Below, piece by piece: positions 1-53,615 of a DNA stretch of 53,615 nt (its first letter is position 1; each line of letters opens with the position of its first letter). Location of the stretch: IMG/VR virus record IMGVR_UViG_3300044568_003085. The stretch is one strand, 5' to 3'. Position numbers and translations under genes: made by a program. Source of the stretch: a virus (taxonomy: Duplodnaviria; Heunggongvirae; Uroviricota; Caudoviricetes). The notes beneath the pieces were generated by a model. The model was given only the letters and a program-made list of their open reading frames with translations, ran no database searches and had not been told where the DNA came from.

Positions 1-2
1 GC

Positions 3-56
3 ACGTACTAGTGACTTGAATATCACAGTAGCGTAACGTTGCTCCTTATTCTTCAT
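3..56 (-). CDS. 5' fragment of a leftward gene running off the window (MKNKEQRYATVIFKSLVR...)
   Basis: ATG at 56-54 lies 1 nt after the TAA of 58..516 and the frame is open to the window edge; too short for the ORF track. Confidence 0.45.
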   Translation of the reverse strand, partial: MKNKEQRYATVIFKSLVR

Positions 57-57
57 A

Positions 58-516
58 TTAGTGTGACCTATGCTTTTTAGTAGCTTTAGTAATCACAATA
101 GATTTGATATGAGGAAGATCTATTGTTCCACCACTATAATGAATATCAGATTCTATAGCTATTCGTGGTTCATTTTCAATATGATCATACAGGTAATGAA
201 ACTCTGTAGCATTATATCTTGTTTTACCTCTACCAGAGTAATGAGATTCTTTATGAAACTCAAGTTTAATGTTTACACCAAATGGTGCATCATTTTCAGT
301 TTCATTATAGAATATTTCTTTTTCAATATTCAATTTCTTAAATGTTTCACCTAATATTGTAACATTAGGATAGTCAACAGTTTTAAATTGAAATTCTGTT
401 TTGTATTCATGACCGCATCGACAGTCAACTTTTACAATTTCATCGTTGTAACTATAACTGTTGTAAGAGTGTCCTCCACATTTAGGACACGTAATGAATT
501 TTAATTTTAAAGACAT
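58..516 (-). CDS. hypothetical protein with N-terminal zinc ribbon
   Basis: 152-aa ORF with CPKCGG...CRCGH motif, closely packed with its neighbours on the minus strand. Confidence 0.75.
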   Translation of the reverse strand: MSLKLKFITCPKCGGHSYNSYSYNDEIVKVDCRCGHEYKTEFQFKTVDYPNVTILGETFKKLNIEKEIFYNETENDAPFGVNIKLEFHKESHYSGRGKTRYNATEFHYLYDHIENEPRIAIESDIHYSGGTIDLPHIKSIVITKATKKHRSH

Positions 517-719
517 GATTTAGAATTTTTAGAGTTAAATAATAAGTTAATAATTGACAACAACGCGAACAGTCCTGTTACTACGAATGCTGTCTTGTAA
601 TCCTCGAAGTTAGGATTAGATTCACACCAGCCACCAACTGGTGTAATTGCAAGGACTGTTGTCCATGAGATCATTCCAATGGCAAAGCACCAGAATGATA
701 GAGTTTCTCTGATTTTCAT
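507..719 (-). CDS. small membrane protein (two predicted TM helices)
   Basis: Hydrophobic segments FWCFAIGMISWTTVLAITPV and AFVVTGLFALLSIINLLF; overlaps the downstream gene start by 10 nt. Confidence 0.7.
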   Translation of the reverse strand: MKIRETLSFWCFAIGMISWTTVLAITPVGGWCESNPNFEDYKTAFVVTGLFALLSIINLLFNSKNSKSCL

Positions 720-780
720 AATGAAGTTATTTAAGAGATTAATAATACAAGTTAATAGACCAGCTATACTACAGATAATA

Positions 781-807
781 AATAAATCTAGGATGTACAG
801 TCCTAGA
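781..807 (-). terminator. possible intrinsic terminator or attenuator hairpin
   Basis: TCTAGGA-N7-TCCTAGA inverted repeat (787-807), followed on the minus strand by TTTATT. Confidence 0.4.
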
Positions 808-841
808 GTTTTAGTCTGTCAGGTATCAACACCAGTTGATG

Positions 842-937
842 CTACTCTTCCTTGCAGTAGTCACGGAAGTACTTGAAAGCTTCTGTCCATGACATAGCAA
901 CTATAGAGTATCCTGAGATAAAATAAATAGTACGCAT
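842..937 (-). CDS. 31-aa small protein (MRTIYFISGYSIVAMSWTEAFKYFRDYCKEE)
   Basis: Translated by hand: ATG at 937, TAG at 844-842; same orientation as neighbours; below the ORF-track cutoff. Confidence 0.55.
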   Translation of the reverse strand: MRTIYFISGYSIVAMSWTEAFKYFRDYCKEE

Positions 938-965
938 ATGATTACATAATTAGTCTGAATTCAAT

Positions 966-1015
966 GGGGGGTAGAGGGTAGATGCGCAATGCTGGGGGAG
1001 GTGTTAGGTAGGGGG
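966..1015 (+). other. G-tract cluster (potential G-quadruplex; candidate genome-end, packaging or origin region)
   Basis: G6 (966-971), G3 (976-978), G5 (994-998) and G5 (1011-1015) in a non-coding stretch of a very AT-rich genome. Confidence 0.4.
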
Positions 1016-1113
1016 TACCACCATTCTAATACACAGTATATTTGTAATACCCTCCTCAAAAAATATTTACCAAATTTTATTATACAGGCGATAATCACCG
1101 TTATCTACTGCAT

Positions 1114-1145
1114 AAATAAACCCTAGCAGAATTAACTACTAGGGT
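1114..1145 (-). terminator. intrinsic terminator for 1171..1380
   Basis: Minus strand ACCCTAGTAG-TTAATT-CTGCTAGGGT (10 bp with one G-U), followed by TTATTT. Confidence 0.7.
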
Positions 1146-1170
1146 ATATTGTGTATTACTATATAGGAGA

Positions 1171-1380
1171 TTAGTTAGAAGTCGCCAAAACCATATCGCG
1201 TTCTTCAGATATTTCACATTCATAGTGCCAACTTATATCTGTATCAAATGTAAGTTTTATAAGAGTACCCCCATCAGCAGTTGCTTGAACACCTATTACT
1301 TGTCTGCCTACTTGGTCCAAGTCTGTTCTTAAATACACGATTTGACCAAAGTCAAAATTACTAGTTACTCTTATGCTCAT
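1171..1380 (-). CDS. small conserved-looking phage protein (SH3-like beta barrel)
   Basis: 69 aa with FDFGQIVYL...WHYECEIS pattern; flanked by its own promoter element and terminator. Confidence 0.75.
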   Translation of the reverse strand: MSIRVTSNFDFGQIVYLRTDLDQVGRQVIGVQATADGGTLIKLTFDTDISWHYECEISEERDMVLATSN

Positions 1381-1404
1381 AATATTATGTTTTAAATTAT
1401 TTTA

Positions 1405-1412
1405 CAAATATA
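1405..1412 (-). promoter_or_regulatory. Bacteroidota-type -7 element (leftward)
   Basis: CAAATATA on plus reads TATATTTG on minus, 24 nt before the ATG at 1380. Confidence 0.55.
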
Positions 1413-1419
1413 TTATAAA

Positions 1420-1452
1420 TTTGTAAAAGTTAAACTTTATTTTATATATTTG
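1420..1452 (+). promoter_or_regulatory. Bacteroidota primary-sigma promoter for the rightward arm
   Basis: TTTG (1420-1423), 21-nt spacer, then TATATTTG (1445-1452), matching the -33/-7 consensus TTTG-N19-21-TAnnTTTG. Confidence 0.75.
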
Positions 1453-1477
1453 TAGTGTAATTAATAAATATACAAAT

Positions 1478-1855
1478 ATGAACACAGAAACTAAAGCACC
1501 AGAACAACCATCAAAAGAAACAATCATCTCTTGGTACACTGAACAAATTGAAATTGCAACACTGAGAAAAACTCTTTCTGAGTTGAATAAAGACATTGCA
1601 ACTTTTGATGCTCAAAGATTAAAAGCAACAATTATGATTGCTCAAATGCAAGAACCTCAAAAAGCAACTGGTAACGAAATTGAACATGAAGTTACTCAAG
1701 AAGACTTGGATGCAAATCCAGAGTTAGTTCAAAACAATGTAAAAGTTGGTGATAAGATTTTAATATCTGGAACACCTACACCAGAAGAACAAGCTTTTGA
1801 AGAACAATCTTTTGAAGAAGATCAAGTACCTGTTAGAACATTAAAAAAAGAATAA
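1478..1855 (+). CDS. hypothetical protein with coiled coil and HEVTQEDLDANPEL...VKVGDKI motif
   Basis: First gene after the promoter; the motif resembles one I recall from Bacteroidota phage proteins. Confidence 0.8.
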   Translation: MNTETKAPEQPSKETIISWYTEQIEIATLRKTLSELNKDIATFDAQRLKATIMIAQMQEPQKATGNEIEHEVTQEDLDANPELVQNNVKVGDKILISGTPTPEEQAFEEQSFEEDQVPVRTLKKE

Positions 1856-1856
1856 T

Positions 1857-2090
1857 ATGTTTGCTAAAAAACCAATTACAAGCAGCATACTTAGTGCAAA
1901 GAAAAACAGAATACTAAATGTATTTACTGTTATGCAAGATGAGTTAAAACAATTACATGATGAACAAAAAGATTATGCTGTTCACATACAATCAAAACTG
2001 AAAGAACTCTCTGATGAACTTACTGCAGTTGAAACTAGCAGAGCAGAAACTACAAAAACTATTAACAAGATTGAAACAATTTTAAAGTAA
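1857..2090 (+). CDS. hypothetical helical/coiled-coil protein
   Basis: 77 aa; tightly coupled to neighbours (1-nt gap upstream, TAATG overlap downstream). Confidence 0.75.
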   Translation: MFAKKPITSSILSAKKNRILNVFTVMQDELKQLHDEQKDYAVHIQSKLKELSDELTAVETSRAETTKTINKIETILK

Positions 2091-2290
2091 TGGAAGATTT
2101 TTTAAAAAGAATGCATGAAGAGTTAGAGCAGTTAAAAGAAAAAAAGGACAAGTTAAACACCTTTATTAATGATAATCCAAAGTTTAGTGAACTAACAAAT
2201 ATCAATAGAATTTTATTGATAAATCAGTTCAATGCAATGGAATTGTATTATTATGCTTTAGAATCTAGAATAGAATTTATTAACGATTAA
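2090..2290 (+). CDS. crAss001_48-related helical hairpin protein
   Basis: Pattern RM..E..QL....DKL..FI....F..L....R.LL..Q...M..Y...L..RI, which I recognise as this family. Confidence 0.7.
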   Translation: MEDFLKRMHEELEQLKEKKDKLNTFINDNPKFSELTNINRILLINQFNAMELYYYALESRIEFIND

Positions 2291-2300
2291 ATATAAAAAA

Positions 2301-2537
2301 ATGGAAGAAAAAGAATTAACATTTGGAGAAAAATTAGCTGGTATAACATTTAATCCTTCAGGAGATGAAAAAGTTACAAGAGTCAAAACATTGTGTGCAG
2401 AACTTGCAGATATATTATTTGATGACTATGATGAAACTGAAAGAACAGGTATAAAAACTACTTTGTTCCATCATGCAGTTGGAGAAATTATCAATGCACA
2501 AATGAATGTAGTTAAAGTATTAACACTTAAATACTAA
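2301..2537 (+). CDS. putative Acb2/Tad1-hairpin-like protein (candidate nucleotide-signal sponge)
   Basis: T(F/L)GE....FNPS....V...K...AEL.D......A...I..AQM.VVK..T pattern; family assignment from recall, not searched. Confidence 0.5.
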   Translation: MEEKELTFGEKLAGITFNPSGDEKVTRVKTLCAELADILFDDYDETERTGIKTTLFHHAVGEIINAQMNVVKVLTLKY

Positions 2538-2539
2538 CA

Positions 2540-2827
2540 ATGTCAGATTATAAAAAATTAAGAGGAAGAAGAATTTTACTTACTAAACCAGTAAAGAAAG
2601 AAAGTGCAATTCAATTATCTGCTATTACTGAAGCACAATTAGATGCAGAAGCAATGAAACAATGGACTGCACTTGAAGTGTATTCTATTGGAGAAGATGT
2701 TGAAGAAGTTGCAGTAGGAGATAAAGTTTATGTACCTACTTATGGATTACAACAAGCAGAAATTCTTGAGGTTGGTGGTGCATTAAGAATGATGATCTCT
2801 GAAGGAGATATTGCAATTGTTTGGTAA
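2540..2827 (+). CDS. groES: GroES/Cpn10-like co-chaperonin
   Basis: 95 aa; L.G.RILL, mobile-loop-like SAIQLS, EV.SIG..V..V.VGDKV, MISEGDI. Confidence 0.8.
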   Translation: MSDYKKLRGRRILLTKPVKKESAIQLSAITEAQLDAEAMKQWTALEVYSIGEDVEEVAVGDKVYVPTYGLQQAEILEVGGALRMMISEGDIAIVW

Positions 2828-2835
2828 AATAATTA

Positions 2836-3009
2836 GACCTCTACTTGTGCACGAGTATGTATCGAAGATAGGAATTACAGACCATGTTGTTGATACCAGC
2901 AAAATGGTTGGCGTGGAGGTCCTCCAAATCGTAGGTTGGCACAGTTTGTAACTCTGGGGATATTCAAAAGTTACTGATGGCTTAGTCAGTTGTGCCATAA
3001 ACAACTGAT
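2836..3009 (+). ncRNA. unassigned structured RNA upstream of the tRNA
   Basis: About 44% GC over 2881-3000 by hand count; helices 2836-2844/2913-2921, ACCAT/ATGGT hairpin, 2937-2946/2988-2997, GTAACT/AGTTAC and 2985-2993/3001-3009; no plausible plus-strand ORF. Confidence 0.5.
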
Positions 3010-3013
3010 ATAT

Positions 3014-3085
3014 TGCGTGAAAGTGTAAATGGTTGCATACAGGTCTCATAAACCTAGAGGGGTGGTTCGAATCCACGACACGCTA
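3014..3085 (+). tRNA. tRNA with CAU anticodon (Met/fMet-like; Ile2 not excluded)
   Basis: Cloverleaf: GCGTG/CACGC acceptor core, GTGT/GCAT D-stem, AGGT-CTCATAA-ACCT anticodon arm, GTGG-TTCGAAT-CCAC T-arm; several terminal mismatches; CCA not encoded. Confidence 0.85.
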
Positions 3086-3099
3086 CTAAATGTAAAGTT

Positions 3100-3291
3100 A
3101 TGTTACAATTAAATCCTATGATTCCTATTTTTAGAGTTTCAGATAATATGGAAGGATATGCTTTTTTGGTAATTGATTATTCACAAGAGCATGATTTATT
3201 ATTTACATGTGCAATGGACAATGGTGAGATTTGGACATTAAACAATAAAGAAATTAGATTTTGTAAAAATATAAGTTTAGATAGAAAATAA
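3100..3291 (+). CDS. small hypothetical phage protein
   Basis: 63 aa between tRNA and tmRNA; LQLNP.IP...G.A..VIDYS.EHDL...C..D.GEIWT pattern. Confidence 0.75.
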   Translation: MLQLNPMIPIFRVSDNMEGYAFLVIDYSQEHDLLFTCAMDNGEIWTLNNKEIRFCKNISLDRK

Positions 3292-3295
3292 TATT

Positions 3296-3654
3296 GGGGG
3301 TGACTGGTTTTGACAGGTCATTAGTAAGTAGTACAATCAGCCAGAGAGATAACTGTAAACTAAGGTGAATTTAATAAATGACAACAAAGTAATTTCGTTA
3401 GATGTTGACCAAGTTAACGCTAACATGAGCAAAGTTTTTTCATTGATTAACTCTAATGTCGAAGAGCTAGAAATAGCTGCGTAGTAAGCATTAACAAGAT
3501 TTCTTAGTTAGATTAAACTAAGTGGTGGTTTTTTCAACTTCACAGTTGACCCTAGAGTACACCTGTAGACTCTTTAAATAAGTATGGGAACAAAGCTGTA
3601 TAAATTGTATTATTGACCATGGTTTGGACAGGAGTTCGACTCTCCTCACCTCCA
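3296..3654 (+). ncRNA. ssrA: tmRNA (transfer-messenger RNA)
   Basis: 5' GGGGGTG pairs with 3' CACCTCC-A including a G3-U pair; GACTGGTTTTGAC D-loop signature; AGGAG-TTCGACT-CTCCT T-arm; tag ORF 3380-3484 after ATAAAT ending ...EIAA-TAG-TAA. Confidence 0.95.
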
Positions 3655-3663
3655 CAAATGTTT

Positions 3664-3702
3664 GTTATTATGGACAATATGTTATCTATTGTCTATAATA
3701 AC
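3664..3702. repeat. 16-bp inverted repeat immediately 3' of tmRNA
   Basis: GTTATTATGGACAATA-N7-TATTGTCTATAATAAC, one G-U pair, no U-tract. Confidence 0.8.
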
Positions 3703-3743
3703 GCACATTAATAACTAATATATTAGTTAAAAACCTAACAACA

Positions 3744-4139
3744 ATGGATGTAAAAAGAGCACAAAAAAAACTTAGATTATCATCACCAGATATAATCAAG
3801 TATCAATTACTTACAGAACTAGTGTTCTTTAAGAAAGAAAATTTAATACCTTCTGATCTAGAAATACTAACTTTACTTGTAATGTGGGGACCTATTGAGT
3901 TAGGTGCTTTTTGCATGGATGCTGCAAAAGTGTTATACCCAGAAACATTGCCTGAAGACTTATCACTTCGTTCACAAAATATTAGAAACAGAATTGTTAA
4001 ATTAGAAAAAAGAAACATAATCAGTAAATCAAATACTGGTAGAAAAACAATTTCATTAAGTTCAGATATTAACATACTATCTAATGGTAATATACTATTA
4101 GATTATAATTACTTATCAGTTGAATCCAATAAAGCGTAA
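3744..4139 (+). CDS. winged-HTH-like DNA-binding protein
   Basis: LIPSDLEILTLL...QNIRNRIVKLEKRNII pattern typical of wHTH folds. Confidence 0.6.
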   Translation: MDVKRAQKKLRLSSPDIIKYQLLTELVFFKKENLIPSDLEILTLLVMWGPIELGAFCMDAAKVLYPETLPEDLSLRSQNIRNRIVKLEKRNIISKSNTGRKTISLSSDINILSNGNILLDYNYLSVESNKA

Positions 4140-4512
4140 ATCTATAATTGAAAAAACTGCAAAAGATTTAAATATTGCAGTTAATTTGGTTGATGAAATC
4201 ACATCATTTTATTATAAATCAGTACAAAAAAAATTATCTGCAGCTACACATCATTCAGTAACAGTTCCAAATTTAGGAACATTTGTAGTTAAGAAAAAAA
4301 CATTAGAAGAAAAAATAAGAAGAAATATTTTATTTGTACAAAAAATAGAAAACGATGTTGATATAACAGTGCAAACGTATGAGTTAATTATTCAAAAAAG
4401 AAAAGATATATCTACTTTTATTGAATTAACAGAATTAATGAAAACAGAACAAGTTAGAAGACAAGAAGTTAAACTAAAAAAACAGGAATACAATGATGGC
4501 AAATCCAATTAG
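4120..4512 (+). CDS. HU/IHF-like DNA-binding protein
   Basis: IIEKTAKDLNI...VDEI helices, then V.VPNLGTFVV beta arm. Confidence 0.7.
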   Translation: MNPIKRKSIIEKTAKDLNIAVNLVDEITSFYYKSVQKKLSAATHHSVTVPNLGTFVVKKKTLEEKIRRNILFVQKIENDVDITVQTYELIIQKRKDISTFIELTELMKTEQVRRQEVKLKKQEYNDGKSN

Positions 4513-4804
4513 AATATGGAAAAATCGTGGTCTTATATTAGAAGGCGTAAAAAATAATATTTTTAAAACAGCACACGTAGAAAACATTGCATTTTTTAGA
4601 AATGAAATTTGTAATGTTTGTGAATTTGTTGATAAAGCAGGTTCTAAATGTGCAATACCTGGAACACATCCTTGTTGTTCTGAATGTGGATGCTCTTTAA
4701 AATTAAAAACAAGATCACTTTCTTCAGATTGTCCCAAAGGATTTTGGAAAGCAGAACTTACTGATGCTGAAGAAACAGCACTATTAACTCAAATAAATAA
4801 ATAG
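4493..4804 (+). CDS. Cys-rich Zn-finger protein
   Basis: CNVC...C...CCSECGC.L..K......CP.G.W. Confidence 0.8.
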   Translation: MMANPIRIWKNRGLILEGVKNNIFKTAHVENIAFFRNEICNVCEFVDKAGSKCAIPGTHPCCSECGCSLKLKTRSLSSDCPKGFWKAELTDAEETALLTQINK

Positions 4805-4806
4805 TT

Positions 4807-5649
4807 ATGGCAATTGTATTTGAAGCAGCAACACATTCTTATGTATCTATAGATCCAGAAGATAAAACTAAATGGGTATCTGTAACTACTTTGTTGAGTA
4901 ATTTAAAACAACCTTTTGATTCTGAGGCAGTTGCAACTAAATGTTCAACTAATAATAAAAAAACTAATAAATGGTATGGTATGACTGTAAAAGAAATACA
5001 AAGTGCCTGGAAAAAAGAATCAGATAGAGCATGTGCATTAGGTAATTGGTATCATGATCAACGTGAGCAAGATATTGTTGGTTGTGAAACAATTGTTAGA
5101 CATGATGAATCATTACCTGTAATAAAACCATTACTTGACGGATATGGTAAAAAACTTGCACCATTGCAAAAACTAATTAATGGTATATATCCAGAGCATA
5201 TGGTTTATTTAAAATCTGCTGGTATATGTGGTCAATCTGATTTAGTTGAAGTTGTAAATAATACAGTTCATATAACTGATTATAAAACAAATAAAAAGAT
5301 TGATAAAGAATCTTTTAAAAACTGGGAAGGTATTTCTAAAAAAATGACTGGTCCAGTTTCTCATATGGATGATTGTAATTTAAACCATTATAATCTACAA
5401 CTCAGTATTTATATGTATATTATACTGAAACACAATCCTAACTTAAAAGCAGGTAAACTAATAATTCATCATATCACATTTGAAGAAGAAGATAAAAAAG
5501 ATGAATTTGGTTATCCTATTATTAAAGTGTCTGTTGAGGGAGATCCTATTATACGTGATATTGAAATATTTGAGTTACCATATTTAAAAGTTGAAGTAAC
5601 AGATATATTACAATGGTATAAAAATAATCCTAGACTAATAAAAAAATAA
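4807..5649 (+). CDS. PD-(D/E)xK nuclease (lambda-exonuclease-like)
   Basis: SVTTLL, G...H, E..V, GQSDLV and ITDYKT motifs, plus Y.LQLS.Y. Confidence 0.85.
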   Translation: MAIVFEAATHSYVSIDPEDKTKWVSVTTLLSNLKQPFDSEAVATKCSTNNKKTNKWYGMTVKEIQSAWKKESDRACALGNWYHDQREQDIVGCETIVRHDESLPVIKPLLDGYGKKLAPLQKLINGIYPEHMVYLKSAGICGQSDLVEVVNNTVHITDYKTNKKIDKESFKNWEGISKKMTGPVSHMDDCNLNHYNLQLSIYMYIILKHNPNLKAGKLIIHHITFEEEDKKDEFGYPIIKVSVEGDPIIRDIEIFELPYLKVEVTDILQWYKNNPRLIKK

Positions 5650-5651
5650 AA

Positions 5652-6167
5652 ATGATAAGATTATTTGATATACAAAATGGTACAGTTGTACCAACAGAAC
5701 ATTGTTTTGTACTAAGAGATTTAAAAATGATTATGGAATGTTATCCAGATGATTATCAAAATGTCTTTGCATATTTGTTTTATATGACTTGTCCAAATCC
5801 AGATTTAAATCCATATTTTGATACATTAGAACATGAAAAAGAAGAACTTATACTTTCGCAGCTTAATGTCAATTTTAGTACTGAAGATGATACTATCTTA
5901 TTGGCTGTCGCCTTATGTAAAAAACTTTATGAAACTCCTACACTACGTGCGTACATGGGTATTAAAAGCATGGTTGATAGGTTGGGCATGTATATGGAAA
6001 CTACTCCTATTGAACATGGTAGAGATGGAAATATCAATTCTGTGGTTAATGTGGCGGCAAAGTTTGAACAAATTAGAATGTCGTTTAAAGGTGCGTACAA
6101 GGACCTTATGGAAGAACAAAAATCGCAGGTAAGAGGTGGACAACAAGTTGCTTACGATCAAATGTAA
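5652..6167 (+). CDS. conserved helical protein upstream of terminase (possible small terminase or packaging accessory)
   Basis: 171 aa; position just upstream of TerL; function inferred from synteny only. Confidence 0.6.
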   Translation: MIRLFDIQNGTVVPTEHCFVLRDLKMIMECYPDDYQNVFAYLFYMTCPNPDLNPYFDTLEHEKEELILSQLNVNFSTEDDTILLAVALCKKLYETPTLRAYMGIKSMVDRLGMYMETTPIEHGRDGNINSVVNVAAKFEQIRMSFKGAYKDLMEEQKSQVRGGQQVAYDQM

Positions 6168-6172
6168 ATATT

Positions 6173-6358
6173 ATGAAACTAGATAGATTATATAATTGGT
6201 TATTTCATTACAACTCTCATACAGAAAAATGGACTGCATTTCATAGAGATGACCATTCTGCATATTGGAATAAAACAGAAAAAACACATCCTACATTTGT
6301 TGCTAAAGAATTTAGTGAACTAATTAAAATATTACATACCTCAAATTTATGTATATAA
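6173..6358 (+). CDS. small hypothetical protein
   Basis: 61 aa; LYNWLFHYN....W.AF.R...YWN; overlaps the TerL start. Confidence 0.65.
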   Translation: MKLDRLYNWLFHYNSHTEKWTAFHRDDHSAYWNKTEKTHPTFVAKEFSELIKILHTSNLCI

Positions 6359-8550
6359 GTGTACCGACTCATGACTGTGAATTAAACACATGGTCAGTAA
6401 CAGACTTTGAAACAAGAGAATCTTTTGTAGAATTTCTGAGAATTATGTTCAAGGTTCCTGGTACTTATGAATTTGATGAGTGTTCAAATAAATTCAACGA
6501 ACAAGCACAGTTATTTAATAAAAATAACAAAGTGTATTGCATAGCTCCTATGCGTTCAAAAGATTATATAACATATTGGGATGATCAAAAAGCAAAATGT
6601 AGATATGGTGTTATATATAAAAGTCATGGAAAAACTTGGTATTTAACCAGAGAGTATTACATGTGGTTAAATTTTTTACCAATTTATGATAAAGAAGAAG
6701 CACGTTTTGGATTTGCAAAAGTTAGAGATGCACAATACCATATGGCATTATATGAAGAACTTGCAAGACACTCGTATAAACATGTAGTCATATTAAAGAA
6801 ACGTCAGATTGCATCTAGTTATTATCATGGTGCAAAAATGATAAATTACTTTTGGTTTGAAGAAGGTTCTATTAGTAAAATGGCTGGATCACTAAAAGAT
6901 TATATCAATGAAAAAGGTACTTGGCGTTTTCTTGAAGAATACAGAAACTTTTTAAATACTTATACTGCATGGTACAGACCATGTACTCCAGATAAAGTTC
7001 TTAACTGGGAACAAAAAATTGAAATAAATCAAGGCGGTAAAAAACGTGATGTTGGTTTAAAGTCTGTTATATTTGGACTTGTACTTGACAAAGATCCTAC
7101 TAATGGTGTTGGGGGACCATGTACATTATTTTTTCACGAAGAAGCAGGAATTGCTCCTAAGATGAATATGACTATGGAATACTTACTACCAGCAATGAAA
7201 TCTGGTATGATATATACTGGTCAGTTTATTGCAGCAGGATCTGTAGGAGATTTAGCACAATGTGAACCATTGCGTGAAATGTTAATGAATCCTGATGGTA
7301 AAGATATTCTTGCTGTAGAAACTAATTTAATTAATGATAAAGGTGAGATAGGAATGTGTGGATTATTTATTCCAGAACAATGGTCAATGCTTCCTTGTAT
7401 TGATGAGTATGGAAATTCACAAGTTGAACTTGCATTAGAAATGATTCTTGCAGAAAGAATTGAATGGAAAAGAAAACTAAAACCAGATGACTATCAACTT
7501 CGTATTTCTCAGAAACCTATTAACATTGCTGAAGCATTTGCACATAGAACTCGATCAATATTTCCTCTGCACTTAGTTACTCAACAAATGCGAAGAATTG
7601 AAGAAGGAGATTACTATAAAGAATTTTTAGATTTAAATCGCGATGAAACTGGCAAAGTAGTTGCAAAAGAATCTAAAAAAATTCCAATATCAGAATTTCC
7701 TATTTCACCAAAAACAGAAGACAAGGAAGGTGTGCTAGTTGTGTGGGAAAGACCACATAAAGATCCAACATTTGGTATGTATTATGCGTCTGTCGATCCA
7801 GTTGCTGAAGGTAAAACAACAACATCTGATTCGTTATGTTCTATTTATATTTATAAAACTTCACAAGAAATAACTACACATAAAGCAGATGGTTCCATTG
7901 AATCTGCAATTGAACGTGACAAAATTGTTGCAGCATGGTGTGGAAGATTTGATGATTTAAATAAAACACATGAACGACTTGAGTTAATAATTGAATGGTA
8001 TAATGCATGGACTATATGTGAAAATAACGTAAGTGCATTTATACAACACATGATTGCTCGTAGAAAACAAAAGTATTTAGTGCCTAAAAATCAAATTATG
8101 TTTCTAAAAGAAATACAAGCAAACATGAATGTATTTCAAGAATATGGTTGGAAAAATGTTGGAACAATGTTTAAAGTAAATATAATTCCATATGGTAAAC
8201 AATTCTTAGAAGAAGAATTAGATTATGAAACTAAAACAGATGGTACAATTGTCAAAACAACTTATGGTGTAGAAAGAATACCAGATATTATGTTGTTAAA
8301 AGAAATGAGTGCATATCGCGATGGATTAAACGTGGATAGAATAATTGCTTTTTGTGCATTAGTTGCATTTGCAAAAGTGCAAGAATCAAATCGTGGTTAT
8401 ACCAAACGTGTTGAAAGAGAAGATGATAATTTGCAAAAGTCAAATAAAAATACTAAATTGAGAGTGAGTCCATTTAGACATTATGGTGGTTCCTATTCAG
8501 GTGAATCATCTATGCGAAAACCTCATAATCCTTTTAAAAACATAAGATAA
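6349..8550 (+). CDS. terL: terminase large subunit (crAss-like)
   Basis: Walker A-like LKKRQIASS, Walker B FFHEEAG, nuclease SVDPVAEG...SDS and C-terminal NVDRIIA. Confidence 0.95.
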   Translation: MYISVPTHDCELNTWSVTDFETRESFVEFLRIMFKVPGTYEFDECSNKFNEQAQLFNKNNKVYCIAPMRSKDYITYWDDQKAKCRYGVIYKSHGKTWYLTREYYMWLNFLPIYDKEEARFGFAKVRDAQYHMALYEELARHSYKHVVILKKRQIASSYYHGAKMINYFWFEEGSISKMAGSLKDYINEKGTWRFLEEYRNFLNTYTAWYRPCTPDKVLNWEQKIEINQGGKKRDVGLKSVIFGLVLDKDPTNGVGGPCTLFFHEEAGIAPKMNMTMEYLLPAMKSGMIYTGQFIAAGSVGDLAQCEPLREMLMNPDGKDILAVETNLINDKGEIGMCGLFIPEQWSMLPCIDEYGNSQVELALEMILAERIEWKRKLKPDDYQLRISQKPINIAEAFAHRTRSIFPLHLVTQQMRRIEEGDYYKEFLDLNRDETGKVVAKESKKIPISEFPISPKTEDKEGVLVVWERPHKDPTFGMYYASVDPVAEGKTTTSDSLCSIYIYKTSQEITTHKADGSIESAIERDKIVAAWCGRFDDLNKTHERLELIIEWYNAWTICENNVSAFIQHMIARRKQKYLVPKNQIMFLKEIQANMNVFQEYGWKNVGTMFKVNIIPYGKQFLEEELDYETKTDGTIVKTTYGVERIPDIMLLKEMSAYRDGLNVDRIIAFCALVAFAKVQESNRGYTKRVEREDDNLQKSNKNTKLRVSPFRHYGGSYSGESSMRKPHNPFKNIR

Positions 8551-8582
8551 TAATATATAACTTCGTCAAAAATATATAAATT

Positions 8583-11312
8583 ATGCCAAAAATATATAAT
8601 GCACTACAACTAAAAGCAGGTGCAAAATCAGATTATAATCGAATGGGTACTATTACCCAACCTATACAGTTTTTATTAAGTAAAGATAAAGATGAACAAT
8701 GGGGAGCATGGAATATGGACTGGCATGAAATGCAAGGTCTTAAAATGATTAGACGTAATGCGCGTAGATTATTAAAAAACTATAAACTTGCAAATGGTAT
8801 TATTGACAAATCTGACTACATTATTGAAGAAGATAATGAAATGGCAGAACTTATTGATACTCTTACAAAAGAAGACGAATCTGCGTTTGAGTTAAAGTTC
8901 TTTCCTATTATACCTAATGTTATTAATGTACTTACAGGTGAATTTGCTAAACGTAATGATAGAATTTCATATAGAGCAGTAGATGATACTTCATTTAATG
9001 AACTAACAGAAATGAAAAGAGGTATGATTGAAGAAAATCTTATCACTTACGCTGAACAAAAAATGCAAGAAACAATTCAACAAATGAGTTTGGACTTGCA
9101 AGATCCAGAACAAGCACAACAAGCACAGCAATTAATGTCTCCTGAGAATTTAAAATCACTTCCAGAGATTGAACAATTCTTTAAAAAGGATTATAGATCA
9201 ATGATTGAACAATGGGCAACTCACCAGCATGCTGTTGATACTGAACGTTTTACAATGAAAGAACTAGAAAATCTTGCGTTTAGAGACATGTTAATTGCTG
9301 ACAGAGAGTTCTGGCATTTTAACATGCGCGAAGATGATTATGAAATTGAGTTATGGAATCCATTATTAACATTTTATCATAAGTCTCCAGAAGCAAGATA
9401 TATATCTCAATCTAACTGGGCAGGTCGTATGGATCTTATGACTATTTCTGACATTATTGACAAGTATGGTTATATGATGAACGAAGAACAATTAGCTGCA
9501 TTAGAAGTAATATATCCAGTAAAATCTGCAGGATATATGTTACCTGGTGTACAAAATGATGGTTCGTTTTATGACGCAACAAGATCACATGATTGGAATG
9601 TTGAAGGACCATCTTTAGGAATGCGACAATTTATTGCACATAGAGATTCAGTTTTAAATACTGGTGATGACGTTATATATAGAATCCTTAATGAGTCAGA
9701 AGATTTAATGGACTTTAGTAATTACTCGTTATTACGTGTTACTACTGTATATTGGAAATCACAAAGAATGGTTGGTCACTTGACTAAATTGACAGAAGAA
9801 GGTATTCCAGTTGAAATGATTATTGATGAAAATTATAAAGTAACTGATAAACCAATTTATGACAATACTGTTTTAAAAAATAAATCAAAAGATAATTTAG
9901 TATTTGGAGAACACATAGATTGGATATGGATAAATCAAACATGGGGTGGTATTAAGATAGGTCCTAATAGACCATCATTTTATGGCAACAATGATAGTAC
10001 TGGATTTTCTCCTATATACTTGAATGTTAGACCAGTAAGATTCCAATTTAAAGGTGACTTTACTTTATACGGTTGTAAACTTCCAGTTGAAGGTGCAGTT
10101 TATTCTGATAGAAATACAAAATCTAGATCATTAGTTGATAAGATGAAACCATTTCAAGTTGGATACAATCTTGTTAATAATCAAATAGCAGATATTCTTG
10201 TAGATGAATTAGGTACTGTTATTATGCTTGATCAAAATGCTTTACCACGTCACTCTATGGGCGAAGATTGGGGTAAAGATAATTTTGCAAAAGCGTATGT
10301 TGCAATGAAGAATTTCCAAATGTTACCATTAGATACTTCTATAACTAACACTGAAAATGCATTAAACTTTCAACATTATCAAGTATTAAATCTTGAACAG
10401 ACACAACGTTTATTATCGCGTATACAATTATCTACATATTTTAAAAATCAAGCATTTGAAGCAATTGGTATTACACCACAAAGATTAGGTGGAGCAACTG
10501 GACAAGAAACTGCTACTGGTGTTCAACAATCTTTAAATCAGTCTTTCTCACAAACTGAAATGTATTTTGTACAACATTCAGAGAACCTGATGCCACGTGT
10601 TCATCAAATGCGAACAGATCTTGCACAATACTATCATTCTAATCGACCAAGTATTAGATTGCAGTATATGACAGCTATGGATGAAAAAATTAATTTTGAA
10701 ATTAATGGTACTGAATTATTAGCAAGAGAATTAAATGTATTCCCTTCTACTAAAGTAAATCAACGTGCGATAACAGAACAAATTAGAGGACTTGCTCTTT
10801 CTAATAATACTGCTGGTGCATCTATATATGATTTAGGTAATATTATCAAAGCAGATAGTATGGCAGAAATTACACATGTATTAAAAGGTATTGAAGAAAA
10901 AGTTTCTAAAGAAAAACAACAAGAACAACAAGCAGCTCAACAAGGTATTGAAATGCAACAACAAGCTGAAACAGAAAGACAAGATAAAAAACTTGCTTTT
11001 GAAGCAGAACAAGCGTTGTTAGATAGAGAAAATGATAAAATAGTTGCTGAAATACGTTCTGCTGGATTTACTGCTACGCAAGATAAAGATCAAAATGATC
11101 AAAATGATTATATTGATACATTAAAATATCTTGATGAAAAGAATGCACGAAATGAAAATGCTTCATTACAAAGAGACAAAGTAATAAACTCTCAAGTTAA
11201 TGAACAAACTAAAGCAAATTTACAACGTCAAGACATGCAGGTTCGTGAAAGAATTGCTGATAAACAAGTTCAAGTTGCCACAATAAACAAAAATAAATTC
11301 GATAAAAAATAA
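8583..11312 (+). CDS. portal protein (crAss-like)
   Basis: 909 aa directly after TerL; FPIIPNVINVLTGE, F.D.LI.DREF and Q-rich C-terminal coiled coil. Confidence 0.9.
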   Translation: MPKIYNALQLKAGAKSDYNRMGTITQPIQFLLSKDKDEQWGAWNMDWHEMQGLKMIRRNARRLLKNYKLANGIIDKSDYIIEEDNEMAELIDTLTKEDESAFELKFFPIIPNVINVLTGEFAKRNDRISYRAVDDTSFNELTEMKRGMIEENLITYAEQKMQETIQQMSLDLQDPEQAQQAQQLMSPENLKSLPEIEQFFKKDYRSMIEQWATHQHAVDTERFTMKELENLAFRDMLIADREFWHFNMREDDYEIELWNPLLTFYHKSPEARYISQSNWAGRMDLMTISDIIDKYGYMMNEEQLAALEVIYPVKSAGYMLPGVQNDGSFYDATRSHDWNVEGPSLGMRQFIAHRDSVLNTGDDVIYRILNESEDLMDFSNYSLLRVTTVYWKSQRMVGHLTKLTEEGIPVEMIIDENYKVTDKPIYDNTVLKNKSKDNLVFGEHIDWIWINQTWGGIKIGPNRPSFYGNNDSTGFSPIYLNVRPVRFQFKGDFTLYGCKLPVEGAVYSDRNTKSRSLVDKMKPFQVGYNLVNNQIADILVDELGTVIMLDQNALPRHSMGEDWGKDNFAKAYVAMKNFQMLPLDTSITNTENALNFQHYQVLNLEQTQRLLSRIQLSTYFKNQAFEAIGITPQRLGGATGQETATGVQQSLNQSFSQTEMYFVQHSENLMPRVHQMRTDLAQYYHSNRPSIRLQYMTAMDEKINFEINGTELLARELNVFPSTKVNQRAITEQIRGLALSNNTAGASIYDLGNIIKADSMAEITHVLKGIEEKVSKEKQQEQQAAQQGIEMQQQAETERQDKKLAFEAEQALLDRENDKIVAEIRSAGFTATQDKDQNDQNDYIDTLKYLDEKNARNENASLQRDKVINSQVNEQTKANLQRQDMQVRERIADKQVQVATINKNKFDKK

Positions 11313-11429
11313 TCATAGCGTTATAGTCGAAAAAAGTTATAAATAATTTTATATAAATGTAAATCTTTAAGATTTATTTATGTAGATTATATATGAAGAA
11401 GAATAAGAATTAAACTAACAACAAAAAAC

Positions 11430-12674
11430 ATGAGTGCAGAAAAAGACAATTTAACAGTTGATAATGTTACTATAGATAACATTGATGATTTTTTACCAAT
11501 GCCTGGTGCAGAAAGTATTGTAACAGGTGATGATGAAGATGATAAACAGAATTTATTTTCCTCTCCTAATAAATCAGTTAATCTTGATTTTTTAGATGAT
11601 GAACAAAAAAGTAAAGGAAGTGCAGATGAAACTTCACAAGCTATTGCAGAATTAGATGATGCATTAGAAAGTGGTGATGATGAAGATGCAAAACCTAAAG
11701 GTGGTAGAAAAAAAACTGATAAAAGTGGATTGGTTGATTTTTTAAAGAAAAGAATTGAAGGTAATGAAATGTTTGCATTTGATGATTTTGATGATTCAAA
11801 GCAAAGTTTAGATGATTATCTTGGAGCACTTACTGAGAAAGATGTTGAAGAATTATGGAAAGCAAATGTAGACAACATGAAAAATGATGTTGCTGCAAAT
11901 ACTCCAAAAGAGTTCTTTGAAAGTTTACCTGAAGAATTACAATATGCTGCAGAATATGTTGCAAAAGGTGGTCAAGATTTAAAAGGTTTATTTAGAGCAC
12001 TTGCACAAGTTGAAGAAGTAAGAACACTTGATCCTAGACAACCTGAACATCAGGAGATAATTGTAAGACAATATTTACAAGCATCTGGTTTTGGAGGTGG
12101 AGATCAAGAACTTATAGAAGACCAAATTCAAGAATGGTTTGATAATGGTAATCTTCAAAAGAAAGCAAGTCAATTTCAACCAAAATTGAATGACATGCAA
12201 GAACAAGTTGTACAATCAAAACTTGCACAACAAGAAGCATTCAAGCAAGAACAACAGGCAAAAAAAGAAGCATATATGCAAAACATATATGAGACTTTAA
12301 AACCTTCAGAATTAAATGGTGTTAAGATTGATAATAAAAGACAAAAAATGTTGTGGGATGAATTGACCACAGTAAAATATGAAAGTCTTACTGGTAGACC
12401 AACCAACTTGCTTGGTAAACTATTAGAAGATTATCAATTTGGTAAACAACCAAGATATGATTTAATTGCTGAAACATTATGGTTACTTTCTGATCCAGAT
12501 GATTATAAAGAAAACATAAGAAAACAAGCAAAAAATGAAGTGGTTCAGAATACTGTTAGACAGTTAAAAACTGAAGAAGCTCGTAAAATATCTTCTTACG
12601 TTAAAGAAGATGAAGAGGATGAAAAACCTGCATCAAAAAGGTTGAGTAAACCACAAAATATATTTAGAAGATAA
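11430..12674 (+). CDS. acidic scaffold-like capsid assembly protein (crAss gene-77 position)
   Basis: Very acidic N-terminus and helical C-terminus; sits between portal and MCP. Confidence 0.7.
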   Translation: MSAEKDNLTVDNVTIDNIDDFLPMPGAESIVTGDDEDDKQNLFSSPNKSVNLDFLDDEQKSKGSADETSQAIAELDDALESGDDEDAKPKGGRKKTDKSGLVDFLKKRIEGNEMFAFDDFDDSKQSLDDYLGALTEKDVEELWKANVDNMKNDVAANTPKEFFESLPEELQYAAEYVAKGGQDLKGLFRALAQVEEVRTLDPRQPEHQEIIVRQYLQASGFGGGDQELIEDQIQEWFDNGNLQKKASQFQPKLNDMQEQVVQSKLAQQEAFKQEQQAKKEAYMQNIYETLKPSELNGVKIDNKRQKMLWDELTTVKYESLTGRPTNLLGKLLEDYQFGKQPRYDLIAETLWLLSDPDDYKENIRKQAKNEVVQNTVRQLKTEEARKISSYVKEDEEDEKPASKRLSKPQNIFRR

Positions 12675-12715
12675 TAACAAATAAATTTATAACATAACCT
12701 TAATAATTTTTAAAA

Positions 12716-14359
12716 ATGAGTACACCTGTATTAAACAATGGTCTCTTCTTACGCGATACAACTTACAAAGTTAGTTCGCATGTAGATTCTTACCATTTGC
12801 AGAACATGCTTAAAACTTCAGAACCTATGGATTTAGGACCTGTAGATTTATGGGCAATGACGCAAAAGGTAGAAATGCCTCTTTATCAAATGGCATCTTT
12901 TGGTGGTAAAAACACCATAATGGTTGACAATGCTCGTGGAGAGTACAAATGGCAAACGCCAATCGTACAAGATCTTCCTTACATTGTTGAAGATGTAGAA
13001 CCAACTCAGACTGCTTTAGGAGCTGATGGTACTAACTTCAAAATTAAAATTAACAGACGTATATTTGGATCTGGTGATATTATCACTTATGACAAATATA
13101 AAGGTCTTGAATTGTACATTGTTCCTAGTGAAGATATTTTACCTTCTGGTGATGGATTCATTTATACTGTACAATTAGTTAACAACAGCAATACTGCAAC
13201 TTTAGATAAAAAATTCCTTAAACCAGGTACAAAATTCTTTAGAAAAGGTTCTGCTCGTGGTGAGTATGGTGAAAGATTCTCTGACATTGGAGAATTGCAA
13301 AATGGTTTCAGAGAGTACTACAACTTTGTTGGAGGTGCTGAAGCTCACGTACATTATTCTATTTCTTCTCGTGCTGACATGATGATGAAAGGTGGTCTTA
13401 ATGCAGATGGTACAGTTCCTGTAACTGAAATCTGGAGATCATTTGATAAAAACCTTGATCCATCTATCACTAAGATTGATGACATGGTTAAAACAATGGG
13501 TAAAGATTGGATTAAAAAATCTTATGATAATGGTAACTTAACTCGTTCATTTGTAACTAATCTTGAAGCAGCTCACTTATCTAAAGTAGCAAATGACATT
13601 GAGACTTACTTAATGTGGGGACAAGGTGGTAGAATTAAACAAGATGGTCCAGATGATATTAGATTATCTGTAGGTCTTTGGTCTCAGTTGGATAACTCTT
13701 TCAAAAGAATTTACAACAAAAATACTTTCAACTTAGAATTGTTTAGAAGTGAAATTTTCAACTTCTACAATGGTAAAGTAGAATTTAAAGGACCAGATCC
13801 AAATCGTCAAATCATTGTACAAACTGGTATGGCAGGTATGCGTATGGTTAATGAGGCAATCAAAAAAGAAGCATTTAGTGGTGCTACTGGTGGTGGTTTA
13901 GTTGCTAACATGGATCAATCTGGTACTGGTGCTATCTCAGGTAAAAATGCGATGGACTTGAATTTTGGATTTGCATTTACATCTTACACAATTCCTTTCT
14001 TGGCAAATGTGAAATTTGTATTGAATCCAGCATTTGATAACGTACATACAAATGATATTGAGAATCCAATCATTGATGGTTATCCATTATCTTCTTACAA
14101 CTTTATTGTATTTGATATTACTGATAATACTAATGATAACATCTTCTTGTTGAAACTTAAATGGGATAGCGAGATGAAATGGTTCTATCAAAATGGTACT
14201 ATGGACTATATGGGTAGATCTCAAGGATTTGCATCTTCTGGAAACTTCAATGGTTATAGAGTATTCATGACTCAAACTATGCCAAGTATCTGGGTAAAAG
14301 ATCCAACCAAAGTGTTAAAAATTGTTATGAGAAACCCTATTACTGGTGGATCATTCTAA
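12716..14359 (+). CDS. major capsid protein (crAss-like HK97 fold)
   Basis: 547 aa; synteny; E..LMWG.GG...G...GL..Q motif; biased codons (AAC/TTC/ATC) consistent with high expression. Confidence 0.9.
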   Translation: MSTPVLNNGLFLRDTTYKVSSHVDSYHLQNMLKTSEPMDLGPVDLWAMTQKVEMPLYQMASFGGKNTIMVDNARGEYKWQTPIVQDLPYIVEDVEPTQTALGADGTNFKIKINRRIFGSGDIITYDKYKGLELYIVPSEDILPSGDGFIYTVQLVNNSNTATLDKKFLKPGTKFFRKGSARGEYGERFSDIGELQNGFREYYNFVGGAEAHVHYSISSRADMMMKGGLNADGTVPVTEIWRSFDKNLDPSITKIDDMVKTMGKDWIKKSYDNGNLTRSFVTNLEAAHLSKVANDIETYLMWGQGGRIKQDGPDDIRLSVGLWSQLDNSFKRIYNKNTFNLELFRSEIFNFYNGKVEFKGPDPNRQIIVQTGMAGMRMVNEAIKKEAFSGATGGGLVANMDQSGTGAISGKNAMDLNFGFAFTSYTIPFLANVKFVLNPAFDNVHTNDIENPIIDGYPLSSYNFIVFDITDNTNDNIFLLKLKWDSEMKWFYQNGTMDYMGRSQGFASSGNFNGYRVFMTQTMPSIWVKDPTKVLKIVMRNPITGGSF

Positions 14360-14374
14360 TATTAATTTTGTACT

Positions 14375-14397
14375 CCTGGGGATATATTGTCCCCAGG
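14375..14397 (+). other. GC-rich hairpin after MCP (mRNA stabiliser or weak terminator)
   Basis: CCTGGGGA-TATATTG-TCCCCAGG with no downstream U-tract. Confidence 0.6.
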
Positions 14398-14423
14398 TAA
14401 GTACAACTAATAAATAAGAAATC

Positions 14424-14549
14424 ATGGCAGGAAAAAATAAAGCAGCAATGAGTAATAAGATAGTAATTAAAAAACCTACTTCTGCTCAATCTGGACCAAA
14501 GACACAAAAACTTGCAGGTGCTTCACCAAGTAAGTATAAAAAGTGTTAA
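14424..14549 (+). CDS. 41-aa Lys-rich peptide (MAGKNKAAMSNKIVIKKPTSAQSGPKTQKLAGASPSKYKKC)
   Basis: Translated by hand; A-rich leader; not in the ORF track. Confidence 0.65.
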   Translation: MAGKNKAAMSNKIVIKKPTSAQSGPKTQKLAGASPSKYKKC

Positions 14550-14554
14550 CTTTG
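14547..14554 (+). promoter_or_regulatory. -7 promoter element TAACTTTG
   Basis: Exact TAnnTTTG, overlapping the stop of the 41-aa ORF and preceding a structured leader. Confidence 0.5.
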
Positions 14555-14561
14555 TAAAAAA

Positions 14562-14637
14562 TGTGTAAGACAGGAATGCGCGATCTGGACAGTCTTACAT
14601 ACTCCTAAGATGTAATAACCTTGATGTGGTTTAGGAG
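14562..14637 (+). promoter_or_regulatory. structured 5' leader (two long hairpins)
   Basis: TGTGTAAGAC/GTCTTACATA (14562-14571/14592-14601) and CTCCTAA/TTAGGAG (14602-14608/14631-14637). Confidence 0.45.
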
Positions 14638-14697
14638 CTTTAAACTAATAATTACAAAAAACAGAGAGAAACAGAATAAATAACCAAATTAACAAAC

Positions 14698-15714
14698 ATG
14701 GAAGTAACAGTAATCGACAAACATCAGTCGTTAAAAAGAAACAGTTCATTGACAATTAGACCTTACGTTGACCAACAGATGGCAAACATGGGATTAGAAA
14801 AGTATCAAATGGCATTATTTGAAGGAGTGTTCCACGAGGAGTCACTTGCTTGTTTAGAATATAATGGCATTAGAAGATATGTGTCTGGACTAAATGAATT
14901 TGCACCAGAAATTAAACTGATGCCAACTGAACAAAAAGAAGCAGCTATTAAAGACATTAGAAAAATTGTTGCACAATTAGAAAGAGAATTAGCAGCAAAT
15001 GTACTTGATGAATCTGATCCAGATTTTTGGAATAAAGTAAAATTACTTAGACCAGATAATGATGATTTTTGGAGTAAAATATCTATGAGATTTGGAAATG
15101 AACCAGTTTATTTAGATCCTGTTACAGATCCTTATGATTTAATTAAATTACGTGCTATTGAAGCAGGTGGATTTAGTATAGTTGCAAAATCTTTAGAAGA
15201 TGCAAGAAAAGGTACTTCTCAATTTAAATTTTATTTAGATAAGTATGAAGAAACTGCTTCATTAAAAACCGAAGTTAAAAAACTTAGAAACAAAGCATTA
15301 TCTGAATTGCAAAAATTATATGATAAGAATGCAAATAAATTATTTTATGTATGTAAAGTAATTGATCCAAATTCTACTCAGTATAAAAAATCAACGCCAC
15401 TTGACGTGTTGTATGACAACATGGATAAGTATATTAATGGTGAGACTGTAGACAAGGATAAGAAAAAAACTGCAGGTAATTTCTTAGAAGTTGCAACTCT
15501 TGATATGGAAACTCTTAAGTTAAGAGCAGTTATCAAAGATTCAAACTATTATAAATTAATTGCAACAAGAGGAGATGGTAATATTTATCATATGAAGTCA
15601 GGTTCTATGTTAGGTAAAAATCCATCTGATATTTTGTTATACTTAAAGAATCCTTTGAATGAAGATATTCTTTTAGATGTAACTACAAATGTAGAACAGT
15701 ATTGGAACGTTTAA
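14698..15714 (+). CDS. conserved crAss-like structural-module protein (gene-75 position)
   Basis: 338 aa after MCP; synteny with the crAss head-tail block. Confidence 0.7.
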   Translation: MEVTVIDKHQSLKRNSSLTIRPYVDQQMANMGLEKYQMALFEGVFHEESLACLEYNGIRRYVSGLNEFAPEIKLMPTEQKEAAIKDIRKIVAQLERELAANVLDESDPDFWNKVKLLRPDNDDFWSKISMRFGNEPVYLDPVTDPYDLIKLRAIEAGGFSIVAKSLEDARKGTSQFKFYLDKYEETASLKTEVKKLRNKALSELQKLYDKNANKLFYVCKVIDPNSTQYKKSTPLDVLYDNMDKYINGETVDKDKKKTAGNFLEVATLDMETLKLRAVIKDSNYYKLIATRGDGNIYHMKSGSMLGKNPSDILLYLKNPLNEDILLDVTTNVEQYWNV

Positions 15715-15731
15715 TTTAAAACTATAATATT

Positions 15732-15860
15732 ATGTCATTTAATAAAGTACAATTAGGAAAAGATGCTGCAGAAGCAAAAAAACCTGTAAGTAAACAAAAT
15801 GCAAAACCAATTATATCATCTATGAAATATGGTGGTATGAAAGGTGGTAAAAAATGTTAA
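15732..15860 (+). CDS. 42-aa Lys-rich peptide (MSFNKVQLGKDAAEAKKPVSKQNAKPIISSMKYGGMKGGKKC)
   Basis: Translated by hand; fills the gap between 15714 and 15864; contains KYGG; not in the ORF track. Confidence 0.7.
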   Translation: MSFNKVQLGKDAAEAKKPVSKQNAKPIISSMKYGGMKGGKKC

Positions 15861-15863
15861 AAA

Positions 15864-16574
15864 ATGACAAATAATTTATTACAAATAAAAATAAAACAAA
15901 GGTTAAACAAACTTGCATCACTCGATTATGATAATATCGAGTGTTGGCAAGTTAGTGAGGCGTTTAATAAAGCGCAACTAGAATGGTTTCGTAGACAAAT
16001 ACATGGTCATAATCAAGGTAAAGAAGGTGATGAATCAACAAAAATGAATATTGATGATGTTCAGTTAATGATTACAGATACAGGAAATACTTGGGGTTCA
16101 ACAAAATATCCTTTGTATTATGAATCAAATATATTACCTGCTGATTATTTGTATTTTAAAAGACTATCTATTGATTGTATTTCAGATTGTTGTCCAGATC
16201 CAAGACCAATGATTACGTATCTTGCACAAGTAGGTGATATAGATAATTTATTGTCTGATGATTTTAGAAGTCCTAGTGCACAATGGGGAGAAACTATTTG
16301 TACTATTTCTAATAACAGAATTAAAATTTATACAAATGGTGAATTTGATTTAGGAATACCAACATTGTATTATTTTAGAAAACCAGTTGATATTCAATTT
16401 ATTGGATGTATGAATCCTAGTGATGGTTCAATATCAGCTGTTAATGTTATTTGCGAATTTAAAGATGACATTGTTGAAATTTTAATTGATGAAGCATGTT
16501 CTATTTTAGCTGGTGATATTGAGTCAATGAATCAATATCAAAGAGAAAAACAAAACGCAACTTTAAATAATTAA
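15864..16574 (+). CDS. tail/neck ring protein (crAss gene-74-like)
   Basis: F.KAQ.EW.R N-terminus, LP.DYLY, Y.RKP..I and EILIDEA..IL C-terminus typical of adaptor/ring proteins. Confidence 0.75.
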   Translation: MTNNLLQIKIKQRLNKLASLDYDNIECWQVSEAFNKAQLEWFRRQIHGHNQGKEGDESTKMNIDDVQLMITDTGNTWGSTKYPLYYESNILPADYLYFKRLSIDCISDCCPDPRPMITYLAQVGDIDNLLSDDFRSPSAQWGETICTISNNRIKIYTNGEFDLGIPTLYYFRKPVDIQFIGCMNPSDGSISAVNVICEFKDDIVEILIDEACSILAGDIESMNQYQREKQNATLNN

Positions 16575-16579
16575 CAGAT

Positions 16580-17023
16580 ATGGATTTTGCAGGAGATTAT
16601 AAATCAAACAAATTAAAAAGACCAATAGGTTCTGTTGGTTCTTCACTTGAAAGTCATACAGCAACTTGTGTAAGTGAGTTAATGAATGCTGCTACAAGTT
16701 TTCACAAGTTACATTTAAAAGTAACTGGTTTAGGTTCATTTGCTGCACACAAAGCATTGAATGAATTATATGATGCATTACCAGGACATGCTGATGATTT
16801 GGCAGAAGGATTCCAAGGTGCTGCAGAAAAATTATTAAATTATGAAGATTCTGCTCCTAGAATTTTGAATTCTGTTGAAGAAGCATTATCTTATATTAGA
16901 GATTTATATCAACAAGTAACTTCATTACAAGCAGTTATGCCTTATAGTGAAATTGTAAATGATCTTGATATGATCAAAAGTACACTGAATGGTATTAAAT
17001 ATAAATTACTATTCTTAAAATAA
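16580..17023 (+). CDS. ferritin/Dps-like four-helix-bundle protein
   Basis: FHKLH.....FAAHKALNELYD.L....DDLAE.FQG and I.N.LD.I....YKL.FL motifs. Confidence 0.85.
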   Translation: MDFAGDYKSNKLKRPIGSVGSSLESHTATCVSELMNAATSFHKLHLKVTGLGSFAAHKALNELYDALPGHADDLAEGFQGAAEKLLNYEDSAPRILNSVEEALSYIRDLYQQVTSLQAVMPYSEIVNDLDMIKSTLNGIKYKLLFLK

Positions 17024-17052
17024 ATTTTATTATTAACTAAATATTTTTAACT

Positions 17053-18663
17053 ATGTCTTATTTTCCACATGCATTTCAAAAAATGCTCGTTTCCAGTAGC
17101 TTTGTTACTGGTGCTGGAACTGCCACGTCTGCTTTAACAGCTGGACAACTTGCAGTTGTAGATGCTTCAACAAACAAGTCTCTTGTTTTGTCTGGTGCTA
17201 TCTCTTACCAAACATCACCTTTAGTGTATCTTGCACAAGGTAGTTTTCACACAACAGATAAAGTTGGTCCTTTTCACGGAGGTTATCAAGAATCTGTAAA
17301 ATCAAAAGGTATCAATCCAAAGTACATTAGTGCTTTTTATGTGTCTGAGCCAGGTATTCCTGTTCAAGATATTGTAAAAGTTACTGCTACTACTGGATGT
17401 AATATTGCTTGCAATTCTACATACAGATTGAGATTAGATATTAAAGGTTCTCCTGCGTTACGTTTCTTAACTCACAATGCATACTTTACATTAGATGCAT
17501 ATAGTGGATGTTGTGATTCAAGTAACAATAATGTTGATCCTAATGTTCTATTGTTAGGATGGGCAGATAGACTTGCTCTTTATCCAACTGTAAAAGATTT
17601 TGTACAAGCAAAAGTTTGGAATCAAGTTCTTGTTGCTGGTGTTGCTGCTACAGCTACTGCTTCTGCATCTTCTTCTTTAACATTAACTGAAAGAACTGGA
17701 GTTCTTGCTGGTGATAGAGTCGTATTTACTCCGACTACTGCTACTTCTGCAACTACTTCAACAATTGCTGGTAACTTGTTTACTGTAGGTACTGCAACAA
17801 ACACAATTTTCTCTGTAGGGCAAATACTTACTGGAACTAATGTAGCTGTTGGTACAACAATTGTATCTCTTGTTTCTGGTGGTGGTGGAACTGGTTCTAC
17901 TTTCTTAGTAAATATTTCTCAAACTACTGCTTCAACTACAATTAGTTCTGTTTCTCCTGTAACTGCTTATGTATCTTCTGCATATGTTGGAGCTACTGGA
18001 GCTGGTGCTGTTGCTTTGGTTGCTGCTGCAACAATTCAAACACCAAGTGCTACTGCAATTGGTGTTGTAACTACCACTGCTGGTACTGCTGTTCAAGTTT
18101 ATGATTCAATTAATTCTACAACTTATGTACCATTAACTGGTGCTACTTTGCCAGATTCAGTTAATTCATTCTTAGAAATTGTTGGTGCTTATGTAGATAC
18201 TACATTTGGTGATTGTTCATTTTCTCCTAGAGATCACGTTGAATATCAACCAGTTGAAATCTATGCGTCTGTTACTGATACAGCTGGATTACCATGTATA
18301 ACTTCTTGTTTTGTTCCTGCTGATGTTCAACAAGCAGTTCAAGGTAGAGGATATGGTGAAACTCTTATTAGAGAATTGATTCTTGCTAAAAGATATCAAC
18401 AAGAACCTTGGCAACAAGATCCACGTTTGAGAGAGGTATTAGATTATAATCCTTTTGGTGAAATCTCACGTGGTACTAAATATTTTACTTATCACATTTT
18501 ACATAGTGTTCCTCGTAAAGCAAATCCTTCAGGAATGATGGACAACGATCAATACTTAGTAAAAATTGTTACTACTGCAAGAAGTTCTGCATTTGAAACT
18601 GCAATTTCTACTTTATTAACAACTGCTGGTAATTATGACACAGCATTCAAAGTGTTACCATAA
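17053..18663 (+). CDS. auxiliary capsid/head decoration protein with inserted Thr/Ala/Gly-rich beta domain
   Basis: Synteny, strong GCT/ACT/GGT codon bias, and a low-complexity insertion at ~17630-18100 between conserved-looking Cys-containing halves. Confidence 0.65.
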   Translation: MSYFPHAFQKMLVSSSFVTGAGTATSALTAGQLAVVDASTNKSLVLSGAISYQTSPLVYLAQGSFHTTDKVGPFHGGYQESVKSKGINPKYISAFYVSEPGIPVQDIVKVTATTGCNIACNSTYRLRLDIKGSPALRFLTHNAYFTLDAYSGCCDSSNNNVDPNVLLLGWADRLALYPTVKDFVQAKVWNQVLVAGVAATATASASSSLTLTERTGVLAGDRVVFTPTTATSATTSTIAGNLFTVGTATNTIFSVGQILTGTNVAVGTTIVSLVSGGGGTGSTFLVNISQTTASTTISSVSPVTAYVSSAYVGATGAGAVALVAAATIQTPSATAIGVVTTTAGTAVQVYDSINSTTYVPLTGATLPDSVNSFLEIVGAYVDTTFGDCSFSPRDHVEYQPVEIYASVTDTAGLPCITSCFVPADVQQAVQGRGYGETLIRELILAKRYQQEPWQQDPRLREVLDYNPFGEISRGTKYFTYHILHSVPRKANPSGMMDNDQYLVKIVTTARSSAFETAISTLLTTAGNYDTAFKVLP

Positions 18664-18687
18664 CACTATAGTATAGTAATCAAAAAT

Positions 18688-18724
18688 GAGGGGAGATTAA
18701 AAGTCTCTCCTCTTTTTGTTTTAT
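18688..18724 (+). terminator. intrinsic terminator
   Basis: GAGGGGAGAT-TAAAA-GTCTCTCCTC followed by TTTTTGTTTTAT. Confidence 0.85.
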
Positions 18725-18737
18725 TTAATTTTTTTTC

Positions 18738-18754
18738 GTAAATTCTTATTGTAA
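18738..18754 (+). promoter_or_regulatory. recurring intergenic motif copy (GTAAATTCTTATTGTAA)
   Basis: Matches the copies at 26103, 41444 and 43687; lies just after a terminator. Confidence 0.55.
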
Positions 18755-18776
18755 TGATATTAATACTAAATTAGTT

Positions 18777-19361
18777 ATGGCAATTAGACATACCCTCGCA
18801 TTAGATATTCCAGAAACAGCATGTGAAAATATTATAAGAATATTAGACGCATCTGTATATGGTTCAGGATTGGCAATTGATTGTCCAAGACTTGACATAT
18901 ATTTACCTGGATTTTCACTTCCGATATATTACTCAACTGATTTAACATCATTACCACCAAAAGTTTTAGAACCTGGGTTTATTAAAAATCTTTCTACTGC
19001 AGATTTAGGTATTACTGGTAATGATCAACCTATTAGTACTTTTCCTGATGGATTATATACTATTAGATATAGTGTTTCACCTAATGATACTGTTTACGTT
19101 CAGTACTATCATTTAAGAACAACAACATTAACAAATACATATTATAGAGAAATTTGTAAAGTTCAATTACAAGCGTGTGAACCAAATGCAGAACAACATC
19201 AAAGATTGCATGATTTAAGATATATTAAAATGTATATCGATGCTGCAAAAGCAAAAGCAGAATATTGTCATGCACCTGTTCAAGCTGTAGAAATGTATCA
19301 ATATGCTGAAAGATTGTTAGCAAAGTATTTAACAGGATGTTGTGTTTCATGTACAAATTAA
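18777..19361 (+). CDS. tail hub/collar-like protein
   Basis: D.S.Y...L.I.LPG and PDG.Y.I.YSV.P patterns and position match crAss hub-type proteins; C-terminal Cys cluster. Confidence 0.6.
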   Translation: MAIRHTLALDIPETACENIIRILDASVYGSGLAIDCPRLDIYLPGFSLPIYYSTDLTSLPPKVLEPGFIKNLSTADLGITGNDQPISTFPDGLYTIRYSVSPNDTVYVQYYHLRTTTLTNTYYREICKVQLQACEPNAEQHQRLHDLRYIKMYIDAAKAKAEYCHAPVQAVEMYQYAERLLAKYLTGCCVSCTN

Positions 19362-19378
19362 CCAATAAATAATAACCA

Positions 19379-19534
19379 ATGGCAAATTGTAATAACTGTC
19401 AAACTGCACTTGGATGTAGTTGTCAACAAAGAAAAGCAACCGATGGAAAAGTTGTTTGTAATAATTGTTTAGTAAGTTATGAGAATAAACTTGTAGATAA
19501 AATGAATTCTGCAAATAGAACTATAAAAAAATAA
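19379..19534 (+). CDS. 51-aa Cys-rich peptide (CNNC...CSC...CNNC)
   Basis: Translated by hand (MANCNNCQTALGCSCQQRKATDGKVVCNNCLVSYENKLVDKMNSANRTIKK); fills the gap; six Cys. Confidence 0.75.
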   Translation: MANCNNCQTALGCSCQQRKATDGKVVCNNCLVSYENKLVDKMNSANRTIKK

Positions 19535-19536
19535 AA

Positions 19537-19761
19537 ATGGATCCATTAATTCGTATAAATGAAGTATTTGCACAAACTATTTATGCAAGATACAAACGTA
19601 AAAGATATGGTTTAAAAAACTGTTCTGCACTTATTAATGAAGATTTAGCAGATGATTTACGTAATTTATTAATACGTGCAAGAGAAATGGAAAATTGTAG
19701 TTGTATTATGAGTAACAGTTGTTCATTAGCAAAAATTGAAGAAAAAATAAATACACTTTAA
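19537..19761 (+). CDS. small structural protein (possible second hub subunit)
   Basis: 74 aa; FA..IY.....RYG...C pattern; tightly coupled to neighbours. Confidence 0.6.
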   Translation: MDPLIRINEVFAQTIYARYKRKRYGLKNCSALINEDLADDLRNLLIRAREMENCSCIMSNSCSLAKIEEKINTL

Positions 19762-19762
19762 A

Positions 19763-21370
19763 ATGGGAGTACCAGTAAATAATCCAGGTTCTAATAGAGA
19801 GAACTGTCCTAAAATATCTTCAGCATGTGTTATTTGGCAAGGTCCAAATATTCCATGTATTAATTTATGTGCTGGTGATGCTATTGATGAAGTTGTATTT
19901 AAACTTGCAACATTATTATGTACTATTTCTGAAGGCATTGTTGATGTATCTGCATTAGATTTTCAATGCATATTAGACCCAACTTCTCAACAACCAACTA
20001 ATTTACAAGATTCAATACAATTGATTATTGATTATATTTGTAGTTCTGGAAATGCTTCATTTTTAAGAACTGCAAATCCTTTATTAGCAAAATCATTAAG
20101 TACATTTTCTACTGGTGATGTATTACCATTACCTCAATGTTTATATTACACAGATGAAAATAATGATTTAATTACAGCATTACCACAATCTGAATATATT
20201 GTTTATGTAGCTACAAAACTATGTGATTTGACTTTAACTGTAAGTTTACACACAGGAAGTATAAATGCATTAAACACAAGAGTTAATGCATTACAAGCAG
20301 CGATAGACGCTATACCACCATCATCATCTACAGATATTTATATTATATCACAATGTGCATCAAGTTATGCACCTAATCTAAGAATATTAATTCAAGATGC
20401 TTTTACTAATTTAGAAAGAAATTATTGTAATCTTCTTTCAACTTTAGGTACAACAGATTCAATTATCAATGGTGTTAATAGACAAATTCCAAACTTATCT
20501 AATTTACCACAACTTGTAAATACTAATTTATATATGCGACAAATTCCAGGATGGATTCCAAATCCAAATGGAATAGGTAATAGTTTAGCAAATCTTTGGT
20601 TGACAGTAAATGATATAAGAACAAGATTACAAATTTATATTAATGAAATTGTAACAATACCTTGTATTTTAGCTTTACCAGAAAATCTTGAAATAACAAC
20701 AATTGCCTCATTGTATTCTACATTAGTATTTGATAGTCCAAATTTAGGTGGAATAGAAAGACCTTTGTCATATCAAGTTGAAGTTTATGATCTTACAGAT
20801 ACACTTTTTACAAATCCATTATTTTCAACAATTATTGTCGAAACTAATTTTCAAAAAACTGTAAACATTATTAGTGGTAATTTAGTACCAAATGTAGATT
20901 ATAGAATTAATGTAGTATCAATTTATACATGTGGAACATCTAACCCTTCTTTTATAATATCTAAATTATTAACATTAGATAATTTATATACAGTTGTTGT
21001 AGGTTATAGTGATACTACATCAATTATGTTGTGTGATGGAAAAGATGAATTTTCTTTAATTACTAGCGATTTAACTTTAACTCTTGTAACAATATCAGGT
21101 GGAATTCCTGTAAAAAATCTTGATGCAGAACCTATTATAGTAAAAGTTAGATTCCAAACATTAAGTTGTGGAAGTGTTGAACCTATTACGCAAGATGTAG
21201 ATTTAGAAATTTTATTTAATACTGATTCTGTAACATATTCATTTGTAAAAGAACAAGGAATAATTTGTAATAATGGAACTTGTGGTTTAAGTGTAACATC
21301 ATTATCTTGTGGTGTAAGTATTTCGCAACAACTTATTGAATTTACTGGTGATTTATTACCTTGTGTATAA
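19763..21370 (+). CDS. Cys-rich fibre protein with coiled coil and fibronectin type III-like domain
   Basis: N-terminal CV.W.G..I.C domain; INALNTRVNALQAAIDA heptads; PENL...S.L.F..P...Y.V...L.P...Y.I.V...G.S at ~20675-20955. Confidence 0.75.
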   Translation: MGVPVNNPGSNRENCPKISSACVIWQGPNIPCINLCAGDAIDEVVFKLATLLCTISEGIVDVSALDFQCILDPTSQQPTNLQDSIQLIIDYICSSGNASFLRTANPLLAKSLSTFSTGDVLPLPQCLYYTDENNDLITALPQSEYIVYVATKLCDLTLTVSLHTGSINALNTRVNALQAAIDAIPPSSSTDIYIISQCASSYAPNLRILIQDAFTNLERNYCNLLSTLGTTDSIINGVNRQIPNLSNLPQLVNTNLYMRQIPGWIPNPNGIGNSLANLWLTVNDIRTRLQIYINEIVTIPCILALPENLEITTIASLYSTLVFDSPNLGGIERPLSYQVEVYDLTDTLFTNPLFSTIIVETNFQKTVNIISGNLVPNVDYRINVVSIYTCGTSNPSFIISKLLTLDNLYTVVVGYSDTTSIMLCDGKDEFSLITSDLTLTLVTISGGIPVKNLDAEPIIVKVRFQTLSCGSVEPITQDVDLEILFNTDSVTYSFVKEQGIICNNGTCGLSVTSLSCGVSISQQLIEFTGDLLPCV

Positions 21371-21392
21371 TAATTAAATAAAAAATAATATC

Positions 21393-22217
21393 ATGGCTTG
21401 TACAGATCCAAATTGTAATACCGCATGTAACTGTAATCAGTGTTGTCCACCAACTCCACCTCCAGTACCACCAACCCCTCCTGTATGTATAGGAACACAA
21501 TGTGAAGAAGTTTACGATGCAGCATGTGTTAATTACTCTGGTCCTGCAATAGAATGTATGGGCATTACTGTAGGATTATCTTTAAATAACATTATTCAAT
21601 TGTTTGCTGCAAAACTTTGTGATTGTTGCAGTACTGTAAAATGTATAAACCCAATTGAATACTTTTTTACAAGAGTAGCATTTTGGTATAATATTAAAAA
21701 AGCTGAGACTCCTGCATATAAAGTAGCAGATGCGTATGAACTTATTACAAAAGAAGGAGGTTTAACTTTAAAAAAATGTGATTATTGTTGTCCAGATGGA
21801 TCATTTTACGGATTAATATTAAACAATGCTACATTAATAGATGATTTGACAAATTATAATAATGGTGTTTTAATACCTATTTCTGAACCATGCACTAATT
21901 GTCAAACAAATTATAATGAATGTGCAACAACATTTTTAACATTATTTGATCCAACATTAAATGGCACTGCTGTACCTCCAATTACATCTTTAAATATTTC
22001 TGAATTTGCTGGATTTAATGGTGAATCTGGATTGTGTACATTAAATACTGTTTTACCAAACTTGTTTACATATAATGAAATAACGTCTCTTATGCAAAAT
22101 ATAAAAAAAGATGGTTTTATAATTACATGTGATTCTGAAAATGGAAATCTTTGGATGGGTTCATTAGCTAGTTATGGAAGTTATATTTGTAATATGAGTA
22201 ATGAATGTTTAACTTAA
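21393..22217 (+). CDS. Cys/Pro-rich fibre-associated protein
   Basis: Same CV.Y.G....C docking-like domain as 19763 and 22893; C-terminal domain paralogous to 22233..22880. Confidence 0.75.
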   Translation: MACTDPNCNTACNCNQCCPPTPPPVPPTPPVCIGTQCEEVYDAACVNYSGPAIECMGITVGLSLNNIIQLFAAKLCDCCSTVKCINPIEYFFTRVAFWYNIKKAETPAYKVADAYELITKEGGLTLKKCDYCCPDGSFYGLILNNATLIDDLTNYNNGVLIPISEPCTNCQTNYNECATTFLTLFDPTLNGTAVPPITSLNISEFAGFNGESGLCTLNTVLPNLFTYNEITSLMQNIKKDGFIITCDSENGNLWMGSLASYGSYICNMSNECLT

Positions 22218-22232
22218 TTAAATAAAAAAATC

Positions 22233-22880
22233 ATGAGTACATGTATTAATCCAATTGTAAATTATATAGAACAAATAATTGCAATAAGCGAAAATCAAAG
22301 TATATCAATTCCACAAGCATTTGCTGATAATAAATTTTTACCTATTACTGTGCTTGGAGCATGTGAATTAGGATGTAGTGATTTATATATAATTGCACCT
22401 ATGCGTTTTAATAATGGTAATAATGCCATTGAACAACTTTATGGTGAATGCGGTTATGTCTTTAATAATCCTTGTTGTTTTAATTATGAATTGCAATCTT
22501 ATCAAGATTATCCTTTAATAAATAACATTAGAACTACATTTGGTGAAACAGAATTATTAACATGTTGTAATAGTTTTAATAAATGTACTGAAGATTATTA
22601 TGAACTTATAACTGCTGAATATCAGTTTCATCCAAATTATAATTCTGGATATTATAAGAAAGGGTTGTTTGAATTTAATACTTTAAATGGTGATTCAGGT
22701 TTATGTGATTTATTAGAATTTTTAAAAACATTACCAACATCACCTGTTTTTCCTGGTGATATATTGCAAGAAGTATTAGATCAATTTTTGTCAGATGGGT
22801 TTGTTGCGTATTATGACAGTGCCACCTCAACATTATATGCTGGTACAGTAACTGGATTTTGTTTATTCATAAACCCATAA
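22233..22880 (+). CDS. Cys-rich protein paralogous to the C-terminal domain of 21393..22217
   Basis: Shared CINPI, EF...NG.SGLC.L and DGF....D.....L..G....(Y/F) motifs. Confidence 0.75.
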   Translation: MSTCINPIVNYIEQIIAISENQSISIPQAFADNKFLPITVLGACELGCSDLYIIAPMRFNNGNNAIEQLYGECGYVFNNPCCFNYELQSYQDYPLINNIRTTFGETELLTCCNSFNKCTEDYYELITAEYQFHPNYNSGYYKKGLFEFNTLNGDSGLCDLLEFLKTLPTSPVFPGDILQEVLDQFLSDGFVAYYDSATSTLYAGTVTGFCLFINP

Positions 22881-22892
22881 ATATTTAAAAAT

Positions 22893-24659
22893 ATGTTTCC
22901 AAATACACCATGTCCTGATTGTCCACCATGTCCTAGTACAATTACACCTTTACCATTACCTGATTTATCAGATATAGTATGTAATAGTACTTATGATTCT
23001 ACATGCGTAATGTATACTGGGAATGATATTGATTGTATTGGTATTTTAAATGGAATGTTTCTTGATCAAGTGTTACAAATTTTAAGTAGTAATGCGTGTA
23101 CATGTTGTGAAGGATTTCCTTTATTTACATATCAAGCAGCTAGACTAATAACAGATACTAAAGGAGGAGCATTAACTTTACAACCAGTATGTGATAATCC
23201 AAATGATTTTGCTAATCATCAATTAGTTTATGTTTATAGACCAAATAATGTGTTTTCAAATACAATATCTATAACTGATACAATATATAAGTATAATAAA
23301 ATTGATAAATATACAACACCAAATTTATATTATGGAATACAACTATTATCAAGTACAGAAATAAATACAATAAGACTTGATAATACAGGTGCTATAACTG
23401 AAAAATATCTTTGCAACTTTCCAATTTTTGATAAATTTTATATTGGAACAAATCAATCAACTAATCCTATTTCTGGAACAGTTGTTTATAAAGATCAGTT
23501 AAACAATAATCTAACATATCCAGGTATATATAATAATTTATGTGCATCTGTGTATAATGCAATATCAATTGTTTCTGAAACAAATGTGATTAGTCCTTGT
23601 CCTATTGTAAGTGCTCATGGATATTTTGTTTCAGCAAATACAACAAGTACTGCTTTTGTAACATATACTGATAGATATAATGTACAACAAACATTGACAT
23701 TATCAAATTCAAGTTTAACACACCATAAAATTTTTACAATAATTGCAAAAAGTATTGATGTGCCACCTGTGTATATTGCTAAGATTATTACAACTTATAC
23801 TACTCATGTTGAAGATCGGTATAATTGTAGAAAATATAAATTTATAAATAATCCATCAGGTAAATCATTTTTTTGGGAATATAAAGATCCTACATCAGGA
23901 TTAATAGTTAGTGGTTCATCTCTTCCTGGCACACCTTATTTAAATGAAAATTTTGATTCAGGTGCAATACCAGATACAAGTGATCCTTACACAACAATAT
24001 GGACATTGCCATCAGGAGTATGGATGATGTTTAATACTGGTTCAGGTGTGTCAGCAGCTCGTAATTGGGGACCAAGTGCAACTTATTTTACTTCTTCACC
24101 AACATCAATTTATGCAAGACGTACTACTGCGCTTACAGTTGGTGAAACTGTATCTGTATTTATAGCATCTCCTTTAATTACAATATTACCAAATTCACAA
24201 TTATCATTTAAAGTTAGAAGAAATGAAGGTGGTGATACTGATACTAAATTATTAATAAGAATAGGTTATCCACCTTACCCTCAAGATGATCCTAGTAATT
24301 TTCCAGTAATTGTAAAAGAATATATATGCGCTGGTTTAGATGATGGTAATTTATCATATGATCCAATAACAAATCCTACTGCAACATATTCTACATGGGT
24401 AGAAAAAATTGTTGATTTATCATCATATGCTGGACAAACATGTTATCTTGCTTTTAATAGACAAATGTTTATAGACATATTAGGTACTTCTTTTAGTGGT
24501 AGTGGAATTTATATTGATGATATAAAACTGCAAATAAAACCTGCTCTTGGACAAATTTTTCCTGCAAAAGATTACTTTACTTATACTCGTGGTGATGGTG
24601 ATAATTCATTACTTCCTTTATCTAATGATAATGTATTAGATGATGATGGATATTGTTAA
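22893..24659 (+). CDS. putative receptor-binding fibre with cleaved-adhesin (gingipain/choice-of-anchor J-like) domain
   Basis: LNENFDSG...SPLI...LSF.V...WVEKIVDLSSYAGQTCYLAF...IYIDDIKL at ~23937-24533; N-terminal docking-like Cys domain. Confidence 0.75.
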   Translation: MFPNTPCPDCPPCPSTITPLPLPDLSDIVCNSTYDSTCVMYTGNDIDCIGILNGMFLDQVLQILSSNACTCCEGFPLFTYQAARLITDTKGGALTLQPVCDNPNDFANHQLVYVYRPNNVFSNTISITDTIYKYNKIDKYTTPNLYYGIQLLSSTEINTIRLDNTGAITEKYLCNFPIFDKFYIGTNQSTNPISGTVVYKDQLNNNLTYPGIYNNLCASVYNAISIVSETNVISPCPIVSAHGYFVSANTTSTAFVTYTDRYNVQQTLTLSNSSLTHHKIFTIIAKSIDVPPVYIAKIITTYTTHVEDRYNCRKYKFINNPSGKSFFWEYKDPTSGLIVSGSSLPGTPYLNENFDSGAIPDTSDPYTTIWTLPSGVWMMFNTGSGVSAARNWGPSATYFTSSPTSIYARRTTALTVGETVSVFIASPLITILPNSQLSFKVRRNEGGDTDTKLLIRIGYPPYPQDDPSNFPVIVKEYICAGLDDGNLSYDPITNPTATYSTWVEKIVDLSSYAGQTCYLAFNRQMFIDILGTSFSGSGIYIDDIKLQIKPALGQIFPAKDYFTYTRGDGDNSLLPLSNDNVLDDDGYC

Positions 24660-24717
24660 ATAATACTTAAATAATATATCAGAAATGGTTTGTTGGTTTT
24701 CCATTTTTGAGGAACTT

Positions 24718-24746
24718 CCCTCGTGTAACAACGAGGGTTGTTTTTT
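24718..24746 (+). terminator. intrinsic terminator
   Basis: CCCTCGT-GTAACA-ACGAGGG followed by TTGTTTTTT. Confidence 0.85.
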
Positions 24747-24762
24747 ATAACAAAAAAATAAC

Positions 24763-24770
24763 TACATTTG
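24763..24770 (+). promoter_or_regulatory. -7 promoter element TACATTTG
   Basis: Exact TAnnTTTG between the terminator and the ATG at 24795. Confidence 0.6.
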
Positions 24771-24794
24771 TACAAACTCTAAATAACTAATAAT

Positions 24795-26063
24795 ATGACA
24801 CTTATCACAAAACTAGTTTACCAAGGATTAAAACGAAAGAATTCTAATGAGAAAGAAGCAGCAAGATTAAACTTATCTATTTTTGATTACAAAACAATTA
24901 AAAAAGAAGTTACAAATACAATATATAATTTATCAGATAATACTGAAATTAATGATGAGTTATTTTTAAAAATACAAAACAAAATTTTAATATCAAAAGA
25001 AGAAAAAGTTAGAATAACTGACATACATGAAAATGTCGAAGCAGGCACAAGTAAGATTTCAGCAATATCTTCTACAGAACCAAAAACACCAAATGAAATA
25101 ATTGCATTATTAGGAATAGACACAACACAATGGAAGTTGTCACAATTCTGGAATAAAGAACAAAATAATAAATGGTTAGTTTCAGCATTAATAACTAGAC
25201 TACCAATGGAACAAAAAGTTCAAACTTCATTTATGCAAGAACTTTCCACATACAAACTACCAGTATTTCCTAAACTTGACCCCGCAAATATAAATTCAGA
25301 TTCTTCTGAAAAAGTTTGTGGGGTTATTTCATTACAAGATCTTCATTTTGGTAAAGTAGGTAATGAAGATATGCATAAGATAATGGAAAAAGCTGTATTG
25401 TATTTAGTAGGCAAAGCGTTTCGTAATTATAATATAGAAAAAATTATATTTATTATAGGACCAGATACTTTGAATATGGATACTTTTGATGGAACAACCA
25501 CAAAAGGAACACTTGTAGAAAATTCTGAAGTTGCAACTAAAGCATATGTAAAAGCATTTAATGCTGTATGTAGTGCAATTACTACTTTAAAAAATTATTG
25601 TGAACATTTAGAAGTTGTATTTGTTCCAGGTAATCATGATAGATTATCTTCTTTTCATATGATACATGCTGCTGCACAAGTTTTTAGACAACAGTTTGAT
25701 ATAACATTTAATGTTGAATATTCTGAACGTAAAGTAATTACATATGGTAAATGTATGATTGCTGTTGAACATGGTGATGCATCTTCAAAAAATAATCCAT
25801 TAGTATATGCTGTTGAATTTCCTACCGAATGGGGTAACACAACTCATCGTATATTATATACTGGACATTATCATGGTAGAAAAACAAAAGAGGTTATAAC
25901 AGAAAATGAAGAACAAGGTTTTGTAACACGTATAATACCAGCATTAACTTCTTCTGATTATTATCATTATCATAATAAATGGACTGGTAATCAACGTTCT
26001 GCTATAATGCATATACATGACGCTAACAAAGGTCTCATCTCTGAATTTGTTTACTCAGTGTAA
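24795..26063 (+). CDS. calcineurin-like metallophosphoesterase (SbcD/Mre11-like motifs)
   Basis: DLHFG, GPD, GNHD, HGD and GHYH motifs in order. Confidence 0.9.
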   Translation: MTLITKLVYQGLKRKNSNEKEAARLNLSIFDYKTIKKEVTNTIYNLSDNTEINDELFLKIQNKILISKEEKVRITDIHENVEAGTSKISAISSTEPKTPNEIIALLGIDTTQWKLSQFWNKEQNNKWLVSALITRLPMEQKVQTSFMQELSTYKLPVFPKLDPANINSDSSEKVCGVISLQDLHFGKVGNEDMHKIMEKAVLYLVGKAFRNYNIEKIIFIIGPDTLNMDTFDGTTTKGTLVENSEVATKAYVKAFNAVCSAITTLKNYCEHLEVVFVPGNHDRLSSFHMIHAAAQVFRQQFDITFNVEYSERKVITYGKCMIAVEHGDASSKNNPLVYAVEFPTEWGNTTHRILYTGHYHGRKTKEVITENEEQGFVTRIIPALTSSDYYHYHNKWTGNQRSAIMHIHDANKGLISEFVYSV

Positions 26064-26102
26064 GATAAATGAATAAATGCTTTAATATGTTCATAATTTT
26101 TA

Positions 26103-26119
26103 GTAAATTCTTAATGTAA
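26103..26119 (+). promoter_or_regulatory. recurring intergenic motif copy (GTAAATTCTTAATGTAA)
   Basis: Intergenic, 4 nt before the ATG at 26124. Confidence 0.55.
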
Positions 26120-26123
26120 ATAG

Positions 26124-26699
26124 ATGACAAATAAACCAGACTTAAATGCACCTAGATTCAGAAAAATGACTGAAGGTACATTAAATGCAAATTTTATTAA
26201 ACTGTTAAAAGAAAAAGTTCCATCTTGTGCAAACTTATCTAGTGTTCAAATAAAAAATATTATAAACACATTTAATGAAAACATTTGGAAAACAGTAATT
26301 GATAAACGTGATGGTGTTGAGTTACCAGAATTAATAGGACATATATTTATTGGTACATGTCCTCCAACAAAAAGTAAAAATATTGATTTTAAGGCAACTA
26401 AAGAATACAAACAAACTGTTCAACATAGAAATTGGGAAAGTGATCAGTATGTGGCAAAGATATTTTTTACAACTTTTGGTAGTAAGTATAGATTTAAAAA
26501 TCATGAGTTATGGGCATTTAATCCTACTCGACAATTCAAAAGAGAAGTTAGCAGAACGTATGGAGAAAATTGGAAAAAGTATTTGCAAATTGATCCTAAA
26601 GTTAGAATCTCAAACATCTATAAATCAGATGCTTACAAGTTAGATAAAAAAGATAATGAACTAGAACAACTCAAAGACTATGATGAGTTCGCTTTATAA
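26124..26699 (+). CDS. divergent IHF/HU-like protein of the crAss tail module
   Basis: Helical N-half, then RDGVELPELIGHIFIG beta arm; position before the ring/muzzle genes. Confidence 0.6.
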   Translation: MTNKPDLNAPRFRKMTEGTLNANFIKLLKEKVPSCANLSSVQIKNIINTFNENIWKTVIDKRDGVELPELIGHIFIGTCPPTKSKNIDFKATKEYKQTVQHRNWESDQYVAKIFFTTFGSKYRFKNHELWAFNPTRQFKREVSRTYGENWKKYLQIDPKVRISNIYKSDAYKLDKKDNELEQLKDYDEFAL

Positions 26700-26707
26700 A
26701 TAATATT

Positions 26708-27379
26708 ATGATAACAATAGGTGAAGTACTTTCAAGAGTACGTAATCAGATTAAAGCTGTAAAGCAAGATGCATTTCTTACTGATAGATTTTTATATTCT
26801 ATGGTGATGAAACATGCAAAAATGCTTGTACGTAGACAGGATATACAAAATAGAATTATGAAATTCAACAGTGTATTCCAAGTATTAAATTACGTAGAAC
26901 TTATTGAAATTGATAGAGCTGAATCTCAATGTCATTGTATTACATCTGGTTGTACATTTAAACGTACAAAAAACAAATTACCTAACATGATGGAAGGTCA
27001 TTGGGGACCTATATTTAGAGGAGTAACCTCATTAGATTTGTCAGAAGAAATATTACCTACTTATCCAAATACATTTGAAAAAATGTCTAATCAAAAAACA
27101 TTTAAATATAATAAAAAGAAATATTACTGGTTTATGGATGGTCATATTTATTTTCCAAATCTTGAATGGGATGCTGTAAGAATTGAAGGTGTGTTTGAAG
27201 GAGATATAAGTGGATATAATTGTGACACAACAGATGATTGTCAATACATACAAGATAAAAACTTTGCTATTCCAGAATATTTATATGCTGAAATAGAACA
27301 AAATGTAATAAAAGATTTAGGTGCAATGATGGCAGTACCATCAGATCCACAACAAGATAATAGAAATATAATTAATTAA
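26708..27379 (+). CDS. tail ring (tubular) protein
   Basis: TIGEVLSRVR N-terminus, YYWF.DG.IYF and F.IPEYL..EI C-terminus. Confidence 0.7.
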   Translation: MITIGEVLSRVRNQIKAVKQDAFLTDRFLYSMVMKHAKMLVRRQDIQNRIMKFNSVFQVLNYVELIEIDRAESQCHCITSGCTFKRTKNKLPNMMEGHWGPIFRGVTSLDLSEEILPTYPNTFEKMSNQKTFKYNKKKYYWFMDGHIYFPNLEWDAVRIEGVFEGDISGYNCDTTDDCQYIQDKNFAIPEYLYAEIEQNVIKDLGAMMAVPSDPQQDNRNIIN

Positions 27380-27387
27380 TAAATATC

Positions 27388-28488
27388 ATGGCGTTAACTG
27401 AACCACAATATAGAACATTTGATGATTTATTAGATAGTGTTAAAATTGATTTATATACTTGGGATTTGGAAGGTCTAATTAATCCACAACAACTTATTAA
27501 AGTTGCATTACGTGTAAATTATGATTTAGGATTACGTATTAATCAGTCGCGTTCAAAAGCAATTGAAATACATAATGGTAAAGGTAAATTGCCAGATGAT
27601 TTTTATGTACTTAATTTTGCATTAGTTTGTGAAGAAAGATTTGTTGATGAAATACCAACTTATAATAAAACTTATACTGAAGGTATTTTAGAAGGTGTAG
27701 TTTTAGCAGAAAACTTTTTAGCAGATAAATTTGTTAATCAATCAACAACCATATTAGATATTGTACAAGGTAGTAATATAATTAATCATCAATTACATAC
27801 ACAAAATATTATAGTTCAAGCATTTGGTAATGATGGAACAGTATTAGATTTTGATGTTAATATTATTGATTCAGATAATATTACAATTGTATCTACATCA
27901 GTGACTACTGTACCAACTGTAAAAGTAATTATAATGGGTGCTAAAATTAGTACAATAGGTACAGGTTCTGGTTCATGTCCAGCATTACTTGATTGTGCAT
28001 CTGATGGTACACCGCAAGTACATTACGTAACAAATGGAAGAAGAGTTGATAGTAAAAAATTAATCGCCTTGCGTATTCAAAAATCTAAATCTGTAACAGA
28101 AGATTGTTTAAATTTGAATGTGCATTCGCATTATGATGCATTTTTAAGAAATGGATTTTTACATGTTAATTTTGATGAAGGTGTGGTTTATATAAATTAT
28201 CAATCTATAATGGAAGATGATGATGGTAACTTATTAATACTTGATCATCCATATTGCAATGAGTATTATGAATACGCAATTAAACAACGTATTTATGAGA
28301 ACTTGTTTATGAGTGGTGAAAGTGTATCAAATCATTTACAATTAATGGAACAAAAATTACGTGCTGCAAGGAACATTGCATTGTCATTTGTAAACACACC
28401 AGATTTTGGTGAAATGAAACGTTTATGGGAAATGAATAGAAGAGCACAATATCACAATTATTATAACATGTTTAAAAGTAATATTTAA
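27388..28488 (+). CDS. tail ring protein (P22 gp4-like adaptor) with inserted beta domain
   Basis: G.LPDDF, F.EG.VYINY.....D.DGN..I.D.P...EY.EY.IK; insertion at ~27742-27939. Confidence 0.75.
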   Translation: MALTEPQYRTFDDLLDSVKIDLYTWDLEGLINPQQLIKVALRVNYDLGLRINQSRSKAIEIHNGKGKLPDDFYVLNFALVCEERFVDEIPTYNKTYTEGILEGVVLAENFLADKFVNQSTTILDIVQGSNIINHQLHTQNIIVQAFGNDGTVLDFDVNIIDSDNITIVSTSVTTVPTVKVIIMGAKISTIGTGSGSCPALLDCASDGTPQVHYVTNGRRVDSKKLIALRIQKSKSVTEDCLNLNVHSHYDAFLRNGFLHVNFDEGVVYINYQSIMEDDDGNLLILDHPYCNEYYEYAIKQRIYENLFMSGESVSNHLQLMEQKLRAARNIALSFVNTPDFGEMKRLWEMNRRAQYHNYYNMFKSNI

Positions 28489-28494
28489 TAAAAC

Positions 28495-31400
28495 ATGAGT
28501 GAAAATACAAATAATACAGGTGGTGCACCACAATTAATAAATAGTTTTATTAAAGGAATGAACAAGGACACAACTGATGTCTTTGTTCCAGAAAGTGTAT
28601 GGATAAATGCAATAAATGCAATAACAAATACACACAATGGTGAAATAGGGTCAATTGGTAATGAACAATCAAATTTATATTGTGAGACTTTTCCTTATCA
28701 AGTAATAGGAATATTAAACAAATATAAATCTGAATGGGTAGTTTATTCAACAGATAATACAAGTTCTGAAATTGGACTATTTGATGAGAGTACTTGTACG
28801 TATACTAAATTAGTAAATGATCCATGTTTAAATTTTAGTACTTATAATTTAATTACAGGTGCTGTTAAAATGAATTATGATTGTACTTATTCTGCGTATT
28901 GGCAAGATAATTTAAATCCAGATAGAACAATGAATCTGGATCCTACACGTATACCATATATATGTACTCCAAAAACTATTACAGTTGTAAAAGATTTTTA
29001 TAATTATGTTATTTCATCACCAGCAGCTCCAAATCCATGTGGTGTTGGTTTAAATGTTAGTGGTGGGCAAGCTCCTGATCCACCTGGTTATTTTTCTTAT
29101 AATATTGGACTTGGTGCTATTTATGGATTAGTAACATTATCTTTTAATGCTTATAGTCTTCCTGATAGATTTGTTGTTGAATATGATGGTGTTGATGTCA
29201 TTGATACAGGATATAGAGGTTCTTCAGGTTATTGTGTGCCTGTAGTTGGTTCTGGTTCTGGTACAGCTTCGTTTATGAAAACAACATTGACTACATTTGC
29301 AATTTTAAAAGTATATGCACCTTGTGGGGGTACTGTTTGGAAAGCAACATTAGGATGTCCAGATCCTTCAGCACCTGGTACACCACCTTTGCCACCTCCT
29401 GCATCTTCAAGTAATATTTTTTATGAAGATCAAAATGGTGACATACTTGAAGTGCCAACAATTGCACCTGGTCAAAGTATAACAATATGTGCATTGGATG
29501 GTAGTGTTAATGATACAAATGTTGATTCAATTTACACAATTAATCAAACTACTATATGTGCGCAAGTTAATGAAGTAATAATAGATCCAAATGCTTGTGG
29601 TGAAGAAATTTGTACTACTGATTTAGATTGTGATCAACTTAGATTACATCCATTAGTTACCCAACCATGTGTTACTGTAAGTAAATCACAAGGTTCTGGT
29701 CAATTAAATAATGGTACATATCAAGCAGTTATTGCATATTCTGAAAATGGTATAAAATTAACTGACTACAGCATGCCAAGTAATCCACAAGGATTATGGG
29801 ATCATTCTGGTATTGGTGGATCAATAGATATTAATATTTCTAATTTAGATCAAAATTTTGAAGAGTTTCAACTTGTTATTATTGGTACAGTTAATCAACA
29901 AAGTACTGCAAAAATTATAGGATACTATTCTATTAATCAAACTCAAATACATTTAGATTTAATTAATGCGTCATTAGTAACAGCTGATCTTTCTATAATA
30001 CCTTTAAAATCAGTTGTTTATGAAAAAAGTGAAAAGATGTTTGACATTGGGGGATACTTGCTACGTAGTGGTGTTACTTCACAACCATTTTTTAATTACC
30101 AACCATTAGCAAATAATATTAAAGTTAACTGGGTAGCAGTTCAATATCCTTCTGATTATTATTGGAATGGTGGTAACGAAGTAGGATACATGCGTGATGA
30201 AGTATATTCATTCTTTATTAGATGGGTATATAAAACTGGTGCAAGATCTGCATCATTTCATATTCCTGGTAGATCATCTATATCTTCTGATTTAGCATTA
30301 GAACCATTAACTTCTCCAGATTTAATTGAGTTAACTAGAAGAAAACGTTGGCAAGTATATGACACTTCATCAATAACATCTACTGCTACAAGTACTAGAC
30401 CTGATGGTGGTGTAATTATTGCAAGAGGTGACATGGCATACTGGGAGTCAACAGAAAATTATCCAAATAGTCAACCAGAAGTTTGGGGTGATTTATGTAA
30501 TGCTCCTATTAGACATCATAAAATGCCTTCAAATGAAACAACACATATTCATAATGCTGGTGGTTCTCAGATAAATATTCTTGGTGTTGAGTTTACTAAT
30601 ATATTACAACCAACAGATGCAAATGGTAATCCGCTTACTGACATCATAGGTTATGAAATACTTAGAGGTTCAAGAGAAGGAAATAGAAGTATTCTTGCAA
30701 AAGGTTTATTTAACAATATGGTTGAGTATACTATTCAAGGTACTACTTCAATAAAAGGTTTATTTCAAAATTATCCATATAATGATCTTAGAACAGATCC
30801 ATTTATGCATACCCCTGGTGATTTAATATATCGTCAAGATATATTTTCTTTTCACGCACCTGAAAATAATTTAGTTAAACCATATGTTGGTAGTGGTGGA
30901 TATGTGCGTATATATACTGAAGAAACTGGTACAGCAAAATTTACACCTGAACTACCATATCAACATCCTCAGTTTAAATTTATGCACGAAGATGCATTTG
31001 CTGGAGCTGCATTAGTTTCTGCTGGTGTTTCATTACTATCGTTAATGGGTAAAAAATCATCAAATGCATCGACAACTGCACATACAAGACTTTCAGTTAA
31101 TACTGTTGCTGTACCTTATATTGAAACATGGGCAGTGGCTGTAGGAACAGGTGGAGGTGGTGCTACAGGTGGTGCTGGTGTTGAAACTACAACTGAAATT
31201 CCATATGCAAATTTTGATTCAACTATTGGTACTGCTTCTGAATCAGGTACGTCATCTGTTTATTCTGATTTAATAAATCATACAACTAGTACTGCAACAA
31301 ATGCTGCTACTGGAGGTGCTAGTGGTAATATTGTCGGAAGTATAATGAGTGCAATAAGTATAGCAGTAACAGCATTTGCAATTGCTGGTCAAGCTGCAAT

Positions 31401-33996
31401 GACTTTTTATCATTCATTTGATACATGGATAAAAATTATTTATGAGTTTATTTCTTATAGAGACTATGTATTACAAATTAATAGTCATGGTTTTTATGAT
31501 AATTTTTCAAACATTGTAAATCCAAATGCACCTGGTAGTGTAAAACCATCATTTAATAGATTAATGACTGCAAGTTCTGCAAAATATACAAGCGCAGGTT
31601 TGCAAGATTTTAATTCTAATTTAAGAATCAATAACTTAAACAGAAATAGATTTTTAACATTCCAAACAGTTTCAACAATACCAAATACATCTAATGTAGA
31701 TTCAAGTAGAACTTTAATACCAAATACTAATAATGCTTTTGCATCATATGATAATAATATTTCATCTTATTATGGTGCAATTAAATATGATTATCAAAAT
31801 CAATATGGTCAATTATATGCAATAACACAAATACCAGTAAATTCTTGCGTGTATGATGTTAGTGATGATCTTACTATACCACATAGTTCATCCCAAATAT
31901 TTGGAGGTGATGTTTATATAAATAGATATACAGAAAAAAGTCCATATTATTTTTATAACTCTTGGTTAATTGATGTACCTAATGGTACTGAATGGAATTA
32001 TCAAAATTATGTGAATGGTCCTGAACCAGAATACTGGTTAAATTCTATTAGATATGATGCTTCATTATTTAGTATTTCACTTAATATGGGTGGTAGTGGT
32101 GGTCTTATACCAGAATTTAATTTTAATACACCAGCAGATTATTATAATCTACATGGTTATCAATCAACTGGTTCACCAATATCATCAAGTTTTAAAAATG
32201 CTTGGATGTATTTATCAAATAATAGCATTCGTGACTTTTTTACTGAATCAGAATTAAATCTTGCATTTAGAGATTATGGTGAAAACAGTTGGGAAAAATT
32301 TTATGATCCAATTGGTAATTCTTTTAGTAACATATCATTAATGTTTAGAGCTGATTTAATAACAAAACCTACATACTATGAATATGATTTATCACTTAGC
32401 GCATCTAAATTATACAGTAACTTTTCATCCTGGTCAAATATTCTTCCAAGGGACTATGATCCAGCCATCTATACCACATGTTTTGAATACTACCCAAGAA
32501 GGGTTATCTATTCTTTACAACAACAAGAAGGTCTTAAAAGAGATAACTGGAGGAATTATTTACAATTTAACTACAAAGACTTTGAAGGAAAAGTAAATAC
32601 AATTAAATCTTTAAATGCTCAAGGTTCACTTATTTTATTTGAAGATTCAGAACCTATGCAATTTGTTGGTGTTGATACATTTCAATCTGCTGCAGGTGTA
32701 AAGTATACTACAGGAGATGCAGGATTGTTTCAACAAAATATGCAATCAATTGTCAATGCAGATGATTCATTCCAATACGGTACTTGTATTTCTAGTAAAT
32801 CTGTTATCAATACACCTTTTGGATTATATTGGGTATCCCAATTAACTGGTAAAATTTTAAACTATGCTGGTAGTGGTATTACAGACATATCACTTGGTGG
32901 AATGAAATATTGGTTTTTGGAAAATTTACCATCACCTTTATTGCAACAGTATCCAAATTTTCCATTATATGATAATGTAATAGAAGGTATTGCTGTGCAA
33001 ACAGTATTTGATTCTCAATATGAATTAATATATTTTACTAAAAAAGATTATCAACCAACTGCAGAGTTTGCTGAAATAGCTGACTGTATTGTGTATGTTC
33101 CTGGTCAAGGATATTTTATTAATGAATCATTATGTAATGAAGCACCATTAGTAATAACATGTCCTACTGGTTTTACTTATAATAGTGCTACTCAGTTGTG
33201 TGAAAAAATTACAACATTTGATATTTGTCCTGTAGGTTATACGTATAATGCAATTGATAATCAATGTGAATTAGAAGTAACTGAATTAGCATCATGTGAT
33301 ACTTGTATTCAATTATTAAGTTTTGATTATTCAAATTTTGGAGCATGTAAAACTACTGTATTTAGTGCAGATACTCCAACTGATTTTACTTATATTGATT
33401 GTAGTGGAATTTCTAATACAATAAGTGTTGGAGGTTCTCCAGGTGGTAATGGTTTTGAACAAATTTCTGTTTGTGAACAAGTACCTATTGGTGGTATTAT
33501 TCCACTAAATGATGTTTGTAATGACAACTTAGGATTTGTAACATTTAGATATAGAGATTGTGTAACACAAAACATGGTTGATGTTACTTATAATTTACCA
33601 ACAACAAATGGTGTTGTAACTACATTTACAATTGCAAATCCATTTTGTTTTGTAACTGGCACACTAACAATTATTGCAGGATTAACTGTGACTAATTTAA
33701 CTTATTCACAAAATTGTGGTTCAATACCACCACCTCCACCAACTTTACAACTTGTATCTTTATCAAATTCAAGTGCTGCATCACCATGTCCATATGGAAT
33801 TTCAACATTTCCTATTCAAGTTTGGGCATATCAACCTGTAACTGTTGGTTCAATAATTTATGGAACAAATATTGGTACAACACCTTTTCCTGGTGATGGA
33901 ACTTGGTATTATGTAACTGGTACATTGGCATATAGAATTGACATTGATGGTGTTGTATTAGAAATATTAGATTGTTCACCAATTTTACCAACATAA
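28495..33996 (+). CDS. muzzle / tail stabilisation protein (P22 gp10-like), N-terminal part with insertions
   Basis: F.KGMNKD, W.DN.NP.R..NL, MRDEVY.F, YGQ, D..G.C and GM..WF motifs; ends in a Cys-rich accessory region instead of the usual C-terminal motifs. Confidence 0.8.
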   Translation: MSENTNNTGGAPQLINSFIKGMNKDTTDVFVPESVWINAINAITNTHNGEIGSIGNEQSNLYCETFPYQVIGILNKYKSEWVVYSTDNTSSEIGLFDESTCTYTKLVNDPCLNFSTYNLITGAVKMNYDCTYSAYWQDNLNPDRTMNLDPTRIPYICTPKTITVVKDFYNYVISSPAAPNPCGVGLNVSGGQAPDPPGYFSYNIGLGAIYGLVTLSFNAYSLPDRFVVEYDGVDVIDTGYRGSSGYCVPVVGSGSGTASFMKTTLTTFAILKVYAPCGGTVWKATLGCPDPSAPGTPPLPPPASSSNIFYEDQNGDILEVPTIAPGQSITICALDGSVNDTNVDSIYTINQTTICAQVNEVIIDPNACGEEICTTDLDCDQLRLHPLVTQPCVTVSKSQGSGQLNNGTYQAVIAYSENGIKLTDYSMPSNPQGLWDHSGIGGSIDINISNLDQNFEEFQLVIIGTVNQQSTAKIIGYYSINQTQIHLDLINASLVTADLSIIPLKSVVYEKSEKMFDIGGYLLRSGVTSQPFFNYQPLANNIKVNWVAVQYPSDYYWNGGNEVGYMRDEVYSFFIRWVYKTGARSASFHIPGRSSISSDLALEPLTSPDLIELTRRKRWQVYDTSSITSTATSTRPDGGVIIARGDMAYWESTENYPNSQPEVWGDLCNAPIRHHKMPSNETTHIHNAGGSQINILGVEFTNILQPTDANGNPLTDIIGYEILRGSREGNRSILAKGLFNNMVEYTIQGTTSIKGLFQNYPYNDLRTDPFMHTPGDLIYRQDIFSFHAPENNLVKPYVGSGGYVRIYTEETGTAKFTPELPYQHPQFKFMHEDAFAGAALVSAGVSLLSLMGKKSSNASTTAHTRLSVNTVAVPYIETWAVAVGTGGGGATGGAGVETTTEIPYANFDSTIGTASESGTSSVYSDLINHTTSTATNAATGGASGNIVGSIMSAISIAVTAFAIAGQAAMTFYHSFDTWIKIIYEFISYRDYVLQINSHGFYDNFSNIVNPNAPGSVKPSFNRLMTASSAKYTSAGLQDFNSNLRINNLNRNRFLTFQTVSTIPNTSNVDSSRTLIPNTNNAFASYDNNISSYYGAIKYDYQNQYGQLYAITQIPVNSCVYDVSDDLTIPHSSSQIFGGDVYINRYTEKSPYYFYNSWLIDVPNGTEWNYQNYVNGPEPEYWLNSIRYDASLFSISLNMGGSGGLIPEFNFNTPADYYNLHGYQSTGSPISSSFKNAWMYLSNNSIRDFFTESELNLAFRDYGENSWEKFYDPIGNSFSNISLMFRADLITKPTYYEYDLSLSASKLYSNFSSWSNILPRDYDPAIYTTCFEYYPRRVIYSLQQQEGLKRDNWRNYLQFNYKDFEGKVNTIKSLNAQGSLILFEDSEPMQFVGVDTFQSAAGVKYTTGDAGLFQQNMQSIVNADDSFQYGTCISSKSVINTPFGLYWVSQLTGKILNYAGSGITDISLGGMKYWFLENLPSPLLQQYPNFPLYDNVIEGIAVQTVFDSQYELIYFTKKDYQPTAEFAEIADCIVYVPGQGYFINESLCNEAPLVITCPTGFTYNSATQLCEKITTFDICPVGYTYNAIDNQCELEVTELASCDTCIQLLSFDYSNFGACKTTVFSADTPTDFTYIDCSGISNTISVGGSPGGNGFEQISVCEQVPIGGIIPLNDVCNDNLGFVTFRYRDCVTQNMVDVTYNLPTTNGVVTTFTIANPFCFVTGTLTIIAGLTVTNLTYSQNCGSIPPPPPTLQLVSLSNSSAASPCPYGISTFPIQVWAYQPVTVGSIIYGTNIGTTPFPGDGTWYYVTGTLAYRIDIDGVVLEILDCSPILPT

Positions 33997-34012
33997 TTTA
34001 AAAATAAATAAA

Positions 34013-34957
34013 ATGGCATGTACTTGTTTAAATCCTTCATGTACTCAATCTGTTATTAATGATTTAACATATTGTACTTGTTTAATTGTAGTTCCTGCAA
34101 CAGCATGTCCTGTTGGATGTGAATATAATGCACAAACAAATCAATGTATTTGTACTGAAACAGCAACTCCAATATTTAGTCCAGTTTTGACACCAGTTGA
34201 TATTAGAGATTATTTGGAAGAAATTAGATGGACAATTAGTTATGATCCAAAATTAAAAATATGGTTATCCTTTCATGATTGGCATCCTGAATGGTTAGTG
34301 TCATCTTATGATCATTTTTTAACAATTAAAACTAAATCTGTAGGTGCTGCACTTGAAACAAAAATATGGAGACATAATGTTAGAACAGATAGTTATGCAA
34401 ATTATTATGGTGATAATTATCCATGGGAAATTGAATATCAAGTTGCTACACCTAATACCATTACAACATTAAGAAATATTGAATATACACTTGATGTGTA
34501 TAAATATTTTAATAATGGTAAAGATACTTTTCATAAATTAGATGAAAATTTTGATAGAGTAATTATTTATAATTCTGAACAGATTTCTGGTACATTATTA
34601 CTAAATTTGAAAACTAAAAATAATCCTCTTGATTTATTAAATTATCCATTTCCAACTGCAAATGGTATTAACATTCAATATAGTAAAGAAGAAAATAAAT
34701 TTAGATTAAATCAGTTTTTTGATGTAACTAATGATAGAGGTGAATTTACTGGTGCTACTATACCAATGTGGGTTACTGCATTAGATGGGTATCATAAAGT
34801 TTTAAATCCAGTTAATACTAATTATTTTAAACCTGCTGCTGAACATAAAAAGTTTAGACATTATGGTAATAAAATAATACTACGTAGAAATGTAAGTGGT
34901 GAGAATAAAATGATATTGAAATTTGTTAATAATAAATATTTACTAAGTCCTCGATAA
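34013..34957 (+). CDS. muzzle / tail stabilisation protein, C-terminal part
   Basis: WTISYD....W.SFHDW.P, IW.HN, YG..YP.EIE and N.EQISG.L.L motifs that normally end this family. Confidence 0.8.
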   Translation: MACTCLNPSCTQSVINDLTYCTCLIVVPATACPVGCEYNAQTNQCICTETATPIFSPVLTPVDIRDYLEEIRWTISYDPKLKIWLSFHDWHPEWLVSSYDHFLTIKTKSVGAALETKIWRHNVRTDSYANYYGDNYPWEIEYQVATPNTITTLRNIEYTLDVYKYFNNGKDTFHKLDENFDRVIIYNSEQISGTLLLNLKTKNNPLDLLNYPFPTANGINIQYSKEENKFRLNQFFDVTNDRGEFTGATIPMWVTALDGYHKVLNPVNTNYFKPAAEHKKFRHYGNKIILRRNVSGENKMILKFVNNKYLLSPR

Positions 34958-34958
34958 C

Positions 34959-37900
34959 ATGGCAACTAATAAAGAAACACTATTAAAGTTTATAAATGAT
35001 CAATCACAAAAAGTTCAATCTGATATATCTCAACAAGGATATAAAAGAGATTCACCTTATGTTGATAGACAACAAAATATAATACAAGGACAACCTGGTC
35101 AACCAACGCCTATAACAATGCAAGGAGTGGACAAAACTCTTTTGGGTACAGATGAGTATGGAAATCAACAAATCATGCATCCTGGACAAGAATATGAGTT
35201 TCCTGGTTCACAAGTTACTGAAAGAGAAATGCCACTTGCTCAATATGGTAAACAATTAAATTTTTTACAACCAACTAGTAACAAATTACCAGAAGGTTAT
35301 AAGATTCCTTATAATACTCCTAGTTCTGAATTAGCTATATCTATAGGTGGAGAAAATGGAGAACCTGCATATTTAATTCCTAGTTTTAAATATGGTAAAC
35401 CATTAGCAGATCCTATTGGTGAATTTAGAAAAACAGGTGATCATTTAGGTGGTCCATTTAAAACCTGGCAAGAAGCAGAGAAATGGGAAAAAGAAACAAG
35501 ACATCCTGCAGTTGAAAATAAACAAACAATAATGTTTCCACAACAAGAGTTTAAATATGGTGGACTACTTAATAAAACTATTAAGTGTTCTAATTGTGGT
35601 TGGTCTTGGAAAGCTGCAGATGGTGGTAATGATGTTAATAATTGTCATAAATGTGGTGAAGAAGTGCTTATAAAAGCACAACTTGGTGGTACTAAATTTA
35701 AAATTCCAAATGAAAGAGAACAGTCACTTGTTGTAAAAGATAATATACCAAATTTTCAACCAAATATTAGTACACCTTTGACAGCAAAACAAATTGAACA
35801 AATAAGACTTCAAAAGTTAAAAGAAAAACAAGGAGAGTTACGTACATATGAACCTGAATCATCAGTTAAGCATGCGTTAAACATTGCAACTGCTCCTTTT
35901 ACAGCATTGAAATATAAAATGCAAAGAGGAGAAGTTCCAGATAACTTAGTACAAAGTATTGTTAATAATCCAAAATCAGCAAATGAATATGATGCTGCTT
36001 ATTTAGCTACAATTGCAAGAGCATTACCTTCTCTTGGAATGGCGGCACAACCAATAGTACAACCATTAGTAGCAGCAGGTACTACTGCATTAGGTGCAAA
36101 TGCTTTTAATGTTGCAGGATTAAATGCTGGAAATGCTATTGCAGCAGGATTTGCTACACATGGTGCAATGAATATTTCACCTGATGTTCAATCATGGATT
36201 GATAGACCAACATGGGAAAAAGCAAATAATATAGGATGGGATGCAATAGAAATGATACCTGCAGTTGGTCCAGCTACTAGAACAATTGGAGAAGGTATAA
36301 ACTTGGCAAGTGAAACAGTTGGTCCAGGATTAAATCAAATTAATAACTTGGTAAATAAAAAATATATACCTGGATTAAAACCACGTATGTTACCAGAAAC
36401 ATTAACACCAAAAATAGAATATTTTCCAAATGAGCATACAAGTGTAAAAATAAACTTAAATGATTCAAAAGGCAAATCATTTGGTTATTTAGGATTAGAA
36501 AATAAAAAAGAATGGGCAACTGATGCTGTAGGAAATGTTTTAAGAGATGGTCAAGGAATGCCAATTAAAAAAACTTCTGACTGGTTAAAACCTAGTATGA
36601 TAAGTGTCGATGATTTATTACAAGGAAATAAAACTCAAGATTTATTATATCAAATTGGTGTTGAAGAAGCACAAAAAAAAGGTTTAAAAGGTGTATTAAG
36701 TGGTGAACAATTATTATCACCATCAAAAACTGCAAAAGCACATGAAAGATTTAATAGAGAAATATTTGAACCAAAAAGCGCAAGAGGAAGAGAATGGATT
36801 GATCAAAATGGTTTAACACAACATGACCTTGTTGATTATAATATATCAGGTTTAACAGGTCATACAAATCCAAATGTTATTAATGACTGGATGGCAAATT
36901 ATAAAAATATAAATAAATTTAGACCACGTCAATATTACTCTTCAAAAGACTTAATAAATAAACCTATTGAATTTATAAAAAATAATCCATTAGATGTAAC
37001 AGTAGGTGCAATTTCAGCTGGTGCATTAGGCGGCATGGGTTATGTTCTTCCTCAAGCTTTTTTTGGAGAAAATGTATGGAATAATAAAACAGATGAGCAA
37101 TTACATGATGAATGGGAAAAGAGAGGACAAGAATGGAAAAAAGAAGATGCATTAAATTTACTTAAACAAAGTATTGAAATTCAAAATAAAAATATTGAAA
37201 ATAAATTTTTTAATACTGAAAAAAATAATAAACAACTAGGTGGTGAAAATCAAGAAGTAGTTGATTGGACTAAAAAATATGTTAGTTCTCCTAAGTATAA
37301 AGAACGCATAACAAATTCTGGATATGATAATCCTGATAAACAAATAGATAAGAGATTACAAAATTTAGAAAATGTAAATATTGTAGATACAAATAATCCA
37401 CAAGGTACTGTTTACAAACCAAGTAGAAATACTATTGAAACAAGTTATCCTGCAGATTTAGAATATTACAATATACATAAAAACTTATATCCAACAAGAC
37501 CTAATTTAGATAGTATTGTTGCGCATGAACTTGGTCATTCAGAAACTAATAGACAAAATTCTACTGCATCACTTTTAAACAAGTATGATCGTGGACAATT
37601 AAAAGATAGATTAGTTCCAGAAGCATATGATGATTTACAAGTTTATATTGATAACTATTTAAAACATGATAAGTCACATCATAATGTTATACCTGAAGAA
37701 AATAAATCTGATTTAAATTCTTATAGGTATGATATGCGTAATCAGTATGATGCTGGTACACAGGATTTTACAAAAGAACATTTGCAAAATTCACCAAGTT
37801 CATTTGCAAAAGAAAGATTATTAAAAAATTATTCTGATGAAGATTTAATTTGGTTAATGAATAATATTGCACAAAATAATAATAATGAAACTCAAATACC

Positions 37901-40900
37901 AACTGCGCAATATGGTGGTAGTAGATTTATACCAAAAGATGAAAGAGATAATTCTCGTGTATCAGTTGATAACACAAGAGTAAATAATTTTAATGATGCT
38001 AGATTATTTTCTAAAACTGCAAGAAATAAAACTCAAAAAGAAATTGACAAGGAAATTATTGATGATAGAAATAAAAGAATTGATGCAAGTATAGTTGCAA
38101 ATAAAAAAGGAAATTTATTTACTGATAATGATTGGAGACAACAATTAGCAGATAGAACACAAGCAACAGGAGACAAATTTAGAATATTTCCAAATGATGC
38201 AAATAGTTTTATAGATGATTATATTAATCCAGGAGTATTTATTGGTAACATGGCATCAGGATTAGGTAGTGCTCCATTACGTGCGCAACAAGAAGATTCA
38301 TATATGCCATATGTTACATCAGTTGCTGAACCTGTTGTCATGGGTGCTGTGGGTAAAGTTCTTGAACCATACATTAATAAAGCAGGTAAATTTGTTAAGA
38401 ACCAAATTAAAAAAAACATTGCTGTTCCAATTGCTAAATCAATAGTTAATAAAGTAGATGATGCAGCAATGCAAGAAGCGTTAATAAAATTTTCAAATAA
38501 TCCAAATGTAAGTTCTAAAAATATTATTAAAACAGAAACATTTAGACCAACAGATTTAATTGACACTGAAGGTGCAATAACACCTTTTGCAAAAAGTAAA
38601 TTTATTCAAGGATTATCTGAAGCTGCAAAACCATTAGATATTGAAGTTAAAAAAAGAATTCAAGAACTAAGTAGTCCAAAAGGATATAAAAGATTAGTTG
38701 ATCAAGAATCTAAGTATTTAAGAAACATTGGATTTGAAGGTGACTTAAATGCACAAGCAGATATTAATGCAACTGCAAGATTAAATGAGTTGCATCAATA
38801 TACATCTCCAAATCAAGTTGCTGCAGAAATGAGAAAGTTTAATATAATTACTGATGATACAAATATAGATCAATGGTCTGATAATTCTAATATGTTTGAT
38901 AATGCTTATTATCAGCCACCTAGACTTGCTGAATTTGCTGATGTATATACTTTACCTGGAGAAAATCCCTATGTGTTTAACCAACATGCACCAACTGGTA
39001 CTATTAATTTGCAAAAACCACCACCACAATTAGGTTCTAAAATTATGCCAGGTGAAATAGGAATTGGATATGATTATAAAAATTCAATACCAACAATGCG
39101 ACATGAAATAGGTCACTTTACTTCTCGCGGTAGAGTAATGCCAATTGATATTGAAGCAAGATCATTAGAAACAAAACAGTTTTTAACTCCTCAACAAGAA
39201 GCACAATATAAATATTTTAGAACAGGTAGTAAAGGAAAAGAACCAACAGGATTTTTAAATGAAGCAAGACAATCTATGTTAGATAATAAATTAATTAATA
39301 ATATTTATGATGATATAACACCAGAAATTGTACAAAAAGCACATACTCATTTTACAAATGCACCAAGTTATGAATTTAGATTGCCAAAAAATGCAATACC
39401 TGGTGAAGAACATTTTACAAGTCCACATAGAATTTTTGATTTTATGAATGCATCACCTGAAAATTTTGCAAAGTTATCTACTTTGTTTAATAAACTTCCT
39501 GCTGCAGTTCCAGTAACAGTTGCTGGTAGTGCATTAGGTGCTGGTGCTTTACAACAACAACAATTTGGTGGCACAACAGTTGCTGAACAATATACTCAGA
39601 TAACTGGTAAACCATGGCGTACTGCACATACTGAAGGTTTAACTGATGGTACTGCACAACAAAATCTTGCATTAATTGAAAGATTAAAACAACAACTACA
39701 ACCATTGCAAGAACCAGTTGTTCAAGAAGAAGAAATACAAATAGTTGAGGAACCTGTGCAACCTGCAATGTTTAATGAAGATCAATTACATCGCAAAGAT
39801 CTTGCAAAACGTGTTGTTGAAATTGCAGAAAATAGAATTAAAAATAATAAGTATATTGATGTTCCAGATGACCTAGTTAAAATTGCACTGTCACGTGGTG
39901 AATTTGCCAACAGTTGTATTGGTGGTGTATGTGATGTTTTTAAAGAAGCAGGTGTTATGAAAAGTGTAGACTGGTCTAATACTCATTTTGCTAAAAATGC
40001 AAAAGAATATGGATTTACTGCAAACAATGGATGGGGAATTAAAAGTATTGGTAATCTTGAACCTGGCGATTTATTACAACGTAATAATCGTACAAATAAA
40101 GATGGTGTTTATTATCCTGGTCATTCTCAAATTTATTTAGGTAAAGATGCACATGGTAAATATAGATTTTTTGATAATGCTAATAAAGAAGAAAGAACAT
40201 ATTATGAAGATGATATAAAAACTTTATTAGATCCAGCAAGAAAAAAAACTGAACCATCAGCATCAATCTATAAAGTTAATCCTTATACAAATGATAATCC
40301 ATACAGTCTTACACCAGAAGAACAAATAAGAGCAGTTGAAAAAAGTAAAATGATTAAGTCTGACTCAACATCACCTGCATCATATAATTGGAAAATTGCA
40401 GATAATGCAAAAAATTATAATACAGATACAAAAGTTGTAATGGATAAATTTATAGATTTTGCAAATGACAATGATAAAATAAATGAATTAGTTAAAAAAA
40501 CTGGTAAATCAAAAGAAGAAATTAATGATTCATTACTAAATGTATTTGGTGAATTTGGTCAAGAAAATAACTGGACTACTTCAAAAGGCAAAGGTGTAGG
40601 TTCTAGATTAGAAAACATTGGTGAAAGTATTTTAACTGCATTTGGTATTGGTAAAAATTTATCAGTAGGACCTGGTCAAATTAAATTTAATCAAATACCA
40701 GTAGATGTTAGAAAATCATTTAATATAAATTCACCAAATGATTTATATGATATAGAAAAAGTTTTGCCTTTGATGACAGCTCTTGATTTAAAAGATAAAG
40801 AAGTTCTGACAAACTGGGGTAAGAATGATACTTTGTCTTCAAAACTTTTTGGATGGAAAAGAGATAAATATGAAGATGGATATGGTAATGTAACTAGTGG

Positions 40901-41447
40901 AGGTTTTACTGCTGATGACTTATCTGCAGATACTGATGGATCAAGATTAAATAATACAGTTGGTAGATATTCACCATATCTTCGTAATCAATATTCTTCA
41001 ATTGCAAATAATACAGTTACAACTGGACAAAATGATTATATACCATTTAATGAAAACACACAACAAAATTATGTACCAGGTAGATTTAATTCTGGAAATG
41101 AGGATACTATGATTCAATCATACATAAGAGATCCTGGTAGTTATCCATATAAAGTAGAATCTAATTGGAGAAATAATCTTGAAAGAAATGTTATTAAAAA
41201 TGAAGAAGGTGCAGTTGAATTACCTGAAATTGTTGTTGGTAAAAGAAAACTAAAAAAAGAAATGGGGGGATTGTTATATAATGATAAAGACAACGCATTA
41301 CCACACAATGAATCTATAGATAAATATCTTGCACCAGAACAAACATTAATAAACTTTATGACAAAGATGCAAAAAGAAAATGGTGGCAGTGTTCCTTTTG
41401 GTGAATATTACAATGCAAATATAAAAAATCCAAGAAAAAAATCGTAA
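34959..41447 (+). CDS. giant multidomain internal virion (cargo) protein: Zn ribbon, GNAT-like, two HExxH zincins, DUF3597-like, NlpC/P60-CHAP-like, SLT/lysozyme-like
   Basis: CSNC...CHKC (35586-35657); HELGH (37524); HEIGH (39102); GTAQQNLALI; SC...PGDLL...GHSQIY (Cys 39915, His 40122); QEN...SVGPGQIK (40560-40690). Confidence 0.8.
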   Translation: MATNKETLLKFINDQSQKVQSDISQQGYKRDSPYVDRQQNIIQGQPGQPTPITMQGVDKTLLGTDEYGNQQIMHPGQEYEFPGSQVTEREMPLAQYGKQLNFLQPTSNKLPEGYKIPYNTPSSELAISIGGENGEPAYLIPSFKYGKPLADPIGEFRKTGDHLGGPFKTWQEAEKWEKETRHPAVENKQTIMFPQQEFKYGGLLNKTIKCSNCGWSWKAADGGNDVNNCHKCGEEVLIKAQLGGTKFKIPNEREQSLVVKDNIPNFQPNISTPLTAKQIEQIRLQKLKEKQGELRTYEPESSVKHALNIATAPFTALKYKMQRGEVPDNLVQSIVNNPKSANEYDAAYLATIARALPSLGMAAQPIVQPLVAAGTTALGANAFNVAGLNAGNAIAAGFATHGAMNISPDVQSWIDRPTWEKANNIGWDAIEMIPAVGPATRTIGEGINLASETVGPGLNQINNLVNKKYIPGLKPRMLPETLTPKIEYFPNEHTSVKINLNDSKGKSFGYLGLENKKEWATDAVGNVLRDGQGMPIKKTSDWLKPSMISVDDLLQGNKTQDLLYQIGVEEAQKKGLKGVLSGEQLLSPSKTAKAHERFNREIFEPKSARGREWIDQNGLTQHDLVDYNISGLTGHTNPNVINDWMANYKNINKFRPRQYYSSKDLINKPIEFIKNNPLDVTVGAISAGALGGMGYVLPQAFFGENVWNNKTDEQLHDEWEKRGQEWKKEDALNLLKQSIEIQNKNIENKFFNTEKNNKQLGGENQEVVDWTKKYVSSPKYKERITNSGYDNPDKQIDKRLQNLENVNIVDTNNPQGTVYKPSRNTIETSYPADLEYYNIHKNLYPTRPNLDSIVAHELGHSETNRQNSTASLLNKYDRGQLKDRLVPEAYDDLQVYIDNYLKHDKSHHNVIPEENKSDLNSYRYDMRNQYDAGTQDFTKEHLQNSPSSFAKERLLKNYSDEDLIWLMNNIAQNNNNETQIPTAQYGGSRFIPKDERDNSRVSVDNTRVNNFNDARLFSKTARNKTQKEIDKEIIDDRNKRIDASIVANKKGNLFTDNDWRQQLADRTQATGDKFRIFPNDANSFIDDYINPGVFIGNMASGLGSAPLRAQQEDSYMPYVTSVAEPVVMGAVGKVLEPYINKAGKFVKNQIKKNIAVPIAKSIVNKVDDAAMQEALIKFSNNPNVSSKNIIKTETFRPTDLIDTEGAITPFAKSKFIQGLSEAAKPLDIEVKKRIQELSSPKGYKRLVDQESKYLRNIGFEGDLNAQADINATARLNELHQYTSPNQVAAEMRKFNIITDDTNIDQWSDNSNMFDNAYYQPPRLAEFADVYTLPGENPYVFNQHAPTGTINLQKPPPQLGSKIMPGEIGIGYDYKNSIPTMRHEIGHFTSRGRVMPIDIEARSLETKQFLTPQQEAQYKYFRTGSKGKEPTGFLNEARQSMLDNKLINNIYDDITPEIVQKAHTHFTNAPSYEFRLPKNAIPGEEHFTSPHRIFDFMNASPENFAKLSTLFNKLPAAVPVTVAGSALGAGALQQQQFGGTTVAEQYTQITGKPWRTAHTEGLTDGTAQQNLALIERLKQQLQPLQEPVVQEEEIQIVEEPVQPAMFNEDQLHRKDLAKRVVEIAENRIKNNKYIDVPDDLVKIALSRGEFANSCIGGVCDVFKEAGVMKSVDWSNTHFAKNAKEYGFTANNGWGIKSIGNLEPGDLLQRNNRTNKDGVYYPGHSQIYLGKDAHGKYRFFDNANKEERTYYEDDIKTLLDPARKKTEPSASIYKVNPYTNDNPYSLTPEEQIRAVEKSKMIKSDSTSPASYNWKIADNAKNYNTDTKVVMDKFIDFANDNDKINELVKKTGKSKEEINDSLLNVFGEFGQENNWTTSKGKGVGSRLENIGESILTAFGIGKNLSVGPGQIKFNQIPVDVRKSFNINSPNDLYDIEKVLPLMTALDLKDKEVLTNWGKNDTLSSKLFGWKRDKYEDGYGNVTSGGFTADDLSADTDGSRLNNTVGRYSPYLRNQYSSIANNTVTTGQNDYIPFNENTQQNYVPGRFNSGNEDTMIQSYIRDPGSYPYKVESNWRNNLERNVIKNEEGAVELPEIVVGKRKLKKEMGGLLYNDKDNALPHNESIDKYLAPEQTLINFMTKMQKENGGSVPFGEYYNANIKNPRKKS

Positions 41448-41460
41448 ATTAGTAATGTAA
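41444..41460 (+). promoter_or_regulatory. recurring motif copy (GTAAATTAGTAATGTAA)
   Basis: Overlaps the stop of the 2162-aa ORF; 36 nt before the next ATG. Confidence 0.5.
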
Positions 41461-41496
41461 TCATGTGATAATTAACATGTAACTAAATATTTTAAT

Positions 41497-43647
41497 ATGC
41501 AAAATTCAAATCAAAACAGATGTCCTGAGTGTGAAAAAAATAGTGAGTCATTATTATATAGACAAACTATGGAAGAAGGTGGTGAATGGATACAAAGTGC
41601 TATTAAACATCCAGGTAGATGTACACCAGGTTCTCCTAATTATGATTGTCCAGAAGGAAGTCCACAATGGAATCTTGCACAAAGATTTAAACATGGTGAT
41701 TTACATAAAGAAGAAACAGGTGGCATGATTAAACGTGCTGATGGTAGTTATTCTAAAAGAGGATTGTGGGATAATATAAGAGCAAATGCAGGATCAGGAA
41801 AAAAACCAACATCAGAAATGTTAGAACAAGAAAGAAAAATAAATAAAGCACAACAAGGTGGAGAACAACGTGACCAAATGATGCAAATCATTATGGCATA
41901 TGCTCAATTGCATCAAGTTAAACCAGAAGAAGTAATTCAACAAATACAAAAATTATCTCCTGAAGAACAACAACAAGCAATGCAAACTATGGTCACTGAA
42001 TTACAAGGTGATCAAGGTGGACAACCTGAATCTCAAGTTGCAGAACAAACTGAATATCCACAAGAAGGTGGTTTTGCCAATGGAGGAAATATTCCAGATG
42101 GTAATCCCTATGGTGGCAATGAGTATAGATATGATGATGGTGGTAGTTATCCAGTTTCTGGTATGACAGGTATGGGTGATCGTGCAGGCAGAGGTTTACC
42201 ATATGCAGTACCAATGATAAATGCAACAGTAGGTGATGCACCAATATTTGAACCTTTCAAAGCAATAACTGGTTACATGGGAGCAGCAACAAGTTTAGCA
42301 GGTGCAGGTTTAGGTTTTGGTAAAGCAGCACAATGGGCAGGTAATAAATTATTACCAGAAGGCAAATTTAAAAGTGGATTTAATAACGTATTAAATGTTG
42401 CAAATGATGTTACTAAAGGTATAATGGATTTTGGTTCAGATTTAAATACTCAAGGTTTGTATAGTAATCAAATGCAAAAACAATTACAACAAAGTACTAG
42501 ACCATTAGATCAAAAATATATTAGAGAAGCAAGAAATGAAAAAGGTCCAAACTTGTATTATAGTAAACCAGTTAATGGTCCTGAGTATCAAGGTCAGTAT
42601 GATACGATGACAGCAGAATATGGTGGATATATTTCTCCTGTTGATATGTATGCAAATGGTGGATATACTGTAAGAAAATCAAATGATCGTAAAGGAAAAA
42701 CGCATGTTGTTACAGGACCTGATGGTACAAAAAAATATTTTGGTGATCCTAACATGGGAGAACGAAGTAAATCTAAAAATGGTAAAGATGCTTTTTATGC
42801 AAGACACGCAACCAACTTAAAAAATAATCCATATTTTAGAGCATACGCTAGATCTACATGGGAAGATGGAGGTACACTTCCACAAGCTCAATTTGGATTT
42901 AGTAATCCACAAGGACCTCCTTATGCACAACAAAATAATGCACTTGATCCAAATCAATTTCCACAAAATAATACAACAGATGCTTTTACAAGATCTCAAG
43001 GTCAACAATCATATGATCAATATAATAATGCAGTAAGATCTTTTTCAAATCCATTTGATACAAATAACATGTCTCAATTTGATTTAAATAATTTTAATAA
43101 AAATAAAATACCATTTCCAAAACCACCACAAGCACCAGAAGATTATACTGTTGATGAATCACAATTTCCACAAAGACAAGGAAATGATATGGCGTCAATG
43201 ATAAATCAAGATAATCAAATAGTTGGAAAGGAATTTGAAACTGAAAACAATTTAAATCCATTATCAGGTACACAAGCAAAGAGTACAGATTTTAATGGTA
43301 TGGATTATGCACAAAAAGCAAATGCTGGTGCTGGTGCTTTTTTAAATTATTTACAATATAAAAATAATAGAAGTAGAAAAAGAGATTATGATGCAATGTT
43401 AAAAAGAAAAAATAATACTGATTATGGTATTGCAAACAATACACCTAGTCAAGGTAACTATACTTTGAATGTAGGATTTCAAAACTTTCAACCTGGTAAA
43501 ACTACACCTATACAATCTGTTACAGGTAAATATGGTGGTACATTAAATAGAAAACAATATAAATCAGGTGGTGAATATCAAGTGTCAGAAGATGAGTTAT
43601 TACAACTTATGCAAAATGGTGCTGAAATTGAATTTATTAATAAATAA
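41497..43647 (+). CDS. modular internal virion (cargo) protein made of small GG-delimited domains
   Basis: More than 10 xxxGG junctions bounding small basic modules (WIQSAIKHPG..., GLWDNIR..., K.FGDP...FYARH). Confidence 0.75.
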   Translation: MQNSNQNRCPECEKNSESLLYRQTMEEGGEWIQSAIKHPGRCTPGSPNYDCPEGSPQWNLAQRFKHGDLHKEETGGMIKRADGSYSKRGLWDNIRANAGSGKKPTSEMLEQERKINKAQQGGEQRDQMMQIIMAYAQLHQVKPEEVIQQIQKLSPEEQQQAMQTMVTELQGDQGGQPESQVAEQTEYPQEGGFANGGNIPDGNPYGGNEYRYDDGGSYPVSGMTGMGDRAGRGLPYAVPMINATVGDAPIFEPFKAITGYMGAATSLAGAGLGFGKAAQWAGNKLLPEGKFKSGFNNVLNVANDVTKGIMDFGSDLNTQGLYSNQMQKQLQQSTRPLDQKYIREARNEKGPNLYYSKPVNGPEYQGQYDTMTAEYGGYISPVDMYANGGYTVRKSNDRKGKTHVVTGPDGTKKYFGDPNMGERSKSKNGKDAFYARHATNLKNNPYFRAYARSTWEDGGTLPQAQFGFSNPQGPPYAQQNNALDPNQFPQNNTTDAFTRSQGQQSYDQYNNAVRSFSNPFDTNNMSQFDLNNFNKNKIPFPKPPQAPEDYTVDESQFPQRQGNDMASMINQDNQIVGKEFETENNLNPLSGTQAKSTDFNGMDYAQKANAGAGAFLNYLQYKNNRSRKRDYDAMLKRKNNTDYGIANNTPSQGNYTLNVGFQNFQPGKTTPIQSVTGKYGGTLNRKQYKSGGEYQVSEDELLQLMQNGAEIEFINK

Positions 43648-43679
43648 CAAAAAGTCTATCATAATAGGAAAAAACAAAT

Positions 43680-43703
43680 TATATTTGTAAATTCTAAATG
43701 TAA
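43680..43703 (+). promoter_or_regulatory. -7 element TATATTTG fused to recurring motif GTAAATTCTAAATGTAA
   Basis: TATATTTG at 43680-43687; motif at 43687-43703; 38 nt before the ATG at 43742. Confidence 0.6.
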
Positions 43704-43741
43704 TAGGTTTACCGATTTTTAACTTTAAACTCTAAAAGTTT

Positions 43742-46700
43742 ATGTATAATATTAGAATAAAACAACTACCTAAAACAGGTGAACAGAGAAATTATAGTTT
43801 AGTAGATAGAAATGATTTATATATAAAAGTCAATCCATTAAACAGTGACACTAATGTAAAAAATACTATTAGTGCAGTACCACGTGAACAAGCAAACATA
43901 GAAGCTGAAGGTGGAGAAACTGTTGTTGGTGATATCAATGGTGATGGATTTTTAGAACACAATACTATTGTAGGTAAAAAACATACACAAGGTGGTGTTC
44001 CTTTAGACATAGCACCTGGTTCATTTATATTTTCTGATACAAAAAAATTAAAAATTAAAGATCCTGAAGTTTTAAAATTGTTTGGTGTTGGTCCAGTTAA
44101 AGGTGGAGTTACACCAGCAACAATTGCAAAAAAATATCAGACAAATAATTATATGAATGTTTTGAAGTCTGATGATACAGATGAAATTTCAAAACGTACA
44201 GCATCTAAAATGTTAGAAAACAATTTAGAGAAACTTGGAATGCTTGCATTAGTTCAAGAATCTATGAAAGGATTTCCTGATGGTATACCAGCAATTGCAG
44301 AATCTGTTATGGCAGGTCTTCAAGGACAAATGCAACCAGGTCAAGAACAAGGTGAAGGTGTTGCTGATGAAGTAATGGAAGATCAAGAAGAACCAGGTGA
44401 ACAAGAAGATGAAATGCGTTATGGTGGTGGTTTATATAAAGCACAAAGTGGTGGTAATCAGACAGAATATGTAGGAACTGATTTTCAAGGTCGTAGACAA
44501 ACACGAGCAGATGTTGATAGAATGATGGCGTTGCAAAGACAACAAAATGCAAATAGTAATGCATCATCTAATTCTATGCAATCAGTTACTCCTAGACAAG
44601 TAGAAAATAATGTAGAACAAGATACAATTAATACAGAACCAATAGAATTAGAAAATGTATTTGTTCCAAACAACAATAGAAAATATTCAAATAAAGTAAC
44701 TGAAAATGGTAATCCTATTCCAGGGTTTAAATTCTGGAATGGAATAACACCTGTTACCGTAACACAAGTACATTCAGAGTATGGACAAAATAATCCTGAA
44801 TCACCATATATTGAATTAAGTAATGGTGAAAAACTTAGTAAAAAAGCATTTCAACAATTACTTACAAAAGGTTCATATAATGATATACATGGTGGGGTTG
44901 GTGATGCTTATACTATAAATCAAAACATAGAAAAAAGAAGAATTAAAGACTCAAGTGGTACAGAAATAAATGGTTTTGATATTTATTCAGGTGATAAATT
45001 AAATTTTAAAGGTAATGACTATACAGTAGTAAATCCAAATGCTGATATGTCAAGAGGTTATTATAATACTTGGAAACCATTAAGAGATACTTTTGATAAT
45101 ACACAAGGAATTGTACAAGTATATAATAACAAAACTAAAAAATATGAATTTTTAGAAGCTGAGGATTTAGGTGACGCGTACAGATTTGATAAATCACAAA
45201 TTCCTGTTAGTCCAAATGATCAATTCAGAAATATATACAATACAAATTTAAATAAAACACGAAGAATAACTAATCCAGGTTATTCAACTGTTCAATCTGC
45301 ATACGCACCAGCACCAACGAATTCTGTTTATACGCCTCAAGGTAGAACTGTTCCACAAGGTAGAGTAGTTGATACAACAACAACTCCTCAAGATAGACTT
45401 CCACAAGAAGACAATGCTGGTTTACCTGAGATACCACAAACAACAGTGACACCACAAGCAAGACAGCAACCTCCACAACAGGTAACAACTCCACGTGCAA
45501 ATACGCCACGCAGAAATGTTCAACAACCTGTGCAACAACAAGATAATATTCAAACTACTTATTCAAATGAATCTTTTGAATATGGTGGTGATTTGCAGTA
45601 TGCTCAAGTAGGTGCTCAAGTTAAAAAGAAAGTTGTTAAAAAAGAAACTTCATCTGTAACTGGTAATACAAGAGTTACATATTCAGATGGTACAACTGAA
45701 ATTATTCCAGCTGATGTATCATATGATACAGCTGATGAAGAATTAAGAAAACAAGTTGGTGAAAAATATAATATTACTGATTTACAAGAACAATATAGAT
45801 TTAAAAATAAAACTGTAGGTCCTCAAACTCAAAAGTCAGGATACAAAGTTGATCCAGAATCTGGATTTTTATATAATGAAGCTGCTGGTGCACCAAGACC
45901 TGGTGCAGGTGGTTTACAAAATTATATGGAAATTCATAAAGAAGCTGTTGAATCTTATCCTGGAGGTGCTGAAAAATGGAAACAAGATATGATCAATGCA
46001 AAAGGAAAAGAAAATCCTGCAATGACACACTTGTTAAATTATGAAAACACTGCTGTTGGTACAAGAGCTGATGGAAAACAATATGTAGACTTAACTAAAA
46101 GAGGTGCTCTAGTTCCTGGAGTTGAAAACTTTAACTTACCTGGTATTAGTAAAAAACCTATTCTGCCTCCTCCTCCTGGAAAAAAACAAGCATTTACATG
46201 TGTAGATGGTGTTGTGTCTACTGTTGAGTATGGCGAAAGTGAAACGATGCCATCAGGTGCTTATGCTTCTCGTGCAGAAGCTGAGGCTGCATGTATACCT
46301 AATAAAAAAATTACTATACCTCCACCAGTGCAAAAAAGAAGACCTTGGTGGATACAAGATTCAGTAGCATTTGCTGCTGACATGACTGATTCTGTAACTA
46401 AATATGATCCAGCTTTGCAAAGAGTTGAAGCAGAAATTCCTGATTATGTATTAAAAGATCCTGCTGCAAGACTTGCTGCTTTAAAAGAACAAGAGTCTAG
46501 AAGACAAGAAGGTTTATTTAGTAGTACTGCAGGTAATGTAGCAGGTGCATCTATGGTTGGACCTGGTGACAGAGAACTAGCAGCATCAAGAGATATTATT
46601 GGTGATATTGAAAATCAAAATGTTGATATAGTAAATCAAGCATTACCAAGAAATGCTCAGATAATTAATCAAGCAAACTTATTAAAAGGTCAAGCATTAC

Positions 46701-47227
46701 AAAAATATATTGCAGAGTCTGCAACAGCTAATCAACAATACGATAATGCTAGACGCGCACTTAAAAATAGACAAGTTGGTTCATGGATGAATGCAACTAC
46801 TAACTGGATGGCACATAAACAAATGGAAGATGTATTATATCCAAATGTAATGATAGATTCTATTACAGGTGATGTAACACAAACTCGTGGCAATAGACAA
46901 ATGTTTGATGAATATGGTAGACCAGTTTATGATCCTTATATTAATCCATCTGGAAAAAGTTCAAGATCTGGAACATCATATGAAGATAGAGTAAAATATT
47001 GGAAAAGTCAAGGACATACAACAGATCAAGCACATGCTGCAGCAAATGCAGAAATCAATGGTGCTGGTACTAGAACAGCGTCAACTGACGAAACTAAAAA
47101 AAATCAACCAATAATTGCACCTATGATTCAAAATTATAGACAAGTAAAATATGGTGGTTATATTAAAAAATATGGTGGAGTAGTTAATGATTATGGAGCA
47201 CTACCATTATACTTTTTTGAAGATTAA
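43742..47227 (+). CDS. internal virion (cargo) protein
   Basis: ANIEAEGGE...G..H..GGV...FIFSD N-terminal domain recalled from crAss cargo proteins; P/Q/T-rich linker; KYGG repeats at the C-terminus. Confidence 0.75.
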   Translation: MYNIRIKQLPKTGEQRNYSLVDRNDLYIKVNPLNSDTNVKNTISAVPREQANIEAEGGETVVGDINGDGFLEHNTIVGKKHTQGGVPLDIAPGSFIFSDTKKLKIKDPEVLKLFGVGPVKGGVTPATIAKKYQTNNYMNVLKSDDTDEISKRTASKMLENNLEKLGMLALVQESMKGFPDGIPAIAESVMAGLQGQMQPGQEQGEGVADEVMEDQEEPGEQEDEMRYGGGLYKAQSGGNQTEYVGTDFQGRRQTRADVDRMMALQRQQNANSNASSNSMQSVTPRQVENNVEQDTINTEPIELENVFVPNNNRKYSNKVTENGNPIPGFKFWNGITPVTVTQVHSEYGQNNPESPYIELSNGEKLSKKAFQQLLTKGSYNDIHGGVGDAYTINQNIEKRRIKDSSGTEINGFDIYSGDKLNFKGNDYTVVNPNADMSRGYYNTWKPLRDTFDNTQGIVQVYNNKTKKYEFLEAEDLGDAYRFDKSQIPVSPNDQFRNIYNTNLNKTRRITNPGYSTVQSAYAPAPTNSVYTPQGRTVPQGRVVDTTTTPQDRLPQEDNAGLPEIPQTTVTPQARQQPPQQVTTPRANTPRRNVQQPVQQQDNIQTTYSNESFEYGGDLQYAQVGAQVKKKVVKKETSSVTGNTRVTYSDGTTEIIPADVSYDTADEELRKQVGEKYNITDLQEQYRFKNKTVGPQTQKSGYKVDPESGFLYNEAAGAPRPGAGGLQNYMEIHKEAVESYPGGAEKWKQDMINAKGKENPAMTHLLNYENTAVGTRADGKQYVDLTKRGALVPGVENFNLPGISKKPILPPPPGKKQAFTCVDGVVSTVEYGESETMPSGAYASRAEAEAACIPNKKITIPPPVQKRRPWWIQDSVAFAADMTDSVTKYDPALQRVEAEIPDYVLKDPAARLAALKEQESRRQEGLFSSTAGNVAGASMVGPGDRELAASRDIIGDIENQNVDIVNQALPRNAQIINQANLLKGQALQKYIAESATANQQYDNARRALKNRQVGSWMNATTNWMAHKQMEDVLYPNVMIDSITGDVTQTRGNRQMFDEYGRPVYDPYINPSGKSSRSGTSYEDRVKYWKSQGHTTDQAHAAANAEINGAGTRTASTDETKKNQPIIAPMIQNYRQVKYGGYIKKYGGVVNDYGALPLYFFED

Positions 47228-47250
47228 TATATTATAAAAACAACAATAAC

Positions 47251-49881
47251 ATGGCAACATTTATAAAAGGAGTTACTGACGAATTTCCACAACAAAATTT
47301 ATATAAACCTGATTATGCATTTCTTACTCAGGTATATGGAACTCGTCAAGCGGAATATGATCGTGGATTTGATTATGTAAAAAACATAATTAATTCTGCG
47401 TTAAATGATCCTTTGACTTCAGCATCAAATGAAGAATATAGAAAAGAAGTTTTTAAAAAAATACAAGGTTCTTTAAAAGATATTACTAATTTAGATTTAT
47501 CAAATCCTGCAAATATTAGTATTGCAAATTCACTTGTTGATCCTATTACAAGAGATAAAGAGTTGGCACGTGACATGGCACTTACTAAATTTTATGGTAG
47601 TGAAATTGGTAAGTATAATGAAATGAAAGCAAGTGATGATATAAAAATAAGAGCACAAGCAAGTGATTATAGTTTAGCATATATGAATCAAGGTATTGCA
47701 GAATTAAAAAATTCTAAAAGAGGTGATGGCAGCATCTTAAAAACTCAACCAAAAAACTTTGTCAAGTTTGGTGACATGAATGATTTTATTCAACAAAAAG
47801 TAAAAGATAATAAACTTGAAATAGTAGAAGATAAAGTTAGTGGTTTTTATAAAGTGAGACAAACTAATGGTGGTGGTAAAGCAATTGATTTTGCAAAATA
47901 CTTTAAAGATCAAGTACAAGCGTTTGGTGGATTCAATGATCAACTAGCAGTTATAGGTGCAGTAGATAGTGAAAATGCTGTCCAAGAAGAAATGAATACA
48001 AACAAGGTTTCTAGAGAACAAGCTATACAAAGCATTGCATCAAAACTTGTTGTGCCAGTAAAAGATGAAGCAGTCTCAACACAAAAAGAATCTACATCAC
48101 AACTAGATGACGTTGTACAAAAATTAGAATTATTTGATAGAGAACATCCTGATGGAGTTCCTGTTGATAAAAAAGCATATCATGACGCATTAGTAAGTGC
48201 AAAAGTAGAATTTGAAAAAGATGCAGCTAATGCAATAAAAGATAATAAAGATATAGATAAAGGTGGTTCACAATATGTTTCAGCAAATTTAAATAATTTA
48301 TTTAAAAATAATGCTTTAAATAAAATGGCATTACAATGGGGAAAAGATTATGCAACAGTAACATCAAAAACAGAAATTAGTAAAAATGATGTTGCATTAG
48401 ATTTGTATAAAATAAAAACAGATACAGATTTAGCATATGCAAAAATGAACAATGATAATTTAATGAAAAATAAAGAACTTGCTCAACAAAAAACTATTGA
48501 AGATAACAAACTAGAATTAGAATATGCAAAAGCTACTGGTAAAGGAGAATTACCTTCTAGCAGTATTATAGGCACATCACAAACAATGTCTTCATTACCT
48601 GCTGTACAAGTTTTGTCAGAAGCATTAACATCTACACATAACGAAATATTTGCTGATGCATTTGATCCAAAAGAAGGCGCAATAAACATTGTTGTAGGAA
48701 GTCAGAATACTGGGAAATATTATTCAGTAATGGACAAAGTTAAAAAGATTGCTGATGGTAGTGGTCAAAAATTAACAGATGATGAATTAAAATTATTTGG
48801 TAAACTTGGTGGACTTAGTAAAGTTCAAGTTGTAGATCCTACAACACCAGAAATTGCACGTGCAATGATTAATTCACTTGCAGTTGGTATTCATGACCAA
48901 GCAAAAAAAATGATTCCTGTACTTGCAGCACAAGGAAGTATTGGTGATTATAAACAACAAGTGTATGTTATGAATAATGCAATTGCAAAATTTGATCAGG
49001 CACTTTCACAAAAATCTGAAATTGATAAAAATTATAAAGCAATAGCACAAACTATATTGAATGTTGATGGTACAATAAAAGATACATATGAAGGTAAGGT
49101 TTCTGTAATTGGAAAAACAGCAGATGGGTATCCTATATTTGATACATCTAAATTAAGTCCTGAACAACAAAAAGGTTTAGAAATAAAACTTACAAAAGAA
49201 TTTGTAAATAAAACAACTGGTACAACAATTACAAGATTAAATACTGGTGTTAGAGCAGATGAATGGGGTTTACTTCTTGGTTCAGTTGCTTCAGAAAATT
49301 CAAGTGATCCTGCATTGTTTACACAATTAGCATCTATGAATAATGAATCAAGAGCAAAACTATTAGGCAATCAATATGAAATTAGTAGTGATCCAGTTAA
49401 TAAAACTGTATTAGTTACTATGCGTTCAAATAATGAAGATCCTAAAAAATCTAATGCTCCGTTGACTGTAAAAATTCCATTTGCAACTATTAATACAAAT
49501 CCTGCTTTACGCACATTAAAAAGATATGTACAAGAGTCTACTATAAATGTAAATTCACTTGGAGATTTTAGTCCATTGCAATCAAATCCAACAGCAACAA
49601 TAACAGCAAATTCAATTACAAAAGGAACAGGATTTGATTATACTGCTACTGGTACTTATGACAGATATGGTTCATATTCTATTTCTTACAATACAAAATA
49701 TTACGATCCTTCAAAAAACAAATGGATAACATCTAATGTTGATTTTATTCCTGCAAAAGGACCTGATGATGTTGATGCAATACTTGCACTTGATTTAAAA
49801 ATTAAACAAGAACATGAACTTTATTTAACTGCATTAAAAGATATTAATAATGCAAATAAAAAAAATGTTGTAAAAAAATAA
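47251..49881 (+). CDS. internal virion/ejection protein (helical)
   Basis: 876 aa; Y.PDY.FL N-terminus and LDLS.P.N...A pattern; synteny before the giant gene. Confidence 0.7.
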   Translation: MATFIKGVTDEFPQQNLYKPDYAFLTQVYGTRQAEYDRGFDYVKNIINSALNDPLTSASNEEYRKEVFKKIQGSLKDITNLDLSNPANISIANSLVDPITRDKELARDMALTKFYGSEIGKYNEMKASDDIKIRAQASDYSLAYMNQGIAELKNSKRGDGSILKTQPKNFVKFGDMNDFIQQKVKDNKLEIVEDKVSGFYKVRQTNGGGKAIDFAKYFKDQVQAFGGFNDQLAVIGAVDSENAVQEEMNTNKVSREQAIQSIASKLVVPVKDEAVSTQKESTSQLDDVVQKLELFDREHPDGVPVDKKAYHDALVSAKVEFEKDAANAIKDNKDIDKGGSQYVSANLNNLFKNNALNKMALQWGKDYATVTSKTEISKNDVALDLYKIKTDTDLAYAKMNNDNLMKNKELAQQKTIEDNKLELEYAKATGKGELPSSSIIGTSQTMSSLPAVQVLSEALTSTHNEIFADAFDPKEGAINIVVGSQNTGKYYSVMDKVKKIADGSGQKLTDDELKLFGKLGGLSKVQVVDPTTPEIARAMINSLAVGIHDQAKKMIPVLAAQGSIGDYKQQVYVMNNAIAKFDQALSQKSEIDKNYKAIAQTILNVDGTIKDTYEGKVSVIGKTADGYPIFDTSKLSPEQQKGLEIKLTKEFVNKTTGTTITRLNTGVRADEWGLLLGSVASENSSDPALFTQLASMNNESRAKLLGNQYEISSDPVNKTVLVTMRSNNEDPKKSNAPLTVKIPFATINTNPALRTLKRYVQESTINVNSLGDFSPLQSNPTATITANSITKGTGFDYTATGTYDRYGSYSISYNTKYYDPSKNKWITSNVDFIPAKGPDDVDAILALDLKIKQEHELYLTALKDINNANKKNVVKK

Positions 49882-49899
49882 TATAAAACCAAAAACATA

Positions 49900-52800
49900 A
49901 TGGCTGAAAATACAGAATTAGATGCAACTGCTTTAGAGTCTACAGATTCAAATCAATCTCTTGATTTACAATCATTAATGGCATCTGGTACACAACAAGC
50001 AACACCAACATTAACAAATAATATTACAACAACACCAATACCAACACCACCTGTATCTAAAGATCCACTAGGTGATGCAATGAGATATGCTAGGTATACT
50101 ACTAGAGAAGATTTAAATAATAAATTATCACCACCTAGATCTATTAGTGATAAGTATACTTACGAACAAGGTCCAGGTATAAGAACATTAGATGCTGATA
50201 GTATTGCTAATTTTACTCAACAAGAAAATTATAATCCAGAAGGATTTAATCCATCTGATCCAACTAATTACGCAAGATTTGCAGAAAATGAAACATGGGG
50301 TACAGCACTTGCAAAAGGGTTTGACTCAATGGGTAGTAAATTTGGTTCTGCATTTCAAGAAAACTTTGTAGGATATGGTAGAATAGGTTCTGCCATTATG
50401 AATATGGATTTTTCACAAATCATGCCATCAGAAGATGAAATGATGGTGCAGTACTATAAAGATCAAAAAGACGCACAAAGAAACTTTGTATTTGAAAAAC
50501 CTGAAAATGAAGAAAGTTTATTTTCAAAAAGAACTATGTCTGAATTTATAGGTAGTAGTGGTTTTATGCTTGGTACATTTGCTGCTATGGGATTAGAAAT
50601 TGCAGCAGATATTTTAATTACTGGTTTAACAACACCTACTGGTGGTGAAGGAGCAGCAACATTTATTCCTACATTTGCAAAAATTGGTGCAGGATTTTCT
50701 AGAATGATGGGTAAAGAAGCAGTTGAAATTGGTGCAAAAGAAGCAGCAATAAATATTGCAAAAAATAAAAATTTTGTAACAGAAGCTGCTCAAGGTTTTA
50801 CTTTAGGAAACAAATCAGTTGAAGAAATTAGATTATTAAATAAAATTGGTGAGGCATCCTCAATTGCAAATGCATCTAATTCTGTTGCACGTCAAGCATT
50901 AAACGAAACTTTTACTGTATTTAGTGGAAATATTTCAGGTATATTGAAATCAAAATCAATTGCTGAAATGACTGGTAATATTGCAAGAGGATTACCATTA
51001 ATTGGTACTGGTGTTAGATATGGTGAAAAAGTTTTAGCAGGTGCTGAAGCTGGTTTATCTGCTGGTAAATTATTTGGTATGGGTGCACAAGGTCTTAGAC
51101 GTGTTACACAAGAATTAAATATGTCTGCTACAGAAGCATCTTTTGAAGCTGTATCGTCATATGGCGATACTTTAAATAAACTTATTCAGGAACACAGAAA
51201 TAATAACAATGGTGAAAATCCTGATGAAGTACAATTTGAAAATATGAAAAGCACTGCGATGCTTTCTAGTTCTTCAAATTACAAAACCAATATGGCAATT
51301 TTATTAGCAACAAACAAATTACAATTTGGTAATATGTTTACTAAATTTATGCCTGCTAATAGAACCATGCGTGAACTTATTGAGGCAACAAAAGATAACT
51401 TGTTACTTGTTGAATCAAAAGGATTAAAAAAGTTTTATAAAAAAGGATTTGCTGGAGCATATGGAACTGTTGGACAAGTTGCTAAAGATTTTGGTAAAAA
51501 AGAAGCAACAAAACAAGTAGGTAAAGCATTCTTTAAAGACATGACTCGTTTTGAATTAGTAGAAGGATTGCAAGAAAACATGCAAGACATATCTTCTAAT
51601 GGTTGGAAAGATTATTATATTGGACAATACCAAAAATCTCATTCAACTTTATCAGATTCATTTGGTAAATCTTTTGAAGATGAATTTAGCAAACAAGGTT
51701 TAAAAACATTTTTAATGGGTGCACTTACTGGTACACTTGTTAGATTACCAGTTCATACAACAACAAAAGCACTTGAATATTTTTCTGACAAATTTACTGC
51801 TAGACAATATTCAAAAACGCCAGGAGATAATCCTGTTGAAAATGTAAAAAAACAATTTGATAAAGATGTTGAAACTTTAAATACTTTCTTTAAACAGTCA
51901 GAAGAAAAAGGTTTTAAACATAAAATTATAAACTTTACTAATCAGGTTCAAGAAGGACAAAATCAAACTGAAGCTGCAGCAAAAGGTTTAGTATATGAAT
52001 TTGAAAATAGTAGAGATAATGCATTGGTATCTGCAATATCAGCTGCTAAAAGAACAGGTTCTATTGACGTATTGCAAAGAGCAGTAAAAGAAATGGGAAC
52101 TGATATGACAAATGAAGATTTTGAAAAATCATTTGGAGTAAAACTTGAAGATACTAAATATGCTACTGCTCAAGATTTTTCAAATAAGTTATCAAAAGAT
52201 ATTAAAAGATATTCAGATGTATCAGATGGTTTAAGAAACAAAGTAAAAAGTTTTTCTGAACCAAGTTTATATACTCCAGGTACAAAAGAATATTATACAG
52301 CAATGATTGCACGATCAGCTGAAGAAGATGCTATACATACAATTGCAATGAATGCAATTAAAGGTGACATGACTGCTGAACGTGCTTACAAAGTATCACA
52401 AGAACTATTAAGTAATAAACAAATTGCTAGTAGTTCTGATTATGTTATACGCGTATTAACAGATCCAAAAATTCTTAATGACGAATTAGGAAACATAATG
52501 GCAGATTTAAGAATTGCTGAAACTAATATAAAAAATAATACTGATCCTGCACTTGCTAAAAAATTAAAAAAACAAGTAAAAGAAAAACAATTAGAATATG
52601 ATGCATTAGTTAAGTGGCAAACTTACTTTAGTAATAGAGATGACATGTCAATTGCATTAAATGAAAAGGGTGAAATTGAAACTAAATCAAATATAGTACT
52701 AGATACTTTTGTTGGTGAACGATTAGATAAAAATCAAATTGTAACTGATGAAGATGGTAATGAATTAGAAGAAGTAAATACTACATTTGATACACATTCA

Positions 52801-53615
52801 AAAGATGTTATTGAAGCTTTTAGAACTTTATTAAATATAAAAAATAAACAATCTGGAATTGATATGGAAATATCACAAGTTGAGATGAGAGATGTTCATC
52901 AGAAACTTGTTGATTACATGAAACTTGATAAAGACACTAAAGATTATATGGGTGCTGTTGATGCACTTATGAATCCAGATAATTTTAAATATGCTATCAG
53001 TAAAATGTCTGATGGTAAAATGAAATATCAAGTAATTGCCTGGTTATCTATTTTTGAAGATAAAATAACAGATTCAGTATTTGGTGAAGAAGGATTAATT
53101 AACGCCTTGAAATCTACAAACATAGAATTAAATACACTTGATATATTATTATTGCATGAAGAAATGCAAAAAGCAGTATATGAAAATGAAAATTATAAAA
53201 ATTTAATAACAGTTTCTTTAGATCCAAATCTTGGAATTGATAATGCAGAGTATACACAAAAGTTAATTGACAATTTGCAAAAAGATATTACTGCAAAGTT
53301 TACTGAATTAACAAAAAGATATGCTCCTTCAGAGTATCAAAACGATATTACTAATGAAGAGTATGATACAATAATTGCTACTGGTAAAATAGAAACTATA
53401 AGAGAACAATTACTTATAGATAAAATTGCTAGAGGTGATATTGAACTAGGACCAAATGAATTAAAAGTAATAAATTCAGAACAGTTTAAAGAACAAATAG
53501 AAACTAAAGTTGCAATAGCAAAAGAAAATTTACCTAAAACTGATGTTATTAATACGCAAACATACAGTGATGAAAATGGTAAATTTGGTGTAGTATCTCC
53601 TGAAGGAGAAGTCAT
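49900..53615 (+). CDS. giant ejection protein, 5' part (>1238 aa, truncated by window end), with hydrophobic Gly/Ala-rich helices
   Basis: ATG at 49900 (MAENTELDAT...); frame open where spot-checked (51121, 52981, 53581); missing from the ORF track, probably because it has no in-window stop; segments such as FIGSSGFMLGTFAAMGLEIAADILITGL. Confidence 0.85.
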   Translation, partial: MAENTELDATALESTDSNQSLDLQSLMASGTQQATPTLTNNITTTPIPTPPVSKDPLGDAMRYARYTTREDLNNKLSPPRSISDKYTYEQGPGIRTLDADSIANFTQQENYNPEGFNPSDPTNYARFAENETWGTALAKGFDSMGSKFGSAFQENFVGYGRIGSAIMNMDFSQIMPSEDEMMVQYYKDQKDAQRNFVFEKPENEESLFSKRTMSEFIGSSGFMLGTFAAMGLEIAADILITGLTTPTGGEGAATFIPTFAKIGAGFSRMMGKEAVEIGAKEAAINIAKNKNFVTEAAQGFTLGNKSVEEIRLLNKIGEASSIANASNSVARQALNETFTVFSGNISGILKSKSIAEMTGNIARGLPLIGTGVRYGEKVLAGAEAGLSAGKLFGMGAQGLRRVTQELNMSATEASFEAVSSYGDTLNKLIQEHRNNNNGENPDEVQFENMKSTAMLSSSSNYKTNMAILLATNKLQFGNMFTKFMPANRTMRELIEATKDNLLLVESKGLKKFYKKGFAGAYGTVGQVAKDFGKKEATKQVGKAFFKDMTRFELVEGLQENMQDISSNGWKDYYIGQYQKSHSTLSDSFGKSFEDEFSKQGLKTFLMGALTGTLVRLPVHTTTKALEYFSDKFTARQYSKTPGDNPVENVKKQFDKDVETLNTFFKQSEEKGFKHKIINFTNQVQEGQNQTEAAAKGLVYEFENSRDNALVSAISAAKRTGSIDVLQRAVKEMGTDMTNEDFEKSFGVKLEDTKYATAQDFSNKLSKDIKRYSDVSDGLRNKVKSFSEPSLYTPGTKEYYTAMIARSAEEDAIHTIAMNAIKGDMTAERAYKVSQELLSNKQIASSSDYVIRVLTDPKILNDELGNIMADLRIAETNIKNNTDPALAKKLKKQVKEKQLEYDALVKWQTYFSNRDDMSIALNEKGEIETKSNIVLDTFVGERLDKNQIVTDEDGNELEEVNTTFDTHSKDVIEAFRTLLNIKNKQSGIDMEISQVEMRDVHQKLVDYMKLDKDTKDYMGAVDALMNPDNFKYAISKMSDGKMKYQVIAWLSIFEDKITDSVFGEEGLINALKSTNIELNTLDILLLHEEMQKAVYENENYKNLITVSLDPNLGIDNAEYTQKLIDNLQKDITAKFTELTKRYAPSEYQNDITNEEYDTIIATGKIETIREQLLIDKIARGDIELGPNELKVINSEQFKEQIETKVAIAKENLPKTDVINTQTYSDENGKFGVVSPEGEV

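What the first reader, a model, noticed from the sequence alone, without database searches (positions are those of the whole stretch)
34959..47227. Cargo proteins built as beads on a string, with modules separated by a recurring double-glycine motif: possible GG-processed phage polyproteins or capsid-loading tag
Seen: three consecutive giant ORFs carry about 20 copies of a short motif ending in GG. Examples are EFKYGG, KAQLGG, KQLGG, TAQYGG, QQFGG, KEMGG and KENGG in 34959; MEEGG, EETGG, AQQGG, FANGG, YDDGG, AEYGG, YANGG, WEDGG, GKYGG and YKSGG in 41497; MRYGG, AQSGG, FEYGG and VKYGGYIKKYGG in 43742. The motif sits at domain boundaries: both zincin segments of 34959 are closed by it (AQYGG, QQFGG), and each small module of 41497 starts right after one. 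It is much less evident in 47251 and 49900. Established: adenovirus protease cleaves (M/I/L)xGG|x and ASFV pS273R cleaves polyproteins at GG|x. Inference: the motif is either a maturation-protease site that releases many separate effectors for injection, or a prohead-interior binding tag. The DNA core AATATGGTGG also recurs and could help shuffle modules. I recall similar motifs in other Bacteroidota phage proteins but not a described function.
Basis: partly seen in the sequence, partly recalled or inferred. Interest (0 to 1): 0.85.

Follow-up and report, generated by a model that had tools for sequence, protein, structure and literature searches.

The report
Conserved Gly-Gly seam in crassvirus cargo proteins
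Three large proteins that this marine crAss-like phage probably packs into its particle and injects are chains of swappable modules joined by one short conserved peptide ending in Gly-Gly; the peptide is real and widespread, but whether it is a hinge, a docking tag or a cutting site is still unproven.

Summary
Plain GG is barely above what the glycine content predicts (38 vs 26.6). The specific signature, hydrophobic or aromatic-x-x-G-G or [YFMW]GG, often followed by x-L-P-K-[AH]-Q-x-G, is 3- to 7-fold enriched in the three ORFs only.

- It is invariant at fixed sites in hundreds of homologues.
- It lies in low-confidence linkers of the P0003 model.
- It marks the exact points where modules are inserted, deleted, swapped or split into separate genes.
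- It also brackets the two cryo-EM-ordered pieces of cargo protein C1 (gp45) of Bacteroides phage crAss001.

The DNA word AATATGGTGG is a by-product of these codons.

The function is not settled.
- I favour a flexible hinge that presents short docking peptides (0.42). One copy (AFGG, 425-428) is built into the solved portal-bound domain, and conserved tails follow a terminal GG in 31% of family proteins.
- Cleavage by a co-packaged zincin remains a live rival (0.28).
- No C5, C48, C39 or S78 protease was found.
- I found no published description of the motif.

This scan has met the same motif on other DNA at least four times (e1-5348088, e1-5400143, e1-1732483, e1-1832987), with the same open question.

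The parts
34959..41447 (+). P0001, a 2162-aa mosaic cargo protein with two HExxH (zincin-like) segments at residues 856 and 1382
   Evidence: phrog_24249 'tail protein' matches residues 743-978; no Pfam family
35550..35564 (+). Junction motif FKYGG (P0001 198-202)
   Evidence: 28 homology breakpoints cluster at 189-211
35673..35690 (+). Junction motif KAQLGG (P0001 239-244)
   Evidence: 23 breakpoints cluster at 233-274, median 246
37230..37244 (+). Junction motif KQLGG (P0001 758-762), at the start of the first HExxH module
   Evidence: 14 breakpoints cluster at 749-770
37905..37919 (+). Junction motif AQYGG (P0001 983-987), at the end of the first HExxH module
   Evidence: 22 breakpoints at 980-995; alignments to distant homologues end here, and 16 of 30 have a GG within 15 aa
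39558..39572 (+). Junction motif QQFGG (P0001 1534-1538), at the end of the second HExxH module
   Evidence: 10 breakpoints; 50 of 60 distant homologues have a GG at the alignment end, and many stop 6 aa later with WLNKY[KN]
41256..41270 (+). Junction motif KEMGG (P0001 2100-2104); in a relative it coincides with a gene boundary
   Evidence: 7 breakpoints; in L011 the equivalent is two genes, and the first stops at this point
41497..43647 (+). P0002, a 716-aa cargo protein made of small basic modules, predicted largely disordered
   Evidence: AF2 mean pLDDT 36
41710..41862 (+). EETGG, then module A (MIKRADGSYS..EMLEQ), then KAQQGG (P0002 72-122)
   Evidence: The module is present or absent exactly between the two GGs in the family alignment. 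It is shared at 60-88% identity by proteins of many architectures
42061..42144 (+). Linker with four tandem copies, EGG-FANGG-NPYGG-YDDGG (P0002 189-216)
42613..42897 (+). AEYGG, YISPVDMYANGG, module B (YTVRKSND..STWEDGG), then TLPQAQFG (P0002 373-467)
   Evidence: The insertion lies exactly between AEYGG and xLPKAQFG; other family members read ..AEYGG-xLPKAQFG directly
43525..43644 (+). GKYGG..YKSGG followed by an invariant 24-aa C-terminal tail, EYQVSEDELLQLMQNGAEIEFINK (P0002 677-716)
   Evidence: G680, G681, G691, G692 and nearly every tail residue are invariant in 25 homologues
43742..47227 (+). P0003, a 1161-aa cargo protein with four predicted folded domains (about 40-180, 316-504, 629-852, 863-1050)
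44414..44455 (+). Full bipartite motif MRYGGGLYKAQSGG (P0003 225-238) in the linker after domain 1
   Evidence: G228 and G229 are invariant in 64 sequences; a motif is present here in 109 of 121; pLDDT is below 50 over 181-244
45575..45613 (+). Full bipartite motif FEYGGDLQYAQVG (P0003 612-624), before domain 3
   Evidence: G616 is invariant and G615 at least 90% conserved; homologues read ..GG-x-LPKHQG; pLDDT is below 50 over 615-628
47144..47224 (+). VKYGGYIKKYGG plus the C-terminal tail VVNDYGALPLYFFED (P0003 1135-1161)
   Evidence: A motif is present in 77 and 30 of 121 homologues; pLDDT is below 50 over 1107-1161; the family's tails after the last GG are conserved

Best explanation
The motif is a conserved seam of crassvirus ejected (cargo) proteins. 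The double glycine is a flexible hinge, and a hydrophobic residue sits three or one positions before it. The hinge delimits modules that fold, or stay unfolded, independently.

The short peptides next to or between the hinges would serve as docking peptides. Internally these are x-L-P-K-[AH]-Q-x or W-L-N-x-Q. At C-termini they are WL[ND]KY, xMYLPWxxLD, NIGKLRKFF, xFGYLPNFF and, here, VVNDYGALPLYFFED.

These peptides would hold an extended multi-module chain on the inside of the particle (portal wing, tail barrel, or other cargo). The chain could then be loaded, stored and threaded out module by module.

On this reading the chain is not cut at the seam inside the virion.

Shown: the motif is real, conserved, lies in linkers and at module or gene boundaries, and occurs in the solved crAss001 C1 protein.

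Inferred: the hinge-plus-docking role.
For: 1. Specific enrichment in these three ORFs only.
2. Fixed sites are invariant within otherwise variable linkers in 64-121 homologues of P0003.
3. All five linker copies of P0003 fall in pLDDT<50 segments, which make up 32% of the chain.
4. Modules are inserted or deleted exactly between GGs. Homology breakpoints of P0001 cluster on GGs (p 0.006). A gene boundary in relative L011 maps to KEMGG.
5. crAss001 gp45 carries the motif at 207-210, 262-265, 330-333, 425-428 and 560-563. GG is kept at aligned sites 209, 427 and 562 in the gut C1 homologues that align there, and at 263 in most.
6. The only ordered gp45 pieces are 214-245 (tail barrel) and 425-552 (portal wing). 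Each is bracketed by copies, and the second starts with A425-F-G-G-W-L-N. That GG is therefore uncut and ordered next to the portal (PMC10172136).
7. 134 of 428 family proteins end within 12 aa of a GG, 2- to 4-fold over expectation in each of four families. Their tails are conserved and family-specific, and they resemble the internal peptides. A discarded remnant would not be conserved.
8. The motif is absent from the RNA-polymerase-type cargo proteins, including the fused 4014-aa ORF and crAss001 gp46, gp47, gp49 and gp50. It is therefore not a general polyprotein code.
Against: - No binding of any motif peptide has been demonstrated.
- Contacts of gp45 425-431 could not be inspected here, so their order may reflect the domain fold rather than docking.
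- HExxH modules travel in the same particles (P0001 residues 856 and 1382; crAss001 gp47 residue 2157). The literature already proposes zincin processing of such proteins (PMC5512222; bioRxiv 10.1101/2020.03.07.982082).
- In the published crAss001 gel peak lists, gp45 (90.8 kDa) is not detectable above decoy level in bands 3-9. In those same bands proteins of 77-277 kDa are readily identified. This is weak evidence, but it points towards fragmentation or poor recovery.
Confidence: 0.42

Rival explanations
1. Cleavage site. A co-packaged zincin-like metallopeptidase (the HExxH modules of P0001, or gp47 in crAss001) or a host envelope protease cuts after, or near, the GG. This would happen either in the head or after ejection, and would release the cell-wall enzymes, small basic modules and membrane pieces as separate effectors.
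For: - The motif sits in accessible linkers at every module boundary.
- Both HExxH modules end in it, in cis, in most distant homologues.
- Modules joined by a seam in one phage are separate genes in another, so covalent linkage is not required.
- Zincin processing of polyvalent and crAss polyproteins has been proposed (PMC5512222; 10.1101/2020.03.07.982082).
- gp45 is not seen at full length in the crAss001 gel peak lists (weak evidence).
Against: - The gp45 model includes A425-F-G-G-W, continuous across one site.
- Conserved 5-12-aa tails after a terminal GG, and copies within the first 16 residues of 23 of 143 zincin-family proteins, make little sense as cut-off remnants.
- The residue after GG is not constrained: M, E, Y, S and T are all common.
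- The fused 4014-aa RNA-polymerase polyprotein lacks the motif.
- No GG-specific protease family was found.
- The giant crAss001 proteins run at full size (PMC6235969).
Confidence: 0.28
2. Passive linker or module cap with no dedicated reader. Each shuffling cassette carries its own C-terminal helix or strand stop (hydrophobic-x-x-GG). Breakpoints accumulate there only because linkers tolerate recombination.
For: - Indels and breakpoints fall exactly at GG.
- The residue directly before GG varies widely in the gut C1 family: Y, F, D, L, K, E, N.
- The linkers are predicted disordered.
Against: - The GG pair and the hydrophobic position are invariant over hundreds of sequences at 30-50% identity, while the surrounding linker is hypervariable.
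- The conserved second half (x-LPK[AH]Q-x-G) and the conserved terminal tails imply selection on more than flexibility.
- Other multi-domain ORFs of the same genome lack the motif.
Confidence: 0.18
3. DNA-level element. The recurring word AATATGGTGG acts as a recombination or Chi-like signal that drives module shuffling, and the peptide is secondary.
For: The word occurs 8 times against 0.19 expected, all on the plus strand. TGGTGG is the core of the enterobacterial Chi site (from my own knowledge).
Against: - TAT is 92% of Tyr codons and GGT 66% of Gly codons. All nine YGG are TAT GGT GGN, against a per-site expectation of 0.61.
- 73 of 79 plus-strand GGTGG are in-frame Gly-Gly.
- The peptide is conserved in homologues down to about 30% protein identity.
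- The motif copies that flank an inserted module share only GGTGG at the DNA level.
Confidence: 0.03

Closest known systems
Cargo protein 1 (C1, gp45) of Bacteroides phage crAss001 (PDB 7QOG chain M; Pfam PF25725 crAss_CARG1; Bayfield et al. 2023, PMC10172136)
   Same: - The gene lies directly after the muzzle gene and is virion-packed.
- It has a Gly-rich membrane-like segment and a long, largely unresolved chain.
- It carries the same [FY]-[AS]-x-G-G motif at five sites, and these bracket the only ordered segments.
- Some members of the P0002 module family carry PF25725.
   Different: - There is no pairwise similarity to P0002 or P0003, and no PF25725 hit in either.
- The comparison of P0003 domain 1 with a CARG1-bearing relative is only suggestive (hhalign E 0.052).
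- Here the equivalent material is spread over two or three genes.
- The paper does not mention the motif or any processing.
Polyvalent proteins of phages and conjugative elements (Iyer, Burroughs, Anand, de Souza, Aravind 2017; PMC5512222)
   Same: - Giant injected multi-module proteins with zincin-like HExxH modules.
- Cell-wall enzymes and ADP-ribosyltransferase modules occur in relatives (PF01464, PF03734, PF18760).
- Extensive module shuffling, and proposed autoprocessing.
   Different: That work defines domains, not junctions. Its text contains neither 'glycine' nor 'linker'. Here the junction itself is a conserved peptide.
GG-directed viral maturation proteases (adenovirus adenain, family C5, (M/I/L)xGG|x; ASFV pS273R; from my own knowledge) and C39 double-glycine leader peptidases
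   Same: A hydrophobic residue a few positions before a Gly-Gly, in polyprotein-like substrates.
   Different: - No protease of these families is present.
- The hydrophobic position is -3 or -1 rather than -4.
- One site is demonstrably uncut in a virion.
Cargo-loading peptides of encapsulins (short C-terminal peptides after a flexible linker that bind the lumen of an HK97-fold shell; from my own knowledge)
   Same: A flexible Gly-rich hinge followed by a short conserved hydrophobic peptide at the extreme C-terminus of proteins that are packed inside an HK97-fold shell (Crass_capsid hit).
   Different: - There is no sequence similarity.
- No binding has been shown.
- The crassvirus motif is mostly internal and repeated.

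Membership tests
Crassvirales virion and cargo gene block | Crassvirus capsid and tail-ring proteins lie upstream, with the giant cargo genes after the muzzle gene | tested here: met
The gene order is the same in relative L011.
Crassvirus cargo protein 1 (PF25725 crAss_CARG1) | A match to the portal-bound CARG1 domain | tested here: inconclusive
   No Pfam hit for P0002 or P0003, even at E<=1 for P0003 1-215. hhalign of the P0003 family against a CARG1-bearing relative gives E 0.052 over 78 columns. Foldseek of the whole model found nothing.
Crassvirus cargo protein 1 (PF25725 crAss_CARG1) | Physically packed in the virion and bound to the portal | not testable with these tools
   This needs virion proteomics or cryo-EM of this uncultured phage.
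Polyvalent proteins (Iyer et al. 2017) | Several unrelated effector or enzymatic modules in one polypeptide of a phage, including a zincin-like metallopeptidase | tested here: inconclusive
   Mosaic architecture is shown by breakpoints. There are two HExxH motifs, and 812 relatives of that region. No curated family model matches any P0001 module, so the enzymatic assignments rest on motifs only.
GG-processed viral polyproteins (adenain C5, Ulp1-like C48, C39, prohead protease S78) | A cognate protease encoded by the virus | tested here: not met
   PF00770, PF02902, PF03412 and PF04586 all give no match at E<=1 in the 73.5-kb record, which is 61% complete. No peptidase family appears in 20 head and tail ORFs. 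The rest of the genome was not available.
GG-processed viral polyproteins (adenain C5, Ulp1-like C48, C39, prohead protease S78) | Cleavage after the Gly-Gly in mature particles | tested here: inconclusive
   Only indirect data from crAss001 exist. The gp45 model spans G427-G428-W429 (PMC10172136). gp45 is not detectable at full-length size in the MALDI lists of bands 3-9. The two observations point in opposite directions.

The most novel reading that the evidence does not exclude
The seam is a cargo-handling code of Crassvirales. GG-hinged short peptides, internal (x-LPKAQ-x, WLNxQ) and C-terminal (WLNKY, MYLPWxxLD, NIGKLRKFF, GYLPNFF), would be address tags. They would load envelope-acting ejection proteins onto defined sites of the portal, tail barrel or shell, and would set the order in which modules leave. 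This would be analogous to encapsulin cargo-loading peptides, but inside a tailed-phage head. A variant of the same reading is that the tags double as the long-sought cut sites of the packaged zincin after ejection.
Probability: 0.3. Interest if true: 0.8.

Novelty: new variant of a known kind. Interest (0 to 1): 0.6.

Why it matters
Crassviruses are among the most abundant phages of the human gut and are common in the sea. How they load megadaltons of protein into the head, and how they push it through a narrow tail, is unknown.

A short, invariant, easily mutated peptide at every module joint gives a direct experimental handle. It also flanks exactly the parts of C1 that are ordered in the only solved crassvirus.
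- It can be searched for in existing mass-spectrometry data.
- It can be mutated.
- It can be fused to a reporter.

It also gives annotators a practical rule for cutting these unannotatable giant ORFs into modules.

If it proves to be a loading tag, it could be used to pack foreign proteins into phage heads. If it proves to be a cut site, it would be the first defined processing site for 'polyvalent' injected proteins.

Tried and rejected
- **Nucleotide and tblastn searches of the INPHARED phages** with the region, P0002 and P0003: no match. An IMG/VR pattern scan with P0003 confirmed nothing.
- **Pfam on whole proteins and on seven P0001 pieces:** nothing above noise. PDB sequence search of P0001: nothing.
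- **AlphaFold2 of P0002** with 25 sequences: mean pLDDT 36, so it is unusable for domain mapping.
- **Foldseek of the whole P0003 model against the PDB:** no match at E<=0.001, and gp45 was not recovered. The model has several domains, so this is not evidence against similarity.
- **Complex prediction of the portal (6349-8550) with P0003 1-180:** the verdict was 'no answer' (score 0.00, controls not run). It counts neither for nor against binding.
- **Peptide-mass fingerprinting of crAss001 gel bands** from the published peak lists. The method works: gp50+gp47, gp49(+gp44), gp20, gp26+gp22, gp22+gp25, gp25 and gp23 are identified in bands 3-9. gp45 stays at decoy level, and the lists for bands 11-13 were cut from the stored file while band 10 held only 7 peaks and was not analysed, so a fragment search was not possible.
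- **Literature searches** for cleavage or processing of crassvirus cargo found no description of the motif.
- **Rejected readings:** chance or composition and a DNA-level Chi-like or recombination signal.
Full report
**What the window is.** All large ORFs lie on the plus strand. Pfam identifies a crassvirus major capsid protein (12716-14359) and tail ring proteins 2 and 1 (26708-27379, 27388-28488). PHROG virion-structural families match 28495-34957. Earlier notes on the same genome place a 4014-aa virion RNA polymerase just beyond the window, and I see that ORF in the 73.5-kb record. The three ORFs of the finding therefore sit where crAss001 encodes its cargo proteins: after the muzzle and before the RNA-polymerase-type giants (PMC10172136). 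A 101.8-kb relative has the same order. The phage is far from any cultured one, with no blastn or tblastn match in the phage collection.

**Is the observation more than chance?** As written ('a short motif ending in GG'), only marginally.
- GG counts are 13, 13 and 12 against 10.2, 8.4 and 7.9 in shuffles. Pooled, they are 38 vs 26.6 (p 0.017).
- The residue before GG is Tyr in 9 of 38 cases against 1.25 expected (0 of 3000 shuffles).
- The broader pattern, [FYMW]xxGG or [FYMW]GG, occurs 17 times against 5.6. The 22 other ORFs of the window show 11 against 10.3.
- The following RNA-polymerase-type ORFs, including the 4014-aa one, have essentially none.
- Several copies continue as x-[LY]-[PY]-[KQ]-[AH]-Q-x-G(G). 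Examples are MRYGGGLYKAQSGG, FEYGGDLQYAQVG, WEDGGTLPQAQFG, IKAQLGG and PTAQYGG. This second half also occurs only in these three ORFs.

**Conservation.** P0003 has about 1200 relatives.
- In an alignment of 121, a motif copy stands at the column of residue 228 in 109 sequences, of 615 in 61, of 1138 in 77 and of 1145 in 30. The surrounding linkers are hypervariable, with occupancy 0.1-0.3 just after the first site.
- In a 64-sequence alignment, G228, G229 and G616 are invariant.
- Homologues show the same two-part peptide, for example FEYGGTLPKHQGT and MRYGGMAMYQKAGT.

**Module boundaries.** Four independent lines agree.
1. *P0002 family alignment.* A Cys-rich module, the 45-aa module A, the 70-aa module B, a 270-aa insert and further pieces are present or absent exactly between consecutive GGs. 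For example..AEYGG|xLPKAQFG becomes ..AEYGG|YISPVDMYANGG|module B..WEDGG|TLPQAQFG. Modules A and B recur at 60-88% identity in more than a thousand proteins of other architectures. Some of these carry SLT, YkuD, ART-PolyVal or the crassvirus CARG1 domain, and the modules are always flanked by such copies.
2. *P0001 homology breakpoints.* Against 43 mosaic relatives, the breakpoints form 14 well-supported clusters. Six lie within 10 residues of a GG (201, 243, 761, 986, 1537, 2103), against 13% expected (p 0.006).
3. *An exhaustive search with P0001 700-1600 (812 hits).* Alignments to the second HExxH module end at ...Q-x-x-GG in 50 of 60 distant proteins.
4. *The AlphaFold2 model of P0003 (mean pLDDT 66).* It has four confident domains. 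All five linker copies fall in segments below pLDDT 50, and five of the six other GGs are inside domains.

In relative L011 the counterpart of P0001 is two genes. The first stops where P0001 has KEMGG, and the second ends with the same tail as P0001. A seam in one phage is thus a gene boundary in another.

**The DNA word.** AATATGGTGG occurs 8 times against 0.19 expected.
- In these ORFs TAT is 92% of Tyr codons and GGT 66% of Gly codons. K, Q and E codons end in AA.
- 73 of 79 plus-strand GGTGG are in-frame Gly-Gly.
- Copies flanking an inserted module share only GGTGG.
- The word is therefore a consequence of the peptide, not a shuffling device.

**Link to a solved virus.** crAss001 gp45 (cargo protein 1, PDB 7QOG chain M) carries SAYGG (206-210), FAEGGG (260-265), KAFGG (329-333), NAFGG (424-428) and FAYGG (559-563).
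- gp46, gp47, gp49 and gp50 carry no [YFW]GG.
- In nine gut crassviruses, GG is kept at the aligned sites 209, 427 and 562 wherever a homologue aligns there, and at 263 in most. The consensus is [FY]-[AS]-x-G-G, with a variable residue just before the glycines.
- The cryo-EM paper resolves only residues 214-245 (inner wall of the tail barrel) and 425-552 (on the portal wing).
- Each ordered piece is bracketed by motif copies. The second begins with A425-F-G-G-W-L-N.
- The paper does not mention the motif, a protease or cleavage.

**What does it do?**

*Cleavage.* This is plausible in principle.
- HExxH modules are packed alongside the motif-bearing proteins.
- Zincin processing has been proposed for polyvalent proteins (PMC5512222) and for fused crAss polyproteins (10.1101/2020.03.07.982082).
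- No C5, C48, C39 or S78 protease is present in the 61%-complete record.
- I tested the one public data set that bears on this, the MALDI peak lists of the crAss001 virion gel (PMC6235969, supplementary file 14). Fingerprinting identifies gp50+gp47, gp49(+gp44), gp20, gp26+gp22, gp22+gp25, gp25 and gp23 in bands 3-9. The giant proteins therefore run at full size. gp45 never exceeds decoy level at any size from about 270 to 70 kDa. Lists for bands 11-13 were truncated in the stored file and band 10 held only seven peaks that I did not analyse. This is weak evidence that could reflect fragmentation or simply poor recovery.

*Against cutting in the virion.*
- The gp45 model runs through G428-W429.
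- 134 of 428 family proteins end within 12 residues of a GG: 50 vs 11.5, 37 vs 20.7, 11 vs 3.8 and 36 vs 11.6 expected in the four families.
- Their tails are conserved and family-specific: WL[ND]KY[NK], xMYLPWx[DE]L[DE], NIGKLRKFF, xFGYLPNFF. P0002's own 24-residue tail is invariant.
- These tails resemble the internal peptides. Compare GG-WLNKYN with gp45 GG-WLNTQGG and with GG-TLPKHQG.
- Copies also occur within the first 16 residues of 23 of 143 zincin-family proteins.
- The residue after GG is unconstrained.
- Conserved peptides hanging from a glycine hinge at both termini and between modules look more like presented binding peptides than like scissile sites.

I therefore rank hinge-plus-docking first (0.42), cleavage second (0.28), a passive linker cap third (0.18) and a DNA signal last (0.03). 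Nothing here shows binding.

**Novelty.** The protein classes are known: crassvirus cargo proteins and polyvalent proteins. I found no publication describing the conserved junction peptide. Within this scan it is not new. The same motif was reported on other genomes at least four times (e1-5348088, e1-5400143, e1-1732483, e1-1832987), and I reached the same reading before seeing those notes.
- the terminal-tail statistics;
- the gut C1 family alignment;
- the gene-boundary case;
- the codon explanation of the DNA word;
- the protease screens;
- the gel peak-list test.

Noticed in passing
window 15732-15860 (+): A 42-aa ORF between head genes ends in SMKYGGMKGGKKC. It is a free-standing basic peptide carrying the motif, and it holds the eighth copy of AATATGGTGG. 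Whether it is expressed or conserved was not checked.
   Followed up: partly
window 43573-43644 (P0002 693-716): The 24 C-terminal residues, EYQVSEDELLQLMQNGAEIEFINK, come directly after SGG. They are practically invariant in 25 homologues that are otherwise only 42-90% identical. This acidic amphipathic tail is a better candidate for a loading or partner-binding signal than the GG itself.
   Followed up: partly
window 43760-43786 (P0003 7-15): The N-terminus of P0003 reads IKQLPKTGEQ, with P10, G13 and Q15 invariant in 64 homologues. It resembles the x-LPKAQ-x-G half of the seam. Pfam gives only a sub-threshold hit to the LPXTG anchor model (E 0.058).
   Followed up: partly
window 41497-43647: With 25 homologues, AlphaFold2 gives P0002 a mean pLDDT of 36. 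Only a Gly/Ala-rich helical hairpin (about 249-315) and the small module B show any structure. The protein may be stored largely unfolded, like the unresolved parts of crAss001 gp45.
   Followed up: no
L011:700-8315 against window 34959-41447: In a 101.8-kb relative the counterpart of P0001 is two genes (1725 and 811 aa). This window's single 2162-aa ORF is a fusion or rearrangement of these, joined at the KEMGG seam.
   Followed up: partly
window 34959-47227: The first glycine of a GG pair is GGT in 32 of 38 cases, against 66% GGT overall. This may reflect avoidance of the Shine-Dalgarno-like GGAGG. It is a small effect that adds to the recurrence of the DNA word.
   Followed up: no
crAss001 gel data (PMC6235969, supplementary file 14): Fingerprinting shows that the bands are numbered from the top and identifies their main proteins. 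Cargo proteins gp45 and gp46 are not detectable in bands 3-9, although gp45 should be as abundant as the portal.
   Followed up: partly
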